A stretch of 64,000 nt of DNA, taken from contig CP154954.1 of assembly GCA_039621445.1 (NCBI GenBank), positions 11,774,716 through 11,838,715 on the forward strand, in the 5' to 3' direction. This DNA comes from Euglena gracilis (taxonomy: Eukaryota). This document shows, one piece after another, positions 1-64,000 of the stretch; the stretch's first letter is position 1; every line of letters starts with the position of its first letter. The notes under the pieces were generated by a model, which was not told the DNA's origin, made no database searches, and worked only from the letters and a program-made list of their open reading frames with translations. The position numbers were made by a program, and so were the translations under genes.

Positions 1-115
1 TGCATCGCCCAGCATCGCCCAGCATCGGAACCCCACCTCTGGTCTCCAAAATTCCAGCATCGCCCAGCATCGCCCAGCATCGCCCAGCATCGCCCAGCAT
101 CATCAGAGGTGCTTG
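1..115. mobile_element. Right end of a non-autonomous hAT-like element with subterminal 10-bp GCATCGCCCA tandem repeats
   Basis: Ends in CAGAGGTGCTTG (104-115) after the same 10-mer array and spacer as the right end of the complete copy at 29225-30158. The left end lies outside the window. Confidence 0.75.
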
Positions 116-2223
116 GCCACCAGGGGGTGGATCGCCACCCTTTGCCTCTGGTGGCCTTGTCTAGGGCACTAATTGACCAGGTTTTGGTCAACAGCTCTTT
201 GCAGCAAATGGGATGGTGATGCATTTCCCCCGATAAGGCCTGGAAAGGATGGGGGTCCTTAGACAAGTGAATAAGCGCGAATGAAAAAAAAAATGTGGTG
301 CTTCACACCAAAACTGATTTCCCAACCTTTTGGTGCTTGTTCATCTTGGAGGCATTAGGTCACGGTTTGGAAAAAAGCTCAACTTCCTCTGGGTGGACGG
401 GCCGACATCAGAGGTGAAACCGAGAGAAAATATCATCGGGGTTCAGTGAACTCCTGTGCGTTTGGTGAAAAATATTGGACGTAAACAAGCCCTGTGCAGG
501 CAAGGACAGTCATCCCTAATTTTTGGCCTCCGGTGGGATCCGGTGGGATCCGGTGGGATCCGGTAGCTGTCCTTGCCTGGCCCATAAGGAAATGCGCATC
601 CAAAAAAGCATGCAAAATTCATTGGCACTGGATCGAAACCACAAGAAGCTCAACAAACCTTAATCCATACCCGTAAAGGAATTCTGAATGGTAGGTATTT
701 TCTGCAGAAAATTTTATTTGGAAAAATGTTGGACAAAATGTTATCTGGAAGGGAAAAATGATGGTTGCAAAACCCTTTTTTGAGGAAATGCAAAAGCGCT
801 GATTCCAAAAATTGTATTTTTCCAACTCAAAAATTTAAAAAAAAAACTGAAAAACATTTTTTCAATTCAATTTTAAGGAAGGTTCCAGGTGCTTCGTTTT
901 TAGGTTCTTGCTGGAGAAGTTTGCTGAAGCCATGAGCACAGGGATCCCCACCATTTCAGAAGAGACAATCATTTGCCATATGCGGCATCCAAGCTGTCTG
1001 CCATTTCACATTTTCCGGAGGTCAGGTCAAAAAGTCATTTAAAGCTCCACACGTGGGCAAAAACATTCAATGGTCATAAAAAATTCAAGCCGCAAAATTA
1101 TTTTCATTTTGGGGCAATTTGGGGCATTTCGGGCGAAACTTGAGACATTTTGGGCCATTTTAGGCCACTTTAGTCCATTTTAGGCCTTGTCAGGCCATTT
1201 TTGCTATAGCTGCTGGGTTGCAATTTAGTGGTCAGATATCAATCCTTTTTAGCTTCACACAAATGGGATAAAATGTGTTTGCTTGTTTGTTTGTCAGAGG
1301 GGCAGGCTCCTCAACCATCGTCCACCAAATCCACCGGTTGCCATCCACATACACGGAAATCATCACCTGATGGCTTCAAATTGTCCACCGAAAAGAAATT
1401 TTGTGCAACAGAATATTTCCCATTTTAGGCCATTTCAGGTCATTCCAGGGACCCCCCCCCATAGGGGGTCAAAAGGTCATTGTAGGCCATATTTGGCCAT
1501 TTCAGGGCATTTTGGGCCATTTTAACGAAATGTGGTACACACGGGTTGATTCCAACTGGGGAAACCCATAGAAAAGCCAGCAAGAGCCAAAGGCAAAGGC
1601 GGCTGTGGTCAACAGCCCATGGAGGCAACCTCTGAGCAGGATTCCCTGCCGGTTGCGCCGCTTCCACACCTCAATCGTAACAGCTTGCCGCACGGCTTCC
1701 GGGCAGCGACTCCCAGAGGAATGGGGAGAGACTTCTTCGGAAACGGAGTTTTCGGGGTGATTCTTTTTACTCCATACCGAGCTTCGGTCTGGATTCCACT
1801 TCCACTTCCAAGTTCAAAACCTACGACAGCGTAAAATCCGCACATGACCCACGTGACCCAGCAGGTTGGACTTCAAACAAAAATCCTCACCAATTCAGCA
1901 TTTCAGAACAACTGAAGGAGCCTGGCCCGAAATAGGGGAAAGCGTGGGAAGCTGTACAATTAGGTGTCGGCGGGGGCGATTGGTTGATGGGCGCAGGCTG
2001 AATCCGTCAAACTTGCTACTTTCAAATACTGAAGGCCAACGTCCTCCTCGTCCCAGAAATTCAGGAAGTCGTACACAAAATAGGGATTCACAACAAATGT
2101 TTGTGTTGGTCACCCAGATAGTTTGACTTCGCCCCTAAAAATGTAACGCCCCCTGAGGATCTTGAAATCCCACCAAAATGAAAAGTTGAGGGAGCTAAAT
2201 ATTTGGGGGGGGTGGCTGCAGGA

Positions 2224-2618
2224 ACCCGCCCCCCCCCCTTTGTTGTACAACCGGGTTCTTGCAACCTGCGACCGGGGGGTGGTCATAAATGAGGGGGGCG
2301 GTCGTAGGTAAAGTGGTTTTAACAGGGGTTTTCTTAAGGACCCCGGAGGGGTCCAGCCTCCGGCTGGCAAAAAGGCTGCTGGCTGGAAACGAGCTGCTTG
2401 CTGGACATCCCCCGGGGGGAATGGGGGGGACGGGGCATGAAAAGCAACGACACTTGGAAACAACAGCATCATCCACGGAACATATTCAAAAATACAAAAA
2501 AATTCGCAACCTGCAACCTGCGACCGGGGGGGGATGATCATTAACACCCCCATGACCTGCAACCTGTGACCGGGGGGTGGTCGTAAATGAGGGGTGGTCG
2601 TACCATGGGGGGGGGGGG
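2224..2618. mobile_element. MITE-like repeat related to the element at 24795-25023
   Basis: Shares the subterminal motif GCAACCTG(C/T)GACCGGGGGGTGGTC(A/G)TAAATGAGG and has poly-C/poly-G ends, with TA after the right end. The left boundary is approximate. Confidence 0.55.
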
Positions 2619-5037
2619 TAAGTTTCTCATTCAGATGGACCATCGCAATGTCCAACTCAACTCAAGTAGAATACACTGCAACCGGTGTTCAACAAATGAT
2701 GCAGCAGTGGGGACGCTTCAGCAGGATGCCATAGGTACCAAGTATCTTGGCACACGCAATTCGCACATTCTGAATGCGTCAAAAAAAAACAAACACGAAA
2801 AATGATTTCTTTTACAGGTGGTAATAATATATACAAAAATCCTCAAACAGTGGTACATCAGCGGGTAAATCCCACCAATGAAAACACTCATAGGATAATT
2901 GGTGAAACCAATCTGCATTCGGATTGACCGGTATGAGGAGAGCTCCGCGACGAGGCGAAGTTGGATTGGGGCCATGGGTTGGAAAGGGGCCATGCCGCGA
3001 AAGCAGCATTGTGGCGAGTCTTCCGATGTCTTGTCCCATCAAGCAGTGACGGTTCACGCCTGACCCACCATCGTTGGTTGACCATTTTCCAATGGGGAAT
3101 GCGAAATGGTCTGGAATCCATGAAACGCAGGTTTTCTTTAATTTGCAGTGATATTCATGTACGTCCTCCCCCCCCCCAAGCCGAATGGACACCAAAATGA
3201 AATCTAGAGAATTAGGCAAACTCTTTGAGCGTGAGTATATGGGCATTTTCATTGCTGTAAAAGCTAACAAACTGGAAGGTCCACACCCCTTGTTCATTGG
3301 GCAAGGGGGTTCATTACAAATGGGGGGGAGGTGTAAGCATCTAAAAACGCAAACAGGGAGTCAATGGACAGACAACCACAAACAAAGCACCCTCTGTTAC
3401 CACAGGCAAAGACATGTTAGGGTCAAAGCGGTCGCAGTGCAACGAATGAGGTGGGAAGGAAGAAAGCGTTCTCTAACTATACTCCAGCAAGCAGGGCGGA
3501 ACGGAAATGAATTTTGAAGACCTTGGTCAGATTGTAGGTGCAAAGGTTCAGGACCAATGCAGCCGAATCGAGTGCCAATGCGAAAAACCAGCGTGATGGG
3601 ACAATTTGAAATAAAAAAAAATCAACACCTGTAATCAAAAACCAAACACATAAATTCACACAAACAAAAACGCGCGCAGGCACGCATACGTATTGCATTA
3701 TGCCTTGGGATACCTGGGGGTCCAAAAACTAGCCACTAGAAAAGCCACTAGCTGGACCCCTCTCTCCTGGGAGGTCCAGGGTCCGGGGCCCCCCAGGTAC
3801 CCCAACTGGAAAACTCACCCCAACTAGCTGCTCGCCCAGGTGGAAATGGGTTTTTGTGTGTTGTTTTGGCTGGTTTTTTTTCCAGGAAAAATACCAAAAA
3901 TTGCAAATTGGGTATGTTTGGCAGGTTTTGGGGGTCAAATAAAAAGTTTCCGGTGCTTTGTGCCAGTCACTTGTGGAAAAAAAAACACCACCTGGCCTGC
4001 AAGCGGAACCCCCTGGGGGGTCCAAGCCAAGTTTGGACTAGCTGCAGTCGACACCCCCCAGAGTTCCTATCCTAGAATTTCTTTGAAACACCATCATTTT
4101 TGTGTCTAGAATTGAATGGGGTTCGGTGGTCCCAGGAACCCTTTCTAGTTGGCTAGCAAAATGGACCCCCAGGCAGGTATAGATGGGAAGCCTTTCAGTT
4201 TTGAGTTAGGCGGGGGGTCCGAACCCCCCCTGGGGGCTACACGTGACGTGGTAGCCCCCCCCCCGGATGTTGGGAGCAAGCACCTCTGGTCACCAATGCC
4301 CTTGGGCCCAGCATCGCCCAGCATCGCCCAGCATCGCCTTTGAAGCCCTTGGAGGTGTACCTCTTGACCCACATTCACTCAGATACCTGCCTCCAGAGCA
4401 TCCACTATAGCACTAGCATACACTTCATCCAATCGGCTAGACACTGGAAAAAATGGACTAGCTAGAACCCCCCTCCCCCCCGGGGGGGGGGGGGGGGGTC
4501 CGGGGGTCCCCCGAACTGGAAAAATGAGGTTTTTAATAGGTTTTTGGCTGATTTTGTTCCAGAAATTGCCAAAAATGGCCAAAAACGGGCATTTTTGGCC
4601 ATTTTGGGGGGTCCCAAAAATTTTTTGGCGCTTCGGTCACTGGAAAAAAAAATTCCACTAGCTAGCCCTGCTAGCAGACCCCCCCCCCGGGGGGTCTGCT
4701 AGAAATCCCACCAGCCAAATTTGGACTAGCTGCAGTCCAGCCCCCCCGGGAGGGGGGGGGGGGTACTGCAATCCCTTAAGCAAATGCCTGACCCCCACCC
4801 ACCCCCTACTTGGCAGGTTTCAAAAGATGCGAAAAGTTTTCCTCTGGTGCTACACCCGACGTGGGTCTTTTTTGGGGGGTCTTATATTTAAATTTTTGCT
4901 CGATCGCAGGGGTGGGGAATTGACATTGGAGGCCTTTGGATAAATTGCAGGAAAAATTGCCGGGAAATTGCAGGGATTGCGGAAATTCGGTTTTGGGATT
5001 TAATATACTTCTGCTGGAGAGGACATTAGAAAATTTT

Positions 5038-5121
5038 GCCGTCAGCGGGGCTACCACCGCTCGACGGTGCCCTATCCTCTGTGGGATGAGGTGGTAACCA
5101 CTTTGTGGTGAACGGGTGCAC
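5038..5121 (+). ncRNA. Candidate degenerate HDV-like ribozyme at the retrotransposon 5' end
   Basis: Hand fold: P1 GCCGTCA (5038-44) with TGA-GGT (5087-92; G1.U wobble, one unpaired G); P2 GTGCCC (5067-72) with GGGTGCAC (5114-21); P3 TCC/GGA; then GG-TAAC; P4 CCAC-TTT-GTGG; J4/2 TGAA where CGAA is expected. Confidence 0.5.
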
Positions 5122-6764
5122 AGCCGGTAGCGTTGTGTCTTTACCCGTCCTGCCTCTTCCTTTTTATCCCCCCCTTCTTGCTCCGGAACGGCCCTTGGTG
5201 CTTGGGAAGTTTCCCAAGATTTTTTGGTGGAGAGTGGAGTGTTTGGCTCTTTCCCATATTGAATCTTCTGGTTGGACAAGTTAAGGAATGATTGCTGCCA
5301 ATCCTTCTGTGAATGTGGGATGTGCCTATTCATGGCAGAATATATGAACTCCCGTAAGCCTAGTTGTGATTGTTACGTATTGATTGCTAATCACAAAAAC
5401 AAAACATAAAATCCATCTCTTTGGACAAATGATATTAATATGGTCGGTTATTGGAAACCGCCCATAGTCGCCCCTGGGCCCCCCTAAAACCTTGGCCCAA
5501 AACACTGTTCTTGTTTGAAACCGTGTTTTGGGCGAAGATTTAAGACTTTCAAAGTCTCGAAATCGGCCCAAACACGGTTTCAATGCAAAAAGCTGAATGT
5601 TGGAGCTCTTATGGTTTTAAGACATACCGATTACTGACGGGATTTAAAACAAAATGGCATGTTATGGACCCCTGCAGGAATGGTGCGCGGCATGTACGCA
5701 ACTGGCCCCAGTGGGGTGACCTCTCAGGACCAACTGGCCATGCTCAAGTCCCTCCAAGGTCATTTGGCACAATTACCTCATTCCACCAATTTCGTCAATC
5801 TGGTGTACTCCATTTTATTTGCGGCTCCGTTCAGACTTCCTCGGATTGTTCGGTTACAATTTTATTTGTTGCAAGTTTTTTAAGGCATCCAATATATCCC
5901 CAAGAAAGGTATTTTGCGGATTTAGGGGGGGGGGGTGGCGGGATACATTAGTTGTGTTTTTTTTCTAGGGGGACCAATAGGAATGTGTAAAGTAGTCGAG
6001 GTGGTGCGGGTTGAGTTTTTAAGAAAATATTTGTCGTTTTTTCACGTTAACTGGCTCTTTGAACCCTTTCCTTTGCCACCTTGCAAAGGTCTGTTGGTAC
6101 ACAGTGGGTGTAGATTAAGGTCAAGGAGAATGGGATGATCATTTATTTGGCCTTTCTACTTCTTTTTGGTTTCTTTTGTTTGTTTGTTTGTGTGTTTTTT
6201 TGGTTGTTTGTTTTCTTTCTCGGAACCCGAGTCAACCTGGTTTCCCACATGGGACCTCGGTGGGTTGCACTGTGTCGTTGATCTTCCCACGCTTCGGGCT
6301 GCTTTACTGGTCCTGGTCAGAGGGATTTCCTCCAAAACCCAATTAAAAGCCTTCCAAAGGCTTGTGGAGGAGCATCTTAGAAAGCAACTTCCCTCTACGT
6401 CTGCAGAAGATCAATTTTCTGTTTCTGTTTGTTTGTAGTTTTCCCCCATCCCCCCCCCGTTCTTGTTGTTTTTATCTCTCTTGTTTTCTTTGGAGGATAA
6501 CAGGAATGTTTGGTCATTCGCAATTTTTTTTGTTGTTTTTTTGGTTCATTTTGATTCTTGTTTCCCCCCTCTCTTAATTTATTATAATAAAGCCTGCTGA
6601 AGACCTGGATTGGTTTCTGCAAGGTGAGCCCACAACCCCTGTCCCATCTGCTCCATCCTCCTCTTCCTCCGGCAGCTTACATTCCCTAGGACTTCCTTCG
6701 TCTTTTTGGCCCCGCCATAATCAGCACCAATAATCAGGTCAAAGTTGATTTCCTCAAAGGAATA

Positions 6765-7345
6765 GTGCAAAGATTGGATTGTGTGGACAACCATGGTTTC
6801 TATTTTGAAAAGACCTGCGATGCCAAGGGATGTTGGAATTGTGGGTCTGTTTTTTCGGCTGATGGTTCGTGTCCGGGTTGTTTGTGTAGTTTGTTTTTCC
6901 ACATTCCGTGCAACACGCAAACAGAATCCTTTATGGGGAACATGGATGGGCGAGCAAATGGGCTAAAGTGCTCCCTAGCAGGCCTCGCATTCTGTCGATG
7001 GGTGGGGTCTACGTGTCCCCTCCTATCATCAATGATGATGCCTTTTTGGTGTTCTTTTTGATTCCCAAGAATATGCCTCCTCCTCCCAATTTTCCCATCC
7101 CTCCCCTGACCAATGAGGAAGTGCGGTGCACATACTCTTCTTTGTGCTCACAATGTGGAAGGCCCAAGGCAGAAAACATCAAAGTTTTGACAAACACAAT
7201 GCCTTTTTTTGTCAAGCGTGCGTTGTGCATCCGTTTGGATAAGGGACACTTCTGCCAACAAAGTCTTTGCTCAACAGTCTCGTTGGGATCTTTATGGTCT
7301 TCCCCTGGAATTTGTGTTACCAGTCACTCCTCGTTTTTTGTTTGA
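6765..7345 (+). pseudogene. Cys-rich N-terminal/ORF1-like remnant of the retrotransposon
   Basis: Frameshifted fragments with paired cysteines (CWNC, CPGC, CSQC) just upstream of the endonuclease. The family was not recognised. Confidence 0.35.
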
Positions 7346-7442
7346 TTGCACCCGGAACAGGCCCCCTGATCTCAGGTTTTGGGTGAAGGAATTGGATGTA
7401 AAACTGCCCCCGCTTGTCTCCAATTCTCGGACTCCTAGTTGT

Positions 7443-8100
7443 TGGAGGATCATGGATTTGAATTGTGGAGGTGGTTCCTCGCTTCCTGAGGTTTGTGATT
7501 TGATGTCTCTTTTGGATCCAGATTTAATATTCCTTCAGGAATTGTGGGAGACCGACCCTCGGGACGAGATTGCTTTTCGCATGTTATATTCCTCAGTGCC
7601 TTCCGTGATTGTGGTCAAGGCTTGTGTATAATGGTGCATCGAAGAGTGTTGGGTCCAAATTCTGCATCACAATCCCCCCCTCTGATTCTCCATGATTGTA
7701 GACCTTGTGGCTAGCTCTGGGGTTTCATGTGGGTTCTTCATCTTTCCTTTTGATAAATGTGCATCTTGACCCTTCTTTCAACATGACACAAAAGGTGGAG
7801 GAAATGCATTTGATGGGTGCCTTGATTCATAAGTCCAAAGCAGGCTGTCTGGTGGCGGGTGATTTCAACGTACACCGGACTGCACATTCATTGATGGAAC
7901 ACTCAACACGTGCTTTTGGTGTCCCGGGTTTGAGGATACCGTATCCTATGGGGCTCAACACAAATCACACACGAGCAGGTAATCGGCTTTCAGACACAGA
8001 GATTGATTATATATATGCGAGTGATTTTTTCCCCCTCAAATGGCATGGCCTGATTCCGGGTCCGTCTTCCATTGATCGTGTGGTTAACGACCTCATTATA
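7443..8100 (+). pseudogene. Apurinic-like endonuclease (APE/EEP) domain, frameshifted
   Basis: Motifs IMDLNCGG, DLIFLQE, LINVH, VAGDFNVH, and NHT...EIDYI, split across ORFs 7209-7631 and 7705-8418. Confidence 0.9.
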
Positions 8101-8740
8101 CCACATGTTTTTTCTAATTCTCCTTCTTGGAAGAGGTTTCAGTTTGTTAATGTCCCCGTTTCAAAAATTCAACAGGTGGCAATACTCCTGTCATTTTTCT
8201 GGTTTTGGTTGCGTGGTCAAGGTGCACATCCCAATTTGTGGCTGCGTGTTTACTGGTTTTTGGCTGATAGAGTTTTTGCTCCTCATGATCAACACTCCTT
8301 GGCTAAGTCTCTCATACAATTGGGGTTGGCATATGCCGACCGCCGCTCGGGTGATCTTGTCATGCAATGGAGGAGCAAAATGTGTGGAGCATCATTTTTT
8401 TTGGCTGTTCAGCCATGAAGTCGCTTTGCAAAGCAGCCCAACCTCCTTAACAACAAAAGTGATCAACACATGTTCCAAAAAGCCGGGGCCGTATCCCAAA
8501 TTGGCTGCTGGCCGGGGGGGGGGGGACGGACTCCTTGGCAAGCCTTCAGAAGAGGAAATCATCAGTCAATTTAAAATGTATCATGCCAATCGGGGTTTAT
8601 CCATGAATGTTGGCCATTTGTACGCAGACCTGGACGTGGTATTGAATCTTCCATAGGATGATCCCTCTTTCTTTCATCTATTTGAGGCCCGTCGGGAAGG
8701 GTTTTGGAACAATGATCTCATCAGTCGATGCCTGCATCTC

Positions 8741-9658
8741 TTGGCTCGGCCAATACGATGCTTTGATTCCATCCGAGGCATCACAGAGTCTCTGCGTTGC
8801 GGAGGTTTCAATGCCACTTCACTGTATTCGCTCCCCATTGCAGTTCTACAGCACCTTACCTTGGCAGGCATGGTGGCTTTGAGCCATTATGTGTTTCTTC
8901 TACGGGGTCTCCCAAAGGCCCTGAGTAATGAAGTCATTCAATTGGCCATTCCCAAGGGGGGTCCACAACGTTTGTTCATTTCTTATCGGCCCATCAAACT
9001 CGGATCCGCCATAAAACGTGCGGAGGCTGGGTCAGTTCATTTAGAGGCAAGTTTTCGCGCTGAAGTGGATGGTTCTTTCACATCCAACCTCTTATCTTAT
9101 CGGAAGGAAGTGACTCCTTTTATGCTTGCCTTCGCATTGAGGTCCACGATTTTGCTGTGCTTGAAGGAAACATCCAAGGCCCACATTTTGGATGGTGATG
9201 AATCGGGAGCATTTGATACTCCTGGTTGGGACGATTTGGCATTGTTGGATCATATGTGGAAAGGGCAATGTGCTTTTGGTGGTTGGGCTCATCGATTTTG
9301 CGCCACCCAGAGCATTTGTCTTTTTGCACATGAGGGTTTGACACAACCGCTGAAGATAGGGGATGGTCTTTCACAAGGTTGCAAATTTGCTCCGACCGCT
9401 TACAACCTGATTGGCGTTGGGAGGAACATAACTTTCATTAAGTCATGTCAAAGTATGTTGTGTCACCACGGCTTACCCCTTTGTGAATTTATTTATAGTG
9501 ACGATCGCCGATGGGTCAGCCCTTGTGTGAATGCTTTGGCAATTGCAGCACGAGTTGCAAATGCTGTCTCACAGGAAGCGTGTGCAATCAATAACTTGCA
9601 AAAATTGAAGTATGTTGCTTTGAAACGTTGTGCTGATGGTTCCATTTGTACTTTTTGA
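8741..9658 (+). pseudogene. Non-LTR reverse transcriptase domain
   Basis: Motifs IPKG, YRPIKL, DGDESGAFD, GLSQGCKFAP, YSDD and INNLQK, in canonical order. Flanking frames are broken by stops and frameshifts. Confidence 0.93.
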
Positions 9659-10256
9659 ACTGAAGTTGCCATCAATGATCAGTGGGTGCAGTTTGTGTGC
9701 GAAGTTCCTTTGATGGTGGGGTTATCAATGCAACCTGGTGCCATAAATCTTTCCCTGCTCCCTGGAATCAGAATTCACATACAAAAATTGCGGCAATTCA
9801 TAGAAAAGTTGAATCCAAATTTCCAGTTGACTTTGCGATGTACAATAGCGTATGCGATATCAATATTGGATTATTCCTCCCGCGGCTGTTGTGTTCCATC
9901 AGCAATTTTGACAAAAGTACAACCTTTTCTTAACCAAGTGATACGTTCATGCTTTTCCTTCCCCCCAGACACCCCAATTTCACTGATGACTCTCCCCCTG
10001 GCGCATTTTGGTACGGGTTTTCCAAATGTGACTCATCGAGCCCGACTCCAATTTATTTTGGGTTATTACGAAGAACAATTTTTACAAAAACAATCGATGG
10101 TAGGAACAATTTGTGTAGATTTGCGATGCGTCAATCTAGGGATGATTCTGGCGTGCAGAGTGACTATGCTTTGATTCGTTCTTTATTTACCCAATTCCGG
10201 CCTCATTTTTTCCCCCATGCCTACCCAGCTTTTGCCTTTCACTTCAGCACGCTTCT

Positions 10257-10680
10257 GTGCTATATATCACAACGAATGCTTCGCCAGTCTCTCCGCAGGA
10301 TGATGGGTTTGATCTTCAGCGAGCGGGGTTGGGTGTTGTCATCACGGACGGCATTGTTTATCAAGAGATCTCGTGGGGGTTATGTTCTGTGGCAGCTTGT
10401 TCCACTGATCTGGAATGGATTGGGAAGCTTTTGGCAGTTTGGTTGGTGCGCTTCTTCCGGGGCAAGATATTACTGTTGTGTGACAACTCATCCGTACAAC
10501 TTTGCAATTTCACACAATGGGTGAAAGTCTCTCCTTGGGTGGACCGTTGGGCAAAGATGCTTTTTGGTTTGCCGGTTTGGGATCGTCACATAGGGTTGGC
10601 TTCAGGCGGAACACAATTCATTTTCTCAAGGATTGGCATGTTCGTGGCAGAAACGGGCATTACTTGGCTGGTTGGGGCTC
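10257..10680 (+). pseudogene. RNase H domain, degenerate
   Basis: YITTNAS (N in place of the catalytic D), AGLGVV, STDLEW and LLCDNSSV. After a frameshift the reading is WLQAEH. Confidence 0.75.
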
Positions 10681-11968
10681 AACTCATGTGGAATCGACTG
10701 GTTTCCCTTTGGCTGATATGCTCTCTTCTTTGGAGGACCCCCGCTTTCTTTTGCTTTGGATGGAAGGCTTGATTTTTTTCTTGAAGAGATTTGTGACCAA
10801 GCTCTACAAACTGTGCATTTTCTGTGATTTTGTCGCTTACGCTACCCTGAATGCTGGTGCTTTCTGTCGTCTGACATGGAAAAAGTTGGTTTTATCAAGC
10901 GACGTTCCATCAGTCTTGCACAAAATGGCAGCCTACCTGCGTGTTGTGCCCTTTTTGTCTCGGAGTGCTCATTACAATGTGGAATGTCGGTTTTGTCATG
11001 CCGAGGTTGGTTTTTTGCCCAGGCACATTGTTGGATGTGTGGGATTGTATGAAGTATTGATCAAGGCTTTCTCGGAGGTTCTGCAAACAGTATCAACAAG
11101 ATCATTGGGTTCGATACCGGAAAAATCGGATTTGGCTGCGGTTCTGCAATCTCAAAATGAGATGTGGGTCATTGCACTTCTTCCTGAAGAAAACGTCGTC
11201 TGTGTGCGTCATTTTTTTGAGCAAAAAGGATGGTCGGGCCTCACCGGTGTACCACATCGATTGAGTATGCTTTTCCCCACAAGTGTTCGTTTGGAATTGT
11301 GTGCCATTGTACTCCGGACATTATCAGTTGCCCCGCGAGGATTCTTCACAACATCAGACATCAACATTCCACTGCACACCAATTTTTGGGGGTTGGTGGG
11401 TTGGTCAAGCAACGGCGCACGTGGATGCCAACCGTCGTTCCTAATCCAATGGAGGCTTGCATGGATGTTGCACAATTTGGTCGGTGGTCGTTTGTGTTCT
11501 TCTCGTTCTCTGTCGGTATACCTTCCCCCCCCCCCCCGATGTTTGCATCCTCCTGACCTATTTGATGTAAGGGTCTTTGCTTGTGATGTTAACCATTGTT
11601 ATGTCATCTCAAACCATCCTGGGAGAGGCCCTGCATGCATGCTGTGTGATTGCAACATAGCAGCTCCCTCGTATTGGCACCTCCATCGCTCTTATTCCGA
11701 AGGTGCTACACTTCACGTGTTCTTGTGTATGTCTGTAGCTCATGTATCCTCTTCCCTCCATACACATCTACCATCGCTATGTCAAGCACCAAGGGCATTC
11801 CACTTGCTCATAAACCTCTGCCATGGTGTGCTATTCACACTGCAATGTACACTCTGCAATGTGATTTTATCAATATTATCGTTTTGGTTGGTGCTGCCCC
11901 CTTTTCACCCTGGTCCGACGGGAGTGGTTGTGCTGTTGGGGTTGCCCCTTTCCGCTCGCGTCTGGTAG
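10681..11968 (+). pseudogene. C-terminal part of the retrotransposon ORF with a Cys/His motif
   Basis: Part of the 488-aa frame 10502-11968. Contains CRFC-X9-H-X3-C near 10985-11040, reminiscent of the C-terminal zinc knuckle of LINE ORF2. Its stop codon lies in the first 56-bp repeat. Confidence 0.55.
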
Positions 11969-12612
11969 GGCTACGCGTGTGCTCGTGTTGTTCGTGCTGC
12001 CCCCTTCCCGCTCTCGCATGGTAGGGCTGAGCGTGTGCTTGTGTTGTTCGTGCTGCCCCCTTCCCGCTCTCGTCCGGTAGGGCTGAGCGTGTGCTTGTGT
12101 TGTTCGTGCTGCCCCCTTCCCGCTCTCGTCCGGTAGGGCTGAGCGTGTGCTTGTGTTGTTCGTGCTACCCCCTTCCCGCTCTCGTCCGGTAGGGCTGAGC
12201 GTGTGCTCGTGTTGTTAGTGCTGCCCGCTTCCCGCTCTTGTCCGGTAGGGCTGAGCGTGTGCTTGTGTTGTTCGTGCTACCCCCTTCCCGCTCTCGTCCG
12301 GTAGGGCTGAGCGTGTGCTCGTGTTGGTCGTGCTTCCCCCTTCCCGCTCTCGTCCGGTAGGGCTGAGCGTGTGCTCGTGTTGTTCGTGCTTCCCCCTTCC
12401 CGCTCTCGTCCGGTAGGGCTGAGCGTGTGCTCGTGTTGTTCGTGCTGCCCGCTTCCCGCTCTCGTCCGGTAGGGCTGAGCGTGTGCTTGTGTTGTTCGTG
12501 CTGCCCGCTTCCCGCTCTCGTCCGGTAGGGCTAAGCGTGTGCTCGTGTTGGTCGTGTTGCCCCCTTCCCGCTCTCGTCCGGTAGGGCTGAGCGTGTGCTT
12601 GTGTTGTTAGTG
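11942..12612 (+). repeat. 56-bp minisatellite (12 units) in the retrotransposon 3' UTR
   Basis: Unit GTAGGGCTGAGCGTGTGCTYGTGTTGTTCGTGCTGCCCCCTTCCCGCTCTCGTCCG. GTAGGGCT recurs every 56 bp from 11965 to 12581, with no spacers. Confidence 0.97.
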
Positions 12613-14277
12613 CTTCTGGTTGCTTGTGTGGTTAGTTCAACGTCCTTCCCCTGATGTCTTGTTATATGCCAATGATACTCCCCTGAATTGTTATATATTT
12701 TATTTTATTTTATTTTATTCATTCTCCTCCCTTCCCGCAATAAATGCTAATTAAGCCCCTTTCGCGTTGCCTGTACCCGCCCAGGCTCACCAAACCAAAC
12801 CAAACCAAATTAGAAAATTTTACAATTTTGGTCATTTTGCAACATACATGGAAATTTTGAGCCGGAAATCACATCTTTCCACCAAGAAGGTCCAAAAACA
12901 CCACTTTTGGTATTTTGGTTGGTGGCAAGCTGGTCCTTGGCTGGGAATTCATTTGGTGAAAAATAACAAAAAAAAAACGGCAAAAATTGACGAAAAGTTT
13001 GGTCTCAGGTAAAATCTGATCCAGGATAGGAGTTTTTCTTGTCGCAATTATTTCCCAGCAGATACTGGGGGGGGGACCTGAAAAGACCCAAAAATCGCCA
13101 ATTTTGTGAATTTTAGAAATTTCGGCAAATTTGCAACAAAATAACAAAAAATCACCTCGGTTCCCTTGTAGAACGTTCAAGGAATGGCCGGAACTCATTG
13201 TGGAAGGGAAAAAATTGCGAAATTGCAGGAAAATTGCGGAAAATTACGGAAATTGTGGAATAAATTGCGGAAATCAATCCCCTCCTGTCGATAGGCCCAG
13301 CATGGGGTTTTATTTTGGGGTCTCATTTTTGGAGGGTCTTATTTGGGGGGGGGGGTTAATACCCTGGGGTTCACAGAGAAGTGGAGGGAAGGGGGCCCAG
13401 ATCGGCGAAAACTTCGCCACGTGTGAACTTCCCCTCTTCGCATGGGCGCATGGCCTGGGCCACGATTGAAGGGAAAGCCGGGGGGGCAACCTTAAGGGGC
13501 CAAATTTGTATGTTTTTAGTGGGCCAGATGCAAAATAAGCCAAAAACCTTAAAAAAGGGAGGAAAGCTTTAGGGGGGGGGCAAGGTTGTATGTGAGGAGG
13601 GTGGGGGGGGTAGCAAGCGCCTGGGATTTTTTGTTCATTTTCAGAGTAATTTCATGGCTTCGGCCGTTTTTGACCGTTTGAGGGTAAGTTTTTGAACAGT
13701 TTGTCATTTCTAGCCACTTTTAGCAACCGTTGGCTATTTTGTGGCAAAGCTTGCACAATTAAAAGCTGCTTTTAAAAATTTACGTCAATTTTAGACATTT
13801 TGAATAAATGTGTGACCCTGTTTCCTCGTCATATTGAATTTTTCAGCGTTGTATTGTGATATTTTCCATTTTTTTTTCGTTCATTTTACCATTTTTTATT
13901 ATTATTAGCAAAAAAAAGCAAAAAATGTTTACATATTTATGGAGCCAACGTATCCAGAAAGATTGCATCGGACCAGAAGAGGGGGAGGTCGTTGCACAGA
14001 ACCCTGCCCATCCTCTTGAATCCATTTCAACAATTCTTCATTTTCAGAAGGTCTTCAACTTACATGATTTGCGAGTTAACAAATCGACCACAGATACGCA
14101 CACGTCGCCGAAGCTACATTATGTAAACCAGGAAAGCTGCTTTTTTCGGCAAGAACGTACGTACAGAGAGTGGTCCAGTGCTCCATTGGTGTGCTTCTGA
14201 CAATGCGGGCTTGGGTGGGCGTGCATCCAGAAAACTGTCAGCAGCAGCACAACAGGAACTAACGTGTTGTTCCTGTA

Positions 14278-14905
14278 CCTCCCGCCCCCTTGTCCAACGA
14301 CCAAACTAATGTTCGTCTCCCACTGGGGGGGGGGGGCGGTCGCTAAAATGGCCAATGTTCGTCTCCGACCAGGGGGGGTGGTCGTTAGACAAGGGGGGTG
14401 GAGCCCAAGTTGGAGGAAAATTTACCATAGATAGGGGTATATGGCCATTTTTGGGCTGTTTTTGGCCATTTATGCTATTTCTTGACTACGGTTGGCCACT
14501 TTTGGCCATTTTTGGACATTTTTGGGGCACTTTTGGGAATTTTTAGGCAATTTTTGACCGTTTTTCGCCATGTTTGGTCGCTTTTGGCCACTTTTGGCAA
14601 CTGTTGGCCACACTTTGGCCCACTTTGCCCATTTTTGGCCACTTTAGGCTGTTTTTGGCTACGTTTGGCCATTTTTGCCTTATTTTTGCTATTTTTGGCA
14701 ACTTTTTGGGCACTTTTGGCCATCCTTTGGCCATTTTAGGCCATTTTGGGCTATTTTTGACTGTTTTTAGCCAACTTTTAGCCATTTTGGCCGAACCAAC
14801 CATCGTATACAAAAAGATCGTCTCTGACCGGGGGGGGGGGGGGGGGTCGTTAGACAAGCCCGGTCGTTAGACAAGCCCGGTCGTTGGACAAGGGGGGGGG
14901 GGGGG
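14278..14905. mobile_element. TA-flanked MITE (Tc1/mariner-type TSD), copy A
   Basis: TA-CCTCCCGCCCCCTTGTCCAACGACC ... GGTCGTTGGACAAGGGGGG(G)n-TA, giving ~25-bp TIRs. The interior is low-complexity TTTTGGCCA. Confidence 0.75.
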
Positions 14906-17383
14906 TAAGAGGACAAGACACCCGCCTGCGCTAGGGCGGCAGCGGCGAGCGCGTTCGACTGTGTGAGGGGGCTTCTAAGGCAGCCAGCCCAGCGTTGGAA
15001 ACAAGACCACCGGCCAACTAACCAACTAACCAATGGTTTAAGGAGCCCCCCCCCTCAAAAAAAACGGTGGTGTGACGGTATATCAGTGTAGCATAAAAGA
15101 ACGAGGAGATTAAAAGCTAAGCAGGACCCCACAAAATAGGAATTGGCTCCTACAAATCGGAGGGATAAAAAAAGGCACAAGTTGCTCCTTCAATTATTCT
15201 GCCCCAGTTTTAGAAAAAAATATTCTGACAATGCATTGTTAATGTATAATATTTTTTCGTTCATTTGGGAGAATCCCGGATGTGTGTGTATTTTCCTGTT
15301 GAGAAATACCACAAGATACATTTCCATGATGGTGGCAAGGGTAAAACTCTGATATCAAACCAGCCAATCACCGGCAACGGATTTCTTTTTTTGCTTTTGA
15401 GGGGCAATACAGACCAAAAAACACGCAAAAATCGGCAGAAAAAATGCTGGCTAGCACAATATTTAGAAAAAATTGATTTTTTTTGCATCCTTGGACAGTA
15501 TTTTTTTGCAGTTTCTATTTTTTTTTCAACTACCCAGTTCGAACCCAGCAGCCTCTTTCGAGCCAGCCGAAATTTTCCATCCGCACCCGGGCGTCCTCAG
15601 GCGACGCCTTGTTTCCAAATTTCTGTTCTTGTGAGCTTCAGCCTCTTTGGCGATGCTTGGGTCTTCCTGCCTGCGATACTCCAACATGGCAGCTGTCGGA
15701 ATGTGTCCAACTCCCAGGCAGAGGGGGGGATGGAACCACCCGGAATGCATACCTCATCCCAGGGGTCGAATATGTGTCATATTTGTGAAATGATAGGATG
15801 AACCCCCCCCCAAAATAACACCCCCTGGTGTATTATTTTTTCGCCCGGAGTCCCGGCCCGAGGAGGGGCGGTTTTATTTGGGGGGGGGGGTATTATTTTC
15901 GAAATTTTTCGAAGTCCCATTGGAGCCAAAAAAAGCGCCAAAACCCCCCCTTTGGGGTCATTTTTTGTACTTTCTATTGCAATTTATCATTTTTTGGAGG
16001 TCAGATGATCCAGAAAAATCGAATTTTTTTTCGTAATTTGTTGTCAGAGATTGTGATTTTTACCTACATTTTCAGGTTTAAATCCGGGCCTTCGGCCCAG
16101 AACCGGGGGGGGGGGGGGTATTATTTCAGTCGCCAAAGTCAGACCCCGAGGAGGGGGGTATTATTTGGGGGGGGGGGGGTTACACTCATGTTCAATTTCT
16201 GAGTAGCTTTATTTTTTTTCAATCCGATCATTTTTTGGACATTTTAAACTCTTCTTCTTTCAAGCCTTTCTGTGATGATTAATTAGAAATCTAGGCGGAT
16301 TTTTTCCCCTCCGCCCAGGTTCTGGGAAAGAAATGTCTCATCCAGCCTTCTTACTGCAAAATAAATCAAACTCTTCGATGGGGGGGCCCGAGGCTGGAAG
16401 AAGGCAGCTGGCTGGTGGACCCTCCCAGCCAGGGATGAGGTGCCCTCTAGCTTAAGTGATGCCTTGCCTGGAATGCGAGAGACACCTCCTTAAACAAAGA
16501 GGGAAATGGACAGATATGGAGACATGGGTCATGAGCGATGAGCGGATGGGGCGTTTACACCTGGCATGGGCACGGCAATAGCAACCAGGGCACGGGTTCT
16601 TAGTAGAGACTGTATGACAGCTGCAAGCCTCGCATCGTTGCTGAGAGGTGGTCATTAGGACGATAATCAGAACATGGGTTACCATTTGTTGTTATCCGTA
16701 ATTATCCACAAATATCCGTAATTGCAACAGTGCCTGTGCTGACTGGGGACATCCAACCAGAAATTGCTGCAACCAATGAGAACAGAAAGATTGATTGCAA
16801 TATCGACTCAGAAATGCCCACAATAAAAAATTGTCACTGAAAAATGAGTAAGCCGTCCAAAAGCAGCCAGAAACAGCTGGAAAGCAGCGAAGCGGCCTGA
16901 AAAAAAAAAGGCACAAAAGACCAAATCAAATCAAAAAACATATCCAAATATCCACAAAACGGCTGAAAGCGGCCAGAAACAGCCAGAAATGGCCAAAATG
17001 TGGGCTGAAAATGGGAAGCAGCTGAAACAGTCAGAAGTCGTCAAAAGTGACCAAATGCAACCAAAAGCAGGCAGAAATGGCCAAAAGTGTCAAAAGAAGC
17101 AGTCAAAAAAGTAGCCAAAGCATCCAGATGAAGCAGCAAAAAGTGGCCCATAATTGCCAAAAATGGCCTTAACAATCAAAATTTTGGTGTATCCGTAGTT
17201 ATCCGCAGTTATTCATATTGAGGGTTTTTGGGCTTATCGTAGCTATCCGTAATCATCCGTAGTTATCTGTTTCGGTATGAGCCCATCCCTGACACACACC
17301 ACTGCAAAATCTTTTGTAGAAAAAAAACAACAGAGGAGGCAAAAAAATTCTTTGGTCAAATAATGGTCTGTGCTTCAAATCAT

Positions 17384-17561
17384 GACCCAGCTACTGGAAT
17401 ATTTGGTCAATTTGTGTCAGAGGATGAATGAATTGGAACTTTAAAATGAAATACAATGCAAATATCAACCAATATCTGTCTGTCTGTCTGCCCCTCTGTC
17501 TTGTATATAAATCAGGGATAGGGTTAGGGTTGGAGTAAAAAAAAAAAACGTGTTGTGTCAT
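17384..17561 (+). repeat. 178-bp local copy of 18413-18590, present only in copy A
   Basis: Flanked by TCAT at 17380-17383 and 17558-17561. Copy B has a single TCAT (35232-35235). Confidence 0.85.
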
Positions 17562-18543
17562 TAATGTCTTGGAAACAACCACTCCAAATTAAATGTGGGA
17601 GTTTGACGCCACATATGAATTATGCATTACAGAATCAGAAGCCAGGCTCATTGTCTTGTGGGCGGACGATGGTGGGTAGATTGAAGGTCAGCTATCACGG
17701 GGGAGGTGGGTTCGCAAAAGGGCTCCCAGCAAACTGGTCCGCAGCGTGGCGTGCTCCTGCTCCACTGCACCCATCGGGTTCGTTGCACCGGTCTTCGTTC
17801 TTGCAACATGCATCAAATAAACACCATGGCAAACCGGAGCTATCTAGACTTCCGTTCTTCCCAACTCTCCTCTGGACTGAAAAGGGTCTTATAATTTCGG
17901 GGGGGGGGGGGACCTTTGCACAGCTTTCGACGTTCAGCGTTCAAAAATATCAGCACATCGATTCTGCCTGTGCTCCATGGATGTTTTTTTGGTGCGAGGT
18001 ATGCGTATAAAAACGGTGCTGGTTCGGGTGGATTATTTCACATCAAAAACAGCTGCAATCCGGGCATTAGCGCTTCTGGGAGGTCCTTCTTTGGAAACGA
18101 GAGGTGAACATTACTGTGGCCCCTCGTTCTGCAGTGTCTGGGCTGTTTGTGACAAAGGCTGACTGGCCGCAACAGGGGTGGGGGGGGGGGCGACCTTCCT
18201 CCCTCTCTCTCACCCAGAGAACTTCGCAATTACTCAGTTGCATCAGAATGGAGAAAACGAGAAACGACCTTCTGCAGCAGCAAAGGCGCGAACAAAAAGT
18301 TCGCTGTTGACAGGCAGCAGAGAAATATGAAAAATGGACGAAAACGTATCTTGTTAACTCAGAACCGCATAACAGGCAAACGTTACATTGGAAGTTGGGA
18401 ATTACAAAGTGGCATGACCCAGCTACTGGATTATTTGGTCAATTTGTGTCAGAGGATGAATGAATTGGAACTTTAAAATGAAATACAATGCACATATCAA
18501 CCAATATCTGTCTGTCTGTCTGCCCCTCTGTCTTGTATATAAA

Positions 18544-18564
18544 TCAGGGTTAGGGTTAGGGTTG
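18544..18564 (+). repeat. Short interstitial telomeric (TTAGGG) repeat
   Basis: TCAGGGTTAGGGTTAGGGTTG. Also at ~17512-17532 and ~36217-36237, with a degenerate tract at ~52205-52225. Confidence 0.6.
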
Positions 18565-21500
18565 GAGTAAAAAAAAAAAACGCGTTGTGTTTCACGGTTG
18601 TGTTTTGTCAGTGTTTGTGCCAAAAATAGCCAAAACCCCGCCTCCAGCAGGGGACCCCAAGGGCCTTGGGGTCCCCCCACCAACCTACCAGGCCTTCCCA
18701 TATTACTGGGGGCGCAGAATTTTAGTTCAAAATTTTCTTTGCGGGCTTGTGGGGGGTCGACCCCCTATCTGGTCGACCATCCCCACCAGGTCTTCCCATG
18801 CTTCCTATGGGTCGACCACCCCACCCACCACCCATTACCCATTGGGTTTCAGGGATTCCCGAAAGCCCTGGCACACCCACCAACCCTACCCCTCCCTCTC
18901 ACTCGTTGTGTCTCGCATTATTTGTCTGCCTGCTTGTCTGTCTCAGCAACACGTGCAACACACCCTCTGTGCCGGAACAGCCAATTCCAATGAACACACC
19001 CAGAATCATCCAGGGTTATTTTTTGATGGAAGCGCCCTTCCAAATGCTCTTCCAAAAAAAGAATCGTGGTTTTCCCCACATCCCACTGAGGTTGTCCTGT
19101 TTTATGGTATTAAAGCAATTCAATTAAAAAAAAGTATAAAAAATAAAGCATCAGAATCAGAAATCAGAAAGAGAATGGGGGGAGATAAGAAAGGTGATAG
19201 ACAATGAGAGTGGCTGGAAAGGAGTAGAAACACATGTGAACTTGTAGCAGGAGGGGCGACCTAAAAAGAATGCAGCAAACATGGCTGGCACGGTGGCTAT
19301 ATAGTTACCGAGGCTGTGATTTGGAGAAGGGGAGGAGGGAAACCTGGGAATAGCCGACCCGGGAATAGCCGACCACTGGAATATAAAGGCCAAAGCCATA
19401 TTGGCCTCAACAGCCCTTTCCAACAGTGGGTGGTTGGGTGCCAAACTGACTTGAAATGCCAGGAGCACGCATATTTTTATTGACTTTGGCGTAACTCGCA
19501 CAAAAACTTTTTTGGTTGGTCTGCGCAAACACACACACGCCCGGAGTTTGATTTCTTCGCCAGAGCTTCCAGAACCTTGAGAACTTGGATCGAGGGGCAG
19601 CACGAGTGTGACAGATCCGAGCAAATTCTCTTTCTGAGGGCTTTCACTTCCTGCTTTGGCCAAATTTCTTGCTTTTTCCAGCTTTTTGTTTTATTTCTGC
19701 ATGGCACAAAATCCCCAGCGTGCACGACTGGCCCGGAACTCACACACACGCGCGCGCGCGCACACACGCACCCTAGAACTATTATTTCTCTCTCGCTTCT
19801 CCATAGAAATTTTGAGGAACGTTTTATATTAACCTGCCTCAGGGTTTATCACAAAAATAAGGATCCCGAGGAGGCTACCTCTGTACCTGGAGGAGTAGGC
19901 AACCAGGCTCAGAAAGGCTCCACGGAGGAAGGCTCCGGGGGGGCTCCCAGAGCAGCAAAAAATCAGTTTTGCCACAGCATGGTTGGACGTCGGGAAACAC
20001 TCAGAGGTCGACGTTAACGTTAAGAATTACATTTGTTAACTTAAAGAGAGTTAAATTTAGTAGAAACTTGGAAGGAGAAGGTGACTGTAGCTCAGTAGCT
20101 CAGTGGAAAGAGGGTCTGTCCGATACAACCAGGTTTCTCAGGGGCCGGGTCCAGGCCAGGGCCCATGTCCAGGTCCATGTGCAGACTGTACCCTCTGGTA
20201 TGTGGTAAACTGAGAGCACGTCGCGGCTCACGCCCACCGGCGCCACTAGGTCCATGATTCATCCTCAAAGCCCCCGCCACTTGTCCCGTGGATTTTTTTA
20301 GTCAAAATACATGTTTGCAGGTTTGTTGCAGCCAACAAGTCCCGGTGTAGCAACAGCCACCGCCTCCCCCCCCCCCAGGCACAGCCAAAATTTCACACTT
20401 TAGGACCATTTTCATGGAAAAACATCGAAAAATGAAACAATTTTGGGTGAGTGAGGGGGGCTGTGCCTCCTCCCCCTCCCCCCCCCCCTCCCCCTCTTCC
20501 TCACTGAACCACCAGGGTGCAGCCAAAAATTCACCCATTTTTGCCCATCTCCCTTGCACACTTCCCAATTACATACTTTAAACAATTTGACCTGCTGAAA
20601 ACAAGAAAAAAAGGTAGCTGTTCGGTTTGATGAGGCAAACAAAACAAGCAGGAGATTTTCCACAACTTCAGCTGAAGGGATGGATTGCGCAAATGCGTTA
20701 AACTGACCATGTGCACATTTGCGCAGACCAACCATTTGAGTATTTGTGCAAAATGGTCGATGTGCGCATTTGCGCACACCGACTACCTGCGTTTATTTAT
20801 GCCAAATGGTGTGTAATTTTGCGCAAATCGACCACTTGTGGGTTTTTTACTTGAAAAAAATAAACAAATGGTCGATATGCCCAATTTTGCACACGAACCT
20901 TCAGTTCACAAGTAAGACCTGAAAATCTGACATACGCACAAACACCCCCGAATATGAACCCCCCTGTTTTTATATTTGGATGGAAATTTCAAAACCCCCA
21001 GGGGGGTTTAATATTTGGGGGGGTTATATTCGATCGGAAAAATCAACTTCCTGGCGGGATCCAGTAGGAACTTTTTCGGTCCAAAATAACAAACACACCC
21101 ACCCTTGGGGGTCCTAATATCTCACCTTTCAGGCGAAGAAGCAATTTTCACACATTTTTGGTAAAAATTGCTCCCAAATCTGCCAAAAATCACAATTTCA
21201 GGAGAGTTTTTGTCGAAATATTTTCCTTCCAGCGCTTCGCGCCGGAGGGTAGTTTTATATTCGGGCGGGATTTCAAGGCTTTCAGGAGGAGTTATATTTG
21301 GGGGGGATTTGTATTTGGGGGGGGGGGTTATATTTGGGGGGGGGGTATTTCAGTCCATTATTTGTATTTGGGGGGGGGTTATATTTGGGGCGGGGGTATT
21401 TCAGTCCATTAAAAGAGGCGAAATTCTGGAGATGTGTCTTTCATGCCACAATCATTTCTACTCAGCTGCACATCACATCGTCCAACTCATGCGAAACCAT

Positions 21501-23959
21501 CGGCGTGAAATCTGTGTGGAGCACCTGGCAAATACCGCATACATACCAGCCAGTGTGGTCAACCTACCTGTTTCACAGAATAGGACATGAATCTGCCGCA
21601 CCGCCCATATTGCGCAGGATAACTAGAAACCTCCGTAATTGATAACAGAGGTACTGCAAAAAATTGGCACCACCACTGGCGAATTGCCCACACACTGCCC
21701 CACGCCACCCCACACCACCCCCCCCCCCACACCCCTCCACACCCCTCCCTCACCTCCCCACTCACCCCCACTGGCGAGCGGGTGCAATTTTCAATGTGTG
21801 ACGAAGGACGGCTGCATGCAAATGTACCACTGTTTTTATATCATTTTCACGGTTTATGTAAACAGACATGAAAACGATTGGCGGTAGGAGATGAAACATA
21901 CAAGACAAAATTTCTGTCACAAGGCATGACCTACCGAACAGGATGCACTACCTGAGACCGGAATTCCTTCGATATGCAATAGTTTGTAATAATTCACAAT
22001 GGTTGGTGTGCAAATGCGCACATGAATATTTCTCCAAAAAAATGAGTTCCATCCGGAACTCTTAAATTTCGTATCTGTAACCTTCCGGTTTTTTGGGTCT
22101 GGAATCAGCTTTCCAATTTCTTCACCGTGTTCATTGAAATAAAATATTCTCTGTATCCAAAAAAACCACCAGCCTTTTGTTGTTCTTGTGGCTACATTTG
22201 TGATGATGTCAGTCACCTGAAGCATGTCTGCCCCCCCCCCCATTCTGATGACCTGGTCGACCAGGTGCCCTCCCCTGGACCCCCATTGCCCCCCAAATAC
22301 CAGTCAAAATGCCACTTTAGGACTTTTTAAATAATTCCTACCGTTTTTTTTTTGACCCCACAAGTGACATCGATGTAGGAGGCAGATTTCACAGCGATTC
22401 CAAAAATGCGCACAGTAACAGGGAAAAATTGTTTGTTAACCCCCACCCAAACCCCCCCCCACAACCCCACAACCCTGCACCCCCCCCCACTAAGGATAGT
22501 GAGGACCAATTTTTGCAACGGGTATCGCGAGGCGTGAAACAAGCAGATTTTTGTTTTCCCAGATGCGGGGCCGACCTTTGTAGAAAAACGTTGTGAGCAT
22601 GAACAAACCCTTAAATGCGAGTTACGCCGCTAAGACCATGGAGGTGTTACTTCCTCTCTTCCAACAACGAGTCTGTCACTTTTTTATATATAAAAAAAAG
22701 AAGCCAGTCAGTCACCCCCCCCCTGCCAGGGGTGTCAGTCACTGGATACAAGTACTATAATCCAAGGGAAACTGGCCAAATTCTTTTCCGGGTCATTTTA
22801 AAGGAAAGGGGTTTTTTTGCTGACCCCCCCCCTCAAGGATTTGGCCAAAAACCAATTACTTATCCCTGGGGGCAGGCTTGTGGACACAGGGCTTGCCCAC
22901 TGTTTTTTTTCCTGGTACTCTTTTGGTGGTTATGCACTGTGCACAATGAGGTAGAAACGTTGTCCCAAAGCTGTTGCATTGGTGGGAAATTATCCATTGT
23001 CCAATCTGTTTTGAGTATCCCTCATTAAATTATCCATTGCTCAGGAAATGTGGTTGGTGACAAAAATTTCTGATAACACAACGGTTTTCACTTCGCGGTC
23101 CATTCCCAGGCTGAGACGAAGATGCTGGGATGTGGCGTCAGCATATGGCACGGGGTCCGTTGGTGCAGTCCCTGGGATCAATTTTTTTTCAAATTGGTTT
23201 CCTAGAAAACCTAAAAATAATACATTGAATACATTGAATACAAATTCTTTTTTTGAGAAAAAATAAGCAAAACTGCAAAGAGCAGACGCTAAACAGCTTA
23301 CAAAGGGATGGTGTGCATAACGACATACCATTAACTGCATACACTTAAAGAACAAATGCCCTAACAACCATGCAACTGGCCATAAGAAATGAAAAACAGC
23401 TGGCCAAACCTCTCTTGGGTGTGGAGGTCGTGGGTGGGTGGGCCACAATAAAACAGCTTTGTCAAAAATATTTCTCATTATTTTGTCAAATGCACTAAGC
23501 CATTACTGAACCTGGCACTGATTCTCCGGCTGTTGCAGACCCAGGGGGTGCAAGCCAAAATAAGAAACTGCTGGTTGGAGGGGATGTCGGAAGACGTCAA
23601 ATTTTGAATCCTTTGGAAAACAATGAGTGCAAGTGCAAGTGCAACTCCAAGGCTCCTCTGAAAAGGAACTGAAGAATTAATTGTTTTGGCATTAAATCAG
23701 GGACAGTTGAAAGAATACGGGTCATGAACGAAGGAAAGGGTCGCGATTGGCAGAGGCATGGAATGGGCGCCGAGGGCATGGGGAGCAAGCGGAGACTGGC
23801 TATCAGCAGCAAGTTTTTTCACTTTTCATCCTGCTGGGTGGAACGGCGCCGAAATTGAAAACAACTAATGACCAACTACAACCGCTCAAGCAAAACAAAT
23901 GAACGAACAGCGCCACCGGGGTAGTGAGGCAAGGGTTTTTGAACTCTTTGAATTGAAAA

Positions 23960-24130
23960 AGGGGTCAAAAGTGGCCCCCAAAATGGCACTTTCTTGTGGT
24001 TTTGGTTCTTTAGCTCCAAATTTGGCTGGAAAATGCCAACCCAGTTGGGTTTTGGCTTTTCCAGCCAAATTTGGAGCTAAAGAACCAAAAACCACAAGAA
24101 AGTGCCATTTCGGGGCCACTGTTGACCCCT
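23960..24130. repeat. ~170-bp near-perfect palindrome (foldback)
   Basis: Arms AGGGGTCAA...GCTCCAAATTTGGCTGGAAAA and TTTTCCAGCCAAATTTGGAGC...TTGACCCCT, centred on CCCAGTTGGG near 24045. Confidence 0.9.
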
Positions 24131-24794
24131 GATCAGTTGGGTTTTGGCTGTTGGACCTCCACTGAACTTCCCCACCCCAAGGGGGTCAAGTCAACACCTT
24201 TTCCCAGTTCGCCTGCGGACCCCCCTCTGGGGGGGGGGGGAAGGTCCGTAAATCCTGAGGTTGTGACAAACAACACCAGGCGAAATATCTGCCCGAAAAG
24301 CTAAATTTGCCTCGCCAACACGGCAGCGAAATGGACAATGACAGGAGGCTCAAATCCTTCCCAACGATAACCACAGCCACCCCCCCCCTTCATGCGACCA
24401 ATGGTTTGCACCAACGACCAGGGACATTGTACTCAAGACACGATTGCCACAGCAGCAAACCTGGTTGTCTTGTGATTCAAGGGGGCAGCCCTCGTCAGAG
24501 GGTTCTGCTGTGCAATGGGGGGGCTTCTCAAGAAGGGGGGCTATCTGTCGCGTGGCATTCAATTCGGCAATTGAATCCGTTTGGCACACACAATTGCACT
24601 GTCGTAACAAAGCCTGAAAAAAAAAAACAAAGCTGGAAAAAACTTTGCAGTGTGCAAGAAAAAAGTGCAAGGTTTATCTATACTGAAAACGGTCCTTGAC
24701 TTGCTCCTCCAACGGTTGGTATGTGTCATCACAAGCAATATTGCGAATAGTCAATTGCCAAATCACGTTTGTTATTTGAGAAAAAATTAATTTA

Positions 24795-25023
24795 CCCCCC
24801 CCTAGTCGTATGACCGGGTTCCTGCAACCTGTGACCGGGGGGTGGTCGTAAATGAGGTGGCGGTCATACGTAAGGTGGTGTTAATTTTTTCGCAACCTGC
24901 AACCTGTGACCGGGGGGGGGGGGGTCTACGGGGGGGGGGGGGTTATAACACCCCCCACCTGCTGACAACCTGGGTGGGGGGGTGGTCATAATGAGGGGGG
25001 TCATCGGGGGACTTGGGGGGGGG
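24795..25023. mobile_element. 229-bp MITE with TA target duplication, present only in copy A
   Basis: TA (24793-94) CCCCCCCCTAGTC ... GACTTGGGGGGGGG TA (25024-25). The empty site in copy B reads AATT-TA-ACTG (TA at 41771-72). Confidence 0.9.
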
Positions 25024-28000
25024 TAACTGAAAATAATTTTAAAACCTCCACCCAGCGCTTTACAGGGCGGTCCTCAGGCAAAAAAAAAACCTGTCCCCAT
25101 ACACTTCAAGCAAAAAAAAAGGATAAGGGGATTTTTGCTGGGGAAAATTTTTTGAAATTTTTTTTTGAAAAATGAATCCAAAATACATGCTTTTTTGATG
25201 GAAATCACATTTTTTCCCAAAAAAACCAGTATTTTAGGGCTGAAAATTGTTAGTTTTTAGAAGGCGGTCAAAAAAAAATGCAGGTCAAAAAAAAAGAGAC
25301 CAAATTTTGGAACATTCAAACTTTACTGACATTTTTTCTCTTAGAATTTTTTTGGATTTTCAGTGGCATTTTGTTTGCTTCCAAAAACTCTCAAAATCAA
25401 AATTTTGAGAAATGTTGAAATTTTAGAAGGTGTGAAAAAAAAATGGGGTTTGGGGGGTTTTGGGCAACATTTTGGGCAGTATTTTCACCAATTTCGGGAA
25501 AACGGGGATTTGGGCTGAAAAAAATTCTGAATTTTTTTAGAAGAATGAACCCAAAATACCGGGGGGGGGGGGGCATTGGGGCTGGATAAAATTAGAACCG
25601 ACAAAATTGGAAGCCAAAAAAATTGGTGTCAAACCTGAAAACGGCCCGGAAAATTTTGGCAGAATTTTTTATGTGAAAACGTCCAGTTATGGCAAGATTT
25701 CTTCTATGGCAACCAAAAAATTGGGGGGAAATGGTAAAAAATTGGCTGGATTTTCAAAAAAGGGCCAGAAAAAATTGGCAGGATTTTTGTACGCCAATTT
25801 TTTCTCGATCAATTTTTTCGGCCTCCAGTTCCCCCCACGGTACATGATTTTTGATGGAAAACTTCATTTCTTCACAAAAAAAACATCTCAAAGGTTTCAG
25901 GGTTAAATTTAGTAGTTTTTAGGAGGGGGTGGAAAATAACGAAGGTCAAAAAAAGTGGACCAAATTTTGGCACAGTCGAAATTTTACTGACATTTTTTTC
26001 ACTTGGAAATTTTTTGGATTTTCAATGGCTTTTTTGCTTCAAAAAAATCTCAAAACTAAATTTTTGAGAAAATGTTGAATTTTTGGAAGGTGGGAAAAAA
26101 TGGGGTTTTGAGGGGTTTTTGGGGGGACCTCCCATATGGGTCCCAAAATGGGTCAAAAAAAAAACCCCGCGCGCCGAGGTGCCGGAAAATTTTTCGGGTC
26201 CAATTTTTCGGGTTTCTGTGTATTTGGGGGGGGGGCGGTCCTTAAGGGGCGGTCCTTAGCTAAAAATAAAAAAAAAATCCCGTCCCTTATGGACCGCCAT
26301 GGCGCTTTACGGTATACTCTCGGAAGCGCAAGCAAAAAACGGTTACTTTCCAACTCCTTTCTATTTCTCAAATTCAGCACCCCTTCCACCTCTCCAGCTG
26401 GACAACGATTCCAATATTGGCAGTTGTGTGGTTTTCATGATAAGACGGAGCCGGTGGCAATCGATGGAGCCGCATGACCACCGCGGAGGCACGGGTGGCG
26501 CGGGCACCGCCGGGGTGAGCGGAGGGCTCCTGCCGAATGGACCGTGGGTCCCAACACTGCTGTCCGAGCTGGCGGGGCTGGAGGGAGTGGGATGTGCCAG
26601 GCGAGGCCAGGGTCGTACTGGAATGGCAGCCTGCCTCTGGCATTCTGACATGCACACGGAACAATTTTTATCGCTGTTCCGCGTTCTTATTGTTCCGACA
26701 GCAAGCACTCAACCTATCTCAGATCTTGCGAATTTAGGCTGGAAGAATGCCAATGGGGGGAACCCTAAACCTAACCAATCCCCTGCCCCATGTGGGAATA
26801 AACATTTGGTGCAAAAAAACAAACACGAAAAATGATTCCTTTTACAGGTGGTAATAATATATACAAAAATCCTCAAACAGTGGTACATCAGCGGGTAAAT
26901 CCCACCAATGAAAACACTCATAGGATAATTGGTGAAACCAATCTGCATTCGGATTGACCGGTATGAGGAGAGCTCCGCGATGAGGCGAAGTTGGATTGGG
27001 GCCATGGGTTAGAAAGGGGCCATGCCGCGAAAGCAGCATTGTGGCGAGTCTTCCGATGTCTTGTCCCATCAAGCAGTGACGGTTCACGCCTGACCATCGT
27101 TGGTTGACCACTTTCCAATGGGGAATGTGAAATGGTCTGGAATCCATGAAACGCAGGTTTTTTTTAATTTGCAGTGATATTCATGTACGTCCTCCCCCCC
27201 CAAGCCGAATGGACACCAAAATGAAATCTAGAGAATTAGGCAAACTCTTTGAGCGTGAGTATATGGGCATTTTCATTGCTGCAAAAGCTAACAAACTGGA
27301 GGTCCACACCCCTTGTTCATTGGGCAAGGGGGTTCATTACAAATGGGGGGGAGGGGTAAGCACCTAAAAACGCAAACAGGGAGTCAATGGACAGACAACC
27401 ACAAACAAAGCACCCTCTGTTACCACAGGCAAAGACATGTTAGGGTCAAAGCGGTCGCAGTGCAACGAATGAGGTGGGAAGGAAGAAAGCGTTCTCTAAC
27501 TATACTCCAGCAAGCAGGGCGGAACGGAAATGAATTTTGAAGACCTTGGTCAGATTGTAGGTGCAAAGGTTCAGGACCAATGCAGCCGAATCGAGTGCCA
27601 ATGCGAAAAACCAGCGTGATGGGACAATTTGAAATAAAATAAAAAATCAACACCCGTAATCAAAAACCAAACACATAAATTCACACAAACAAAAACGCGC
27701 GCAGGCACGCATACCTATTGCATTATGCCTTGGGATACCTGGGGATCCGAAAACTAGCCACTAGAAAAGCCACTAGCTGGACCCCTCTCTCCTGGGAGGT
27801 CCAGGGTCCGGGGCCCCCCAGGTACCCCAACTGGAAAACTCACCCCAACTAGCTGCTCGCCCAGGTGGAAATGGGTTTTTGTGTGTTGTTTTGGCTGTTT
27901 TTTTTTCCAGGAAAAATACCAAAAATTGCAAATTGGGTATGTTTGGCAGGTTTTGGGGGTCAAATAAAAAGTTTCCGGTGCTTTGTGCCAGTCACTTGTG

Positions 28001-29224
28001 GAAAAAAAAACACCACCTGGCCTGCAAGCGGAACCCCTGGGGGGTCCAAACCAAGTTTGGACTAGCTGCAGTCGACACCCCCCAGAGTTGTACTGTGAGT
28101 CCTTTTGAAGAACCCTGGTCTCGACGTTTTCTCGACACCCAAAAACCCCCCATTCAACGACCATAAATGTTTGCCTCTGACCAGGGAGGCGGTCGCTAAA
28201 ACTTTTTTTTATCTCTGACCAGGAGGGGGGTCGACCAGATTATGAAATGGGCAGGCAGGGGGGGGGGTTGGTCTGGACACCCCCGGGGGGGGGGGGGGTT
28301 GGACTCCCTCCTGGGGGAAAGAAGCGCCGGAAATTTTTGGGACTTGAAAAAGGCCCTAAAAATGCGTTTTCGCGTATTTTTTTTGAAAAATAGGCCAAAC
28401 CGTACACGAGAAAATAGAACAAAAAAGCCATTTTTGGTGTTTGGGGTGCCGGACGCCACGGTCCCGGTCCCGTTTCCAGTCCCCCATCAGTCTGAAGAGG
28501 GGAGGGAGGTGGTCTGGAACCCCCTGTAAACCGCCCCCAATAACACCCCCCCCCCGGTGTGTTATTTGGGCACCCGAACTGGGACCCCGGGGGGGGGGGG
28601 GGGGGTTATTTGGGGGGTGCTATTTTTACATGGAAAACCAAAGAAAAACAGGGGGGTGTTATTTGGGCGCTCGAAATCGGCCCCCAAGGGGGGGGGGTGT
28701 TATTTGGGGGGGGTGCTATTTGGGGGGGTGTTATTTGGAGGGGTTTACAAAACCAACACTCACTTAAACATCCCCCCCGAAAATAAGACTTGGGTGTTGT
28801 TTTCGGGTCTGTTGTTGGAAACCTCCAGGTGGGTCTTATATTTGGAGTTTGGAGATGTGGTAAATGTCAAATTGCGACAAATTTACAAATTTATTTACAA
28901 AAAAGTAACAAAAATTTGCACATGGCGCAAAGTACTGAAAGAAAATTTTAGTGTTTTTGGGTACCTGAAAAATAATGTTTATTTGGGCCCCGATAGGCCT
29001 TTTGCACTTCAAAGATCCTAGAATTTCTTTGAAACACCATCATTTTTGTGTCTAGAATTGAATGGGGTTCGGTGGTCCCAGGAACCCTTTCTAGTTGGCT
29101 AGCAAAATGGACCCCCAGGCAGGTATAGATGGGAAGCCTTTCAGTTTTGAGTTAGGCGGGGGGTCCAAACCCCCCCTGGGGGCTACACGTGACGTGGTAG
29201 CCCCCCCTCCCCGGATGTTGGGAG

Positions 29225-30158
29225 CAAGCACCTCTGGTCACCAATGCCCTTGGGCCCAGCATCGCCCAGCATCGCCCAGCATCGCCTTTGAAGCCCTTGG
29301 AGGTGTACCTCTTGACCCACATTCACTCAGATACCTGCCTCCAGAGCATCCACTATAGCACTAGCATACACTTCATCCACTTTTATCCACATTTACCCAC
29401 TTGTACAACTTTTGGCCATTCTTGGCCAATTTGGCCACTTTTGGCCACAGGGCCACTTTTGACCATTTCACATTGTCTAGTGCCTGCATCTTGTCCAGTA
29501 TCTGCACCTTTGTCAAGCATCTGCATCTTGTCCACCATCTTCATCTTTTCCAGTGCCTGCATCTTGTCCAGTATCCGCATCTTGTCCACCATCTGCATCT
29601 TGTCCAGTATCCTCATCCAGCATGTTGTCCAGTGTCCGCATCTTGTCCAATATCCACATCTTGTCCAATATTTGCATCTTGCCGAATGTCGCATCCATTG
29701 GCTCCCAACCTATCCAAAATGACCACAAACGCCCCAAAAACAATCACAAAAGCCCAAAAGGCCCCAAAAAAGCAACCAAATGACCTAAAATAGCTTGAAA
29801 TAAACAAAATAGGCGAAAAAAAATGCCCCCAATGTCCACAAAAGATCTTGAAAAATAACTGGCATAATATGACCAAAAATGCCATTAACGTGCTCATTAT
29901 ACCAAATTAGCTCAATGTTTGCCCAAATCAATGCAAAAATAGCCGGCAAAACAGCAAAAATTATTTCAAAATGGCCAACATAGGAGTAGTATTGGAGGTT
30001 TGTGGGAAAGTTATCCTAAAAGTGGTTTAATTCTTCAAAATATACAAAAAATGCCAGCATCGCCCAGCATCGCCCTGCATCGCCCAGCATCGGACCCCCA
30101 CCTCTGGTCCGAAAATCCAGCATCGCCCAGCATCGCCCAGCATCATCAGAGGTGCTTG
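29225..30158. mobile_element. 934-bp non-autonomous hAT-type element
   Basis: 12-bp TIR CAAGCACCTCTG/CAGAGGTGCTTG and perfect 8-bp TSD GTTGGGAG (29217-24, 30159-66). Subterminal GCATCGCCCA arrays and an internal 18-bp tandem repeat (~29480-29690). Confidence 0.9.
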
Positions 30159-30184
30159 GTTGGGAGGGGTGTCCGGACCCCCGC

Positions 30185-30590
30185 CAGGCATTTGCTTAAG
30201 GCCCCCGGGGGGGGGGGGACTGGCTAGCCAATCGGCTAGACACTGGAAAAAATGGACTAGCTAGAACCCCCCTCCCCCCCCCAGGGGGGGGGGGGTCCGG
30301 GGGTCCCCCGAACTGGAAAAATGAGGTTTTTAATAGGTTTTTGGCTGATTTTGTTCCAGAAATTGCCAAAAATGGCCAAAAACGGGCATTTTTGGCCATT
30401 TTTGGGGGTCCCAAAAATTTTTCGGCGCTTCGGTCACTGGAAAAAAAAATTCCACTAGCTAGCCCTGCTAGCAGACCCCCCCGGGGGGGGGGGGGTCTGC
30501 TAGAAATCCCACCAGCCAAATTTGGACTAGCTGCAGTCCAGCCCCCCCGGGGGGGGGGGGGGGGAGTGCAATCTCTTAAGCAAATGCCCG
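30185..30590. mobile_element. 406-bp hAT-type MITE
   Basis: TIR CAGGCATTTGCTTAAG / CTTAAGCAAATGCC(C)G; the copy A right end near 4775-4790 reads ...GCCTG. 8-bp flanks ACCCCCGC and ACCCCCAC. Confidence 0.8.
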
Positions 30591-32297
30591 ACCCCCACCC
30601 ACCCCCTACTTGGCAGGTTTCAAAAGATGCGAAAAGTTTTCCTCTGGTTCTACACCCGACGTGGGTCTTATTTGGGGGGTCTTATATTTAAATTTTTGCT
30701 CGATCGCAGGGGTGGGGAATTGACATTGGAGGCCTTTGGATAAATTGCAGGAAAAATTGCCGGGAAATTGCAGGAATTGCGGAAATTCGGTTTTGGGATT
30801 TAATGTACTTCTGCTGGAGAGGACATTAGAAAATTTTACAAATTTGGTCATTTTGCAACATACATGGAAATTTTGAGCCGGAAATCACATCTTTCCACCA
30901 AGAAGGTCCAAAAACACCACTTTTGGTATTTTGGTTGGTGGCAAGCTGGTCCTTGGCTGGGAATTCATTTGGTGAAAAATAACAAAAAAACGGCAAAAAC
31001 TGACGAAAAGTTTGGTCTCAGGTAAAATCTGATCCAGGATGCGGAGTTTTTCTTGTCGCAATTATTTCCCAGCAGATATTGGGGGGGGGGGACCTGAAAA
31101 GACCCAGAAATCGCCAATTTTGTAAATTTTAGAAATTTCGGCAAATTTGCAACAAAATAACAAAAAATCACCTCGGTTCCCTTGTAGAACGTTCAAGGAA
31201 TGGCCGGAACTCATTGTGGAAGGGGAAAAAATTGCGAAATTGCGGGAAAATTGCGGAAAATTACGGAAATTGTGGAATAAAAAAAAAATGCGGAAATCAA
31301 TCCCCTCCTGTCGATAGGCCCAGCATGGGGTTTTATTTTGGGGTCTCATTTTTGGAGGGTCTTATTTGGGGGGGGGGTTAATACCCTGGGGTTCACAGCC
31401 AAGTGGAGGGAAGGGGAGCCCAGATCGGCGAAAACTTCGCCACGTGTGAACTTCCCCTCTTCGCATGGGCGCATGGCCTGGGCCACGATTGAAGGGAAAG
31501 CCGGGGGGGGGCAACCTTAAGGGGCCAAATTTGTATGTTTTTAGTGGGCCAGATGCAAAATAAGCCAAAAACCTTAAAAAAGGGAGGAAAGCTTTAGGGG
31601 GGGGCAAGGTTGTATGTGAGGAGGGGGGGGGGTAGCAAGCGCCTGGGATTTTTTGTTCATTTTCAGAGTAATTTCATGGCTTCGGCCGTTTTTGACCGTT
31701 TGAGGGTAATTTTTTGAACAGTTTGTCATTTCTAGCCACTTTTAGCAACCGTTGGCTATTTTGTGGCAAAGCTTGCACAATTAAAAGCTGCTTTTAAAAA
31801 TCTACGTCAATTTTGGACATTTTGAATAAATGTGTGACCCTGTTTCCTCGTCATATTGAATTTTTCAGCGTTGTATTGTGATATTTTCCATTTTTTTCGT
31901 TCATTTTACCATTTTTTATTATTATTAGCAAAAAAAAGCAAAAAAATGTTTACATATTTATGGAGCCAACGTATCCAGAAAGATTGCATCGGACCAGAAG
32001 AGGGGGAGGTCGTTGCACAGAACCCTGCCCATCCTCTTGAATCCATTTCAACAATTCTTCATTTTCAGAAGGTCTTCACTTACATGATTTGCGAGTTAAC
32101 AAATCGACCACAGATACGCACACGTCGCCGAAGCTACATTATGTAAACCAGGAAAGCTGCTTTTTTCGGCAAGAACGTACGTACAGAGAGTGGTCCAGTG
32201 CTCCATTGGTGTGCTTCTGACAATGCGGGCTTGGGTGGGCGTGCATCCAGAAAACTGTCAGCAGCAGCACAACAGGAACTAACGTGTTGTTCCTGTA

Positions 32298-32925
32298 CCT
32301 CCCGCCCCCTTGTCCAACGACCAAACTAATGTTCGTCTCCGACTGGGGGGGGAGGGGGGGCGGTCGCTAAAATGGCCAATGTTCGTCTCCGACCAGGGGG
32401 GGTGGTCGTTAGACAAGGGGGGTGGAGCCCAAGTTGGAGGAAAATTTACCATAGATAGGGGGGTATATGGCCATTTTTGGGCTGTTTTTGGCCATTTATG
32501 CTATTTCTTGACTACGGTTGGCCACTTTTGGCCATTTTTGGACATTTTTGGGGCACTTTTGGGAATTTTTAGGCAATTTTTGACCGTTTTTCGCCATGTT
32601 TGGTCGCTTTTGGCCACTTTTGGCAACTGTTGGCCACACTTTGGCCCACTTTGCCCATTTTTGGCCACTTTAGGCTGTTTTTGGCTACGTTTGGCCATTT
32701 TTGCCTTATTTTTGCTATTTTTGGCAACTTTTTGGGCACTTTTGGCCATCCTTTGGCCATTTTAGGCCATTTTGGGCTATTTTTGACTGTTTTTAGCCAA
32801 CTTTTAGCCATTTTGGCCGAACCAACCATCGTATACAAAAAGGTCGTCTCTGACCGGGGGGGGGGGGGTCGTTAGACAAGCCCGGTCGTTAGACAAGCCC
32901 GGTCGTTGGACAAGGGGGGGGGAGG
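32298..32925. mobile_element. TA-flanked MITE, copy B
   Basis: Duplicate of 14278-14905. The right TIR GGTCGTTGGACAAGGGGGGGGGAGG-TA matches the left TIR. Confidence 0.75.
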
Positions 32926-35900
32926 TAAGAGGACAAGACACCCGCCTGCGCTAGGGCGGCAGCGGCGAGCGCGTTCGACTGTGTGAGGGGGCTTCTAAGG
33001 CAGCCAGCCCAGCGTTGGAAACAAGACCACCGGCCAACTAACCAACTAACCAATGGTTTGAGGAGCCCCCCCCAAAAAAACGGTGGTGTGACGGTATATC
33101 AGTGCAGCACAAAAGAACGAGGAGATTAAAAGCTAAGCAGGACCCCGCAAAATAGGAATTGGCTCCTACAAATCGGAGGGATAAAAAAAGGCACAAGTTG
33201 CTCCTTCAATTATTCTGCCCCAGTTTTAGAAAAAAATATTCTGACAATGCATTGTTAATGTATAATATTTTTTGCGTTCATTTGGGGGAATCCCGGATGT
33301 GTGTGTATTTTCCTGTTGAGAAATACCACAAGATACATTTCCATGATGGTGGCAAGGGTAAAACATGTCCAAAAGAACTCTGATATCAAACCAGCCAATC
33401 ACCGGCAACGGATTTCTTTTTTTGCTTTTGAGGGGCAATACAGACCAAAAAACACGCAAAAATCGGCAGAAAAAATGCTGGCTAGCACAATATTTAGAAA
33501 AAATTGATTTTTTTTTGCATCCTTGGACAGTATTTTTTTGCAGTTTCTATTTTTTTTCAACTACCCAGTTCGAACCCAGCAGCCTCTTTCGAGCCAGCCG
33601 AAATTTTCCATCCGCACCCGGGCGTCCTCAGGCGACGCCTTGTTTCCAAATTTCTGTTCTTGTGAGCTTCAGCCTCTTTGGCGATGCTTGGGTCTTCCTG
33701 CCTGCGATACTCCAACATGGCAGCTGTCGGAATGTGTCCAACTCCCAGGCAGAGGGGGGGATGGAACCACCCGGAATGCATACCTCATCCCAGGGGTCGA
33801 ATATGTGTCATATTTGTGAAATGATAGGATGAACCCCCCAAATAACACCCCCTGGGGTATTATTTTTTCGCCCGGAGTCCCGGCCCGAGGAGGGGCGGTT
33901 TTATTTGGGGGGGGGGGTATTATTTTCGAAATTTTTCGAAGTCCCATTGGATCCAAAATAGCGCCAAAGCCCCCCCTTTGGGGTCATTTTTTGTACTTTC
34001 TTTTGCAATTTATCATTTTTTAGAGGTCAGATGATCCAGAAAAATCGAATTTTTTTTGTAATGTGTTGTCAGAGATTGTGAATTTTACCTTCTTCTTTTC
34101 ATTTTCTTCCTTCTTCTTTTGGGCATTTTCAAGCCTTTCTGTGATGATTAATTAGAAATCTAGACGGATTTTTTCCCCTCCGCCCAGGTTCTGGGAAAGA
34201 AACGTCTCATCCAGCCTTCTTACTGCAAAATAAATCAAACTCTTCGATGGGGGGGCCCGAGGCTGGAAAAAGGCAGCTGGCTGGTGGACCCTCCCAGCCA
34301 GGGATGAGGTGCCCTCCAGCTTAAGTGATGCCTTGCCTGGAATGCGAGAGACACCTCCTTAAACAAAGAGGGAAGTGGACAGATATGGAGACATGGGTCA
34401 TGAGCGGATGGGGTGTTTACACCTGGCATGGGCACGGCAATAGCAACCAGGGCACGGGTTCTTAGTGGAGACTGTATGACAGCTGCAAGCCTCGCATCGT
34501 TGCTGAGAGGTGGTCATTAGGACGATAATCAGAACATGGGTTACCATTTGTTGTTATCCACAAATATCCGTAATTGCAACAGTGCCTGTGCTGACTGGGG
34601 ACATCCACCCAGAAATTGCTGCAACCAATGAGAACAGAAAGATTGATTGCAATATCGACTCAGAAATGCCCACAATAAAAAAATTGTCACTGAAAAATGA
34701 GTAAGCCGTCCAAAAGCAGCCAGAAACAGCTGGAAAGCAGCGAAGCGGCCTGGAAAAAAAAGGCACAAAAGACCAAATCAAATCAAAAAACATATCCAAA
34801 TATCCACAAAACGGCTGAAAGCGGCCAGAAACAGCCAGAAATGGCCAAAATGTGGGCTGAAAATGGGAAGCAGCTGAAACAGTCAGAAGTCGCCAAAAGT
34901 GACCAAATGCAACCAAAAGCAGTCAGAAATGGCCAAAAGTGTCAAAAGAAGCAGTCAAAAAAGTAGCCAAAGCATCCAGATGAAGCAGCAAAAAGTGGCC
35001 CATAATTGCCGAAAATGGCCTTAACAATCAAAATTTTGGTGTATCCGTAGTTATCCGCAGTTATTCATATTGAGGGTTTTTGGGCTTATCGTAGCTATCC
35101 GTAATCATCCGTAGTTATCTGTTTCGGTATGAGCCCATCCCTGACACACACCACTGCAAAATCTTTTGTAGAAAAAAAACGACAGAGGAGGCAAAAAAAT
35201 TCTTTGGTCAAATATTGGTCTGTGCTTCAAATCATTAATGTCTTGGAAACAACCACTCCAAATTAAATGTGGGAGTTTGACGCCACATATGAATTATGCA
35301 TTACAGAATCAGAAGCCAGGCTCATTGTCTTGTGGGCGGATGATGGTGGGTAGGTTGAAGGTCAGCTATCACGGGGGAGGTGGGTTCGCAAAAGGGCTCC
35401 CAGCAAACTGGTCCGCAGCGTGGCGTGCTCCTGCTCCACTGCACCCATCGGGTTCGTTGCACCGGTCTTCGTTCTTGCAACATGCATCAAATAAACACCA
35501 TGGCAAACCGGAGCTATCTAGACTTCCGCTCTTCCCAACTCTCCTCTGGACTGAAAAGGGTCTTATAATTTCGGGGGGGGGGGGGGCCTTTGCACAGCTT
35601 TCGACGTTCAGCGTTCAAAAATATCAGCACATCGATTCTGCCTGTGCTCCATGGATGTTTTTTTGGTGCGAGGTATGCGTATAAAAACGGTGCTGGTTCG
35701 GGTGGATTATTTGAACATCAAAAACAGCTGCAATCCGGGTATTAGCGCTTCTGGGAGGTCCTTCTTTGGAAACGAGAGGTGAACATTACTGTGGCCCCTC
35801 GTTCTGCAGCGTCTGGGCTGTTTGTGACAAAGGCTGACTGGCCGCAACAGGGGTGGGGGGGGGCGACCTTCCTCCCTCTCTCTCACCCAGAGAACTTCGC

Positions 35901-38900
35901 AATTACTCAGTTGCATCAGAATGGAGAAAACGAGAAACGACCTTCTGAAGCAGCAAAGGCGCGAACAAAAAGTTCGCTGTTGACAGGCAGCAGAGAAATA
36001 TGAAAAATGGACGAAAACGTATCTTGTTAACTCAGAACCGCATAACAGGCAAACGTTACATTGGAAGTTGGGAATTACAAAGTGGCATGACCCAGCTACT
36101 GGATTATTTGGTCAATTTGTGTCAGAGGATGAATGAATTGGAACTTTAAAATGAAATACAATGCACATATCAACCAATATCTGTCTGTCTGTCTGCCCCT
36201 CTGTCTTGTATATAAATCAGGGTTAGGGTTAGGGTTGGAGTAAAAAAAAAAAAAACGTGTTGTGTTTCACGGTTGTGTTTTGTCAGTGTTTGTGCCAAAA
36301 ATAGCCAAAACCCCGCCTCCAGCAGGGGACCCCAAGGGCCTTGGGGTCCCCCCACCAACCTACCAGGCCTTCCCATATTACTGGGGGCGCAGAATTTTAG
36401 TTCAAAATTTTCTTTGCGGGCTTGTGGGGGGTCGGCCCCCTATCTGGTCGACCATCCCCACCAGGTCTTCCCATGCTTCCTATGGGTCGACCACCCCACC
36501 CACCACCCATTACCCATTGGGTTTCAGGGATTCCCGAAAGCCCTTGCACACCCACCAACCCTACCCCTCCCTCTCACTCGTTGTGTCTCGCATTATTTGT
36601 CTGCCTGCTTGTCTGTCTCAGCAACACGTGCAACACACCCTCTGTGCCGGAACAGCCAATTCCAATGAACACACCCAGAATCATCCAGGTTTATTTTTTG
36701 ATGGAAGCGCCCTTCCAAATGCTCTTCCAAAAAAAGAATCGCGGTTTTCCCCACATCCCACTGAGGTTGTCCTATTTTATGGTATTAAAGCAATTCAATT
36801 AAAAAAAAGTATAAAAAATAAATCATCAGAATCAGAAATCAGAAAGAGAATGGGGGGAGATAAGAAAGGTGATAGACAATGAGAGTGGCTGGAAAGGAGT
36901 AGAAACACATGTGAACTTGTAGCAGGAGGGGCGACCTAAAAAGAATGCAGCAAACATGGCTGGCACGGTGGCTATATAGTTACCGAGGCTGTGATTTGGA
37001 GAAGGGGAGGAGGGAAACCTGGGAATAGCCGACCCGGGAATAGCCGACCACTGGAATATAAAGGCCAAAGCCATATTGGCCTCAACAGCCCTTTCCAACA
37101 GTGGGTGGTTGGGTGCCAAACTGACTTGAAATGCCAGGAGCACGCATATTTTTATTGACTTTAGCGTAACTCGCACAAAAACTTTTTGGGTTGGTCTGCG
37201 CAAACACACACACACCCGGAGTTTGATTTCTTCGCCAGAGCTTCCAGAACCTTGAGAACTTGGATCGAGGGGCAGCACGAGTGTGACAGATCCGAGCAAA
37301 TTCTCTTTTTGAGGGCTTTCACTTCCTGCTTTGGCCAAATTTCTTGCTTTTTCCAGCTTTTTGTTTTATTTCTGCATGGCACAAAATCCCCAGCGTGCAC
37401 GACTGGCCCGGAACTCACACACGCGCGCGCGCACACACACCCTAGAACTATTATCTCTCTCTCGCTTCTCCATAGAAATTTTGAGGAACGTTTTATATTA
37501 ACCTGCCTCAGGGTTTATCACAAAAATAAGGATCCCGAGGAGGCTACCTCTGCACCTGGAGGAGTAGGTAACCAGGCTCAGAAAGGCTCCACGGAGGGAA
37601 GGCTCCGGGGGGGGGGGGGGCTCCCAGAGCAGCAAAAAAATCAGTTTTGCCACGGCATGGTTGGACGTCGGGAAACACTCAGAGGTCGACGTTAACGTTA
37701 AGAATTACATTTGTTAACTTAAAGAGAGTTAAATTTAGTACAAACTTGGAAGGAGAAGGTGACTGTAGCTCAGTAGCTCAGTGGAAAGAGGGTCTGTCCG
37801 ATACAACCAGGGTTCTCAGGGGCCGGATCCAGGCCAGGGCCCATGTCCAGGTCCATGTGCAGACTGTACCCTCTGGTATGTGGTAAACTGAGAGCACGTC
37901 GCGGCTCACGCCCACCGGCGCCACTAGGTCCATGATTCATCCTCAAAGCCCCCGCCACTTGTCCCGTGGATTTTTTTTAGTCAAAATACATGTTTGCAGG
38001 TTTCTTGCAGCCACCAGGCTGTCAACAAGCCCCGGTGTAGCAACAGCCACCGCCTCCCCCCCCCCCCCAGGCACAGCCAAAATTTCACACTTTAGGACCA
38101 TTTTCATGGAAAAACATCGAAAAATGAAACAATTTTGGGTGAGTGAGGGGAGAGGGGGGCTGTGCCTCCTCCCCCCTTCCCCCCTCTTCCACACTGAACC
38201 ACCAGGGTGCAGCCAAAAATTCACCCATTTTTGCCCATCTTCCTTGCACAATCCCCAATTACATACTTTAAACAATTTGACCTGCTGAAAACAAGAAAAA
38301 AGGCAGCTGTTCGGTTTCATGAGGCAAACAAAACAAGCAGGATATTTTCCACAACTTCAGCTGAAGGGATGGATTGCGCAAGTGCGTTAAACTGACCATG
38401 TGCACACTTGTGCAGACCAACCATTTGAGTATTTGTACAAAATGGTCGATGTGCGCATTTGCGCACACCGACTACCTGCGTTTATTTATGCCAAATGGTG
38501 TGTAATTTTGCACAAATCGACCACTTGTGGATTTTTTACTTGAAAAAAATAAGCAAATGGTCGATATGCCCAATTTTGCACACGAACCTTCAGTTCACAA
38601 GTAAGACCTGAAAATCTGACATACGCACAACCCCCCCCCCCCAAATATAAACCCCCCCTTTTTTATATTTGGATGGAAATTTCAAAACCCTCAGGGGGGT
38701 TTAATATTTGGGGGGGGGGGGTTATATTCGATCGGAAAAATCAACTTCCTGGCAGGATCCAGTAGTCACTTTTTCGGTCCAAAATAACAAATACACCCAC
38801 CCTTGGGGGTCCAAATATCTCACCTTTCAGGCGAAGAAGAAATTTTCACACGTTTTCGGTAAAAATTGCTCCCAAATCTGCCAAAAATCACAATATCAGG

Positions 38901-40928
38901 AGAGTTTTTGTCGAACTATTTTCCTTCCAGCGCTTCGCGCTGGAGGGTAGTTTTATATTCGGGCGGGATTTCAAGACCTTCAGGGGGGGGGGTTATATTT
39001 GGGGGGATTTGTATTTGGGGGGGGGGGTGTTATATTTGGGGGGGGGGGGTATTTCATTCCATTAAAAGAGGCGAAATTCTGGAGATGTGTCTTTCATGCC
39101 ACAATCATTTCTACTCAGCTGCACATCACATCGTCCAACTCATGCGAAACCATCGGCGTGAAATCTGTGTGGAGCGCCTGGCAAATACCGCATAGGCATA
39201 CCAGCCAGTGTGGTCAACCTACCTGTTTCACAGAACAGGACATGAATCTGCCGCACCGCCCATATTGCGCAGGATAATTAGAAACCTCCGTAATTGATAA
39301 CAGAGGTACTGCAAAAAAATTGGCACCACCACTGGCGAATTGCCCACACACTGCCCCACGCCACCCCACACCCCCCCACACCCCTCCACACCCCTCCCTC
39401 ACCCCTCCCTCACCTCCCCACTCACCCCCACTGGCGAGCGGGTGCAATTTTCAATGTGTGACGAAGGACGGCTGCATGCAAATGTACCACTGTTTTTATA
39501 TCATTTTCACGGTTTATGTAAACAGACATGAAAACGATTGGCGGTAGGAGATGAAACATACAAGACAAAATTTCTGTCACAAGACATAACCTACCGAACA
39601 GGATGCACTACCTGAGACCGGAATTCCTTCGATATGCAATAGTTTGTAATAATTCACAATGGTTGGTGTGCAAAAAAAAAAGAAGCCAGTCAGTCACCCC
39701 CCCCCTGCCAGGGGTGTCAGTCACTGGATACAAGTACTATAATCCAAGGGAAACTGGCCAAATTTTTTTCCGGGTCATTTTAAAGGAAAGGGTTTTTTTT
39801 GCTGACCCCCCCCCTCAAGGATTTGGGCCAAAAACCAATTACTCATCCCTGGTGGACAGAGGGCTTGCCCGCCGTTTTTTTCCCTGTCTCTTTTGGTGGT
39901 TATGCACTGTGCACAATGAGGTGGAAACGTTGTCCCAAAGCTGTTGCATTGATGGGAAATTATCCATTGTCCAATCTGTTTTGAGTATCCCTCATTAAAT
40001 TATCCATTGCTCAGGAAATGTGGTTGGTGACAAAAATTTCTGATAACACAACGGTCTTCACTCCGCGGTCCATTCCCAGGCCGAGACGAAGATGCTGGGA
40101 TGTGGCGTCAGCATATGGCACGGGGTCCGTTGGTGCAGTCCCTGGGATCAATTTTTTTTTCAAATTGGTTTCCTAGCAAACCTAAAAATAATACATTGAA
40201 TACATTGAATACAAATTCGTTTTTTGAGAAAAAAATAAGCAAAACTGCAAAGAGCAGACGCTAAACAGCTTACAAAGGGATGGTGTGCATAACGACATAC
40301 CATTAACTGCATACACTTAAAGAACAAATGCCCTAACAACCATGCAACTGGCCATAAGAAATGAAAAACAGCTGGCCAAACCTCTCTTGGTTGTGGAGGT
40401 CGTGGGTGGGTGGGCCACAATAAAACAGCTTTGTCAAAAATATTTCTCATTATTTTGTCAAATGCACTAAGCCATTACTGAACCTGGCACTGATTCTCCG
40501 GCTGTTGCAGACCCAGGGGTTGCAAGCCAAAATAAGAAACTGCTGGTTGGAGGGGATGCCGGAAGACGCCAAATTTTAAATCCTTTGGAAAACAATGAGT
40601 GCAAGTGCAAGTGCAACTCCAAGGCTCCTCTGAAAAGGAATTGAAGAATTAATTGTTTTGGCATTAAATCAGGGACAGTCGAAAGAATACGGGTCATGAA
40701 CGAAGGAAAGGGTCGCGATTGGCAGAGGCATGGAATGGGCGCCGAGGGCATGGGGAGGAAGCGGAGACTGGCTATCAGCAGCAAGTTGCTTCACTTTTCA
40801 TCCTGCTGGGTGGAACGGCACCGAAATTGAAAACAACTAATGACCAACTATAACCGCTCAAACAAAACAAATGAATGACAGCGCCACCGGTAGTGAGGCA
40901 AGGGTTTTTGAACTCTTTGAATTGAAAA

Positions 40929-41100
40929 AGGGGTCAAAAGTGGCCCCCAAAATGGCACTTTCTTGTGGTTTTTGGTTTTTTAGCTCCAAATTTGGCTGGA
41001 AAATGCCAACCCAGTTGGGTTTTGGCTTTTCCAGCCAAATTTGGAGCTAAAGAACCAAAAACCACAAGGAAGTGCCATTTTGGGGCCACTGTTGACCTCT
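40929..41100. repeat. Foldback palindrome, copy B
   Basis: Duplicate of 23960-24130. Confidence 0.88.
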
Positions 41101-43916
41101 GATCAGTTGGGTTTTGGCTGTTGGACCTCCACTGAACTTCCCCACCCCAAGGGGGTCAAGTCAGCACCTTTTCCCAGTTGGACTGCGGACCCCCCCCCTC
41201 TGGGGGAAGGTCCTTAAATCCTGAGGTTGTGACAAACAACACCAGACGAAATATCTGCCCCAAAAGCTAAATTTGCCTCGCCAACATGGCAGCGAAATGG
41301 ACAGCGACAGGAGGCTCAAATCCTTCCCAACGATAACCACAGCCACCCCCCCCCTTCATGCGACCAATGGTTTGCACCAACGACCAGGGACATTGTACTC
41401 AGGACACGATTGCCACAGCAGCAAACCTGGTTGTCTTGTGATTCAAGGGGGCAGCCCTCGTCAGAGGGTTCTGCTGTGAAATGGGGGGGCTCCTCAAGAA
41501 GGGGGGCTATCTGTCGCGTGGCATTCAATTCGGCAATTGAACCCGTTTGGCACACACAATTGCACTGTCGTAACAAAGCCTGATTGAGAGCCTGAAAAAA
41601 AAAACAAAGCTGGAAAAAAACTTTGCAGTGTGCAAGAAAAAAGTGCAAGGTTTATCTGTACTGAAAACGGTCCTTGACTTGCTTCTCCGACAGTTGGTAT
41701 GTGTCATCACAAGCAATATTGTAAATAGTCAATTGCCAAATCACGTTTGTTATTTGAGAAAAAAATAATTTAACTGAAAATAATTTTAAAACCTCCACCC
41801 AGCGCTTTACAGGGCGGTCCTTAAGCAAAAAAAAAATCCTGTCCCCATACACTTCAACCAAAAAATAAGGATAAGGGGATTTTGGCTGGGGAAAATTTTT
41901 GAAAATTTTTTTTGAAAAATGAACCCAAAATACATGGTTTTTTGATGGAAATCACATTTTTTCCCAAAAAATCACCAAAATTTTAGGGCTGAAAATGTTA
42001 GTTTTTAGGAAGGCGGTCAAAAAAAAATGCAGGTCAAAAAAAATGGGACCAAATTTTGGAACATTCAAATTTTACTGACATTTTTTCCCTTTGAAATTTT
42101 TTTGGATTTTCAGTGGCATTTTTTTTTTGCTTACAAAAACTCTCAAATCAAAATTTTGAGAAATGTTGAAATTTTAGAAGGTTTGAAAAAAATGGGGTTT
42201 GTTTGGGGGGTTTTGGGCAGTATTTTCACCAATTTCGGGAAAACGGGGATTTGGGCTGAAGAATTTCTGAATTTTTTTGAAAAATGAACCCAAAATATCA
42301 GGGGGGGGGGGAATTGGGGCTGGATAAAATTAGAACCGACAAAATTGGAAGCCAAAAAATTAGGTGTCAAACCTGAAAACGGCCCGGAAAAAATTGGCAG
42401 AATTTTTTATGTGAAAACGTCCAGTTATGGCAAGATTTCTTCCATGGCAACCAAAAAATTGGGGGAAAATGGTAAAAAATTGGCAGGATTTTCAAAAAAG
42501 GGCCGGAAAAAATTGGCAGGATTTCTGTACGCCAATTTTTTCTCACTCAATTTTTTCGGCCTCCAGTTCCCCCCACGGTACATGATTTTTTGATGGAAAA
42601 CCTCATTTCTTCACAAAAAAAACATCTCAAAGGTTTCAGGGTTAAATTTAGTAGTTTTTAGGAGGGGGTGGAAAATAACGAAGGTCAAAAAAAAGTGGAC
42701 CAAATTTTGGCACAGTCGAAATTTTACTGACATTTTTTCTCTTGGAAATTTTTTGGGTTTTCAATGGCTTTTTTGCTTCAAAAAAAATCTCAAAACTAAA
42801 TTTTTGAGAAAATGTTGAATTTTTGGAAGGTGTGAAAAAATGGGGTTTTGAGGGGTTTTTGGGGGGACCTCCCATATGGGTCCCAAAATGGGTCAAAAAA
42901 AACACCGCGTGCCGAGGTGCCGGAAAATTTTTCGGGTCCAATTTTTCGGGTTTCTGTGTATTGGGGGGGGGGGTCCTTAAGGGGCGGTCCTTAGCTAAAA
43001 ATAAAAAAAATCCCGTCCTTTATGGACCGCCCTGGCGCTTTACGGTATACTCTCGGAAGCGCAAGCAAAAAAACGGTTACTTTCCAATTCCTTTCTATTT
43101 CTCAAATTCAGCACCCCTTCCACCTCTCCAGCTGGACAACGATTCCAATATTGGCAGTTGTGTGGTTTTCATAATAAGACGGAGCCGGTGGCAATCGATG
43201 GAGCCGCATGACCACCGCGGAGGCACGGGTGGCGTGGGCACCGCCGGGGTGAGCGGAGGGCTCCTGCCGAATGGACCGTGGGTCCCAACACTGCTGTCCG
43301 AGCTGGTGGGGCTGGAGGGAGTGGGATGTGCCAGGCGAGGCCAGGGTCGTACTGGAATGGCAGCCTGCCTCTGGCATTCTGACATGCACACGGAACAATT
43401 TTTATCACTGTTCCGCGTTCTTATTGTTCCGATAGCAAGCGCTCAACCTATCTCAGATCTTGCGAATTTAGGCCGGAAGAATGCCAATGGGGGGAACCCT
43501 AAACCTAACCAATCCCCTGCCCTAACTAAACAAAACTGCCCTAACTCCTAACTAATCCTGACCAATCCCCTACCCCATGTGGGAATAAACATTTGGTGCA
43601 GTTCATACGCAGCTTTCATAACTGTCCAGAATCATACACAGAAAACTCAAACTTGAGAATTGCAACGCTAACTTTATCCTTCAATGAATCTAAGACTTAG
43701 TTGGGGGCACAAAATTCACCCCACCTTGTAGTTATGAATTAACTCTACCAATCATCAACGTCATGCAGTGGAACAACAAATTTGAGGAAATATCAAGGAA
43801 AAAAGTATTGAAATAACAAGGAGAAAAAGCCTGAAATTAAACGAAAATGTGCATATCAATATTTTTTGAAAACAATTATCAAACGATGAACCTCCTAAAT
43901 TATATTGCCCCCCGAA

Positions 43917-44249
43917 CACACCATTGCTTAGCGACCCCCGCTGGGGGGAGGGGGGGGGGTGTCACTTTCCTCTCTGAGAAAACCAGTCGCTTTTTCTCAA
44001 AAACCAGTCAGTAACTTTACCCCCCTGGGGGAGATCGGCCACCCTTGAACGCACTCATGTTGGCAAGGCAATATTGCCAAAAAATCTCAAAATTGCAAAA
44101 AAAAAAGTCCGGTGCCTTTGGAGCCGGCCAGCCACTTTTTCATTTTCGGCCTACCCCCCACCCTGGGGGGCTCTTGGCCAGAAAACCATTCAGTCACTCT
44201 GAAACAACCAGTCAGTCACCCGGGGGGGGGGGGGTTAAGCAATGGTATG
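43917..44249. mobile_element. 333-bp hAT-type MITE, older
   Basis: TIR CACACCATTGCTTAGC / GTTAAGCAATGGTATG. 8-bp flanks CCCCCGAA and CCCGTGAA (6/8 match). Confidence 0.6.
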
Positions 44250-44797
44250 CCCGTGAATTAGGATGCCCAACTTATTTATGAATGTCCATGCACACACACA
44301 AATTATTATTCACACACACCCTATCCATTAGAGAAGAACCCTGCAGCGGGAAATGTCAGCCAGGGAATGAAGGCCGGGACGAACGGACATGAACGGAGAC
44401 GTCGGTGGGGATGTCCTTTCGTCCTTGAAGAGCCATTGCCAGTTTGAAACAGTACAGTGGCGGTGTTTTGACTTGGGGATGACTCATGGAATGGTTTGTA
44501 CTTTGGAATGCATTTTTGCTGGCGAAATGCGGCAAGAAAAGGCAGAAAAAAGCACCAACGCCACACATTATCATTGACCACCCAAAACAAGTGGGAAGAA
44601 TTATTTCGTTCACACAAGGGCAGTGGATCAAAAAAATAGCAGAGTTAATCACACACACTGGCTCAATCAAACTGTGTCAAACAAAGGAGGAGGGAGTTGG
44701 TATCTTTGAAACGAGGAGCCCTGTATGGCATAAAGGATACAAAACATCAGGGGAAAGTTAGATTCCTGATGGATTGGACCTGGAATTATCAGAGCCT

Positions 44798-44799
<2 letters not shown>

Positions 44800-44845
<46 letters not shown>
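44800..44845 (+). repeat. (GA)n microsatellite
   Basis: Perfect GA run. Others at 45491-45584, 46805-46856 and 49433-49454. Confidence 0.98.
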
Positions 44846-45588
<743 letters not shown>

Positions 45589-45635
45589 TTAAGTTGTTGA
45601 ACATACACCCATAATGAAAATAAAGTGGAATACAG

Positions 45636-46799
45636 GCCGTTCCTCGGGTGACGGCAGCACCCGAGGGCCATGCAACACGCGGAGCCGCTCTCCAGGTGGG
45701 TGCCCACGGGGCTTTATCTCGCCTGCCTGGATGGAGCCGTGGGTGGCCCTGAGGGTCCGCATACCCTTGGGGTCCATGACTCGCCCACCCGCGGAACATG
45801 AGTGCCCCGTCACCAGGCGGTCTGCCCCCACCAGCCGGGCGTCGGGGGCATCGACAAGGAAGGCCCGGCTGGATCCGAAACCGCCTGGCTCTTTTACCGC
45901 TGTGTGCGGAAAGAGAGAGACACGCGGGAAACCGCGGCCACCCCACAACGGGTGGAACAAAAGTCCCGGCCTTCCTTCCGGGCAACTAGCGCTTGCGAGC
46001 CCTTCGAGGCCAGGCGCATGGGACTGAAGCGCTTCCCCACACAGCCCAAGACGGCTAGGGGCTCGGAGTCCGGGGTGAGCCGACGCCGCCACCGCCCACG
46101 GCGAAAAGAATATGGGCTCCCGCCAGCTGACGCGGTTTACAAACATCAGCTAGGCCACCCCACGCAGCAACCGAGGTGGTGCTTCTCGGCCTGCAAGGAC
46201 TCGAGCGCAAAGTCCCGCCCGCACAGCCTCCAGTGCAAGTCGGCACAGAGGAAAGAGCCACGTGTGGGTGAAGCCCGTTACCCTCCTGGTGAGTCGCGGG
46301 TCGGGCTCCCCATACCTTGCTTGGGGTCGAAGCAAGTGGCTCTATGCGGGCTGTAGCTCCGGGAAGGCTGGCCCATCTCTGGGTGAAGGAGGCGGGCTGA
46401 CGGGGTGCCAGGACCCCAATCGGCGCCGGCCGTGGACCAGAGTATCCCAGAGTGGTGACCACCTTCACGCCAAGGAGTGGGGCGAGTGGCCCCCGGGGTC
46501 CCCGCTCCTGGCAACCGGAGTTCCTGGGCCGTTCCTCGGGTGACGGCAGCACCCGAGGGCCATGCAACACGCGGAGCCGCTCTCCAGGTGGGTGCCCACG
46601 GGGCTTTATCTCGCCTGCCTGGATGGAGCCGTGGGTGGCCCTGAGGGTCCGCATACCCTTGGGGTCCATGACTCGCCCACCCGCGGAACATGAGTGCCCC
46701 GTCACCAGGCGGTCTGCCCCCACCAGCCGGGCGTCGGGGGCATCGACAAGGAAGGCCCGGCTGGATCCGAAACCGCCTGGCTCTTTTACCGCTGTGTGC

Positions 46800-46856
<57 letters not shown>
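45636..46856 (+). mobile_element. (GA)n-tailed non-coding retroelement: 285-bp partial copy plus 892-bp full monomer, flanked by a 51-bp duplication
   Basis: 45636-45920 matches 46528-46812 (period 892 bp). A 3' stem-loop CTCTTTTACCGC-TGTGT-GCGGAAAGAG precedes (GA)n. An identical 51-bp GGAGTTAAG...GGAATACAG lies at 45585-45635 and 46857-46907. Confidence 0.75.
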
Positions 46857-46860
<4 letters not shown>

Positions 46861-47915
46861 TTAAGTTGTTGAACATACACCCATAATGAAAATAAAGTGG
46901 AATACAGAATAATGAAAAAAATAATTGTAAAATTGATACAAAACTCAACAAGCGTGTTTTGGCTTGGAGGCTTGGAGTTCGAATGGCAGTAAATGCACCT
47001 TAGCTATCTGCAAAAGCCCTGCCGACTCGGACGGCCAACTGGCGGTGATGGGATTGCAAAAGCTTCAGCAGCCCCAGGCCACTGTGCAAATGTGGCTCCT
47101 CACATGGCTCCAATAGCTCCTTGGTTCATTCCGAATTTGATGTTCTAGACAAAACAATTTACCGGAGGTTGAGAAAGGTATGTCAACATAAAATAATCAT
47201 GATTCAGAAAAAAAAATACAATGACACTTGTGTTGTTCTCATACATTTTTTTGGCCTTCTGGGCTCTGTTGTCACACAACGGGCCAGACTTTTTACTCTT
47301 TTGTCACAATATTTTGAATATTCGTTAAATTCAATTACTTTGACTTTTTTAATGTCTTCAGCCACATCGTAAACCTGTGTCCACATTCCAGAGAATTTCT
47401 TAAACTGGACCCCCCCCCCCCCGCCTGGGTCCAGCGAGCCAGGCGCCAGCCCGGGGGGGGGGGGGCGGCCGGACGGACCCACCCTACCCCCCCCAGGGTC
47501 CACGACTAAAAAAAAGCCCTGGCACCACCGCGTGCACCGCATGGTGCCACAGGTGCACTATGTGCCACACCCCATGCCACTATCATCTTCAACCACCGCA
47601 ACTGGCAAAAAAAATGGCTAAAAAGGGTTCAAAATTGAAATATTGTTAAAAATGAAAAACAGCCGCCTCAAAGTGACCAACAGTGGCATGGAAAAAAAAA
47701 TGGTTCAAATGGGAAACGACACCAAATAAAGCAAAAAAAAACAAAAATTGGCAACAAGTAGCGGAAAATGAAACAAGGAGGTTACAGGCGGCGAAAGGTG
47801 GCCAAAATGAAGGGGAAAAAATCCAAGGAACGTTGGAAAAACTTCCCACGTGGTGCACACGCTGCGCCACGCGGTGCACGTGGTGTGGCAGCATCCCCCC
47901 TGGTCGTAACCTCAC

Positions 47916-47987
47916 CTTTGGGGATCTAAAGAATCGGCCGTGGCCCGGCAACGGTCTGCCCTGGTCGGGCCGACTCGGCCAATGGCG
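47916..47987 (-). other. Possible orphan 72-nt exon
   Basis: On the minus strand, a GC-rich 72-nt block sits between TGTTTGCAG| and AAG|GTGAGG. No protein family recognised. Confidence 0.25.
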
Positions 47988-50900
47988 CTGCAAACAGCTT
48001 AACCCCAACGACCACAACAACTGAACTTCAGAAATGAAATTTCCAGGGGAAAAAAAAAGGACAACAAACTGGAAAAAAATTGCTGATTGTTGGCCTGAGT
48101 TTTCTGGAAATAAGTCTCTGGTAAAAGCATTTGACGATGGCGTGTGGCAAAAAACACGGTTGCGGAGCCTGCATACTATTTTGTCCTATATTTCCCATAT
48201 TTCCCATATTTCCTATATTTCCTATGTTTCCCACAGTTGTGTGCAATCCATTGCAACCATAAAAAGCATGCCTCGTCCAGGGAAGGTCGATACCACCCCA
48301 ACCATCGGCTAAGCACGGCAATCGCCTGCACGCCGTCCGAGCCGCTCTGGAGCCCGTCCACTCAACCCGCAAATCGGCGCCGCAGGGCAGCGACAGAGAG
48401 GACAGCATTTTGTGGAGAGTGCGGCTTGCCTGGGAAAAGGTAGGGGTGGGGGCGGATGGAACGCTGCACATGCCGTCCAAGTCTGGGATGCGAGAGTTGT
48501 CCCCCGTTGCGTTTGCTCGGCTACAGCAGACCAAGGGGCAAGCTTCAGGACAACGAGGTAGACTCAATGGTCTGAGGGGGGCCAATGAGCCACCCAGGTG
48601 AAAATGCCCCCAAAAAAACGCTTTGTTATAGGCCAGCAGCCAGGTGGAGGGGGTAATCAAAAAAAAAACTAATGACGAAACAACTGAACCAGGGCGTTGC
48701 TTAAAGACCCCCAGGGGTGGGCGGCGGTACAGCTCAGATGCTGGAAGATTTGGGCTGGCTGGCTGACCTCACGCCCATAGGGGTCCTGGGCTGGAGCTGG
48801 GCCAAACCTGGACTGGAGCTGAACCGGGAACTAAAAAAAACAACACGAAATCACAAAAAAAGTGTCCAAAAAACTGCCAATTATGCAAAAAAAAATCGAA
48901 TTTTTGACCCCAAAAATGTCCTGGACAACTTTTTCCGACCCATTTTTGCCCACTTTTGGTCCAAAGCGAAAAATCCATTACCGTCCACCCGCCCTTTGGG
49001 CGACTGGGAATAAATAAATCTCGTTGACGGGGGAGGGGGTCCGGGGCTGGGAAAAGGCTGCTGGCTGGCTGGGGGGGCTTAGGCGGCCTAACTCGCACTT
49101 AGCTTTGAAAGTGACTGTAAATTTGCGCCAACGCGCAAATCCAAAAAAAATTCTGTTTTCGAACACCGAGGCCTGAGACTCAAAACAGTCTGAAAATAGT
49201 GTCTCCCTGCACCCCAAAGCCTGGGGACGAAAGCAACGACGTGGAACTCCACGGTCTACGGGCACAGCTCTCCCGGGTCCCAGTGTGCATGAACACAAAG
49301 CAGCGGGTGATGAAACGAGGGGACTCCATTGCGCATTTGCACAGTGGCACAAGGATTTGTTTCATTACAAAAAATAAAATGCTTTGCGCTTTGGCGCAAA
49401 TTTTTTACTTTTTTGTAATTCAACATGTGGGTGAGAGAGAGAGAGAGAGAGAGAGGAGTTACGTTGTTGAACATACACCCAGAATGAAAACAAAGTGGAA
49501 TACAGAATAATTATAAAAATAGTTGTAAAATTGGTACAAAACCCAACAAGGGTGTTTGGCTTGGAGGCTTGGAATTCGAATGGTAATAAATGCACCTTAG
49601 CTGTCTGCAAAAGTCCTCGCGCGTGTGCGCAGTGTATAACTGTTGCGCTTGAGCACAATATCCATAACCATTGCCTTCCATGCCTGGCAGTGTGGGGCCT
49701 GACGTTGCTCACCAGACGTTGGGACAAGACCCTGGACTTGCCCTCAATCCCCCCAACCCCTCCACGTGGGTGGATCCCGCTGTACCGGCAGGGATGACAG
49801 CTCCCTGACACGCCATGTTTCAAACTTTTCACAAAGTGTGTGTAGAGTCCACCCCCTGGACACCTCAGCAGGCAACCCTTCACGGACATATCGCAGAGCA
49901 TTAAAAAAAAAAAGCAACAAAAGGGCCAAAATTCACTGTGTCGGGGAACACAGTCAAGGCATCAAAAACGAAGGAGACACGGCGGGGTTTTTGGCCCTGT
50001 TTTGGGAAAACTCACGTTTCCTGGAGTTCAAACCCAGGGTTTCGAACTGTTTTTAATTTGGTGCACAGGCCAAAAAAAACCACCAAAATTCGACCTGTTC
50101 CTGGGTACCAACATCGGCAAATGATGCACGTGCCCGGGTCCCCGCGGAACCAGAGGGTCAAAAGGGTGGGTTACACCGCCGGGTTTTTTTAAAAAAATTG
50201 CAACGTTGCGCTTACACACCAAAATCAAAACCTTAGGCCGCCTAGGTTTACCCCCTCCCCGCCCCACCTGTGCCAAACGCCTGCGGGCGTTTCCCCTCCG
50301 ACCCTTTCCATTCTCCCCCCCATGCTTCAAAGCCCGGCACCTCTCCCTCCAAGCCCCACAGCAAAAAAAGGGGTCACCCAGGGATGGATGGGAAGCCTTG
50401 AGGGGGGGGGGGGTCGGACCCCCACTCCTACCTCGAAACTGAGTGAGGGGGGGCCGAAAATTTTTCGATTTCATAGACGGGCAAAGGGCCGGAAATCGGG
50501 TCGAAATCGGTCAAAAATCCTGATTTTTCTTTGAAAATTGATCCAAAAATGCTCATTTTTGAAATTTTTTGAACTTTTTTTGGAGGAAAACACCAACACG
50601 TCAAAAAATGGGCAATATGTCCAAAAGTCAGCAAAAGGTGTGTGTTTGCTCATTTTCTGGCGCGCAGCGCCGGAAGAAATTTTTTTCCTGTTTTTGGCAC
50701 CTGTCAAGGAGGGGGTCCGGACCCCCCCCCCTACCACCTACCTCAACACCGAAGGGCTTCCCATCCACCCCACCTCAGGTCGCGCGCAACTGCACCTGAA
50801 TGCTGGCGTCCCTTCCGAGGAACCTTTGGCGCGCCTTGGGGGACATCCCCCGTCTTTGGCTTTGGAAGACAGAGGAGGGCGAGGGAACGCTGTTTGGCGA

Positions 50901-51268
50901 GGTTTGGGCAGTCGCTGGGGGGGCAGCATGGGTTTATTTTTCGAGTCGCGGGCCGGTGTCGCAAACCCGAGAGGGACAAGCCGCCGACGGGGTAAAAAAA
51001 AAGTGTCCGTCAGCAGCAGTGTGCTGGGGTACAAACCGTGAGAGACCGCTGCCGACGGGACGACTAAAAGCAAGTGGTCGGCCGGGGTTTCAAACCCGAG
51101 AAATGGAGTCAGACAGACACGTTCAAAGTTCGCGTTCAGTCAAAATCGGCCAAGACCCTTAAGTGCCACTTTGGCCGTCTAAGTGAAATAGATATGCATA
51201 TACATATATATAGACACATGCAAATGTAGATATGTTTATGCGGCAGCCATTGGCTCATTGGCTATACG

Positions 51269-52126
51269 CAGGATCCTCACATGTCCGTGCTGGCCGAGGC
51301 CAAAATGTATCCGTGATTTTCCGTGATTTTCCTGTTCAAAAGCCACATTCCATTCTGCATCGAAGCCATGTTTGGGCAGTTGTGGCAGCAGATTGTTTCT
51401 CCAAATTACAGTCCTGGAGATCCTCCAGGGCCTCGACAACAGCTGAAGCCAATTCATACCCAAGTTTGGCCCTTTGCAACCCAACTGAACCATGCTTCAA
51501 CCTAGATCTTCCCTTGCATACCCAACAAAATGTTTATGGTCGCATGCCCAGAACTGTCAATACATTCATCAGTTCCTATCCACACTGGATATGAAAATAA
51601 AAAAATGTACAGGAGGGGGGGGAAACCTTTTGTCCTTGAATTTTTTTCTTGATTGCCCCAAAATGGGTTGCAAAACCCTGTCAGCGGACCGATGTCACGA
51701 TTGACCCTTCTGGATGCAGCCTGGGCAGAAAGGGAAGGTCATTTTCTGAATAAGCAAAAACCCACACGCCCTCGATTTGTGTGTATTTCTGGAGAACATC
51801 GCTGATGCTTTCGTGGTCCAATTTTGTGACCGGGAGACCAGAATGGAGGAAAGCGGCCACAAAAGAATCTGTGATTGTCTGAATGAGGCTTTGCTCTCGT
51901 GATTGTCTGTTTGGAAAAGCAGAGAATGTGCAAAACATCCCATCAAAAATGCATCTGCACGAAGAAAGCACATTCCAAAAAGACCCAAAAAAATTTCCGA
52001 ACCCTCCGCCTCATCCGTAAATTTCCGTGAATTTCCGTGATTTCCGTGAAAATGGCCTGCCGCCCATTTCCGTGAACCTCCGTGAATTTCCGTGAATTTC
52101 CTTTTCAGGACGTGTGAGGATCCCTG
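51269..52126 (-). mobile_element. Internally deleted hAT transposon retaining transposase fragments
   Basis: TIR CAGG(G)ATCCTCACAYGTCC at both ends. Direct repeat GCTATACGC at 51261-69 and 52126-34, consistent with an 8-bp TSD. Subterminal TTTCCGTGA repeats. Confidence 0.85.
51340..51900 (-). pseudogene. hAT transposase remnant (CGGBP1/DUF659-like region and first catalytic Asp)
   Basis: FVAAFLHSGLPVTKLDHESISDVLQKYTQIEG (~51770-51865), then PVWIGTDECIDSSGHATINILLG (DE at 51565-51570), followed by an in-frame stop. Confidence 0.7.
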
Positions 52127-53981
52127 CTATACGCCCCATCCAGGGGGGGGGGGTCATATTACCAATCCAGGGGGTCGCATAAAAATTTGGGTGATTGACG
52201 GAACAGGGTTAGGGTTAGGAGTTAGGCCGAACTTTAGGCCTAACTGATAGAGAAGCGTTAGGTGTACAAGTTAGGCCAAAAGTGATTTAGCAGGATTCCT
52301 GCCCCTAACCCTGCTCCATTAATAACGCAAAAAAATTTTGACCCCTGAAATGTTTACACACCGCATAATTTGAGCCCCATAATTTGGGGGCGTTTGAAGT
52401 TGGCTCCTGCTGGGAACCTGCACCCCAAAGAGCCACCCAATTAGGCCAATACACATGGGGGGACCCTCGCTCGGCGTCTTCGGCGCCTCGCTCATGTCCC
52501 CCCACGTTTGTTTTTTAACCCTAGTTGGGCGGCTGTTTGGGTTTGCTGAGTACCCAATAGAGGCTACCCCCCCCCCCAATGACGGGGCAGTGCTCTTTGA
52601 GTGGGCAGTGCCCAAGTAACGGGGCAGGGGGCAGGCCGAAAAAGATGGTTCCAACGGGGCACCCTCAGTTTTTTGTTTTTTTTTTGGTCCAAGAGGTTAA
52701 CGACGACGAAAATATTGCGCAACACTTGCCTGCCGCGAGTGCTTCACAGCAGGTTTTGGGGGGGAGGGACAGAAGAGACGGATGGTGCAAGCGGAATCAG
52801 GGATGGGTCGAAATCATATTCAAGGTCTCGGATCTCAGGTTTGGAACACTCGTCGTTCTTCCCATGATGATGGGCAGTGCCCAAATAACGGGGCAGGGGG
52901 AAGGTCAAAAAGATGATGCCAGTAACGGGGCACCCCACCCTGTTATTTGGGGGGTTTAGCTTATCAACGATGAGCAGGACAGGATCAACTGTTTGCAGTA
53001 GAACCTTAACCCGAAACCTATTCCCTCAAATACCTCATGAAATCGTTCTTCTGATCATTTTTTGCAGTTTTGTGAAGCGATAAATGAGGTGGTAACCTGG
53101 AGGAGGCGCCCCTTCAATCGTGACCTGGCGACTGAAGATCAGGTTAGGGGCCTCCTTGGAGGACCGGAGAGAAGCCTCCCTGGAGCCTGGTTACCTGGAG
53201 CCTCCAGGGAGCCTCCTCAGAGCCTTCAAAATGGCAGGTAACCATTTTTGCGGTAGACCCCCCGGACTGGGCTAAATTATTTTTTTACTTGGAAGAGTCC
53301 CCTCCATGAAGAAATGGGGGAGGGGGGTGGATGGGTGGGTCCAGGCCGGGCAGGGGGGGACCAGGAGGTTCAAGTTTTCGGGAAATGCCCTTAAATGGCC
53401 CGATTTTTGGCGGGTCCCCTTGGGGCGGGTGGCCAACCCGGGCCTTGAGAAGAAGCCTGTTTTGGACCCGCACAACCTCATGGCGCGATTCCGACCCACC
53501 GCTAGGGACTGCCCCTCAGAGGTTCGTTTTTGATACAGTTCGCCCAGGATCTGCCCACATCTTGATTTGGCCAACTCTTGGGGTTCTGGGTACTAAAATT
53601 CCTCCTCTGGCCAGACCTCTTTCTAGATGAACAGGCGCTCCCATATCTATACCCATATTTATACAATATGAACATACACACACATATACATACATACATA
53701 CACACGCACCTAAATATATAGTATATATATGTATATATGTTTACATGTATGGCAGCCAATGTGTGTATGTACAAATGGCAGCCATTGGTTATACGACCCC
53801 CAGGGGTCAGAGCACAATTTAAAGCCGAACTTGACAGGGCTAAGTTTGTTCCATTGGGAGAGGGAGGACATTATGGGTCCCGCATTCCTGGGGAGGGGGT
53901 CGCCCCCCCCCAGGCGCTGGGGGTATAAACCAGACTGAGTTGCTCCCAAAATGCACTAAGGTATATCAAGGTCCCGTGCGC

Positions 53982-54122
53982 GGCGTACTGGGTTGGGTAC
54001 ATCACGTGGGACTTCTTGCGGGCCATGATGACCAGGGACTACAGGTAGAAGTTCAGCAGCCGGAACACTGTGATGGTCAGGACCACACACCCGAATTCAT
54101 TTGGCGGCGAGGTGAGGGGTGG
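53982..54122 (-). pseudogene. MAPEG-family (MGST3-like microsomal glutathione transferase) exon with a premature stop
   Basis: After the acceptor CTCTGCAG the frame reads PPLTSPPNEFGCVVLTITVFRLLNFYL*SLVIMARKKSHVMYPTQYA, matching the MGST3 N-terminal pattern E(Y/F)GxVxL...VxxARKKxxVxYPxxY. TAG at 54039-54041. Confidence 0.7.
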
Positions 54123-57063
54123 CTGCAGAGGGTGTGTGAATGCTGGGTTTGCCCGTTTTTATTTTGGTTCACCAGAGTTCTTTGAAGCCCAGCTCAGGTT
54201 TAGCCGCGTCCGGTGCGTGGTGTCAAAACATTGGGCTTTTTAAATATTAACGGAAGGAATTCATCTGCTCTTTCATAAGTTGTATTTTTGGGTGTTGTGT
54301 TGTTGTGTTGTCATTGAAGTAACCATGTCAATTCTGTAACTATATCAGTTCTGCATCATTTAGGGGAAAAAATAATCTATTTGTGAAAAAAGTGCAAGCG
54401 CGGTGTGAGAGGTGTCACCATCGCTTTGGCTCAAAGCTGCCGTCGTGAGAAAAATTCAACTGCAATCAAAAAGAGTTCTAAATCAAAAAGGGGGATTGAT
54501 GTCGGAGGCCCTGGGAAATTTGCAGGACAATTGCCTCTTACTGTGGTGAAACAAAAACTGTGAAACCTTGCGTAAATTGCTGACATTGTCGGAAATCGTA
54601 ATAATGCATTGCCCCTGGAGTTTCACGTAATCGAAATGCAGAAGTCAAATAAAAATCTGAGGGACACAGGAAAAGGCAACGACAGAGTTGGGAAATTGCA
54701 GATCAGTGGTGTGGATGATTGAGGAATGATACCACATTGTGCTAAACAGAGGCTTTCACGCCAGTCCCGCGCTGCCAAGCTGGGTTTCGTGTGGTCGACC
54801 CACCCAACCCTACAGATTCTCGTTAAGAGTTGCTGGGCTAGGGCTGAAAATTTAGGCCAACGAGCAGGGTGAGGGTGCTGGAGGGGGAGGAGCCAAAACA
54901 ACAGCAAAAACACAGGAAAGGAAAAAAGGGCGACCAAGCACTGTTTCAAGAAAGAGTAAGCAGCAACACCAAACCCCCCTCCCACAAACCCCTCAAAGTC
55001 ACATTGTGATTAACAAGTTTTGACCACCTTTTCAAAAGACTTCAGGCGCTTTGCATCAAAAAAAAATTGATGCAAAGCGCTTTTTGGCTGGCCCAGCAAC
55101 AACAAAGCTGTCAGCTGGCTGAGCTAGCATTGTTGCAGCGGCGCAGTTTGGGCAGGCTGTAGCAGCCCCTCTTCGCGGGGAGGAGTCTACCCTGGATGCC
55201 GCTGTCGCCAAGTATCGTGAAAGAAGTTTGGCCCAAGAAATAAAATCCCATCCAAAAGTCAAATCGGGTGTTTCTTCAAACCATATTGGGGTCTTAATTG
55301 GGGGGTTTCTTTTTTAAGGTTTCAGCTGGGAAAAAAAGCCTTGCAAATAGGTCCAAAACAAACAGGATGTTGCAATGCAAAAATCATCCGGGAAAAAAAA
55401 TGGCAAATTTGACACAAGAAAAAAATAAAAAGGCCAGAATGTCACCCATTTTGGGATTTTAAAAAGTAAAAATAAAAAAAATAAAAAAAAAAAATAAAAA
55501 ATAAAAGGAAAAGAAAAAAAAAACAAAAAACAGAAAAAAAAAAGTTTCATTGGGGGTTGCTTTGGAGCTTTTTCTGAAATTCACAGGCGATCTTATTTGG
55601 GGGGGGGGGTGGATTTGGGTTGGGGTCGGCACAAATGAGTGAACACTGACTCAGCTGAATTCTGTGTCATCAGCAATGAGGGGGCCAGGCTAGGGGCCAG
55701 TGCCGGCCAGAGTTGGCTGCCCCAGCAACCTGAGGCATGCGCTGCACATGGGGTGGCCTTTCGAAGGTTTGGGGGTGAGGCAAGGGACGAGGCCAACAAG
55801 GGAAAGCGACAGGGCACGAAACGTTGTCAACACCCGGCCCCCTCAAAATGCATAACTTCAACTCGCAGTTTTAAATCTATTTGTATTTTTGGTGATTTGT
55901 GTTTTGCTGCCGTCTACTTTGATGAAAACATTATCACAAAGAAAATTGCTGGGGGAACACCATGTTATGCACAAACCACCCCAGTCAGCAAGCATGCCAA
56001 GGTTTTCAATTGGTAGGCCACAGGAACAGAAACATGCAACCATCTAAGCAATGCAAAGGGTTTCAATTGGAGAGGCCACAGAAATCAGTTATGGAAAGCC
56101 CGGGGGGGGGGACGAAACAAAAATGGAAAAATCATCCGTGGTTTGCAGCTCCCTGGCAGGGAAAACGGGTTGCCCCGGGGCCAATGGGGGCCGCCACAGT
56201 GGCAGCCGGTGTGGCGGCAAAGGGGTCACGTGGGGCATCACAGAGACAGCGACGGCTCCGGGTGGGCAGGGCAGATGGGCACGCCCTGACGCCGGGCACC
56301 CGGGGCCAAGCAGACTGGAAGTTGGCCAACCCCCCCTCCCCGGCGCCTCCCACCAGAGGTGTGGACGCAACCCACCGCAGGTACTCGTATTCCAGTTTCC
56401 GGTGGAATGCACAACGTTGGGGTCCATGTAACGCCCGACACACTGGCCGACCCAGGGGTGGGGGGGGGCTGGTTTTTCAGAGTGACCGAGTGACTGACTC
56501 GGTTTTCTGGCCCAGACCCCTGAAGAGGACCATTTTCGGAGGGCTGGAGGACCACAATAATCGGGTCGAAAATGCCCCCCCCCCGTCGGCAACATCACCC
56601 TTGTCGGGGTCTGCGATTCCCCATCCCCACCCACGTCGCAGAAGCACCGAGAAACGTTTTTTGAGGAAATGGAGACATGACTTTTTGGGGAAATGTGTGA
56701 TTTTTGGAGGGTTTTTTCCCAAAATTTGACCTCCGAATTTTTCTCTGGGTGATTTTTTGGGGAAATTGCTCTTCCGTGTGAAAATTTTTCCAGAGATTCA
56801 CCTCTCGAGATGTGGAATGACAATCTCTCCAGCATTCACTGCCTTTTAGAGTTGTAAAATGACTGATTGCCAAAGGTTCGATCTCACTTTTTACATTCAT
56901 GCAAAAAATTCTGGGCAATAGTGAAACTTGCACATCCGTCGTTGCTTTTGCAGTGCCAATCCTGGTCAGCCAAAAAAGATGCCGTGGATGAGAGGGGGGT
57001 GTGCAAGACATCAAGCCAACAGGGTGGCTGAGGCTTTTGTACAGTGAAAGGGGGTAAGGCACC

Positions 57064-60000
57064 TCATGGCACACAGCCCCCGGGGCACTCGCACTCGCCC
57101 CCAAGGAAGATCGGTGGCAGGAGGCACCAGAAGCCACAAAAACTGTTGGAAATTTTCAAACAGAAATATTTGTGTATAAAATATTACCAAATGTAGACTA
57201 CAAGAAAAAAAATCATTCAAAAATGAATTAGCCTGTCATATGTCATATTTTCTTATCGTATTAAAATGAATGTGGTATAAAAAAAAATCAAATTATATAA
57301 ATCAAAAAAAAAGTTAAACAGACTTTAAGCCGAAGGGGTGATCAGGTAACCGACGGTTTATTTTAAGCTTCTGGAAAAAAATAAGGGTTACGGCGAGAGT
57401 TCAAGTGAGTATTAATCAGATGGTAGACAAAAATTACGGCAAAAAAGAATATCGTAAAATAGTCTCGGAAAATTTTGAACCTGAAAAAAAAATGGGTTTT
57501 TGCAACAAAAAAAAATTAATCAACCGTTTTTTGTCAAGCCCCCCTGTTTTTTCATTGCGGCACTGAACAAAATCCGGCTATTTTGCCTCAAAAATGCCAC
57601 AAAAGGTAAATCTTTGCCAAAATAGATATTTTTTGTTATTTTCGGGCCATTTTCAACCATTTTCCATCCATTTTTTTGTCACTTTGGGCTGAAACTTCAT
57701 GCCAGAGGGTGAAACTGGTTAGAAAGAATACTAAAAATAACTACTAAAACTACACTGTTATGGTGAAATTATGGTATTTGACCAAAATTTTTGATTTCCA
57801 CAATTCCCCCCCCCAATTTTGCCCACCCTGTAAGATTTAGGCATTTAGTCTGTAAACTTTCCTGTTTTCACCGCATCCCTGAACCTCAAAGCTCAAAGTG
57901 ACACATGGCTGGGTCTTCAAGCAGAAAAAGAATATCATGGCTTACAGATTTTGTCCAGCTCATTAAGAAAAGCTCACCGAGCAACAGATGTACGCAACAT
58001 CACATTATATGATACAAATCGATTAATTTCCTGTGTTTTCTTAATGAAATGGTTAAACAGCGTATGTGACCTTTAAATTACTATGATTATTTAAAAGCAA
58101 TAGTGTCTTCTTACAGAAGGATGACTCCGAGTTTTGTTTCTCAATTGTGGAGGCAAAGATAGCAATCCCTCCAGGTGGACAGTTAAGAGACTCTGTGGTA
58201 GCACCAACAAGCTGGTGATTGGGATGGAGGTGTTCCATATGGCAACAGTGTGGAGGCAGTCTGGCCAAAAGGGTGCCTCCTGAGAGGCAACTGGGCGGGA
58301 GCAATGACCTTCTCGAGGGCCGGGTGGTAGTTGCTGCCCAGGATGCGCACCTTTTCCCGCGTCCGCTGGTCGAGAAGGGGGCTGATAATGTTGTGGGCAG
58401 TGCTCCGCAAAATAAAAGTTGCAACAGTTGAAGACAAACAAGAAAGGGAACAAACATATGGTACAAAACCGCAAGTTTGCCCACGCTGCATTCATGAAAA
58501 AAAATATTAACCGTTGAACAGAAGGCATGCATCAAAGCAATTGGTGGTCTCCAATTCTCTTGGTTTTGTTGATCGAAATGGAAAAAGCACATGAACATCA
58601 ACTCGTCTTTCGGAAAGTGCGGCACCAGGCACTTTGACAGGTTGAGGGTTTCTCGTGTTGTCAGTTGAGTGGAAATGGAACACAGGGGACCACTGGGCCC
58701 ACGCCACCGTCACGATGCTCGGGGCATTAACGACGAAGGCGTGGCAGGTCGTCTCGGCCGCCACCGCCCCCGCTGAGGTCCGAGGGGTCCCGACAAAGTT
58801 GTCGTCCAGCGACCCAGAGAGCGCTGCACAGGAAGGCCTGGGGGGGGGGTCGACCCCCCCACCCACCACAGCATTTTCACGGGTTTTGTTTAACAAATCC
58901 ACCTGGAAAAAATTTTGGGGTCGGAAATTGGTGATCCCGCAAGGACGGGAGGTGGTGGGGGGGTGGGGGAATGGTCGGTCTCCCCACTCATCCACCCTGG
59001 CTGTTTGGCCGATTCCCATCCTGCCCTGGCCCAGACATCCCCGCCCCCAACTGACATAGACGTCTGCCAGCAGGGTCAATGAGAGAGGAATTGGGCCGAG
59101 AGGGTGCCCCAGAGGCAGTCTTCTCTTAGCGAGGTGGCGAATCGGGTAGTGCCGCTTGTCATTCTCAATGATCGCTTTGAGGGCTGCAACAAAAGCAGTA
59201 TGGTGGGCACGCGCGGCAGGTCACAAGGAAACAAAGGGAAACCCCAAAGCCAAAACGACGACGGAGGTTCAAGACAGGCACTGACTTCTTCACAGTTTTG
59301 ATTCTGAATGAAGAGTAGCAACATGCCTCCAAAACTTGTGGAAAAAAACACGTACAAAAATGGCCCCCGCAACCGATTTTGTATGCTCTGTGACCCTCTG
59401 GTTCTAAAAACCCAAATGAGAACCCCGCCTGATGACTTGCAAATAATGTGCTGCACAAATAATAAAAAATAGGCCTCCCTCCACACAATAGTGAAGGCAA
59501 ACGAAGCCAAGAGGACAAATGACCCCCAAAAAAACATCGGGAGAATCAGTAAAAATTGATGCAATTTGGCCAGAGTAAGCATAATAAAAAGAGCTTCTAT
59601 TTTGCAAAACAGCTCAAAGAGCAAAAAAAAAAAGGCTTGGGGACCCGGAGCTCTTGTGGAGCTCTTTTGGGGCATTTCGCCCAAATTCTAACCCACCCCT
59701 CAAATAATAAAGCCACCAGACTCCGACTTCAGGTCAGGGCATTGCTGAAGGACCTCGGAGGGGGGGAAATTTCCAAAATGGTTCAAAGAGCAAATAAAGA
59801 GGTGGCCTTGTTCCAATTTGTCTGCAACTGCCTGGTGAATGCCACACCCACAATTTAATTCAAAGTTAATTCAATGTGACAGAGGGGGGAAGAAAAAAAT
59901 AAATATAGGGTGGAAAAGGTATCACACCGGAGAAAATTGGCTGGTGGAGGTGGGACAGCTTGTATCCTTTGAGGTCCAGCACGTATGTGAACTGGAAGAT

Positions 60001-63000
60001 GGGCCGATCTGACAGACAGATGTGTGTGGTCAATTTGGAGGTGTTCTCAGTCACTGGTCATCCAATCCAAGCAATCCAACCAACTGCAATGGTTGTCTAT
60101 AGATGAAAGAATTAATTTTAATTGATTTTTGGAGGGGCTGGAAATGCACATGGCAAATTGCCATGTCAATTGCAATGGGAAATAGCTCATGATTTGTGAG
60201 AGCATTTCCAGACACAGTCGGTTTACAATGATAATAGTTCCAAATATTTGCACACCGTGATTCCATGATGAGACGTTTCGTGTGGTCAGAATCGATGTCA
60301 GTCAAATGCGGCTGTTGTAGGAATAAATGTTCGGAGTTGTGTTGGAGAAAAAGGGGGAGAGGAAAGAAACGTTCCAGAGACACTTGGGGCCGGGACATAC
60401 GGAGCTTTGCCGTCTGCAGCTTGGTGAGGTGCAGCCCCAGCTCCATCGACAGCAGGTGCCCGTGCAGGATTTCCTCCTCGAAGCTGGTGCCCGTACCGCG
60501 CTCCTTGGCGGCCTCCTTGCCGATCCGCACCATGGCGCGGGGGCTGGGGCCGGCCAGGGAAAAACACGGGTGGGGGTCGTTGGGGGCGGTTATGCAAGTA
60601 GCTCTCGGGGGACGCTGACACATGGTGTGCGGCACACTATGCACACGGTGCCACACACCGTGCCACACCGTGCCACGCACCGTGGCACGCCGTGCCACGC
60701 ACGGTGTCACGACGTGCCACCGTGCCACACCATGCCACACACCGTGCCACACCATGCCACACACCGTGCCACACGCCGTGCACACTTTGCACGCTGTGCG
60801 TCTTTCGATGAAATTTGACCCCAAAATAAATTTTTTGACAATATTCCATGGTCGAATTTTTTTAAAGAGTAGGCCATGAAAGACGCACGGTGTGCACAAT
60901 GTGTGGTACCCGACACTGGGGGTCTTAACATATTCACGATTCGAAGCCAGGGGAAAAATAAAACCAATATCATCCATGAGGGGAACATCCCTTTTTCAAC
61001 AAAAAAATGGCAAATCAAAAAATCAGGCACAGGTCAGTGGGGACAAGGGCAGGTGACAGGTTCATATGAGGACAGGTTAGCAAGTACAGAGGGCAGAGGT
61101 TAGAGGGCAGAGGACAGTTTCCCAGGCAGCGCATTCCCCTGGGGCGCATTTCCCTGGGGGGGCTGTTGAGAACCCCGGGGGTCCACTCGCTAGGCATTGG
61201 AAAAAGCTACTACCTGGACCACCTGGGGGTCCCCTGACTGGAAAAATTATTCCAGCGCTACGTGTTTCTAATGTGCCTTTTTGGCTGATTTCATTCCAGA
61301 AATTCTGGCGTCACTGTGAACCTTTAGCAGAAGCCGGGAAAACTGTGCGTGTCAGCGTCCCCTCTGTCGTATATATGTGTGCATATATGTATGTACGTAC
61401 CATGGACATTGCTCAAAAAAAAATGGGTGTTCACATCACCATCAGGTGTGTTTGAGTATGATACAACCCCGGGAGAGGATCGGGAGAGGTAGGTTAGGGG
61501 GGTGGCATGGAATGGGGGCATGGTAACATTAGCAGTTGGAAGCTTGGGATTCAGGTAGGGTTTTGGTTTGATGTGGGTTCAGGGTATGCTGAAGTTTGGA
61601 TTGGGTCAGCCAAAGGTGAGACTTCTTCGAGGGAGCGACCCTGCTTACAGTGATGCCTTGCAGAATGGACTAAAACCGGTTTCAAAATGCGAGAAGACCG
61701 TATTCCAATGGAAATCAATATGTCGGGTTGTCTTGGGAAAGAAACAGAAAACGGATGGCACCGGCTGTGTGGGGGTGGGGGTGGGGGTCTGCCGAGCCCA
61801 AGGTGAGGATCGGAGTAGCCGGTCCGCTCGATGAACACCGGGTTGCCCTCCCGGTCCCACATGTGCCATGTGCCGTGGTACACCTGGCAAGCAAGCACAC
61901 ATGGAGCGGTGATAGCGGCAGAACAGGCAAGGCTTACACACACACAACTTGTGTTTCCATCACCCACTTCAACTCCAAAACCCTGGACGTTCAGGGGGGT
62001 CGTTGGCAAGCGCTGCCAAACAATCCGTTGGGCGGACCTTCTGGATCTGCTGCAGGAAGCGGTCGGTCACCGGGTCGCTCCGCAACTCCCGGCCGTACAG
62101 GTCGCTGTGGGGGTCCAGGTGGTAGCCCCGGGAGAAGCCGTCGGGGGCACGTCCTTGCACCCGAAATCAGATGGCAGGGTTGCTTCCGACTTCCTTTCAC
62201 TCGCTTTTGGGCACGAGACATTTCTTTGCCAAATGGCAGGTCACGGCAACTTGGCCAAAAAAAAATGCCAGGTAGTGGCCAGCGGTGGGTGTGGAACACA
62301 GGAACTCCTCACGATACGCAAAAAAATACAAAACGGTGCAAAAGCGAAAAATACAAAAACTGCCAGTGTTCCCGACAGGGATGTTCCACTGGGGTCGGGC
62401 AACATCCACTGTACAGTCTGAAGTGAAAGGTCATGTTCAAACAGAGCTGGTGTGGCCCTCAAGCCCCCCCCCCCCCCCGCGGGGTGGAAGAAGAGGTGGT
62501 GCAGTGGTGTGGGTGGGCGCCGGGAGGAAGGGCAGCGTGTCCATCTTGTTCTCCGCCCGCCATGCCAGCGTCCTGTGGACAACATTGGGGTGGGTTTGGG
62601 GACCCCGGGGAGATCAACCCAAACACCAGCAACAGCCCGGCAGCCCAAACCCAACCAGCACATCCCGCCACTCTGGGGCTTGAAATTTCACGGAGGGATG
62701 CACACAACCACAGCAACCTCCCAAAAAATGCCACGGTTGGAGCCTTGGGCTGTAACTTACAACCACCCATTCTCCCCCCCTAACTGATGAAATACCACCT
62801 CAGCCTAACAAGCCAACAGACAGCATACAACAGACCACCCCTCCCTGGTGAGGGTAAAGAAAGGAGCCTTGTGACTGGTTGTTTCTCTTTCTTTTGCGAA
62901 AAAAACCCCAGAAACAGACTTGTTGCAACTTTTGTGTGCGAACTCTTGCAAACTATCATCAGGATTGTCATTTTGGGGGGATTGGGGTATATTTGGGGTC

Positions 63001-63451
63001 AAAGAGGGTAACCCTGGGTGCATTTTGGGGTTTTTTGAGGTGTCGAATTTTGACAAACAATCCTTGACTGATAATGTGGTGGCCAAGGAGGTTGCCGAAG
63101 GAAATAACAAAAGATGAAAGCTGAATAGGAATTAGTATGGAATAAATATCCAGAATATGGAAGGAAGGAAGTGAATGGTGGACGAAAGGAAGCACTTCTA
63201 ATTCGGTTGTGCTAATATCAAACCTGTATCAACTCGGAGAATGCACATTTTGGCGCTTGGGGGGGGGTTCGTCTTTTGGGGTGTTCGTCCGGCGCTGTAT
63301 GTCTGGGCCAAGGATTAGCACACACCGGCCCAGCATGCGGCTCGCGCGGTCGATGTCCCAGGAGCGGGCGCCAAGGTAGCGCCGGAACACAGTGTGCCGG
63401 AACGTGGCGTCCTGCAGGAACTTCGGCAGGGGGTCTACCCCGACGCAGTGC
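57064..63451 (-). CDS. Sec14-like CRAL-TRIO lipid-binding protein, 5'-partial, 10 exons in the window
   Basis: Exons 63451-63326, 62572-~62514, ~62162-62038, 61883-~61810, 60543-60401, 60008-59928, 59183-59143, 58755-58699, 58392-58286 and 57112-57064. They join to give FRRYLGARSWD..ML..TLAWR, DREGNPVFIERTG, VLDLKG, HYPET..FVVNAP..W.IISPLLD.RT.EKV and LPIFLGGECECPGGC*. Confidence 0.93.
57113..58285 (-). other. Euglenid nonconventional intron (1173 nt)
   Basis: tctCAGGAGGCACC ... GGTGCCTCCTGccacc forms an 11-bp terminal stem with CAG at +4..+6 and CTG at -8..-6. Removal restores QLP-IFLGG. Confidence 0.9.
58393..58698 (-). other. Euglenid nonconventional intron (306 nt)
   Basis: gccCAGTGgTCC ... 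GGAgCACTGcccac, with the same CAG/CTG register. Removal restores VAW-NIISPLLD. Confidence 0.9.
58756..59142 (-). other. Non-GT-AG intron (387 nt) with terminal complementarity
   Basis: attCGCCACCtcgct ... agcggggg-cGGTGGCGgcc. Removal restores HYP-ETT. The junction can slide by 1-2 nt. Confidence 0.8.
60620..60790. repeat. Degenerate GTGCCACACC tandem repeat within a Sec14 intron
   Basis: Multiple 10-12-nt units of (CC)GTGCCAC(AC). Confidence 0.7.
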
Positions 63452-64000
63452 CTGTGAACCATCAAAGGGGCCGCCCCACAGCACCATGGTCAAGAAAGTA
63501 TCAAAGAGGCCAGGCAGGGGAAGGGGCCGAAATGAAGTATATGTGGCACATAATTTAAAAAGACGATTGCCATGGTGGTCGCGGCACAAACTTCAAAAGT
63601 TTCCACGGCGGTCGCGGCGCACACATAAACCAGTGCCGCGGCATTCGCGGCGCACAGAAAAATTTTTGCCGCGGCGCTGCCGGTTTCAAAAAAAATTTCC
63701 GCGGTAGTTGCGGCGCACGGAAACATTTTTTCCGGTCGCACTAACTACAAGTATGCACACAGACCTGGGGGAAAAAAAACGGAACGGACGCCCACATCGA
63801 CCACCCAAGTCTATCTGGAAAGTGTGGTTGCTTGTTCACTCCAGTTGCATTGATACGGGGGGGAGCAAAAATGCAAACTGAAAATTTGTGATTTTCAGGA
63901 CTTTGGATTTTGGGTGGGGGTCAAATCCTGCAGTCAAATCCTGCTGCTAGGATTACCCCCCCCCCCGCGCGCGCTTGATGGCACAGCCATGCCGGCACAC

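Follow-up and report, generated by a model that had tools for sequence, protein, structure and literature searches.

LINEs of the Dualen/RandI group are, to our knowledge, the only ones that carry both known types of endonuclease. The group was reportedly described by Kojima and Fujiwara in 2005, and its hosts are said to be green algae and cryptophytes. Relevant passages of four papers (PMC5029228, PMC9977147, PMC4640811, PMC3636483) define Dualen by an AP-endonuclease (APE) together with a restriction-like endonuclease (RLE), with RNase H and a CCHC motif in between. A passage of PMC4640811 uses these elements to argue for an early replacement of the RLE by the APE in LINE evolution, and places RNase H after the reverse transcriptase (RT) in the I group, including Ingi, I, Nimb, Loa, R1, and Tad1. 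An active Dualen family in Chlamydomonas makes very long target-site duplications (TSDs), for which a passage of PMC9977147 gives a median of 900 bp.

The window considered here, meaning the whole stretch of DNA that was analysed (64,000 nucleotides), contains a 7771-bp insert at 5038-12808 (+). With a probability of roughly 0.6, this insert is a copy, complete in structure but dead as to coding, of a Dualen-type LINE that is present in high copy number and belongs to a divergent lineage not related to ingi/L1Tc. The reading follows from the order of its parts, APE, RT, RNase H, CCHC, and RLE fold, which is the Dualen/RandI order; the RLE part of it comes from predicted structures only. An earlier note on this DNA had suggested a possibly undescribed euglenid lineage; literature searches turned up no paper that connects Dualen, ingi, or L1Tc with Euglena.

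The insert, its target site, and its 3′ end

Each end of the insert abuts one copy of a 13-bp repeat, ATTAGAAAATTTT, at 5025-5037 (+) on the left and 12809-12821 (+) on the right; the two copies are identical at 13 of 13 positions. A single copy of the same sequence, at 30825-30837 (+), forms the empty target site in a paralogue: the window holds a 16.7-kb tandem duplication, with one unit occupied by the LINE and the other empty. The left flank (4429-5037) aligns with 30228-30837 at 96.2% identity over 613 columns, and the right flank (12809-16065) with 30825-34090 at 97.2% over 3293 columns. On the paralogue, the two alignments overlap by exactly the 13 TSD bases. Contigs from public sequencing runs agree: all four runs have a flank contig whose end is at 5034 or 5037, and two of them have a contig starting at 12821. 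The earlier note had proposed a 7771-bp insertion with a perfect 13-bp TSD, and an empty site at 30825-30837; the repeat copies and the flank alignments bear out both proposals.

The 3′ part contains a minisatellite at 11945-12614 (+), in which a 56-bp unit is repeated 12.0 times with 93% matches. A variant contig in two of the four runs joins 11701 to 12620, without the array. A pattern search located an (ACCAA)4 tail at 12789-12808 (+), adjoining the right TSD; its two overlapping matches compare with 0.08 expected by chance, and the motif occurs nowhere else in the window. Slightly upstream are (TTTTA)4 at 12698-12717 and AATAAA at 12739. The insert has no LTRs, and apart from the minisatellite and one hairpin it has no internal repeats within the window. 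Both the array and the presence of (ACCAA)4 rather than poly(A) at the 3′ end agree with what the earlier note had described.

The TSD, the LINE-type RT, and the 3′ tail at the junction identify the insert as a LINE put in by target-primed reverse transcription. By this route, the element would have entered one unit of an already existing tandem duplication; two nicks 13 bp apart produced the TSD, as the sequence shows. In the one flanked copy from which tail, target, and 5′ end are known, the (ACCAA)n tail may mark the starting point of cDNA synthesis. With its exact ends and its empty site, this insertion offers a clean reference copy for repeat-library building.

The 5′ region and the order of the coding domains

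Approximately the first 1.5 kb of the insert (5038-6505, +) is without detectable coding homology; the right limit is tentative, and assumes that translation begins at the ATG at 6506. No promoter was identified in 5038-6505, no protein homology was found in 5038-6700, and Rfam gave 13 matches up to E 10 across 4900-7000, none of them to a ribozyme family. The first 31 nt fold as a plain hairpin (overall z -1.77). A palindromic hairpin repeat, to which no strand is assigned, lies at 5484-5583 (z -4.9), with contig joints at 5496-5577.

It is conceivable, if doubtful, that the insert is composite, such that the LINE proper begins well inside it and some of the 5′ 1.5 kb, 5262-5823 in particular, comes from an unrelated repeat that nested there or was mobilised along with the LINE. 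The long 5′ region would then not be a family feature. The two depth bins that hold the hairpin (5262-5823) have a summed contig depth about 10-70 times that of the LINE body or of neighbouring bins in all four runs, although contig depth, by the tool's own warning, is unfit for ranking parts of a stretch. Two further points suit a composite: the strength of the palindrome, with many alternative contig joints there; and the absence of protein homology throughout 5038-6700. However, the segment is bounded by neither a TSD nor terminal repeats. The bins on either side (4981-5261 and 5824-6666) have depths similar to that of the LINE body, which suggests that the outer portions of the 5′ region are family sequence.

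Part of the 5′ length has a coding role. The earlier note had listed the roughly 2.4 kb before the APE within an unusual architecture: about 0.6-0.9 kb of this codes for a zinc-finger N-terminal region conserved in relatives. A CxxC...CxxC motif in frame 3 (6831-6881, +) aligns with CWSCG/CWECG of the relatives P0001 and P0003, and a second Cys motif in frame 2, CxxCGRP (7145-7165, +), fits the family consensus CTxCxR. The relatives are single ORFs, beginning either with the zinc-finger region or with the APE. With respect to a separate ORF1, the 5′ ORFs of the insert gave no Pfam match, but this part of the window copy is so decayed that an ORF1 may have been lost.

All domain motifs lie on the + strand, in order. 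The APE (7401-8346, +) extends over three frames and includes LNCGG at 7458, LQE at 7533, GDFN at 7858, and IDY at 8002. PF03372 exceeds its cut-off (24.5) in seven of the 11 relatives scanned, at 29.2-38.3 bits, and profile matches to the L1 endonuclease have E 1.7e-8 (profile A1) and 8.6e-7. A linker and the RT follow at 8417-10066 (+), with in-frame stops at 8654 and 9656. The RT motifs span 8984-9505: YRPI at 8984; DGDESGAFD at 9197; GLSQGCKFAP at 9371; and YSDD at 9494. Profile A1 matches the R2 RT at E 6e-7, and Pfam RVT_1 is below cut-off for the family, with one of 11 relatives giving a match (27.1 bits). The RNase H domain (10179-10659, +), with a frameshift near 10590, has TDG at 10344, EW at 10413, CDN at 10479, and a His within 10606-10620; the window copy keeps D, E, D, and H, and has Asn for the last Asp.

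In the window copy alone, the Pfam matches all fall below cut-off (APE, E 0.052 and 1.8e-4; RVT_1, E 0.028), and the domains are therefore assigned from relatives and predicted folds. In tblastn comparisons, the full-length relatives P0001, P0003, and P0002 are colinear with 7401-11386. P0007, the nearest relative of the window copy in a tree confined to the family (support 94/89), yields a model with pLDDT 80.7 and pTM 0.82. This model matches R2 proteins at Z 15.5-17.9 over 530-574 aligned residues, from the RT until the R2 endonuclease ends; with L1 ORF2p it gives Z 13.2 (Foldseek, E 1.5e-12 for R2 and 3.6e-7 for L1 ORF2p). Residues 398-580 match E. coli RNase HI (Z 14.1, rmsd 2.8, 138 aligned). 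These predicted folds of a relative confirm the RT and RNase H identities. The order APE-RT(YSDD)-RNase H-Cys/His, the divergent RT motifs, and the missing 2A motif had all been noticed before, and all are upheld: none of the insert's three forward frames contains NPGP or NPG, and NPGP is present in 0 of 153 family proteins.

The C-terminal domain and the class of the element

The next element is a CCHC zinc knuckle (CRFC-x9-H-x4-C; 10985-11038, +), with two Cys residues that are invariant or nearly so in alignment A3. The knuckle accounts for the C-terminal Cys/His region of the earlier note, but that region proved to be more than a Cys/His motif: a model of the window's own translation predicts a restriction-endonuclease-like domain of PD-(D/E)XK fold at 11033-11368 (+). 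Candidate motifs within it are SD (11120-11143), PEE (11174-11191), and WSG (11228-11242). Farther along, a C-terminal Cys/His-rich motif (11582-11653, +) is common to P0007, P0055, P0001, and P0154. Family homology stops near 11713, and the open frame continues to a TAG at 11966. Neither a SET nor a C48 peptidase domain turned up; a match to Ulp1/SENP (Z 3.2-3.4), over a low-confidence part of the model, is at noise level.

The C-terminal model covers 307 aa of the window's own translation; in residues 21-180, most 10-residue blocks have pLDDT 80-93. Its residues 12-189 align with R2Bm 872-1107, and six R2 structures from three species (Bombyx, Taeniopygia, and Platysternon) match at Z 8.2-9.1, to be set beside the tool's own note that models lacking any true match commonly reach a best Z of 7-8. 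In this superposition, the segment downstream of the CCHC motif covers the linker, zinc-knuckle, and restriction-like endonuclease of R2. Influenza PA-N endonucleases come next (Z 5.2-6.3), with Prp8 (Z 4.9-5.1) and restriction-like fold proteins (Z 3.7-3.9) lower. A weak alignment to the C-terminal domain of L1 ORF2p (Z 4.3) raises the possibility that a C-terminus derived from an RLE is widespread in APE LINEs instead of being peculiar to Dualen. Foldseek matches for this model are weak (E 0.0098-0.086), and a phmmer search of the C-terminal 160 aa against PDB sequences gave no match up to E 10. The domain after the CCHC motif is predicted, from structural models, to have an R2-type RLE fold.

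Conservation within this domain differs among clades. The Asp at the start of the model's strand 2 is present in 9/9 members of the window's clade and 0/9 of the other two clades. Of 16 rows that are correctly aligned, 15 have an acidic residue closing strand 3 and all have the Gly of WSG, which is reminiscent of RG.W, one of the R2 endonuclease motifs given in passages of PMC4838377. The R2 motifs RH and K..KY are not evident in the alignment, where the second helix has a conserved Arg, not Lys. Because these motifs are not evident and the strand-2 Asp is restricted to the window's clade, the domain may be inactive or have another role. One tentative suggestion is that the family is a dual-endonuclease lineage in the process of RLE loss, in which the Asp and acidic positions survive in the window's clade and two sister clades retain the scaffold only. 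Were this true, the family would provide a natural series for the proposed RLE-to-APE replacement at the origin of APE-type LINEs.

The same observations bear on an improbable alternative, namely that the element is an I-group or ingi-like LINE, and that its post-CCHC domain is a non-nuclease structural or nucleic-acid-binding domain that merely resembles the R2 endonuclease. I-group elements typically have RNase H downstream of the RT, according to the PMC4640811 passage noted above; the TSD is about 12-13 bp; neither RH and K..KY nor any sequence-level match to the R2 endonuclease is apparent; and a Z near 9 is borderline by the tool's own note. Yet the R2 chains outrank all other folds in two independent models, superposing linker, knuckle, and nuclease together, and PD-(D/E)XK nucleases fill the next ranks, with the L1 C-terminal domain far lower. 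Moreover, the Asp and acidic positions are kept at the would-be catalytic sites in the window's clade, and the element has no poly(A), no 2A motif, and no HDV-like ribozyme match up to E 10. The comparison with ingi/L1Tc in the earlier note finds no support in those last three features (Rfam, 4900-7000, for the ribozyme) or in the predicted RLE-fold C-terminus.

Decay, family, and known systems

The element had been called complete, which is correct for both ends and incorrect for the reading frame: the window copy has at least eight frame changes and two in-frame stops. It is coding-dead and cannot move by itself. Between 4,441 and 22,832 contig pieces per run, in four public runs, fall on 4700-13100 at identities of at least 85%. 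Run contigs have frame-restoring indels at 7247, 7580, 7706, 8377, and 10585, corresponding to five of the eight frame changes, and some of the frame-breaking indels are common to a sizeable fraction of other copies. This sharing suggests that intact relatives probably acted in trans to amplify defective copies. The family would encode one long protein: an N-terminal zinc-finger region, APE, RT, RNase H, CCHC, and the RLE-fold domain. That there was no insertion, and that recombination between two 13-bp repeats instead removed 7771 bp from the paralogous unit, is extremely improbable: occupied and empty states are known only as paralogues inside one window, but the segment is anatomically a complete LINE whose tail sits precisely at the junction, and is a member of a dispersed family with thousands of such contig pieces.

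This LINE family is small and poorly sampled (305 of 1.84 billion representatives), very divergent, and missed by the Pfam RT model. None of 67 other ORFs in the window had a Pfam match. If the host is a euglenid, then the Dualen-type architecture reaches Discoba, which argues for great age. The family would also add a second, independent view of the RLE-to-APE transition, and would help explain part of the host genome's large unclassified repeat fraction. If the RLE-like domain is only a structural relic, the finding would be an ordinary new LINE family.

Human L1 ORF2p resembles the element in its N-terminal APE and its RT fold (Z 13.2), whereas L1 lacks RNase H, ends in poly(A), has its ORF1 as a separate frame, and gives a C-terminal match of only Z 4.3. 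The ingi/L1Tc elements share APE, RT, and RNase H in a single ORF along with a C-terminal zinc-binding motif, and their TSD of about 12 bp is near the 13 bp seen here. The element differs from them in its length (about 7.8 kb), N-terminal zinc-finger region, CCHC plus RLE-fold C-terminus, and (ACCAA)n tail, and in being without poly(A), 2A peptide, and HDV-like ribozyme match.

With R2 the likeness is structural: RT, linker, CCHC, and endonuclease align together as a single block, at Z 15.5-17.9 for P0007 and 8.2-9.1 for the window's C-terminus, with 8-14% sequence identity in the structural alignments. R2 differs in having no APE or RNase H, in its site specificity for rDNA, and in its N-terminal ZF/Myb domains.

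Dualen/RandI elements differ in several respects. The nuclease-like domain here is without clear RH and K..KY motifs, and has the Asp in one of three clades; the element has an N-terminal zinc-finger region, and no SET or C48 peptidase domains; and its ordinary 13-bp TSD contrasts with the 900-bp median for Chlamydomonas Dualen in that passage of PMC9977147. Nevertheless, both consist of one long ORF with APE, RT, RNase H, CCHC, and the RLE position in the same order, as Dualen is outlined in part of PMC5029228, and both are obscure and seldom annotated.

Insertion site and its duplicated surroundings

The 13-bp sequence ATTAGAAAATTTT occurs on either side of the LINE copy, at 5025-5037 and 12809-12821, and as a single copy at 30825-30837. 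Self-comparison of the window reveals a tandem segmental duplication (unit A, 2783-26788; unit B, 26813-43522; 95-98% identity), in which the left flank of the insert (4429-5037) has its counterpart at 30228-30837, and the right flank (12809-16065) at 30825-34090. Their overlap consists of precisely these 13 bases, which marks an insertion with the signature of a 13-bp staggered cut; the tail lies at the junction. The 7771-bp insertion, perfect target-site duplication and empty site (30825-30837) described in the earlier note are thus confirmed. Insertion into unit A post-dates the duplication; precise deletion, the sole alternative, is very unlikely.

Logan contigs from four public sequencing runs were aligned to 4700-13100 at 85% identity or higher. 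Flank contigs end at 5034 or 5037 in all four runs, and a contig begins at 12821 in two of the four, as expected where filled and empty sites branch at the exact ends.

These ends suggest a course for the insertion. The bottom strand would be nicked first, where the duplicated 13 bp begin on the left (5'-...CTAAT/GTCC-3'); cDNA synthesis would start at the (ACCAA)n end of the RNA, with no more than one base of homology for priming; and a second nick would cut the top strand after TTTT.

The duplicated unit spans about 16.7 kb, and extra indels distinguish its two copies (for example, 4065/4069 versus 28089/29015). In low-coverage runs the flank contigs lie far over single copy in depth (depths being sums over contigs, not readable as copy numbers), and the unit as a whole may therefore be a repeat with many copies. 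The stretch 4700-4980 (paralogue near 30500-30780) is a very abundant repeat: in each of the four runs its summed depth exceeds that of the LINE body about 50- to 100-fold, and many loose contig ends lie at 4708-4790. Both units carry a 10-bp minisatellite (TTGGCCATTT) of about 30 copies, at 14442-14792 and 32468-32818. Farther along, a GC-richer block (44800-46857; 55%) includes three (AG)n/(GA)n microsatellites, all pure and 23-48 repeats long, and a 76-nt A-rich tract (55468-55543; 76% A) may represent another retroposon's tail. Pfam searches gave no match for the long ORFs of the GC-richer block, for ORFs near the A-rich tract, or for the 67 ORFs of at least 130 aa outside the insert. No tRNA genes or Rfam families were found in the window.

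Coding content and termini of the window copy

On the + strand, family homology begins at the first zinc-finger motif (6831) and reaches about 11713; the final open frame closes at TAG 11966. This span is interrupted by at least eight frame changes (between 6881 and 7145, and near 7247, 7590, 7705, 8380, 10100, 10590, and 10670) and by two in-frame stops (TAG 8654 and TGA 9656). Pfam matches to the window fragments alone are weak: E 0.052 and 1.8e-4 for the AP-endonuclease (APE), and E 0.028 for RVT_1. Every catalytic motif remains recognizable. Conserved sites carry substitutions: Asn stands in place of the last RNase H Asp, and by manual comparison with relatives the APE lacks its carboxyl-terminal His. 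The window copy is dead.

The 2.4 kb noted earlier upstream of the APE is present and is in part coding: about 0.6-0.9 kb of it encodes protein, including two conserved Cys motifs, the zinc-finger motif CxxC...CxxC (6831-6881, + strand) and CxxCGRP (7145-7165, + strand). Both are kept at the amino terminus of four protein relatives, P0001, P0003, P0016, and P0023. A DxDWFLxG match to the P0003 amino terminus is weak (E 0.003, in a single comparison). This match suggests ATG 6506 as the start codon; it is a lead only, under which about 1.5 kb of 5' sequence would be non-coding. No Pfam domains were found in the 5' ORFs, and no ribozyme or other Rfam family in the 5' region (4900-7000) at E values up to 10. 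Inspection by hand for an HDV-like ribozyme located a 6-bp helix in which position 1 forms a G-U pair, and did not find a complete double pseudoknot.

Depth bins at 5262-5823 stand about 10- to 70-fold over their neighbours. Within this interval lies a palindromic hairpin (5484-5583), with arms of 21-26 nt and an RNA fold z of -4.9, for which contigs show many alternative loops; it is possibly a repeat of foldback or MITE-like type. The deep bins and the strong palindrome together suggest that an abundant repeat, nested or shared, may make up part of the 5' region.

At the other end, the 3' minisatellite array and (ACCAA)4 tail of the earlier note were both located: the array comprises 12 copies of a 56-bp unit (11945-12614), and the tail ends the insert at 12789-12808, its motif occurring nowhere else in the window. 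One variant contig, seen in two runs out of four, passes directly from 11701 to 12620, without the array.

Other copies and protein relatives

No second copy was found within the window. Contig pieces placed on 4700-13100 number 20,066, 18,162, 22,832, and 4,441 in the four runs. In run X1 these comprise 3955 at 99% identity or above, 7179 at 95-99%, 7039 at 90-95%, and 1893 below 90%. The number and identity spread of the pieces establish the LINE family as high-copy and of mixed age.

Among the indels listed, frame-restoring changes are present in contigs at no fewer than five of the eight frame changes: +2 at 7247, +4 at 7580, -2 at 7706, -1 at 8377, and +2 at 10585. Contigs in the window copy's own state also contribute a considerable share of the summed depth at a number of these sites, for example about half at 7580 (runs X2 and X3) and at 7706 (X1-X3). 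The frame lesions therefore are common to a subfamily rather than private to the window copy, and this subfamily probably was copied in trans.

A 333-aa RT fragment used as query retrieved P0001 (1723 aa, 42% identity) and P0002 (1079 aa), and phmmer with P0002 gave 305 matches at E 0.001 or below among 1.84 billion representatives. Identity to the window copy is at most 58% among the relatives listed. In most relatives Pfam detects APE and not RVT_1, with a sub-threshold RVT_1 match in just one of 11. Labelled relatives comprise one "complete" MMETSP transcript and one JGI protein called "ribonuclease HI"; otherwise, only unnamed family members were found among the word-index matches. A metagenome scan with the family protein profile yielded 189 pattern matches, none of them confirmed. 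(One contig, found through a 23-nt 3'-end pattern, was considered as another copy, and was set aside as a chance match with only 24 nt in common.)

The RT tree of 22 rows, midpoint-rooted on family members only, with no outgroup and excluding rows of fewer than 180 aligned residues, resolves three groups. The window copy falls in a clade of 13 rows (support 98/99), beside P0007 (support 94/89). The family amino terminus is modular: full-length P0003 and P0035 carry an extra extension of about 400-600 aa ahead of the zinc-finger region, including a Pro-rich stretch, whereas P0154 begins directly at the APE.

Predicted folds and comparison with known elements

The predicted structure of P0007 (pLDDT 80.7, pTM 0.82) is matched best by R2 proteins (Foldseek E 1.5e-12; VIA-align Z 15.5-17.9 over 530-574 residues), in an alignment that begins with the RT and continues until the R2 endonuclease ends. 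An RNase HI fold (Z 14.1, rmsd 2.8) is inserted between the RT and the endonuclease part. L1 ORF2p follows next (Z 13.2).

A model of the carboxyl-terminal 307 residues of the window copy, built on the family alignment, has a mean pLDDT of 64.2; within residues 21-180, most 10-residue blocks score 80-93. In a Foldseek-independent comparison with about 48,000 chains, the top match is R2Bm (Z 8.9 and rmsd 4.0 over 161 residues, pairing model 12-184 with chain 873-1107), followed by R2Tg (Z 7.8). Lower ranks include PA-N endonucleases of orthomyxoviruses, the endonuclease-like domain of Prp8, the carboxyl-terminal domain of L1 ORF2p (Z 4.3), and proteins of restriction-endonuclease-like fold. A second comparison returned six R2 structures at Z 8.2-9.1. 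Foldseek matches to this model are weak (best E 0.0098), and a sequence-level search linking the window carboxyl terminus to the R2 endonuclease gave no matches. (Ulp1/SENP matches, which would point to a C48 peptidase, reach only Z 3.2-3.4 on a part with pLDDT 35-58, and were rejected as noise.)

By manual count in the alignments, the second strand starts with an Asp in nine of nine rows of the window copy's clade and in none of nine from the other clades; the third strand ends in an acidic residue in 15 of 16 rows. The invariant Gly of a WSG motif recalls the RG.W of R2, one of the R2 motifs given in passages of PMC4838377. No clear counterpart of the RH or K..KY motif of R2 is seen in the family alignments. 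A cutting role for this restriction-like endonuclease (RLE)-like domain is putative.

No paper was found that treats Euglena non-LTR elements at family level, or that ties Euglena to Dualen, ingi, or L1Tc; the published assembly paper for Euglena gracilis (passages of PMC11252322) gives LINEs only in bulk (1.49% of the genome; 32.7% unclassified). The comparison with ingi/L1Tc drawn in the earlier note fails, since those elements differ from the window LINE in the tail and the 2A motif; the ribozyme sought for this comparison was not found in the window LINE. Published accounts, in the portions available, describe a closer counterpart: cryptophyte Dualen has APE, RT, RNase H, a CCHC zinc finger, and RLE (PMC5029228); RLE and APE occur together in Dualen only (PMC9977147); and PMC4640811 and PMC3636483 agree. 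The predicted domain order of the window LINE matches these accounts and so resembles the Dualen/RandI architecture, a likeness of architecture alone to a group that is itself defined by RT phylogeny. The finding is real and well bounded, and its interpretation moves from "ingi-like" to "Dualen-like".

What the first reader, a model, noticed from the sequence alone, without database searches (positions are those of the whole stretch)
57113..58698. Nonconventional intron geometry (3 nt + CAG...CTG + 5 nt) equals a hAT insertion plus one 8-bp TSD
Seen: both clear nonconventional introns have 3 nt before the CAG-initiated stem and 5 nt after the closing CTG, 8 nt in total. The same window holds hAT-type elements whose TIRs begin CAG and that have 8-bp TSDs (30185-30590, 51269-52126). 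Inference: removing such an element with 3 nt of the left TSD and 5 nt of the right TSD would restore the original mRNA exactly. CAG-ended hAT MITEs could therefore be the source of these introns. A MITE-like origin has been suggested in general terms; the 3+5=8 match is my inference. Caveat: these two introns show no surviving TSD (TTGCCTCT vs CCACCGAT; CGTGGGCC vs CCCACAAC).
Basis: inference. Interest (0 to 1): 0.75.

Follow-up and report, generated by a model that had tools for sequence, protein, structure and literature searches.

The report
Euglena nonconventional introns beside hAT-like transposons
The region holds two ordinary Euglena "nonconventional" introns whose 3+5-nucleotide cutting geometry adds up to the 8-base duplication made by hAT-like mobile elements lying in the same window, a suggestive and testable link that these two introns do not themselves prove.

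Summary
The window is Euglena gracilis nuclear DNA. Coordinates 57113-58698 (minus strand) are the last two introns of a CRAL-TRIO/Sec14-like gene (EG_transcript_14713) and the 107-nt exon between them.

Both introns are 3 nt + CAG...CTG + 5 nt followed by a purine. For the 306-nt intron this is the only protein-compatible solution. For the 1173-nt intron it is one of five.

This is exactly the published, experimentally tested splicing code, so the feature itself is known. Only 2 of the gene's 5 non-GT-AG introns fit it.

The window also holds CAG- or CAA-ended inverted-repeat elements with 8-bp duplications.

The two introns show no surviving duplication (2/8 and 3/8, chance level). They match nothing else in the window, and no hAT transposase is present.

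Published facts support the 8 = 3+5 idea. A recently gained intron has 8-nt direct repeats, and both junctions share a pyrimidine|purine consensus although the donor side has no functional requirement.

I found no paper naming hAT or the 8-bp equivalence. Verdict: observation confirmed, interpretation plausible but unproven.

The parts
57113..58285 (-). Nonconventional intron (last intron, 1173 nt) of the CRAL-TRIO gene: 3-nt spacer, CAG-initiated helix, CTG, 5-nt spacer. GC content 0.36.
   Evidence: One search gives 5 protein-compatible registers, and this one fits the code. One search shows the 11-bp helix at register 3/5. In one search the helix closes both the MFE and centroid folds.
57118..57128 (-). 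3' arm of the terminal helix of the 1173-nt intron. It pairs with 58272-58282.
   Evidence: 11 of 11 complementary.
58272..58282 (-). 5' arm (CAG-initiated) of the terminal helix of the 1173-nt intron.
58286..58392 (-). 107-nt coding exon (residues 269-304 of P0002), part of the CRAL/TRIO domain.
   Evidence: Pfam CRAL_TRIO hit on the ORF containing it.
58393..58698 (-). Nonconventional intron (306 nt): 3-nt spacer, CAG...CTG helix (8 of 9 pairs), 5-nt spacer. The downstream exon starts with A.
   Evidence: One search gives a single protein-compatible solution. See, and where the helix appears in both the MFE and centroid folds.
57064..57112 (-). Last coding exon with the TGA stop (residues 305-319).
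58699..58755 (-). Upstream coding exon (residues 250-268).
41802..43042 (.). hAT-like non-autonomous element at 41810-43034 (1225 bp, GC 0.37). It has an 11-bp perfect CAG inverted repeat and a perfect 8-bp duplication at 41802-41809 and 43035-43042.
   Evidence: In one search it is the only 8/8 flank match among 181 CAG...CTG candidates, with 0 of 724 control comparisons at 8/8.
25055..26309 (.). Copy of the same insertion in the other unit of the segmental duplication (25063-26301). It has the same 8-bp flanks and 93.7% identity. Its right end is mutated (CAT instead of CAG in the reverse complement).
51261..52134 (.). hAT-like element at 51269-52126 (858 bp). Its CAGG inverted repeat of about 18 nt has one indel. 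It carries repeated subterminal motifs. The direct repeat is 7 bp at these borders and 8 bp with a 1-nt shift.
30177..30598 (.). hAT-like element at 30185-30590 (406 bp). Its 16-nt inverted repeat has a mismatch at position 2, and its flanks match 7/8.
29217..30166 (.). Inverted-repeat element at 29225-30158 (934 bp). It has 12/12 terminal repeats starting CAAG, subterminal 10-mer repeats, and a perfect 8-bp duplication.

Best explanation
Coordinates 57113-58698 hold two ordinary euglenid nonconventional introns and the exon between them, at the 3' end of a Euglena gracilis CRAL-TRIO/Sec14-like gene on the minus strand.

SHOWN HERE. Both introns are absent from the transcript-derived protein. 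Both carry the N3-CAG ... CTG-N5 | purine signature. In both, a terminal helix brings the junctions together.

FROM THE LITERATURE. This signature is the experimentally defined noncanonical splicing code of Euglena. The CAG/CTG bases, the strict 3-nt donor spacer, the 5-6-nt acceptor spacer and the adjacent pairing are each required. Fully synthetic 50-bp sequences with only these features are spliced. Excision follows spliceosomal splicing and yields circular RNA, by machinery that is still unknown.

INFERRED. The code removes the helix-bounded unit plus 8 nt. So any element with CAG...CTG ends that makes an 8-bp duplication would be cut out of an exon leaving exactly the original sequence. 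Such elements exist in this window. I rate at about 0.4 the chance that a substantial share of code-conforming introns began as hAT-like MITE insertions. These two introns are too old or too diverged to show it. The confidence value below refers to the identity and excision mechanism of the introns, not to their origin.
For: - The exon translation is 100% identical to EG_transcript_14713, which has a CRAL_TRIO domain.
- The junction solver gives a unique 3+5 solution for the 306-nt intron, and a 3+5 solution among 5 for the 1173-nt intron.
- Helices are 11/11 and 8/9 bp and close the MFE and centroid folds.
- The downstream exons start with A and G.
- Code and mutagenesis: PMC12501133, passages and sections 5, 9 and 11.
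- Positions +4..+6 and -8..-6: PMC4770533 and PMC11282704, passages.
- Element side: CAG- or CAA-ended inverted repeats with 8-bp duplications.
Against: - Only a protein, not the mRNA, was available. The register of the 1173-nt intron is therefore one of 5 compatible with the protein.
- The window copy differs from the transcript at one residue near position 239 (A against V), so it may be an allele or a paralogue.
- The overall fold energy of the 306-nt intron is not unusual (z = -0.93).
- An 11-bp CAG...CTG stem occurs 9 times in the window against about 2.5 expected, so the stem alone is weak evidence.
- Against the origin inference: flanks match at 2/8 and 3/8, which is chance level.
- No intron shows similarity to any element.
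- 3 of the 5 non-GT-AG introns of this gene lack the code. One of them has a strong 7-bp helix whose spacers sum to 6, not 8.
Confidence: 0.88

Rival explanations
1. Code-conforming nonconventional introns are former hAT-type MITE insertions. N3 and N5 are the inner 3 nt and the outer 5 nt of the two copies of the 8-bp duplication, so splicing restores the uninterrupted exon.
For: - The spacers sum to 8 and are experimentally fixed.
- CAG/CTG termini and short terminal pairing are needed for splicing. The same features are the ends of the window's elements with 8-bp duplications.
- The only intron gain documented within a species has eight-nucleotide direct repeats at the junction.
- A Y|R consensus is found at both junctions, while the donor side has no nucleotide requirement. 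That is what a duplicated target cut at the same internal position would leave.
- By my arithmetic (71.8% of 649,158 introns, with 87,843 nonslidable nonconventional introns), about 81% of E. agilis nonconventional introns have junction repeats. itself states 84.4% for all introns.
- In both introns here, intron nucleotide +3 equals the third nucleotide of the downstream exon. That is 2 of 2, which is anecdotal.
Against: - No duplication survives in these introns (2/8 and 3/8).
- There is no similarity between the introns and the elements beyond CAGG.
- There is no hAT transposase in the window, and I found no report of hAT in Euglena.
- No multi-copy intron families are reported in the passages I read, although hundreds of thousands of introns have been catalogued.
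- Junction repeats are also abundant at conventional introns.
- The acceptor spacer tolerates 6 nt.
- The authors of the 8-nt repeat read it as double-strand-break repair.
- The best element here (41810-43034) would place a pyrimidine at the exon start on either strand, which the code disfavours.
Confidence: 0.4
2. Coincidence. The 3/5 spacing is a ruler of the unknown excision machinery. New introns arise by other routes, such as filler DNA at repaired breaks or conversion of conventional introns. The hAT-like elements are unrelated residents of the genome.
For: - The donor spacer is strict and the acceptor spacer is flexible (5-6 nt), which looks like an enzyme's measuring rule.
- Double-strand-break repair has been proposed for the 8-nt repeat.
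- Geometry is heterogeneous within this one gene.
- The window shows break-repair-type insertions without inverted repeats. One example is the 174-bp copy at 17384-17557, flanked by a 4-bp repeat.
Against: This view must treat as unrelated the match in termini (CAG/CTG), the sum of 8, the 8-nt repeat in the young intron, and the mirrored Y|R consensus that has no donor-side requirement.
Confidence: 0.35
3. The introns derive from transposons, but from another superfamily that makes 8-bp duplications. Merlin is the candidate, being the only DNA transposon published for E. gracilis.
For: Two Merlin families with 8-bp duplications are reported in E. gracilis (PMC8101967, passages).
Against: All Merlin families, including those of E. 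gracilis, begin with GG. The introns and the window elements begin CAG or CAA. No DDE_Tnp_IS1595 hit was found in the window.
Confidence: 0.05
4. Reverse direction. The CAG-ended elements with 8-bp flanks are mobilised intron copies, for example circular intron RNA that was reverse-transcribed and reinserted, rather than transposase-driven elements.
For: Nonconventional introns are released as full-length circles (review passage). A non-LTR retroelement, and therefore a possible reverse-transcriptase source, lies in the window.
Against: A reinserted circle would carry the source's own 3+5 nt rather than duplicate the target. The elements have subterminal repeat arrays typical of transposase-bound ends.
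Confidence: 0.04

Closest known systems
Euglenid nonconventional introns, noncanonical splicing code 5'-N3 CDG ... CH'G N5-6 | R (PMC12501133; Milanowski et al., PMC3935182 and PMC4770533)
   Same: Both introns have non-GT-AG borders, CAG at +4..+6, CTG at -8..-6, adjacent base pairing and a purine at the start of the downstream exon. They sit in a gene that mixes conventional and nonconventional introns.
   Different: Nothing essential. They are new instances in a CRAL-TRIO gene. Three other non-GT-AG introns of the same gene fall outside the code, as do 38.8% of such introns in E. agilis.
Introner elements of Micromonas and Aureococcus, and the inverted-repeat introners of Amoebophrya (as described in PMC11282704 and PMC7789003)
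   Same: The concept is the same. A short inverted-repeat transposon inserts in an exon and is removed at the RNA level together with one copy of its target duplication, restoring the message.
   Different: Those are multi-copy families with 3-5-nt duplications, and most are spliced by the spliceosome using a splice site supplied by the duplication. Here no family membership is seen, the putative duplication is 8 nt, and excision is by a structure-based, probably non-spliceosomal route.
hAT-superfamily non-autonomous elements (8-bp duplication, short inverted repeats starting CAG or TAG; these features are recalled, not taken from a call)
   Same: The window elements at 41810-43034, 51269-52126 and 30185-30590 have CAG-type ends, 11-18-nt inverted repeats, 8-bp (or 7/8) duplications and subterminal repeats, and encode no protein. 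The introns share the CAG...CTG ends and the short terminal pairing.
   Different: No hAT transposase was found here or reported for Euglena in my searches. No empty site was seen. The introns have no duplication.
Maize Ds (a hAT element) spliced out of exons as a de novo intron (Giroux et al. 1994; seen only in the reference list of PMC3935182)
   Same: It is a precedent for a hAT-type insertion being removed from mRNA.
   Different: By recollection, Ds removal uses cryptic spliceosomal sites and is usually imprecise. The Euglena code would give exact restoration.

Membership tests
Euglenid nonconventional introns | Borders are not GT/GC-AG | tested here: met
   The 306-nt intron begins GC and ends AC. 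The 1173-nt intron in the code register begins TC and ends CC. None of its 5 registers gives GT-AG.
Euglenid nonconventional introns | CAG at +4..+6 and CTG at -8..-6 (3-nt and 5-6-nt spacers) | tested here: met
   Unique solution for the 306-nt intron, and one of 5 protein-compatible registers for the 1173-nt intron.
Euglenid nonconventional introns | Base pairing next to the CAG/CTG that brings the ends together | tested here: met
   11/11 and 8/9 pairs. Both helices are present in the MFE and centroid folds.
Euglenid nonconventional introns | Purine at the first nucleotide of the downstream exon | tested here: met
   A and G.
Euglenid nonconventional introns | Absent from the mature transcript | tested here: met
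   The transcript-derived protein P0002 runs across both junctions without a gap. No mRNA sequence was available.
Euglenid nonconventional introns | Released as circular RNA after conventional splicing, independently of U1 | not testable with these tools
   Known only from the literature.
hAT-derived MITE (applied to the two introns) | 8-bp target-site duplication abutting the inverted repeats | tested here: not met
   2/8 and 3/8 identity, which is chance level.
hAT-derived MITE (applied to the two introns) | Member of a repeated family that shares its inverted repeats with other copies | tested here: inconclusive
   No other copy in the 64-kb window.
hAT-derived MITE (applied to the two introns) | Short terminal inverted repeats beginning CAG | tested here: met
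   The same feature is required by the splicing code, so it does not discriminate.
hAT-like non-autonomous elements (window elements) | 8-bp target-site duplication | tested here: met
   8/8 at 41810-43034 and at 29225-30158. 7/8 at 30185-30590. A 7-bp repeat (8 with a 1-nt shift) at 51269-52126.
hAT-like non-autonomous elements (window elements) | Cognate hAT transposase (dimerisation and DDE domains) | tested here: not met
   0 of 241 ORFs of at least 90 aa hit any transposase family. The rest of the genome could not be searched.
hAT-like non-autonomous elements (window elements) | Evidence of mobility (an empty site) | tested here: inconclusive
   Both units of the segmental duplication carry the 41810-type insertion with the same flanks. 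No empty site lies in the window.
Merlin superfamily | Inverted repeats begin with GG; 8-9-bp duplication | tested here: not met
   The elements begin CAG or CAA. The GG rule is from PMC8101967.
Introner elements | Many near-identical intron copies in one genome | tested here: inconclusive
   The introns match nothing else in the window.

The most novel reading that the evidence does not exclude
The Euglena noncanonical splicing code (N3-CAG ... CTG-N5) is the RNA-level mirror of hAT insertion geometry. It removes a CAG-ended element plus exactly one 8-bp target duplication, so hAT-type MITEs can land in exons without harm. Under this reading, the hundreds of thousands of nonconventional introns are largely their decayed descendants. 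The spacers and the donor-side Y|R consensus would then be relics of the duplication rather than splicing signals.
Probability: 0.4. Interest if true: 0.85.

Novelty: new member of a known kind. Interest (0 to 1): 0.55.

Why it matters
The origin of euglenid nonconventional introns, and the reason for their odd 3/5 spacing, have been open questions since the 1990s. A MITE origin has been proposed only in general terms.

Naming a superfamily and a length makes the question directly testable on the existing E. gracilis and E. agilis assemblies, and with the published knock-in splicing assay. Three tests follow:
- a step in flank identity at exactly 8 nt;
- shared inverted-repeat families between introns and intergenic elements;
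- a hAT transposase in the genome.

If true, it would be a second, non-spliceosomal case of a genome neutralising transposon insertions at the RNA level. It would also explain why about 70% of introns in a Euglena genome are noncanonical. If false, the locus is simply two more textbook nonconventional introns.

Tried and rejected
1. Intron similarity. I ran BLAST of each non-GT-AG intron against the window. The 1173-, 306- and 372-nt introns hit nothing but themselves. The other two gave only 23-27-nt low-complexity matches. So there is no family evidence.
2. Transposase search. I scanned 241 ORFs of at least 90 aa against Pfam. The only hits were CRAL_TRIO, a weak endonuclease hit in a retroelement, and a few sub-threshold low-complexity hits. 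ORFs shorter than 90 aa were not scanned.
3. More genes. A GC3 scan found no other gene-like ORFs, so the sample stays at one gene with 9 complete introns.
4. Empty sites. I compared the two units of the segmental duplication. The indels found are a retroelement, filler-type insertions and a C-run/G-run element. None is CAG-ended.
5. Weak helices. The 372- and 1266-nt introns have 5-6-bp helices containing GU pairs, with spacers summing to 8. I rejected these as evidence because that many pairs are expected by chance over the registers tried.
6. Known RNAs. Rfam and tRNA scans of the window gave 0 hits.
7. Supplements. Whether that 8-nt repeat directly abuts CAG...CTG therefore stays unchecked.
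8. Collections. The genome collection holds only bacteria and archaea and was not used.
9. Literature. Seven literature searches were run; six bear on this question and none found a paper linking these introns to hAT or to an 8-bp duplication. One search was swamped by unrelated uses of "mite" and "hat".
Full report
WHAT THE REGION IS

The window reads as Euglena nuclear DNA. Coding exons have a GC3 of 0.90 (280 codons), introns are AT-rich, and G and C runs are abundant.

The translation of one exon (60402-60533, minus strand) is 100% identical over 44 residues to eukprot EG_transcript_14713 (P0002, 319 aa). That protein has a CRAL/TRIO domain at residues 138-309 (E 5.5e-31).

tblastn placed residues 40-319 on the minus strand between 63453 and 57067.

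I then enumerated, for each junction, every donor/acceptor pair whose joined translation reproduces the protein. The window holds nine complete introns of this gene.
- Four can be drawn as GT-AG: 62573-63325, 61884-62037, 60009-60400 and 59184-59927.
- Five cannot: about 62143-62521, about 60539-61809, 58756-59144, 58393-58698 and 57113-58285.

The finding's coordinates span the last two of these and the 107-nt exon between them (58286-58392).

CHECKING THE OBSERVATION: THE INTRONS

The 306-nt intron has a single protein-compatible solution. In it, three nucleotides precede CAG, five follow CTG, and the next exon starts with A.

The 1173-nt intron has five protein-compatible registers. One gives three nucleotides, then CAG, then CTG, then five nucleotides, then an exon starting with G.

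The helices are 11 of 11 and 8 of 9 pairs. Both close the minimum-energy and centroid folds of the entire introns.

Two cautions apply.
- The 306-nt intron is not unusually stable overall (z = -0.93).
- CAG...CTG stems of at least 11 bp within 6 kb occur 9 times in the window, against a mean of 2.55 in 20 shuffles. The stem matters because it coincides with the protein-defined junctions, not because it exists.

That is what chance gives.

CHECKING THE OBSERVATION: THE ELEMENTS

- 30185-30590 has a 16-nt inverted repeat with a mismatch at the second base, and 7/8 flanks.
- 51269-52126 has an inverted repeat of about 18 nt with one indel. Its direct repeat is 7 bp at the stated borders, and 8 bp only if one border moves by one base.

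The window holds better examples.
- 41810-43034 has an 11-bp perfect CAG repeat and a perfect 8-bp duplication. The same insertion, with the same flanks, lies in the other unit of a segmental duplication at 25063-26301.
- 29225-30158 has a 12/12 repeat beginning CAAG and a perfect 8-bp duplication.

Two controls support these.
- Among 181 CAG...CTG pairs with at least 11 of 14 terminal positions complementary, one had 8/8 flanks. None of 724 offset-control comparisons did.
- Requiring a perfect inverted repeat of at least 11 bp and an exact duplication, only length 8 gave elements. Lengths 3, 5-7 and 9-11 gave none, and the two length-4 hits are 59-bp hairpins.

The elements are non-coding and carry subterminal repeat arrays. 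They therefore look like hAT-type non-autonomous elements. That assignment rests on ends and duplication length only.
- No transposase domain was found in 241 ORFs of at least 90 aa.
- Merlin, the only DNA transposon reported for E. gracilis and also a maker of 8-bp duplications, is excluded because its ends begin with GG (PMC8101967, passages).

HOW THE INTRONS WORK

The geometry is not new. CAG at +4..+6 pairing with CTG at -8..-6 is the published hallmark of these introns (PMC4770533 and PMC11282704, passages).

A 2025 study defined the code by knock-in mutagenesis as 5'-N3 CDG ... CH'G N5-6 | R. I read its passages and sections 5, 9 and 11 (PMC12501133). It reports the following.
- Single substitutions in CAG or CTG abolish splicing.
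- The donor spacer must be 3 nt.
- The acceptor spacer is 5 nt, with 6 tolerated.
- Adjacent pairing is needed.
- Artificial 50-bp sequences with only these features are spliced.
- The code fits 61.2% of the noncanonical introns of E. agilis.

In this gene it fits 2 of 5. One of the other three, 58756-59144, has a solid 7-bp helix whose spacers sum to 6. The remaining two have only chance-level helices.

THE INTERPRETATION

A MITE origin has been proposed since 2013 (PMC3935182). A 2024 review already labels CAG/CTG as terminal inverted repeats and speaks of TSD-like repeats at the junctions.

What I did not find in print is the assignment to hAT, or the statement that the two spacers add up to one 8-bp duplication.
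- The review has 0 occurrences of "hAT" or "8 bp".
- Searches combining Euglena or nonconventional introns with hAT, transposase, introner, DNA transposons or terminal inverted repeats returned nothing on the point.

The library does not cover most subscription journals, and supplements were closed.

Three published facts fit the idea.
- First, the only intron gain seen within a species (gapC intron 4 of E. agilis ACOI 323) has "eight nucleotide direct repeats" at the junction, longer than any other intron in that study. The authors read this as break repair.
- Second, the junction consensus is mirrored. [quoted passage not shown] Mutagenesis found a requirement only on the acceptor side. A target duplication cut at the same internal position on both sides would leave just this pattern. 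This is my inference.
- Third, 84.4% of all E. agilis introns have junction repeats. By my arithmetic from that call's figures, about 81% of the nonconventional ones do.

WHAT SPEAKS AGAINST IT

- These two introns carry no trace of a duplication.
- They share nothing with the elements beyond CAGG.
- No hAT transposase is known here.
- Junction repeats are also common at conventional introns.
- None of the passages I read reports families of similar introns, which young MITE-derived introns should form.
- The intact element at 41810-43034 would put a pyrimidine at the exon start on either strand, which the code disfavours.
- A pure ruler of the excision machinery, with the sum of 8 being a coincidence, remains a serious rival.

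VERDICT

The feature is a new instance of a known kind.

This locus cannot decide it. I put the inference at about 0.4.

The decisive analyses are genome-wide flank-identity profiles by intron age, family clustering with intergenic elements, a transposase search, and a knock-in of a CAG-ended element with its duplication.

Noticed in passing
window 12809-26788 and 30825-43522; also 2783-5037 and 26813-30837: Tandem segmental duplication of a unit of roughly 18 kb at 95-98% identity, with several indels between the copies. Most of the window outside the gene is made of these units.
   Followed up: partly
window about 5038-12809: Insertion of about 7.8 kb present only in the first duplication unit. 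It is flanked by a 12-bp direct repeat, with the empty site in the second unit near 30826-30837. It contains long ORFs, one with a weak endonuclease/exonuclease/phosphatase hit (7702-8415), and ends in a CCAAA-type repeat. This looks like a non-LTR retroelement that inserted after the duplication.
   Followed up: partly
window 24795-25023 (empty site at 41771/41772); related pieces at 2231-2603: A 229-bp insertion present in one duplication unit and absent from the other. It begins with a C run, ends with a G run, and is flanked by TA. It is a second, non-hAT kind of inverted-repeat element with direct evidence of insertion. G/C-rich inverted ends are also what is described for diplonemid noncanonical introns.
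   Followed up: partly
window 58756-59144 (minus strand): A non-GT-AG intron of the same gene with a strong 7-bp Watson-Crick terminal helix but no CAG/CTG. Its spacers sum to 6 (3+3 in one register). It lies outside the published code, so its excision rule is unexplained.
   Followed up: partly
window 497-579: An 83-bp unit with a 13-bp perfect CAGG-initiated inverted repeat enclosing three tandem 10-mers. The 8-nt flanks share only their first four bases. It could be a tiny MITE or an intron of an unannotated transcript.
   Followed up: no
window 57113-58698, both introns: In both introns the third spacer nucleotide (just before CAG) is the same base as the third nucleotide of the downstream exon. 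This position corresponds to the eighth base of a hypothetical duplication. The literature notes a conserved C at the third exon position. Two of two is anecdotal.
   Followed up: no
window 30185-30200 and 41810-41825: Two CAG-ended elements with otherwise different ends share the hexamer CTTAAG at positions 11-16 of their left terminal repeats. This may be a common binding motif.
   Followed up: no
window 17384-17557: A 174-bp segment present in only one duplication unit. It is a copy of sequence lying 1 kb downstream (18413-18590) and is flanked by a 4-bp repeat, without inverted repeats. It looks like filler DNA from break repair.
   Followed up: no
window 52186-52331: Short telomere-like GGGTTA/TAACCC units in inverted orientation, just downstream of the 51269-52126 element.
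   Followed up: no
window 44800-45590 and 46800-46910; whole window: Long GA/CT dinucleotide arrays. The window also holds 58 C runs and 93 G runs of at least 7 nt, which produce many spurious inverted repeats.
   Followed up: no
window about 59173-59175 (minus strand): The window encodes alanine where the transcript-derived protein has valine (residue 239). The window copy may be an allele or a close paralogue of the sequenced transcript.
   Followed up: no
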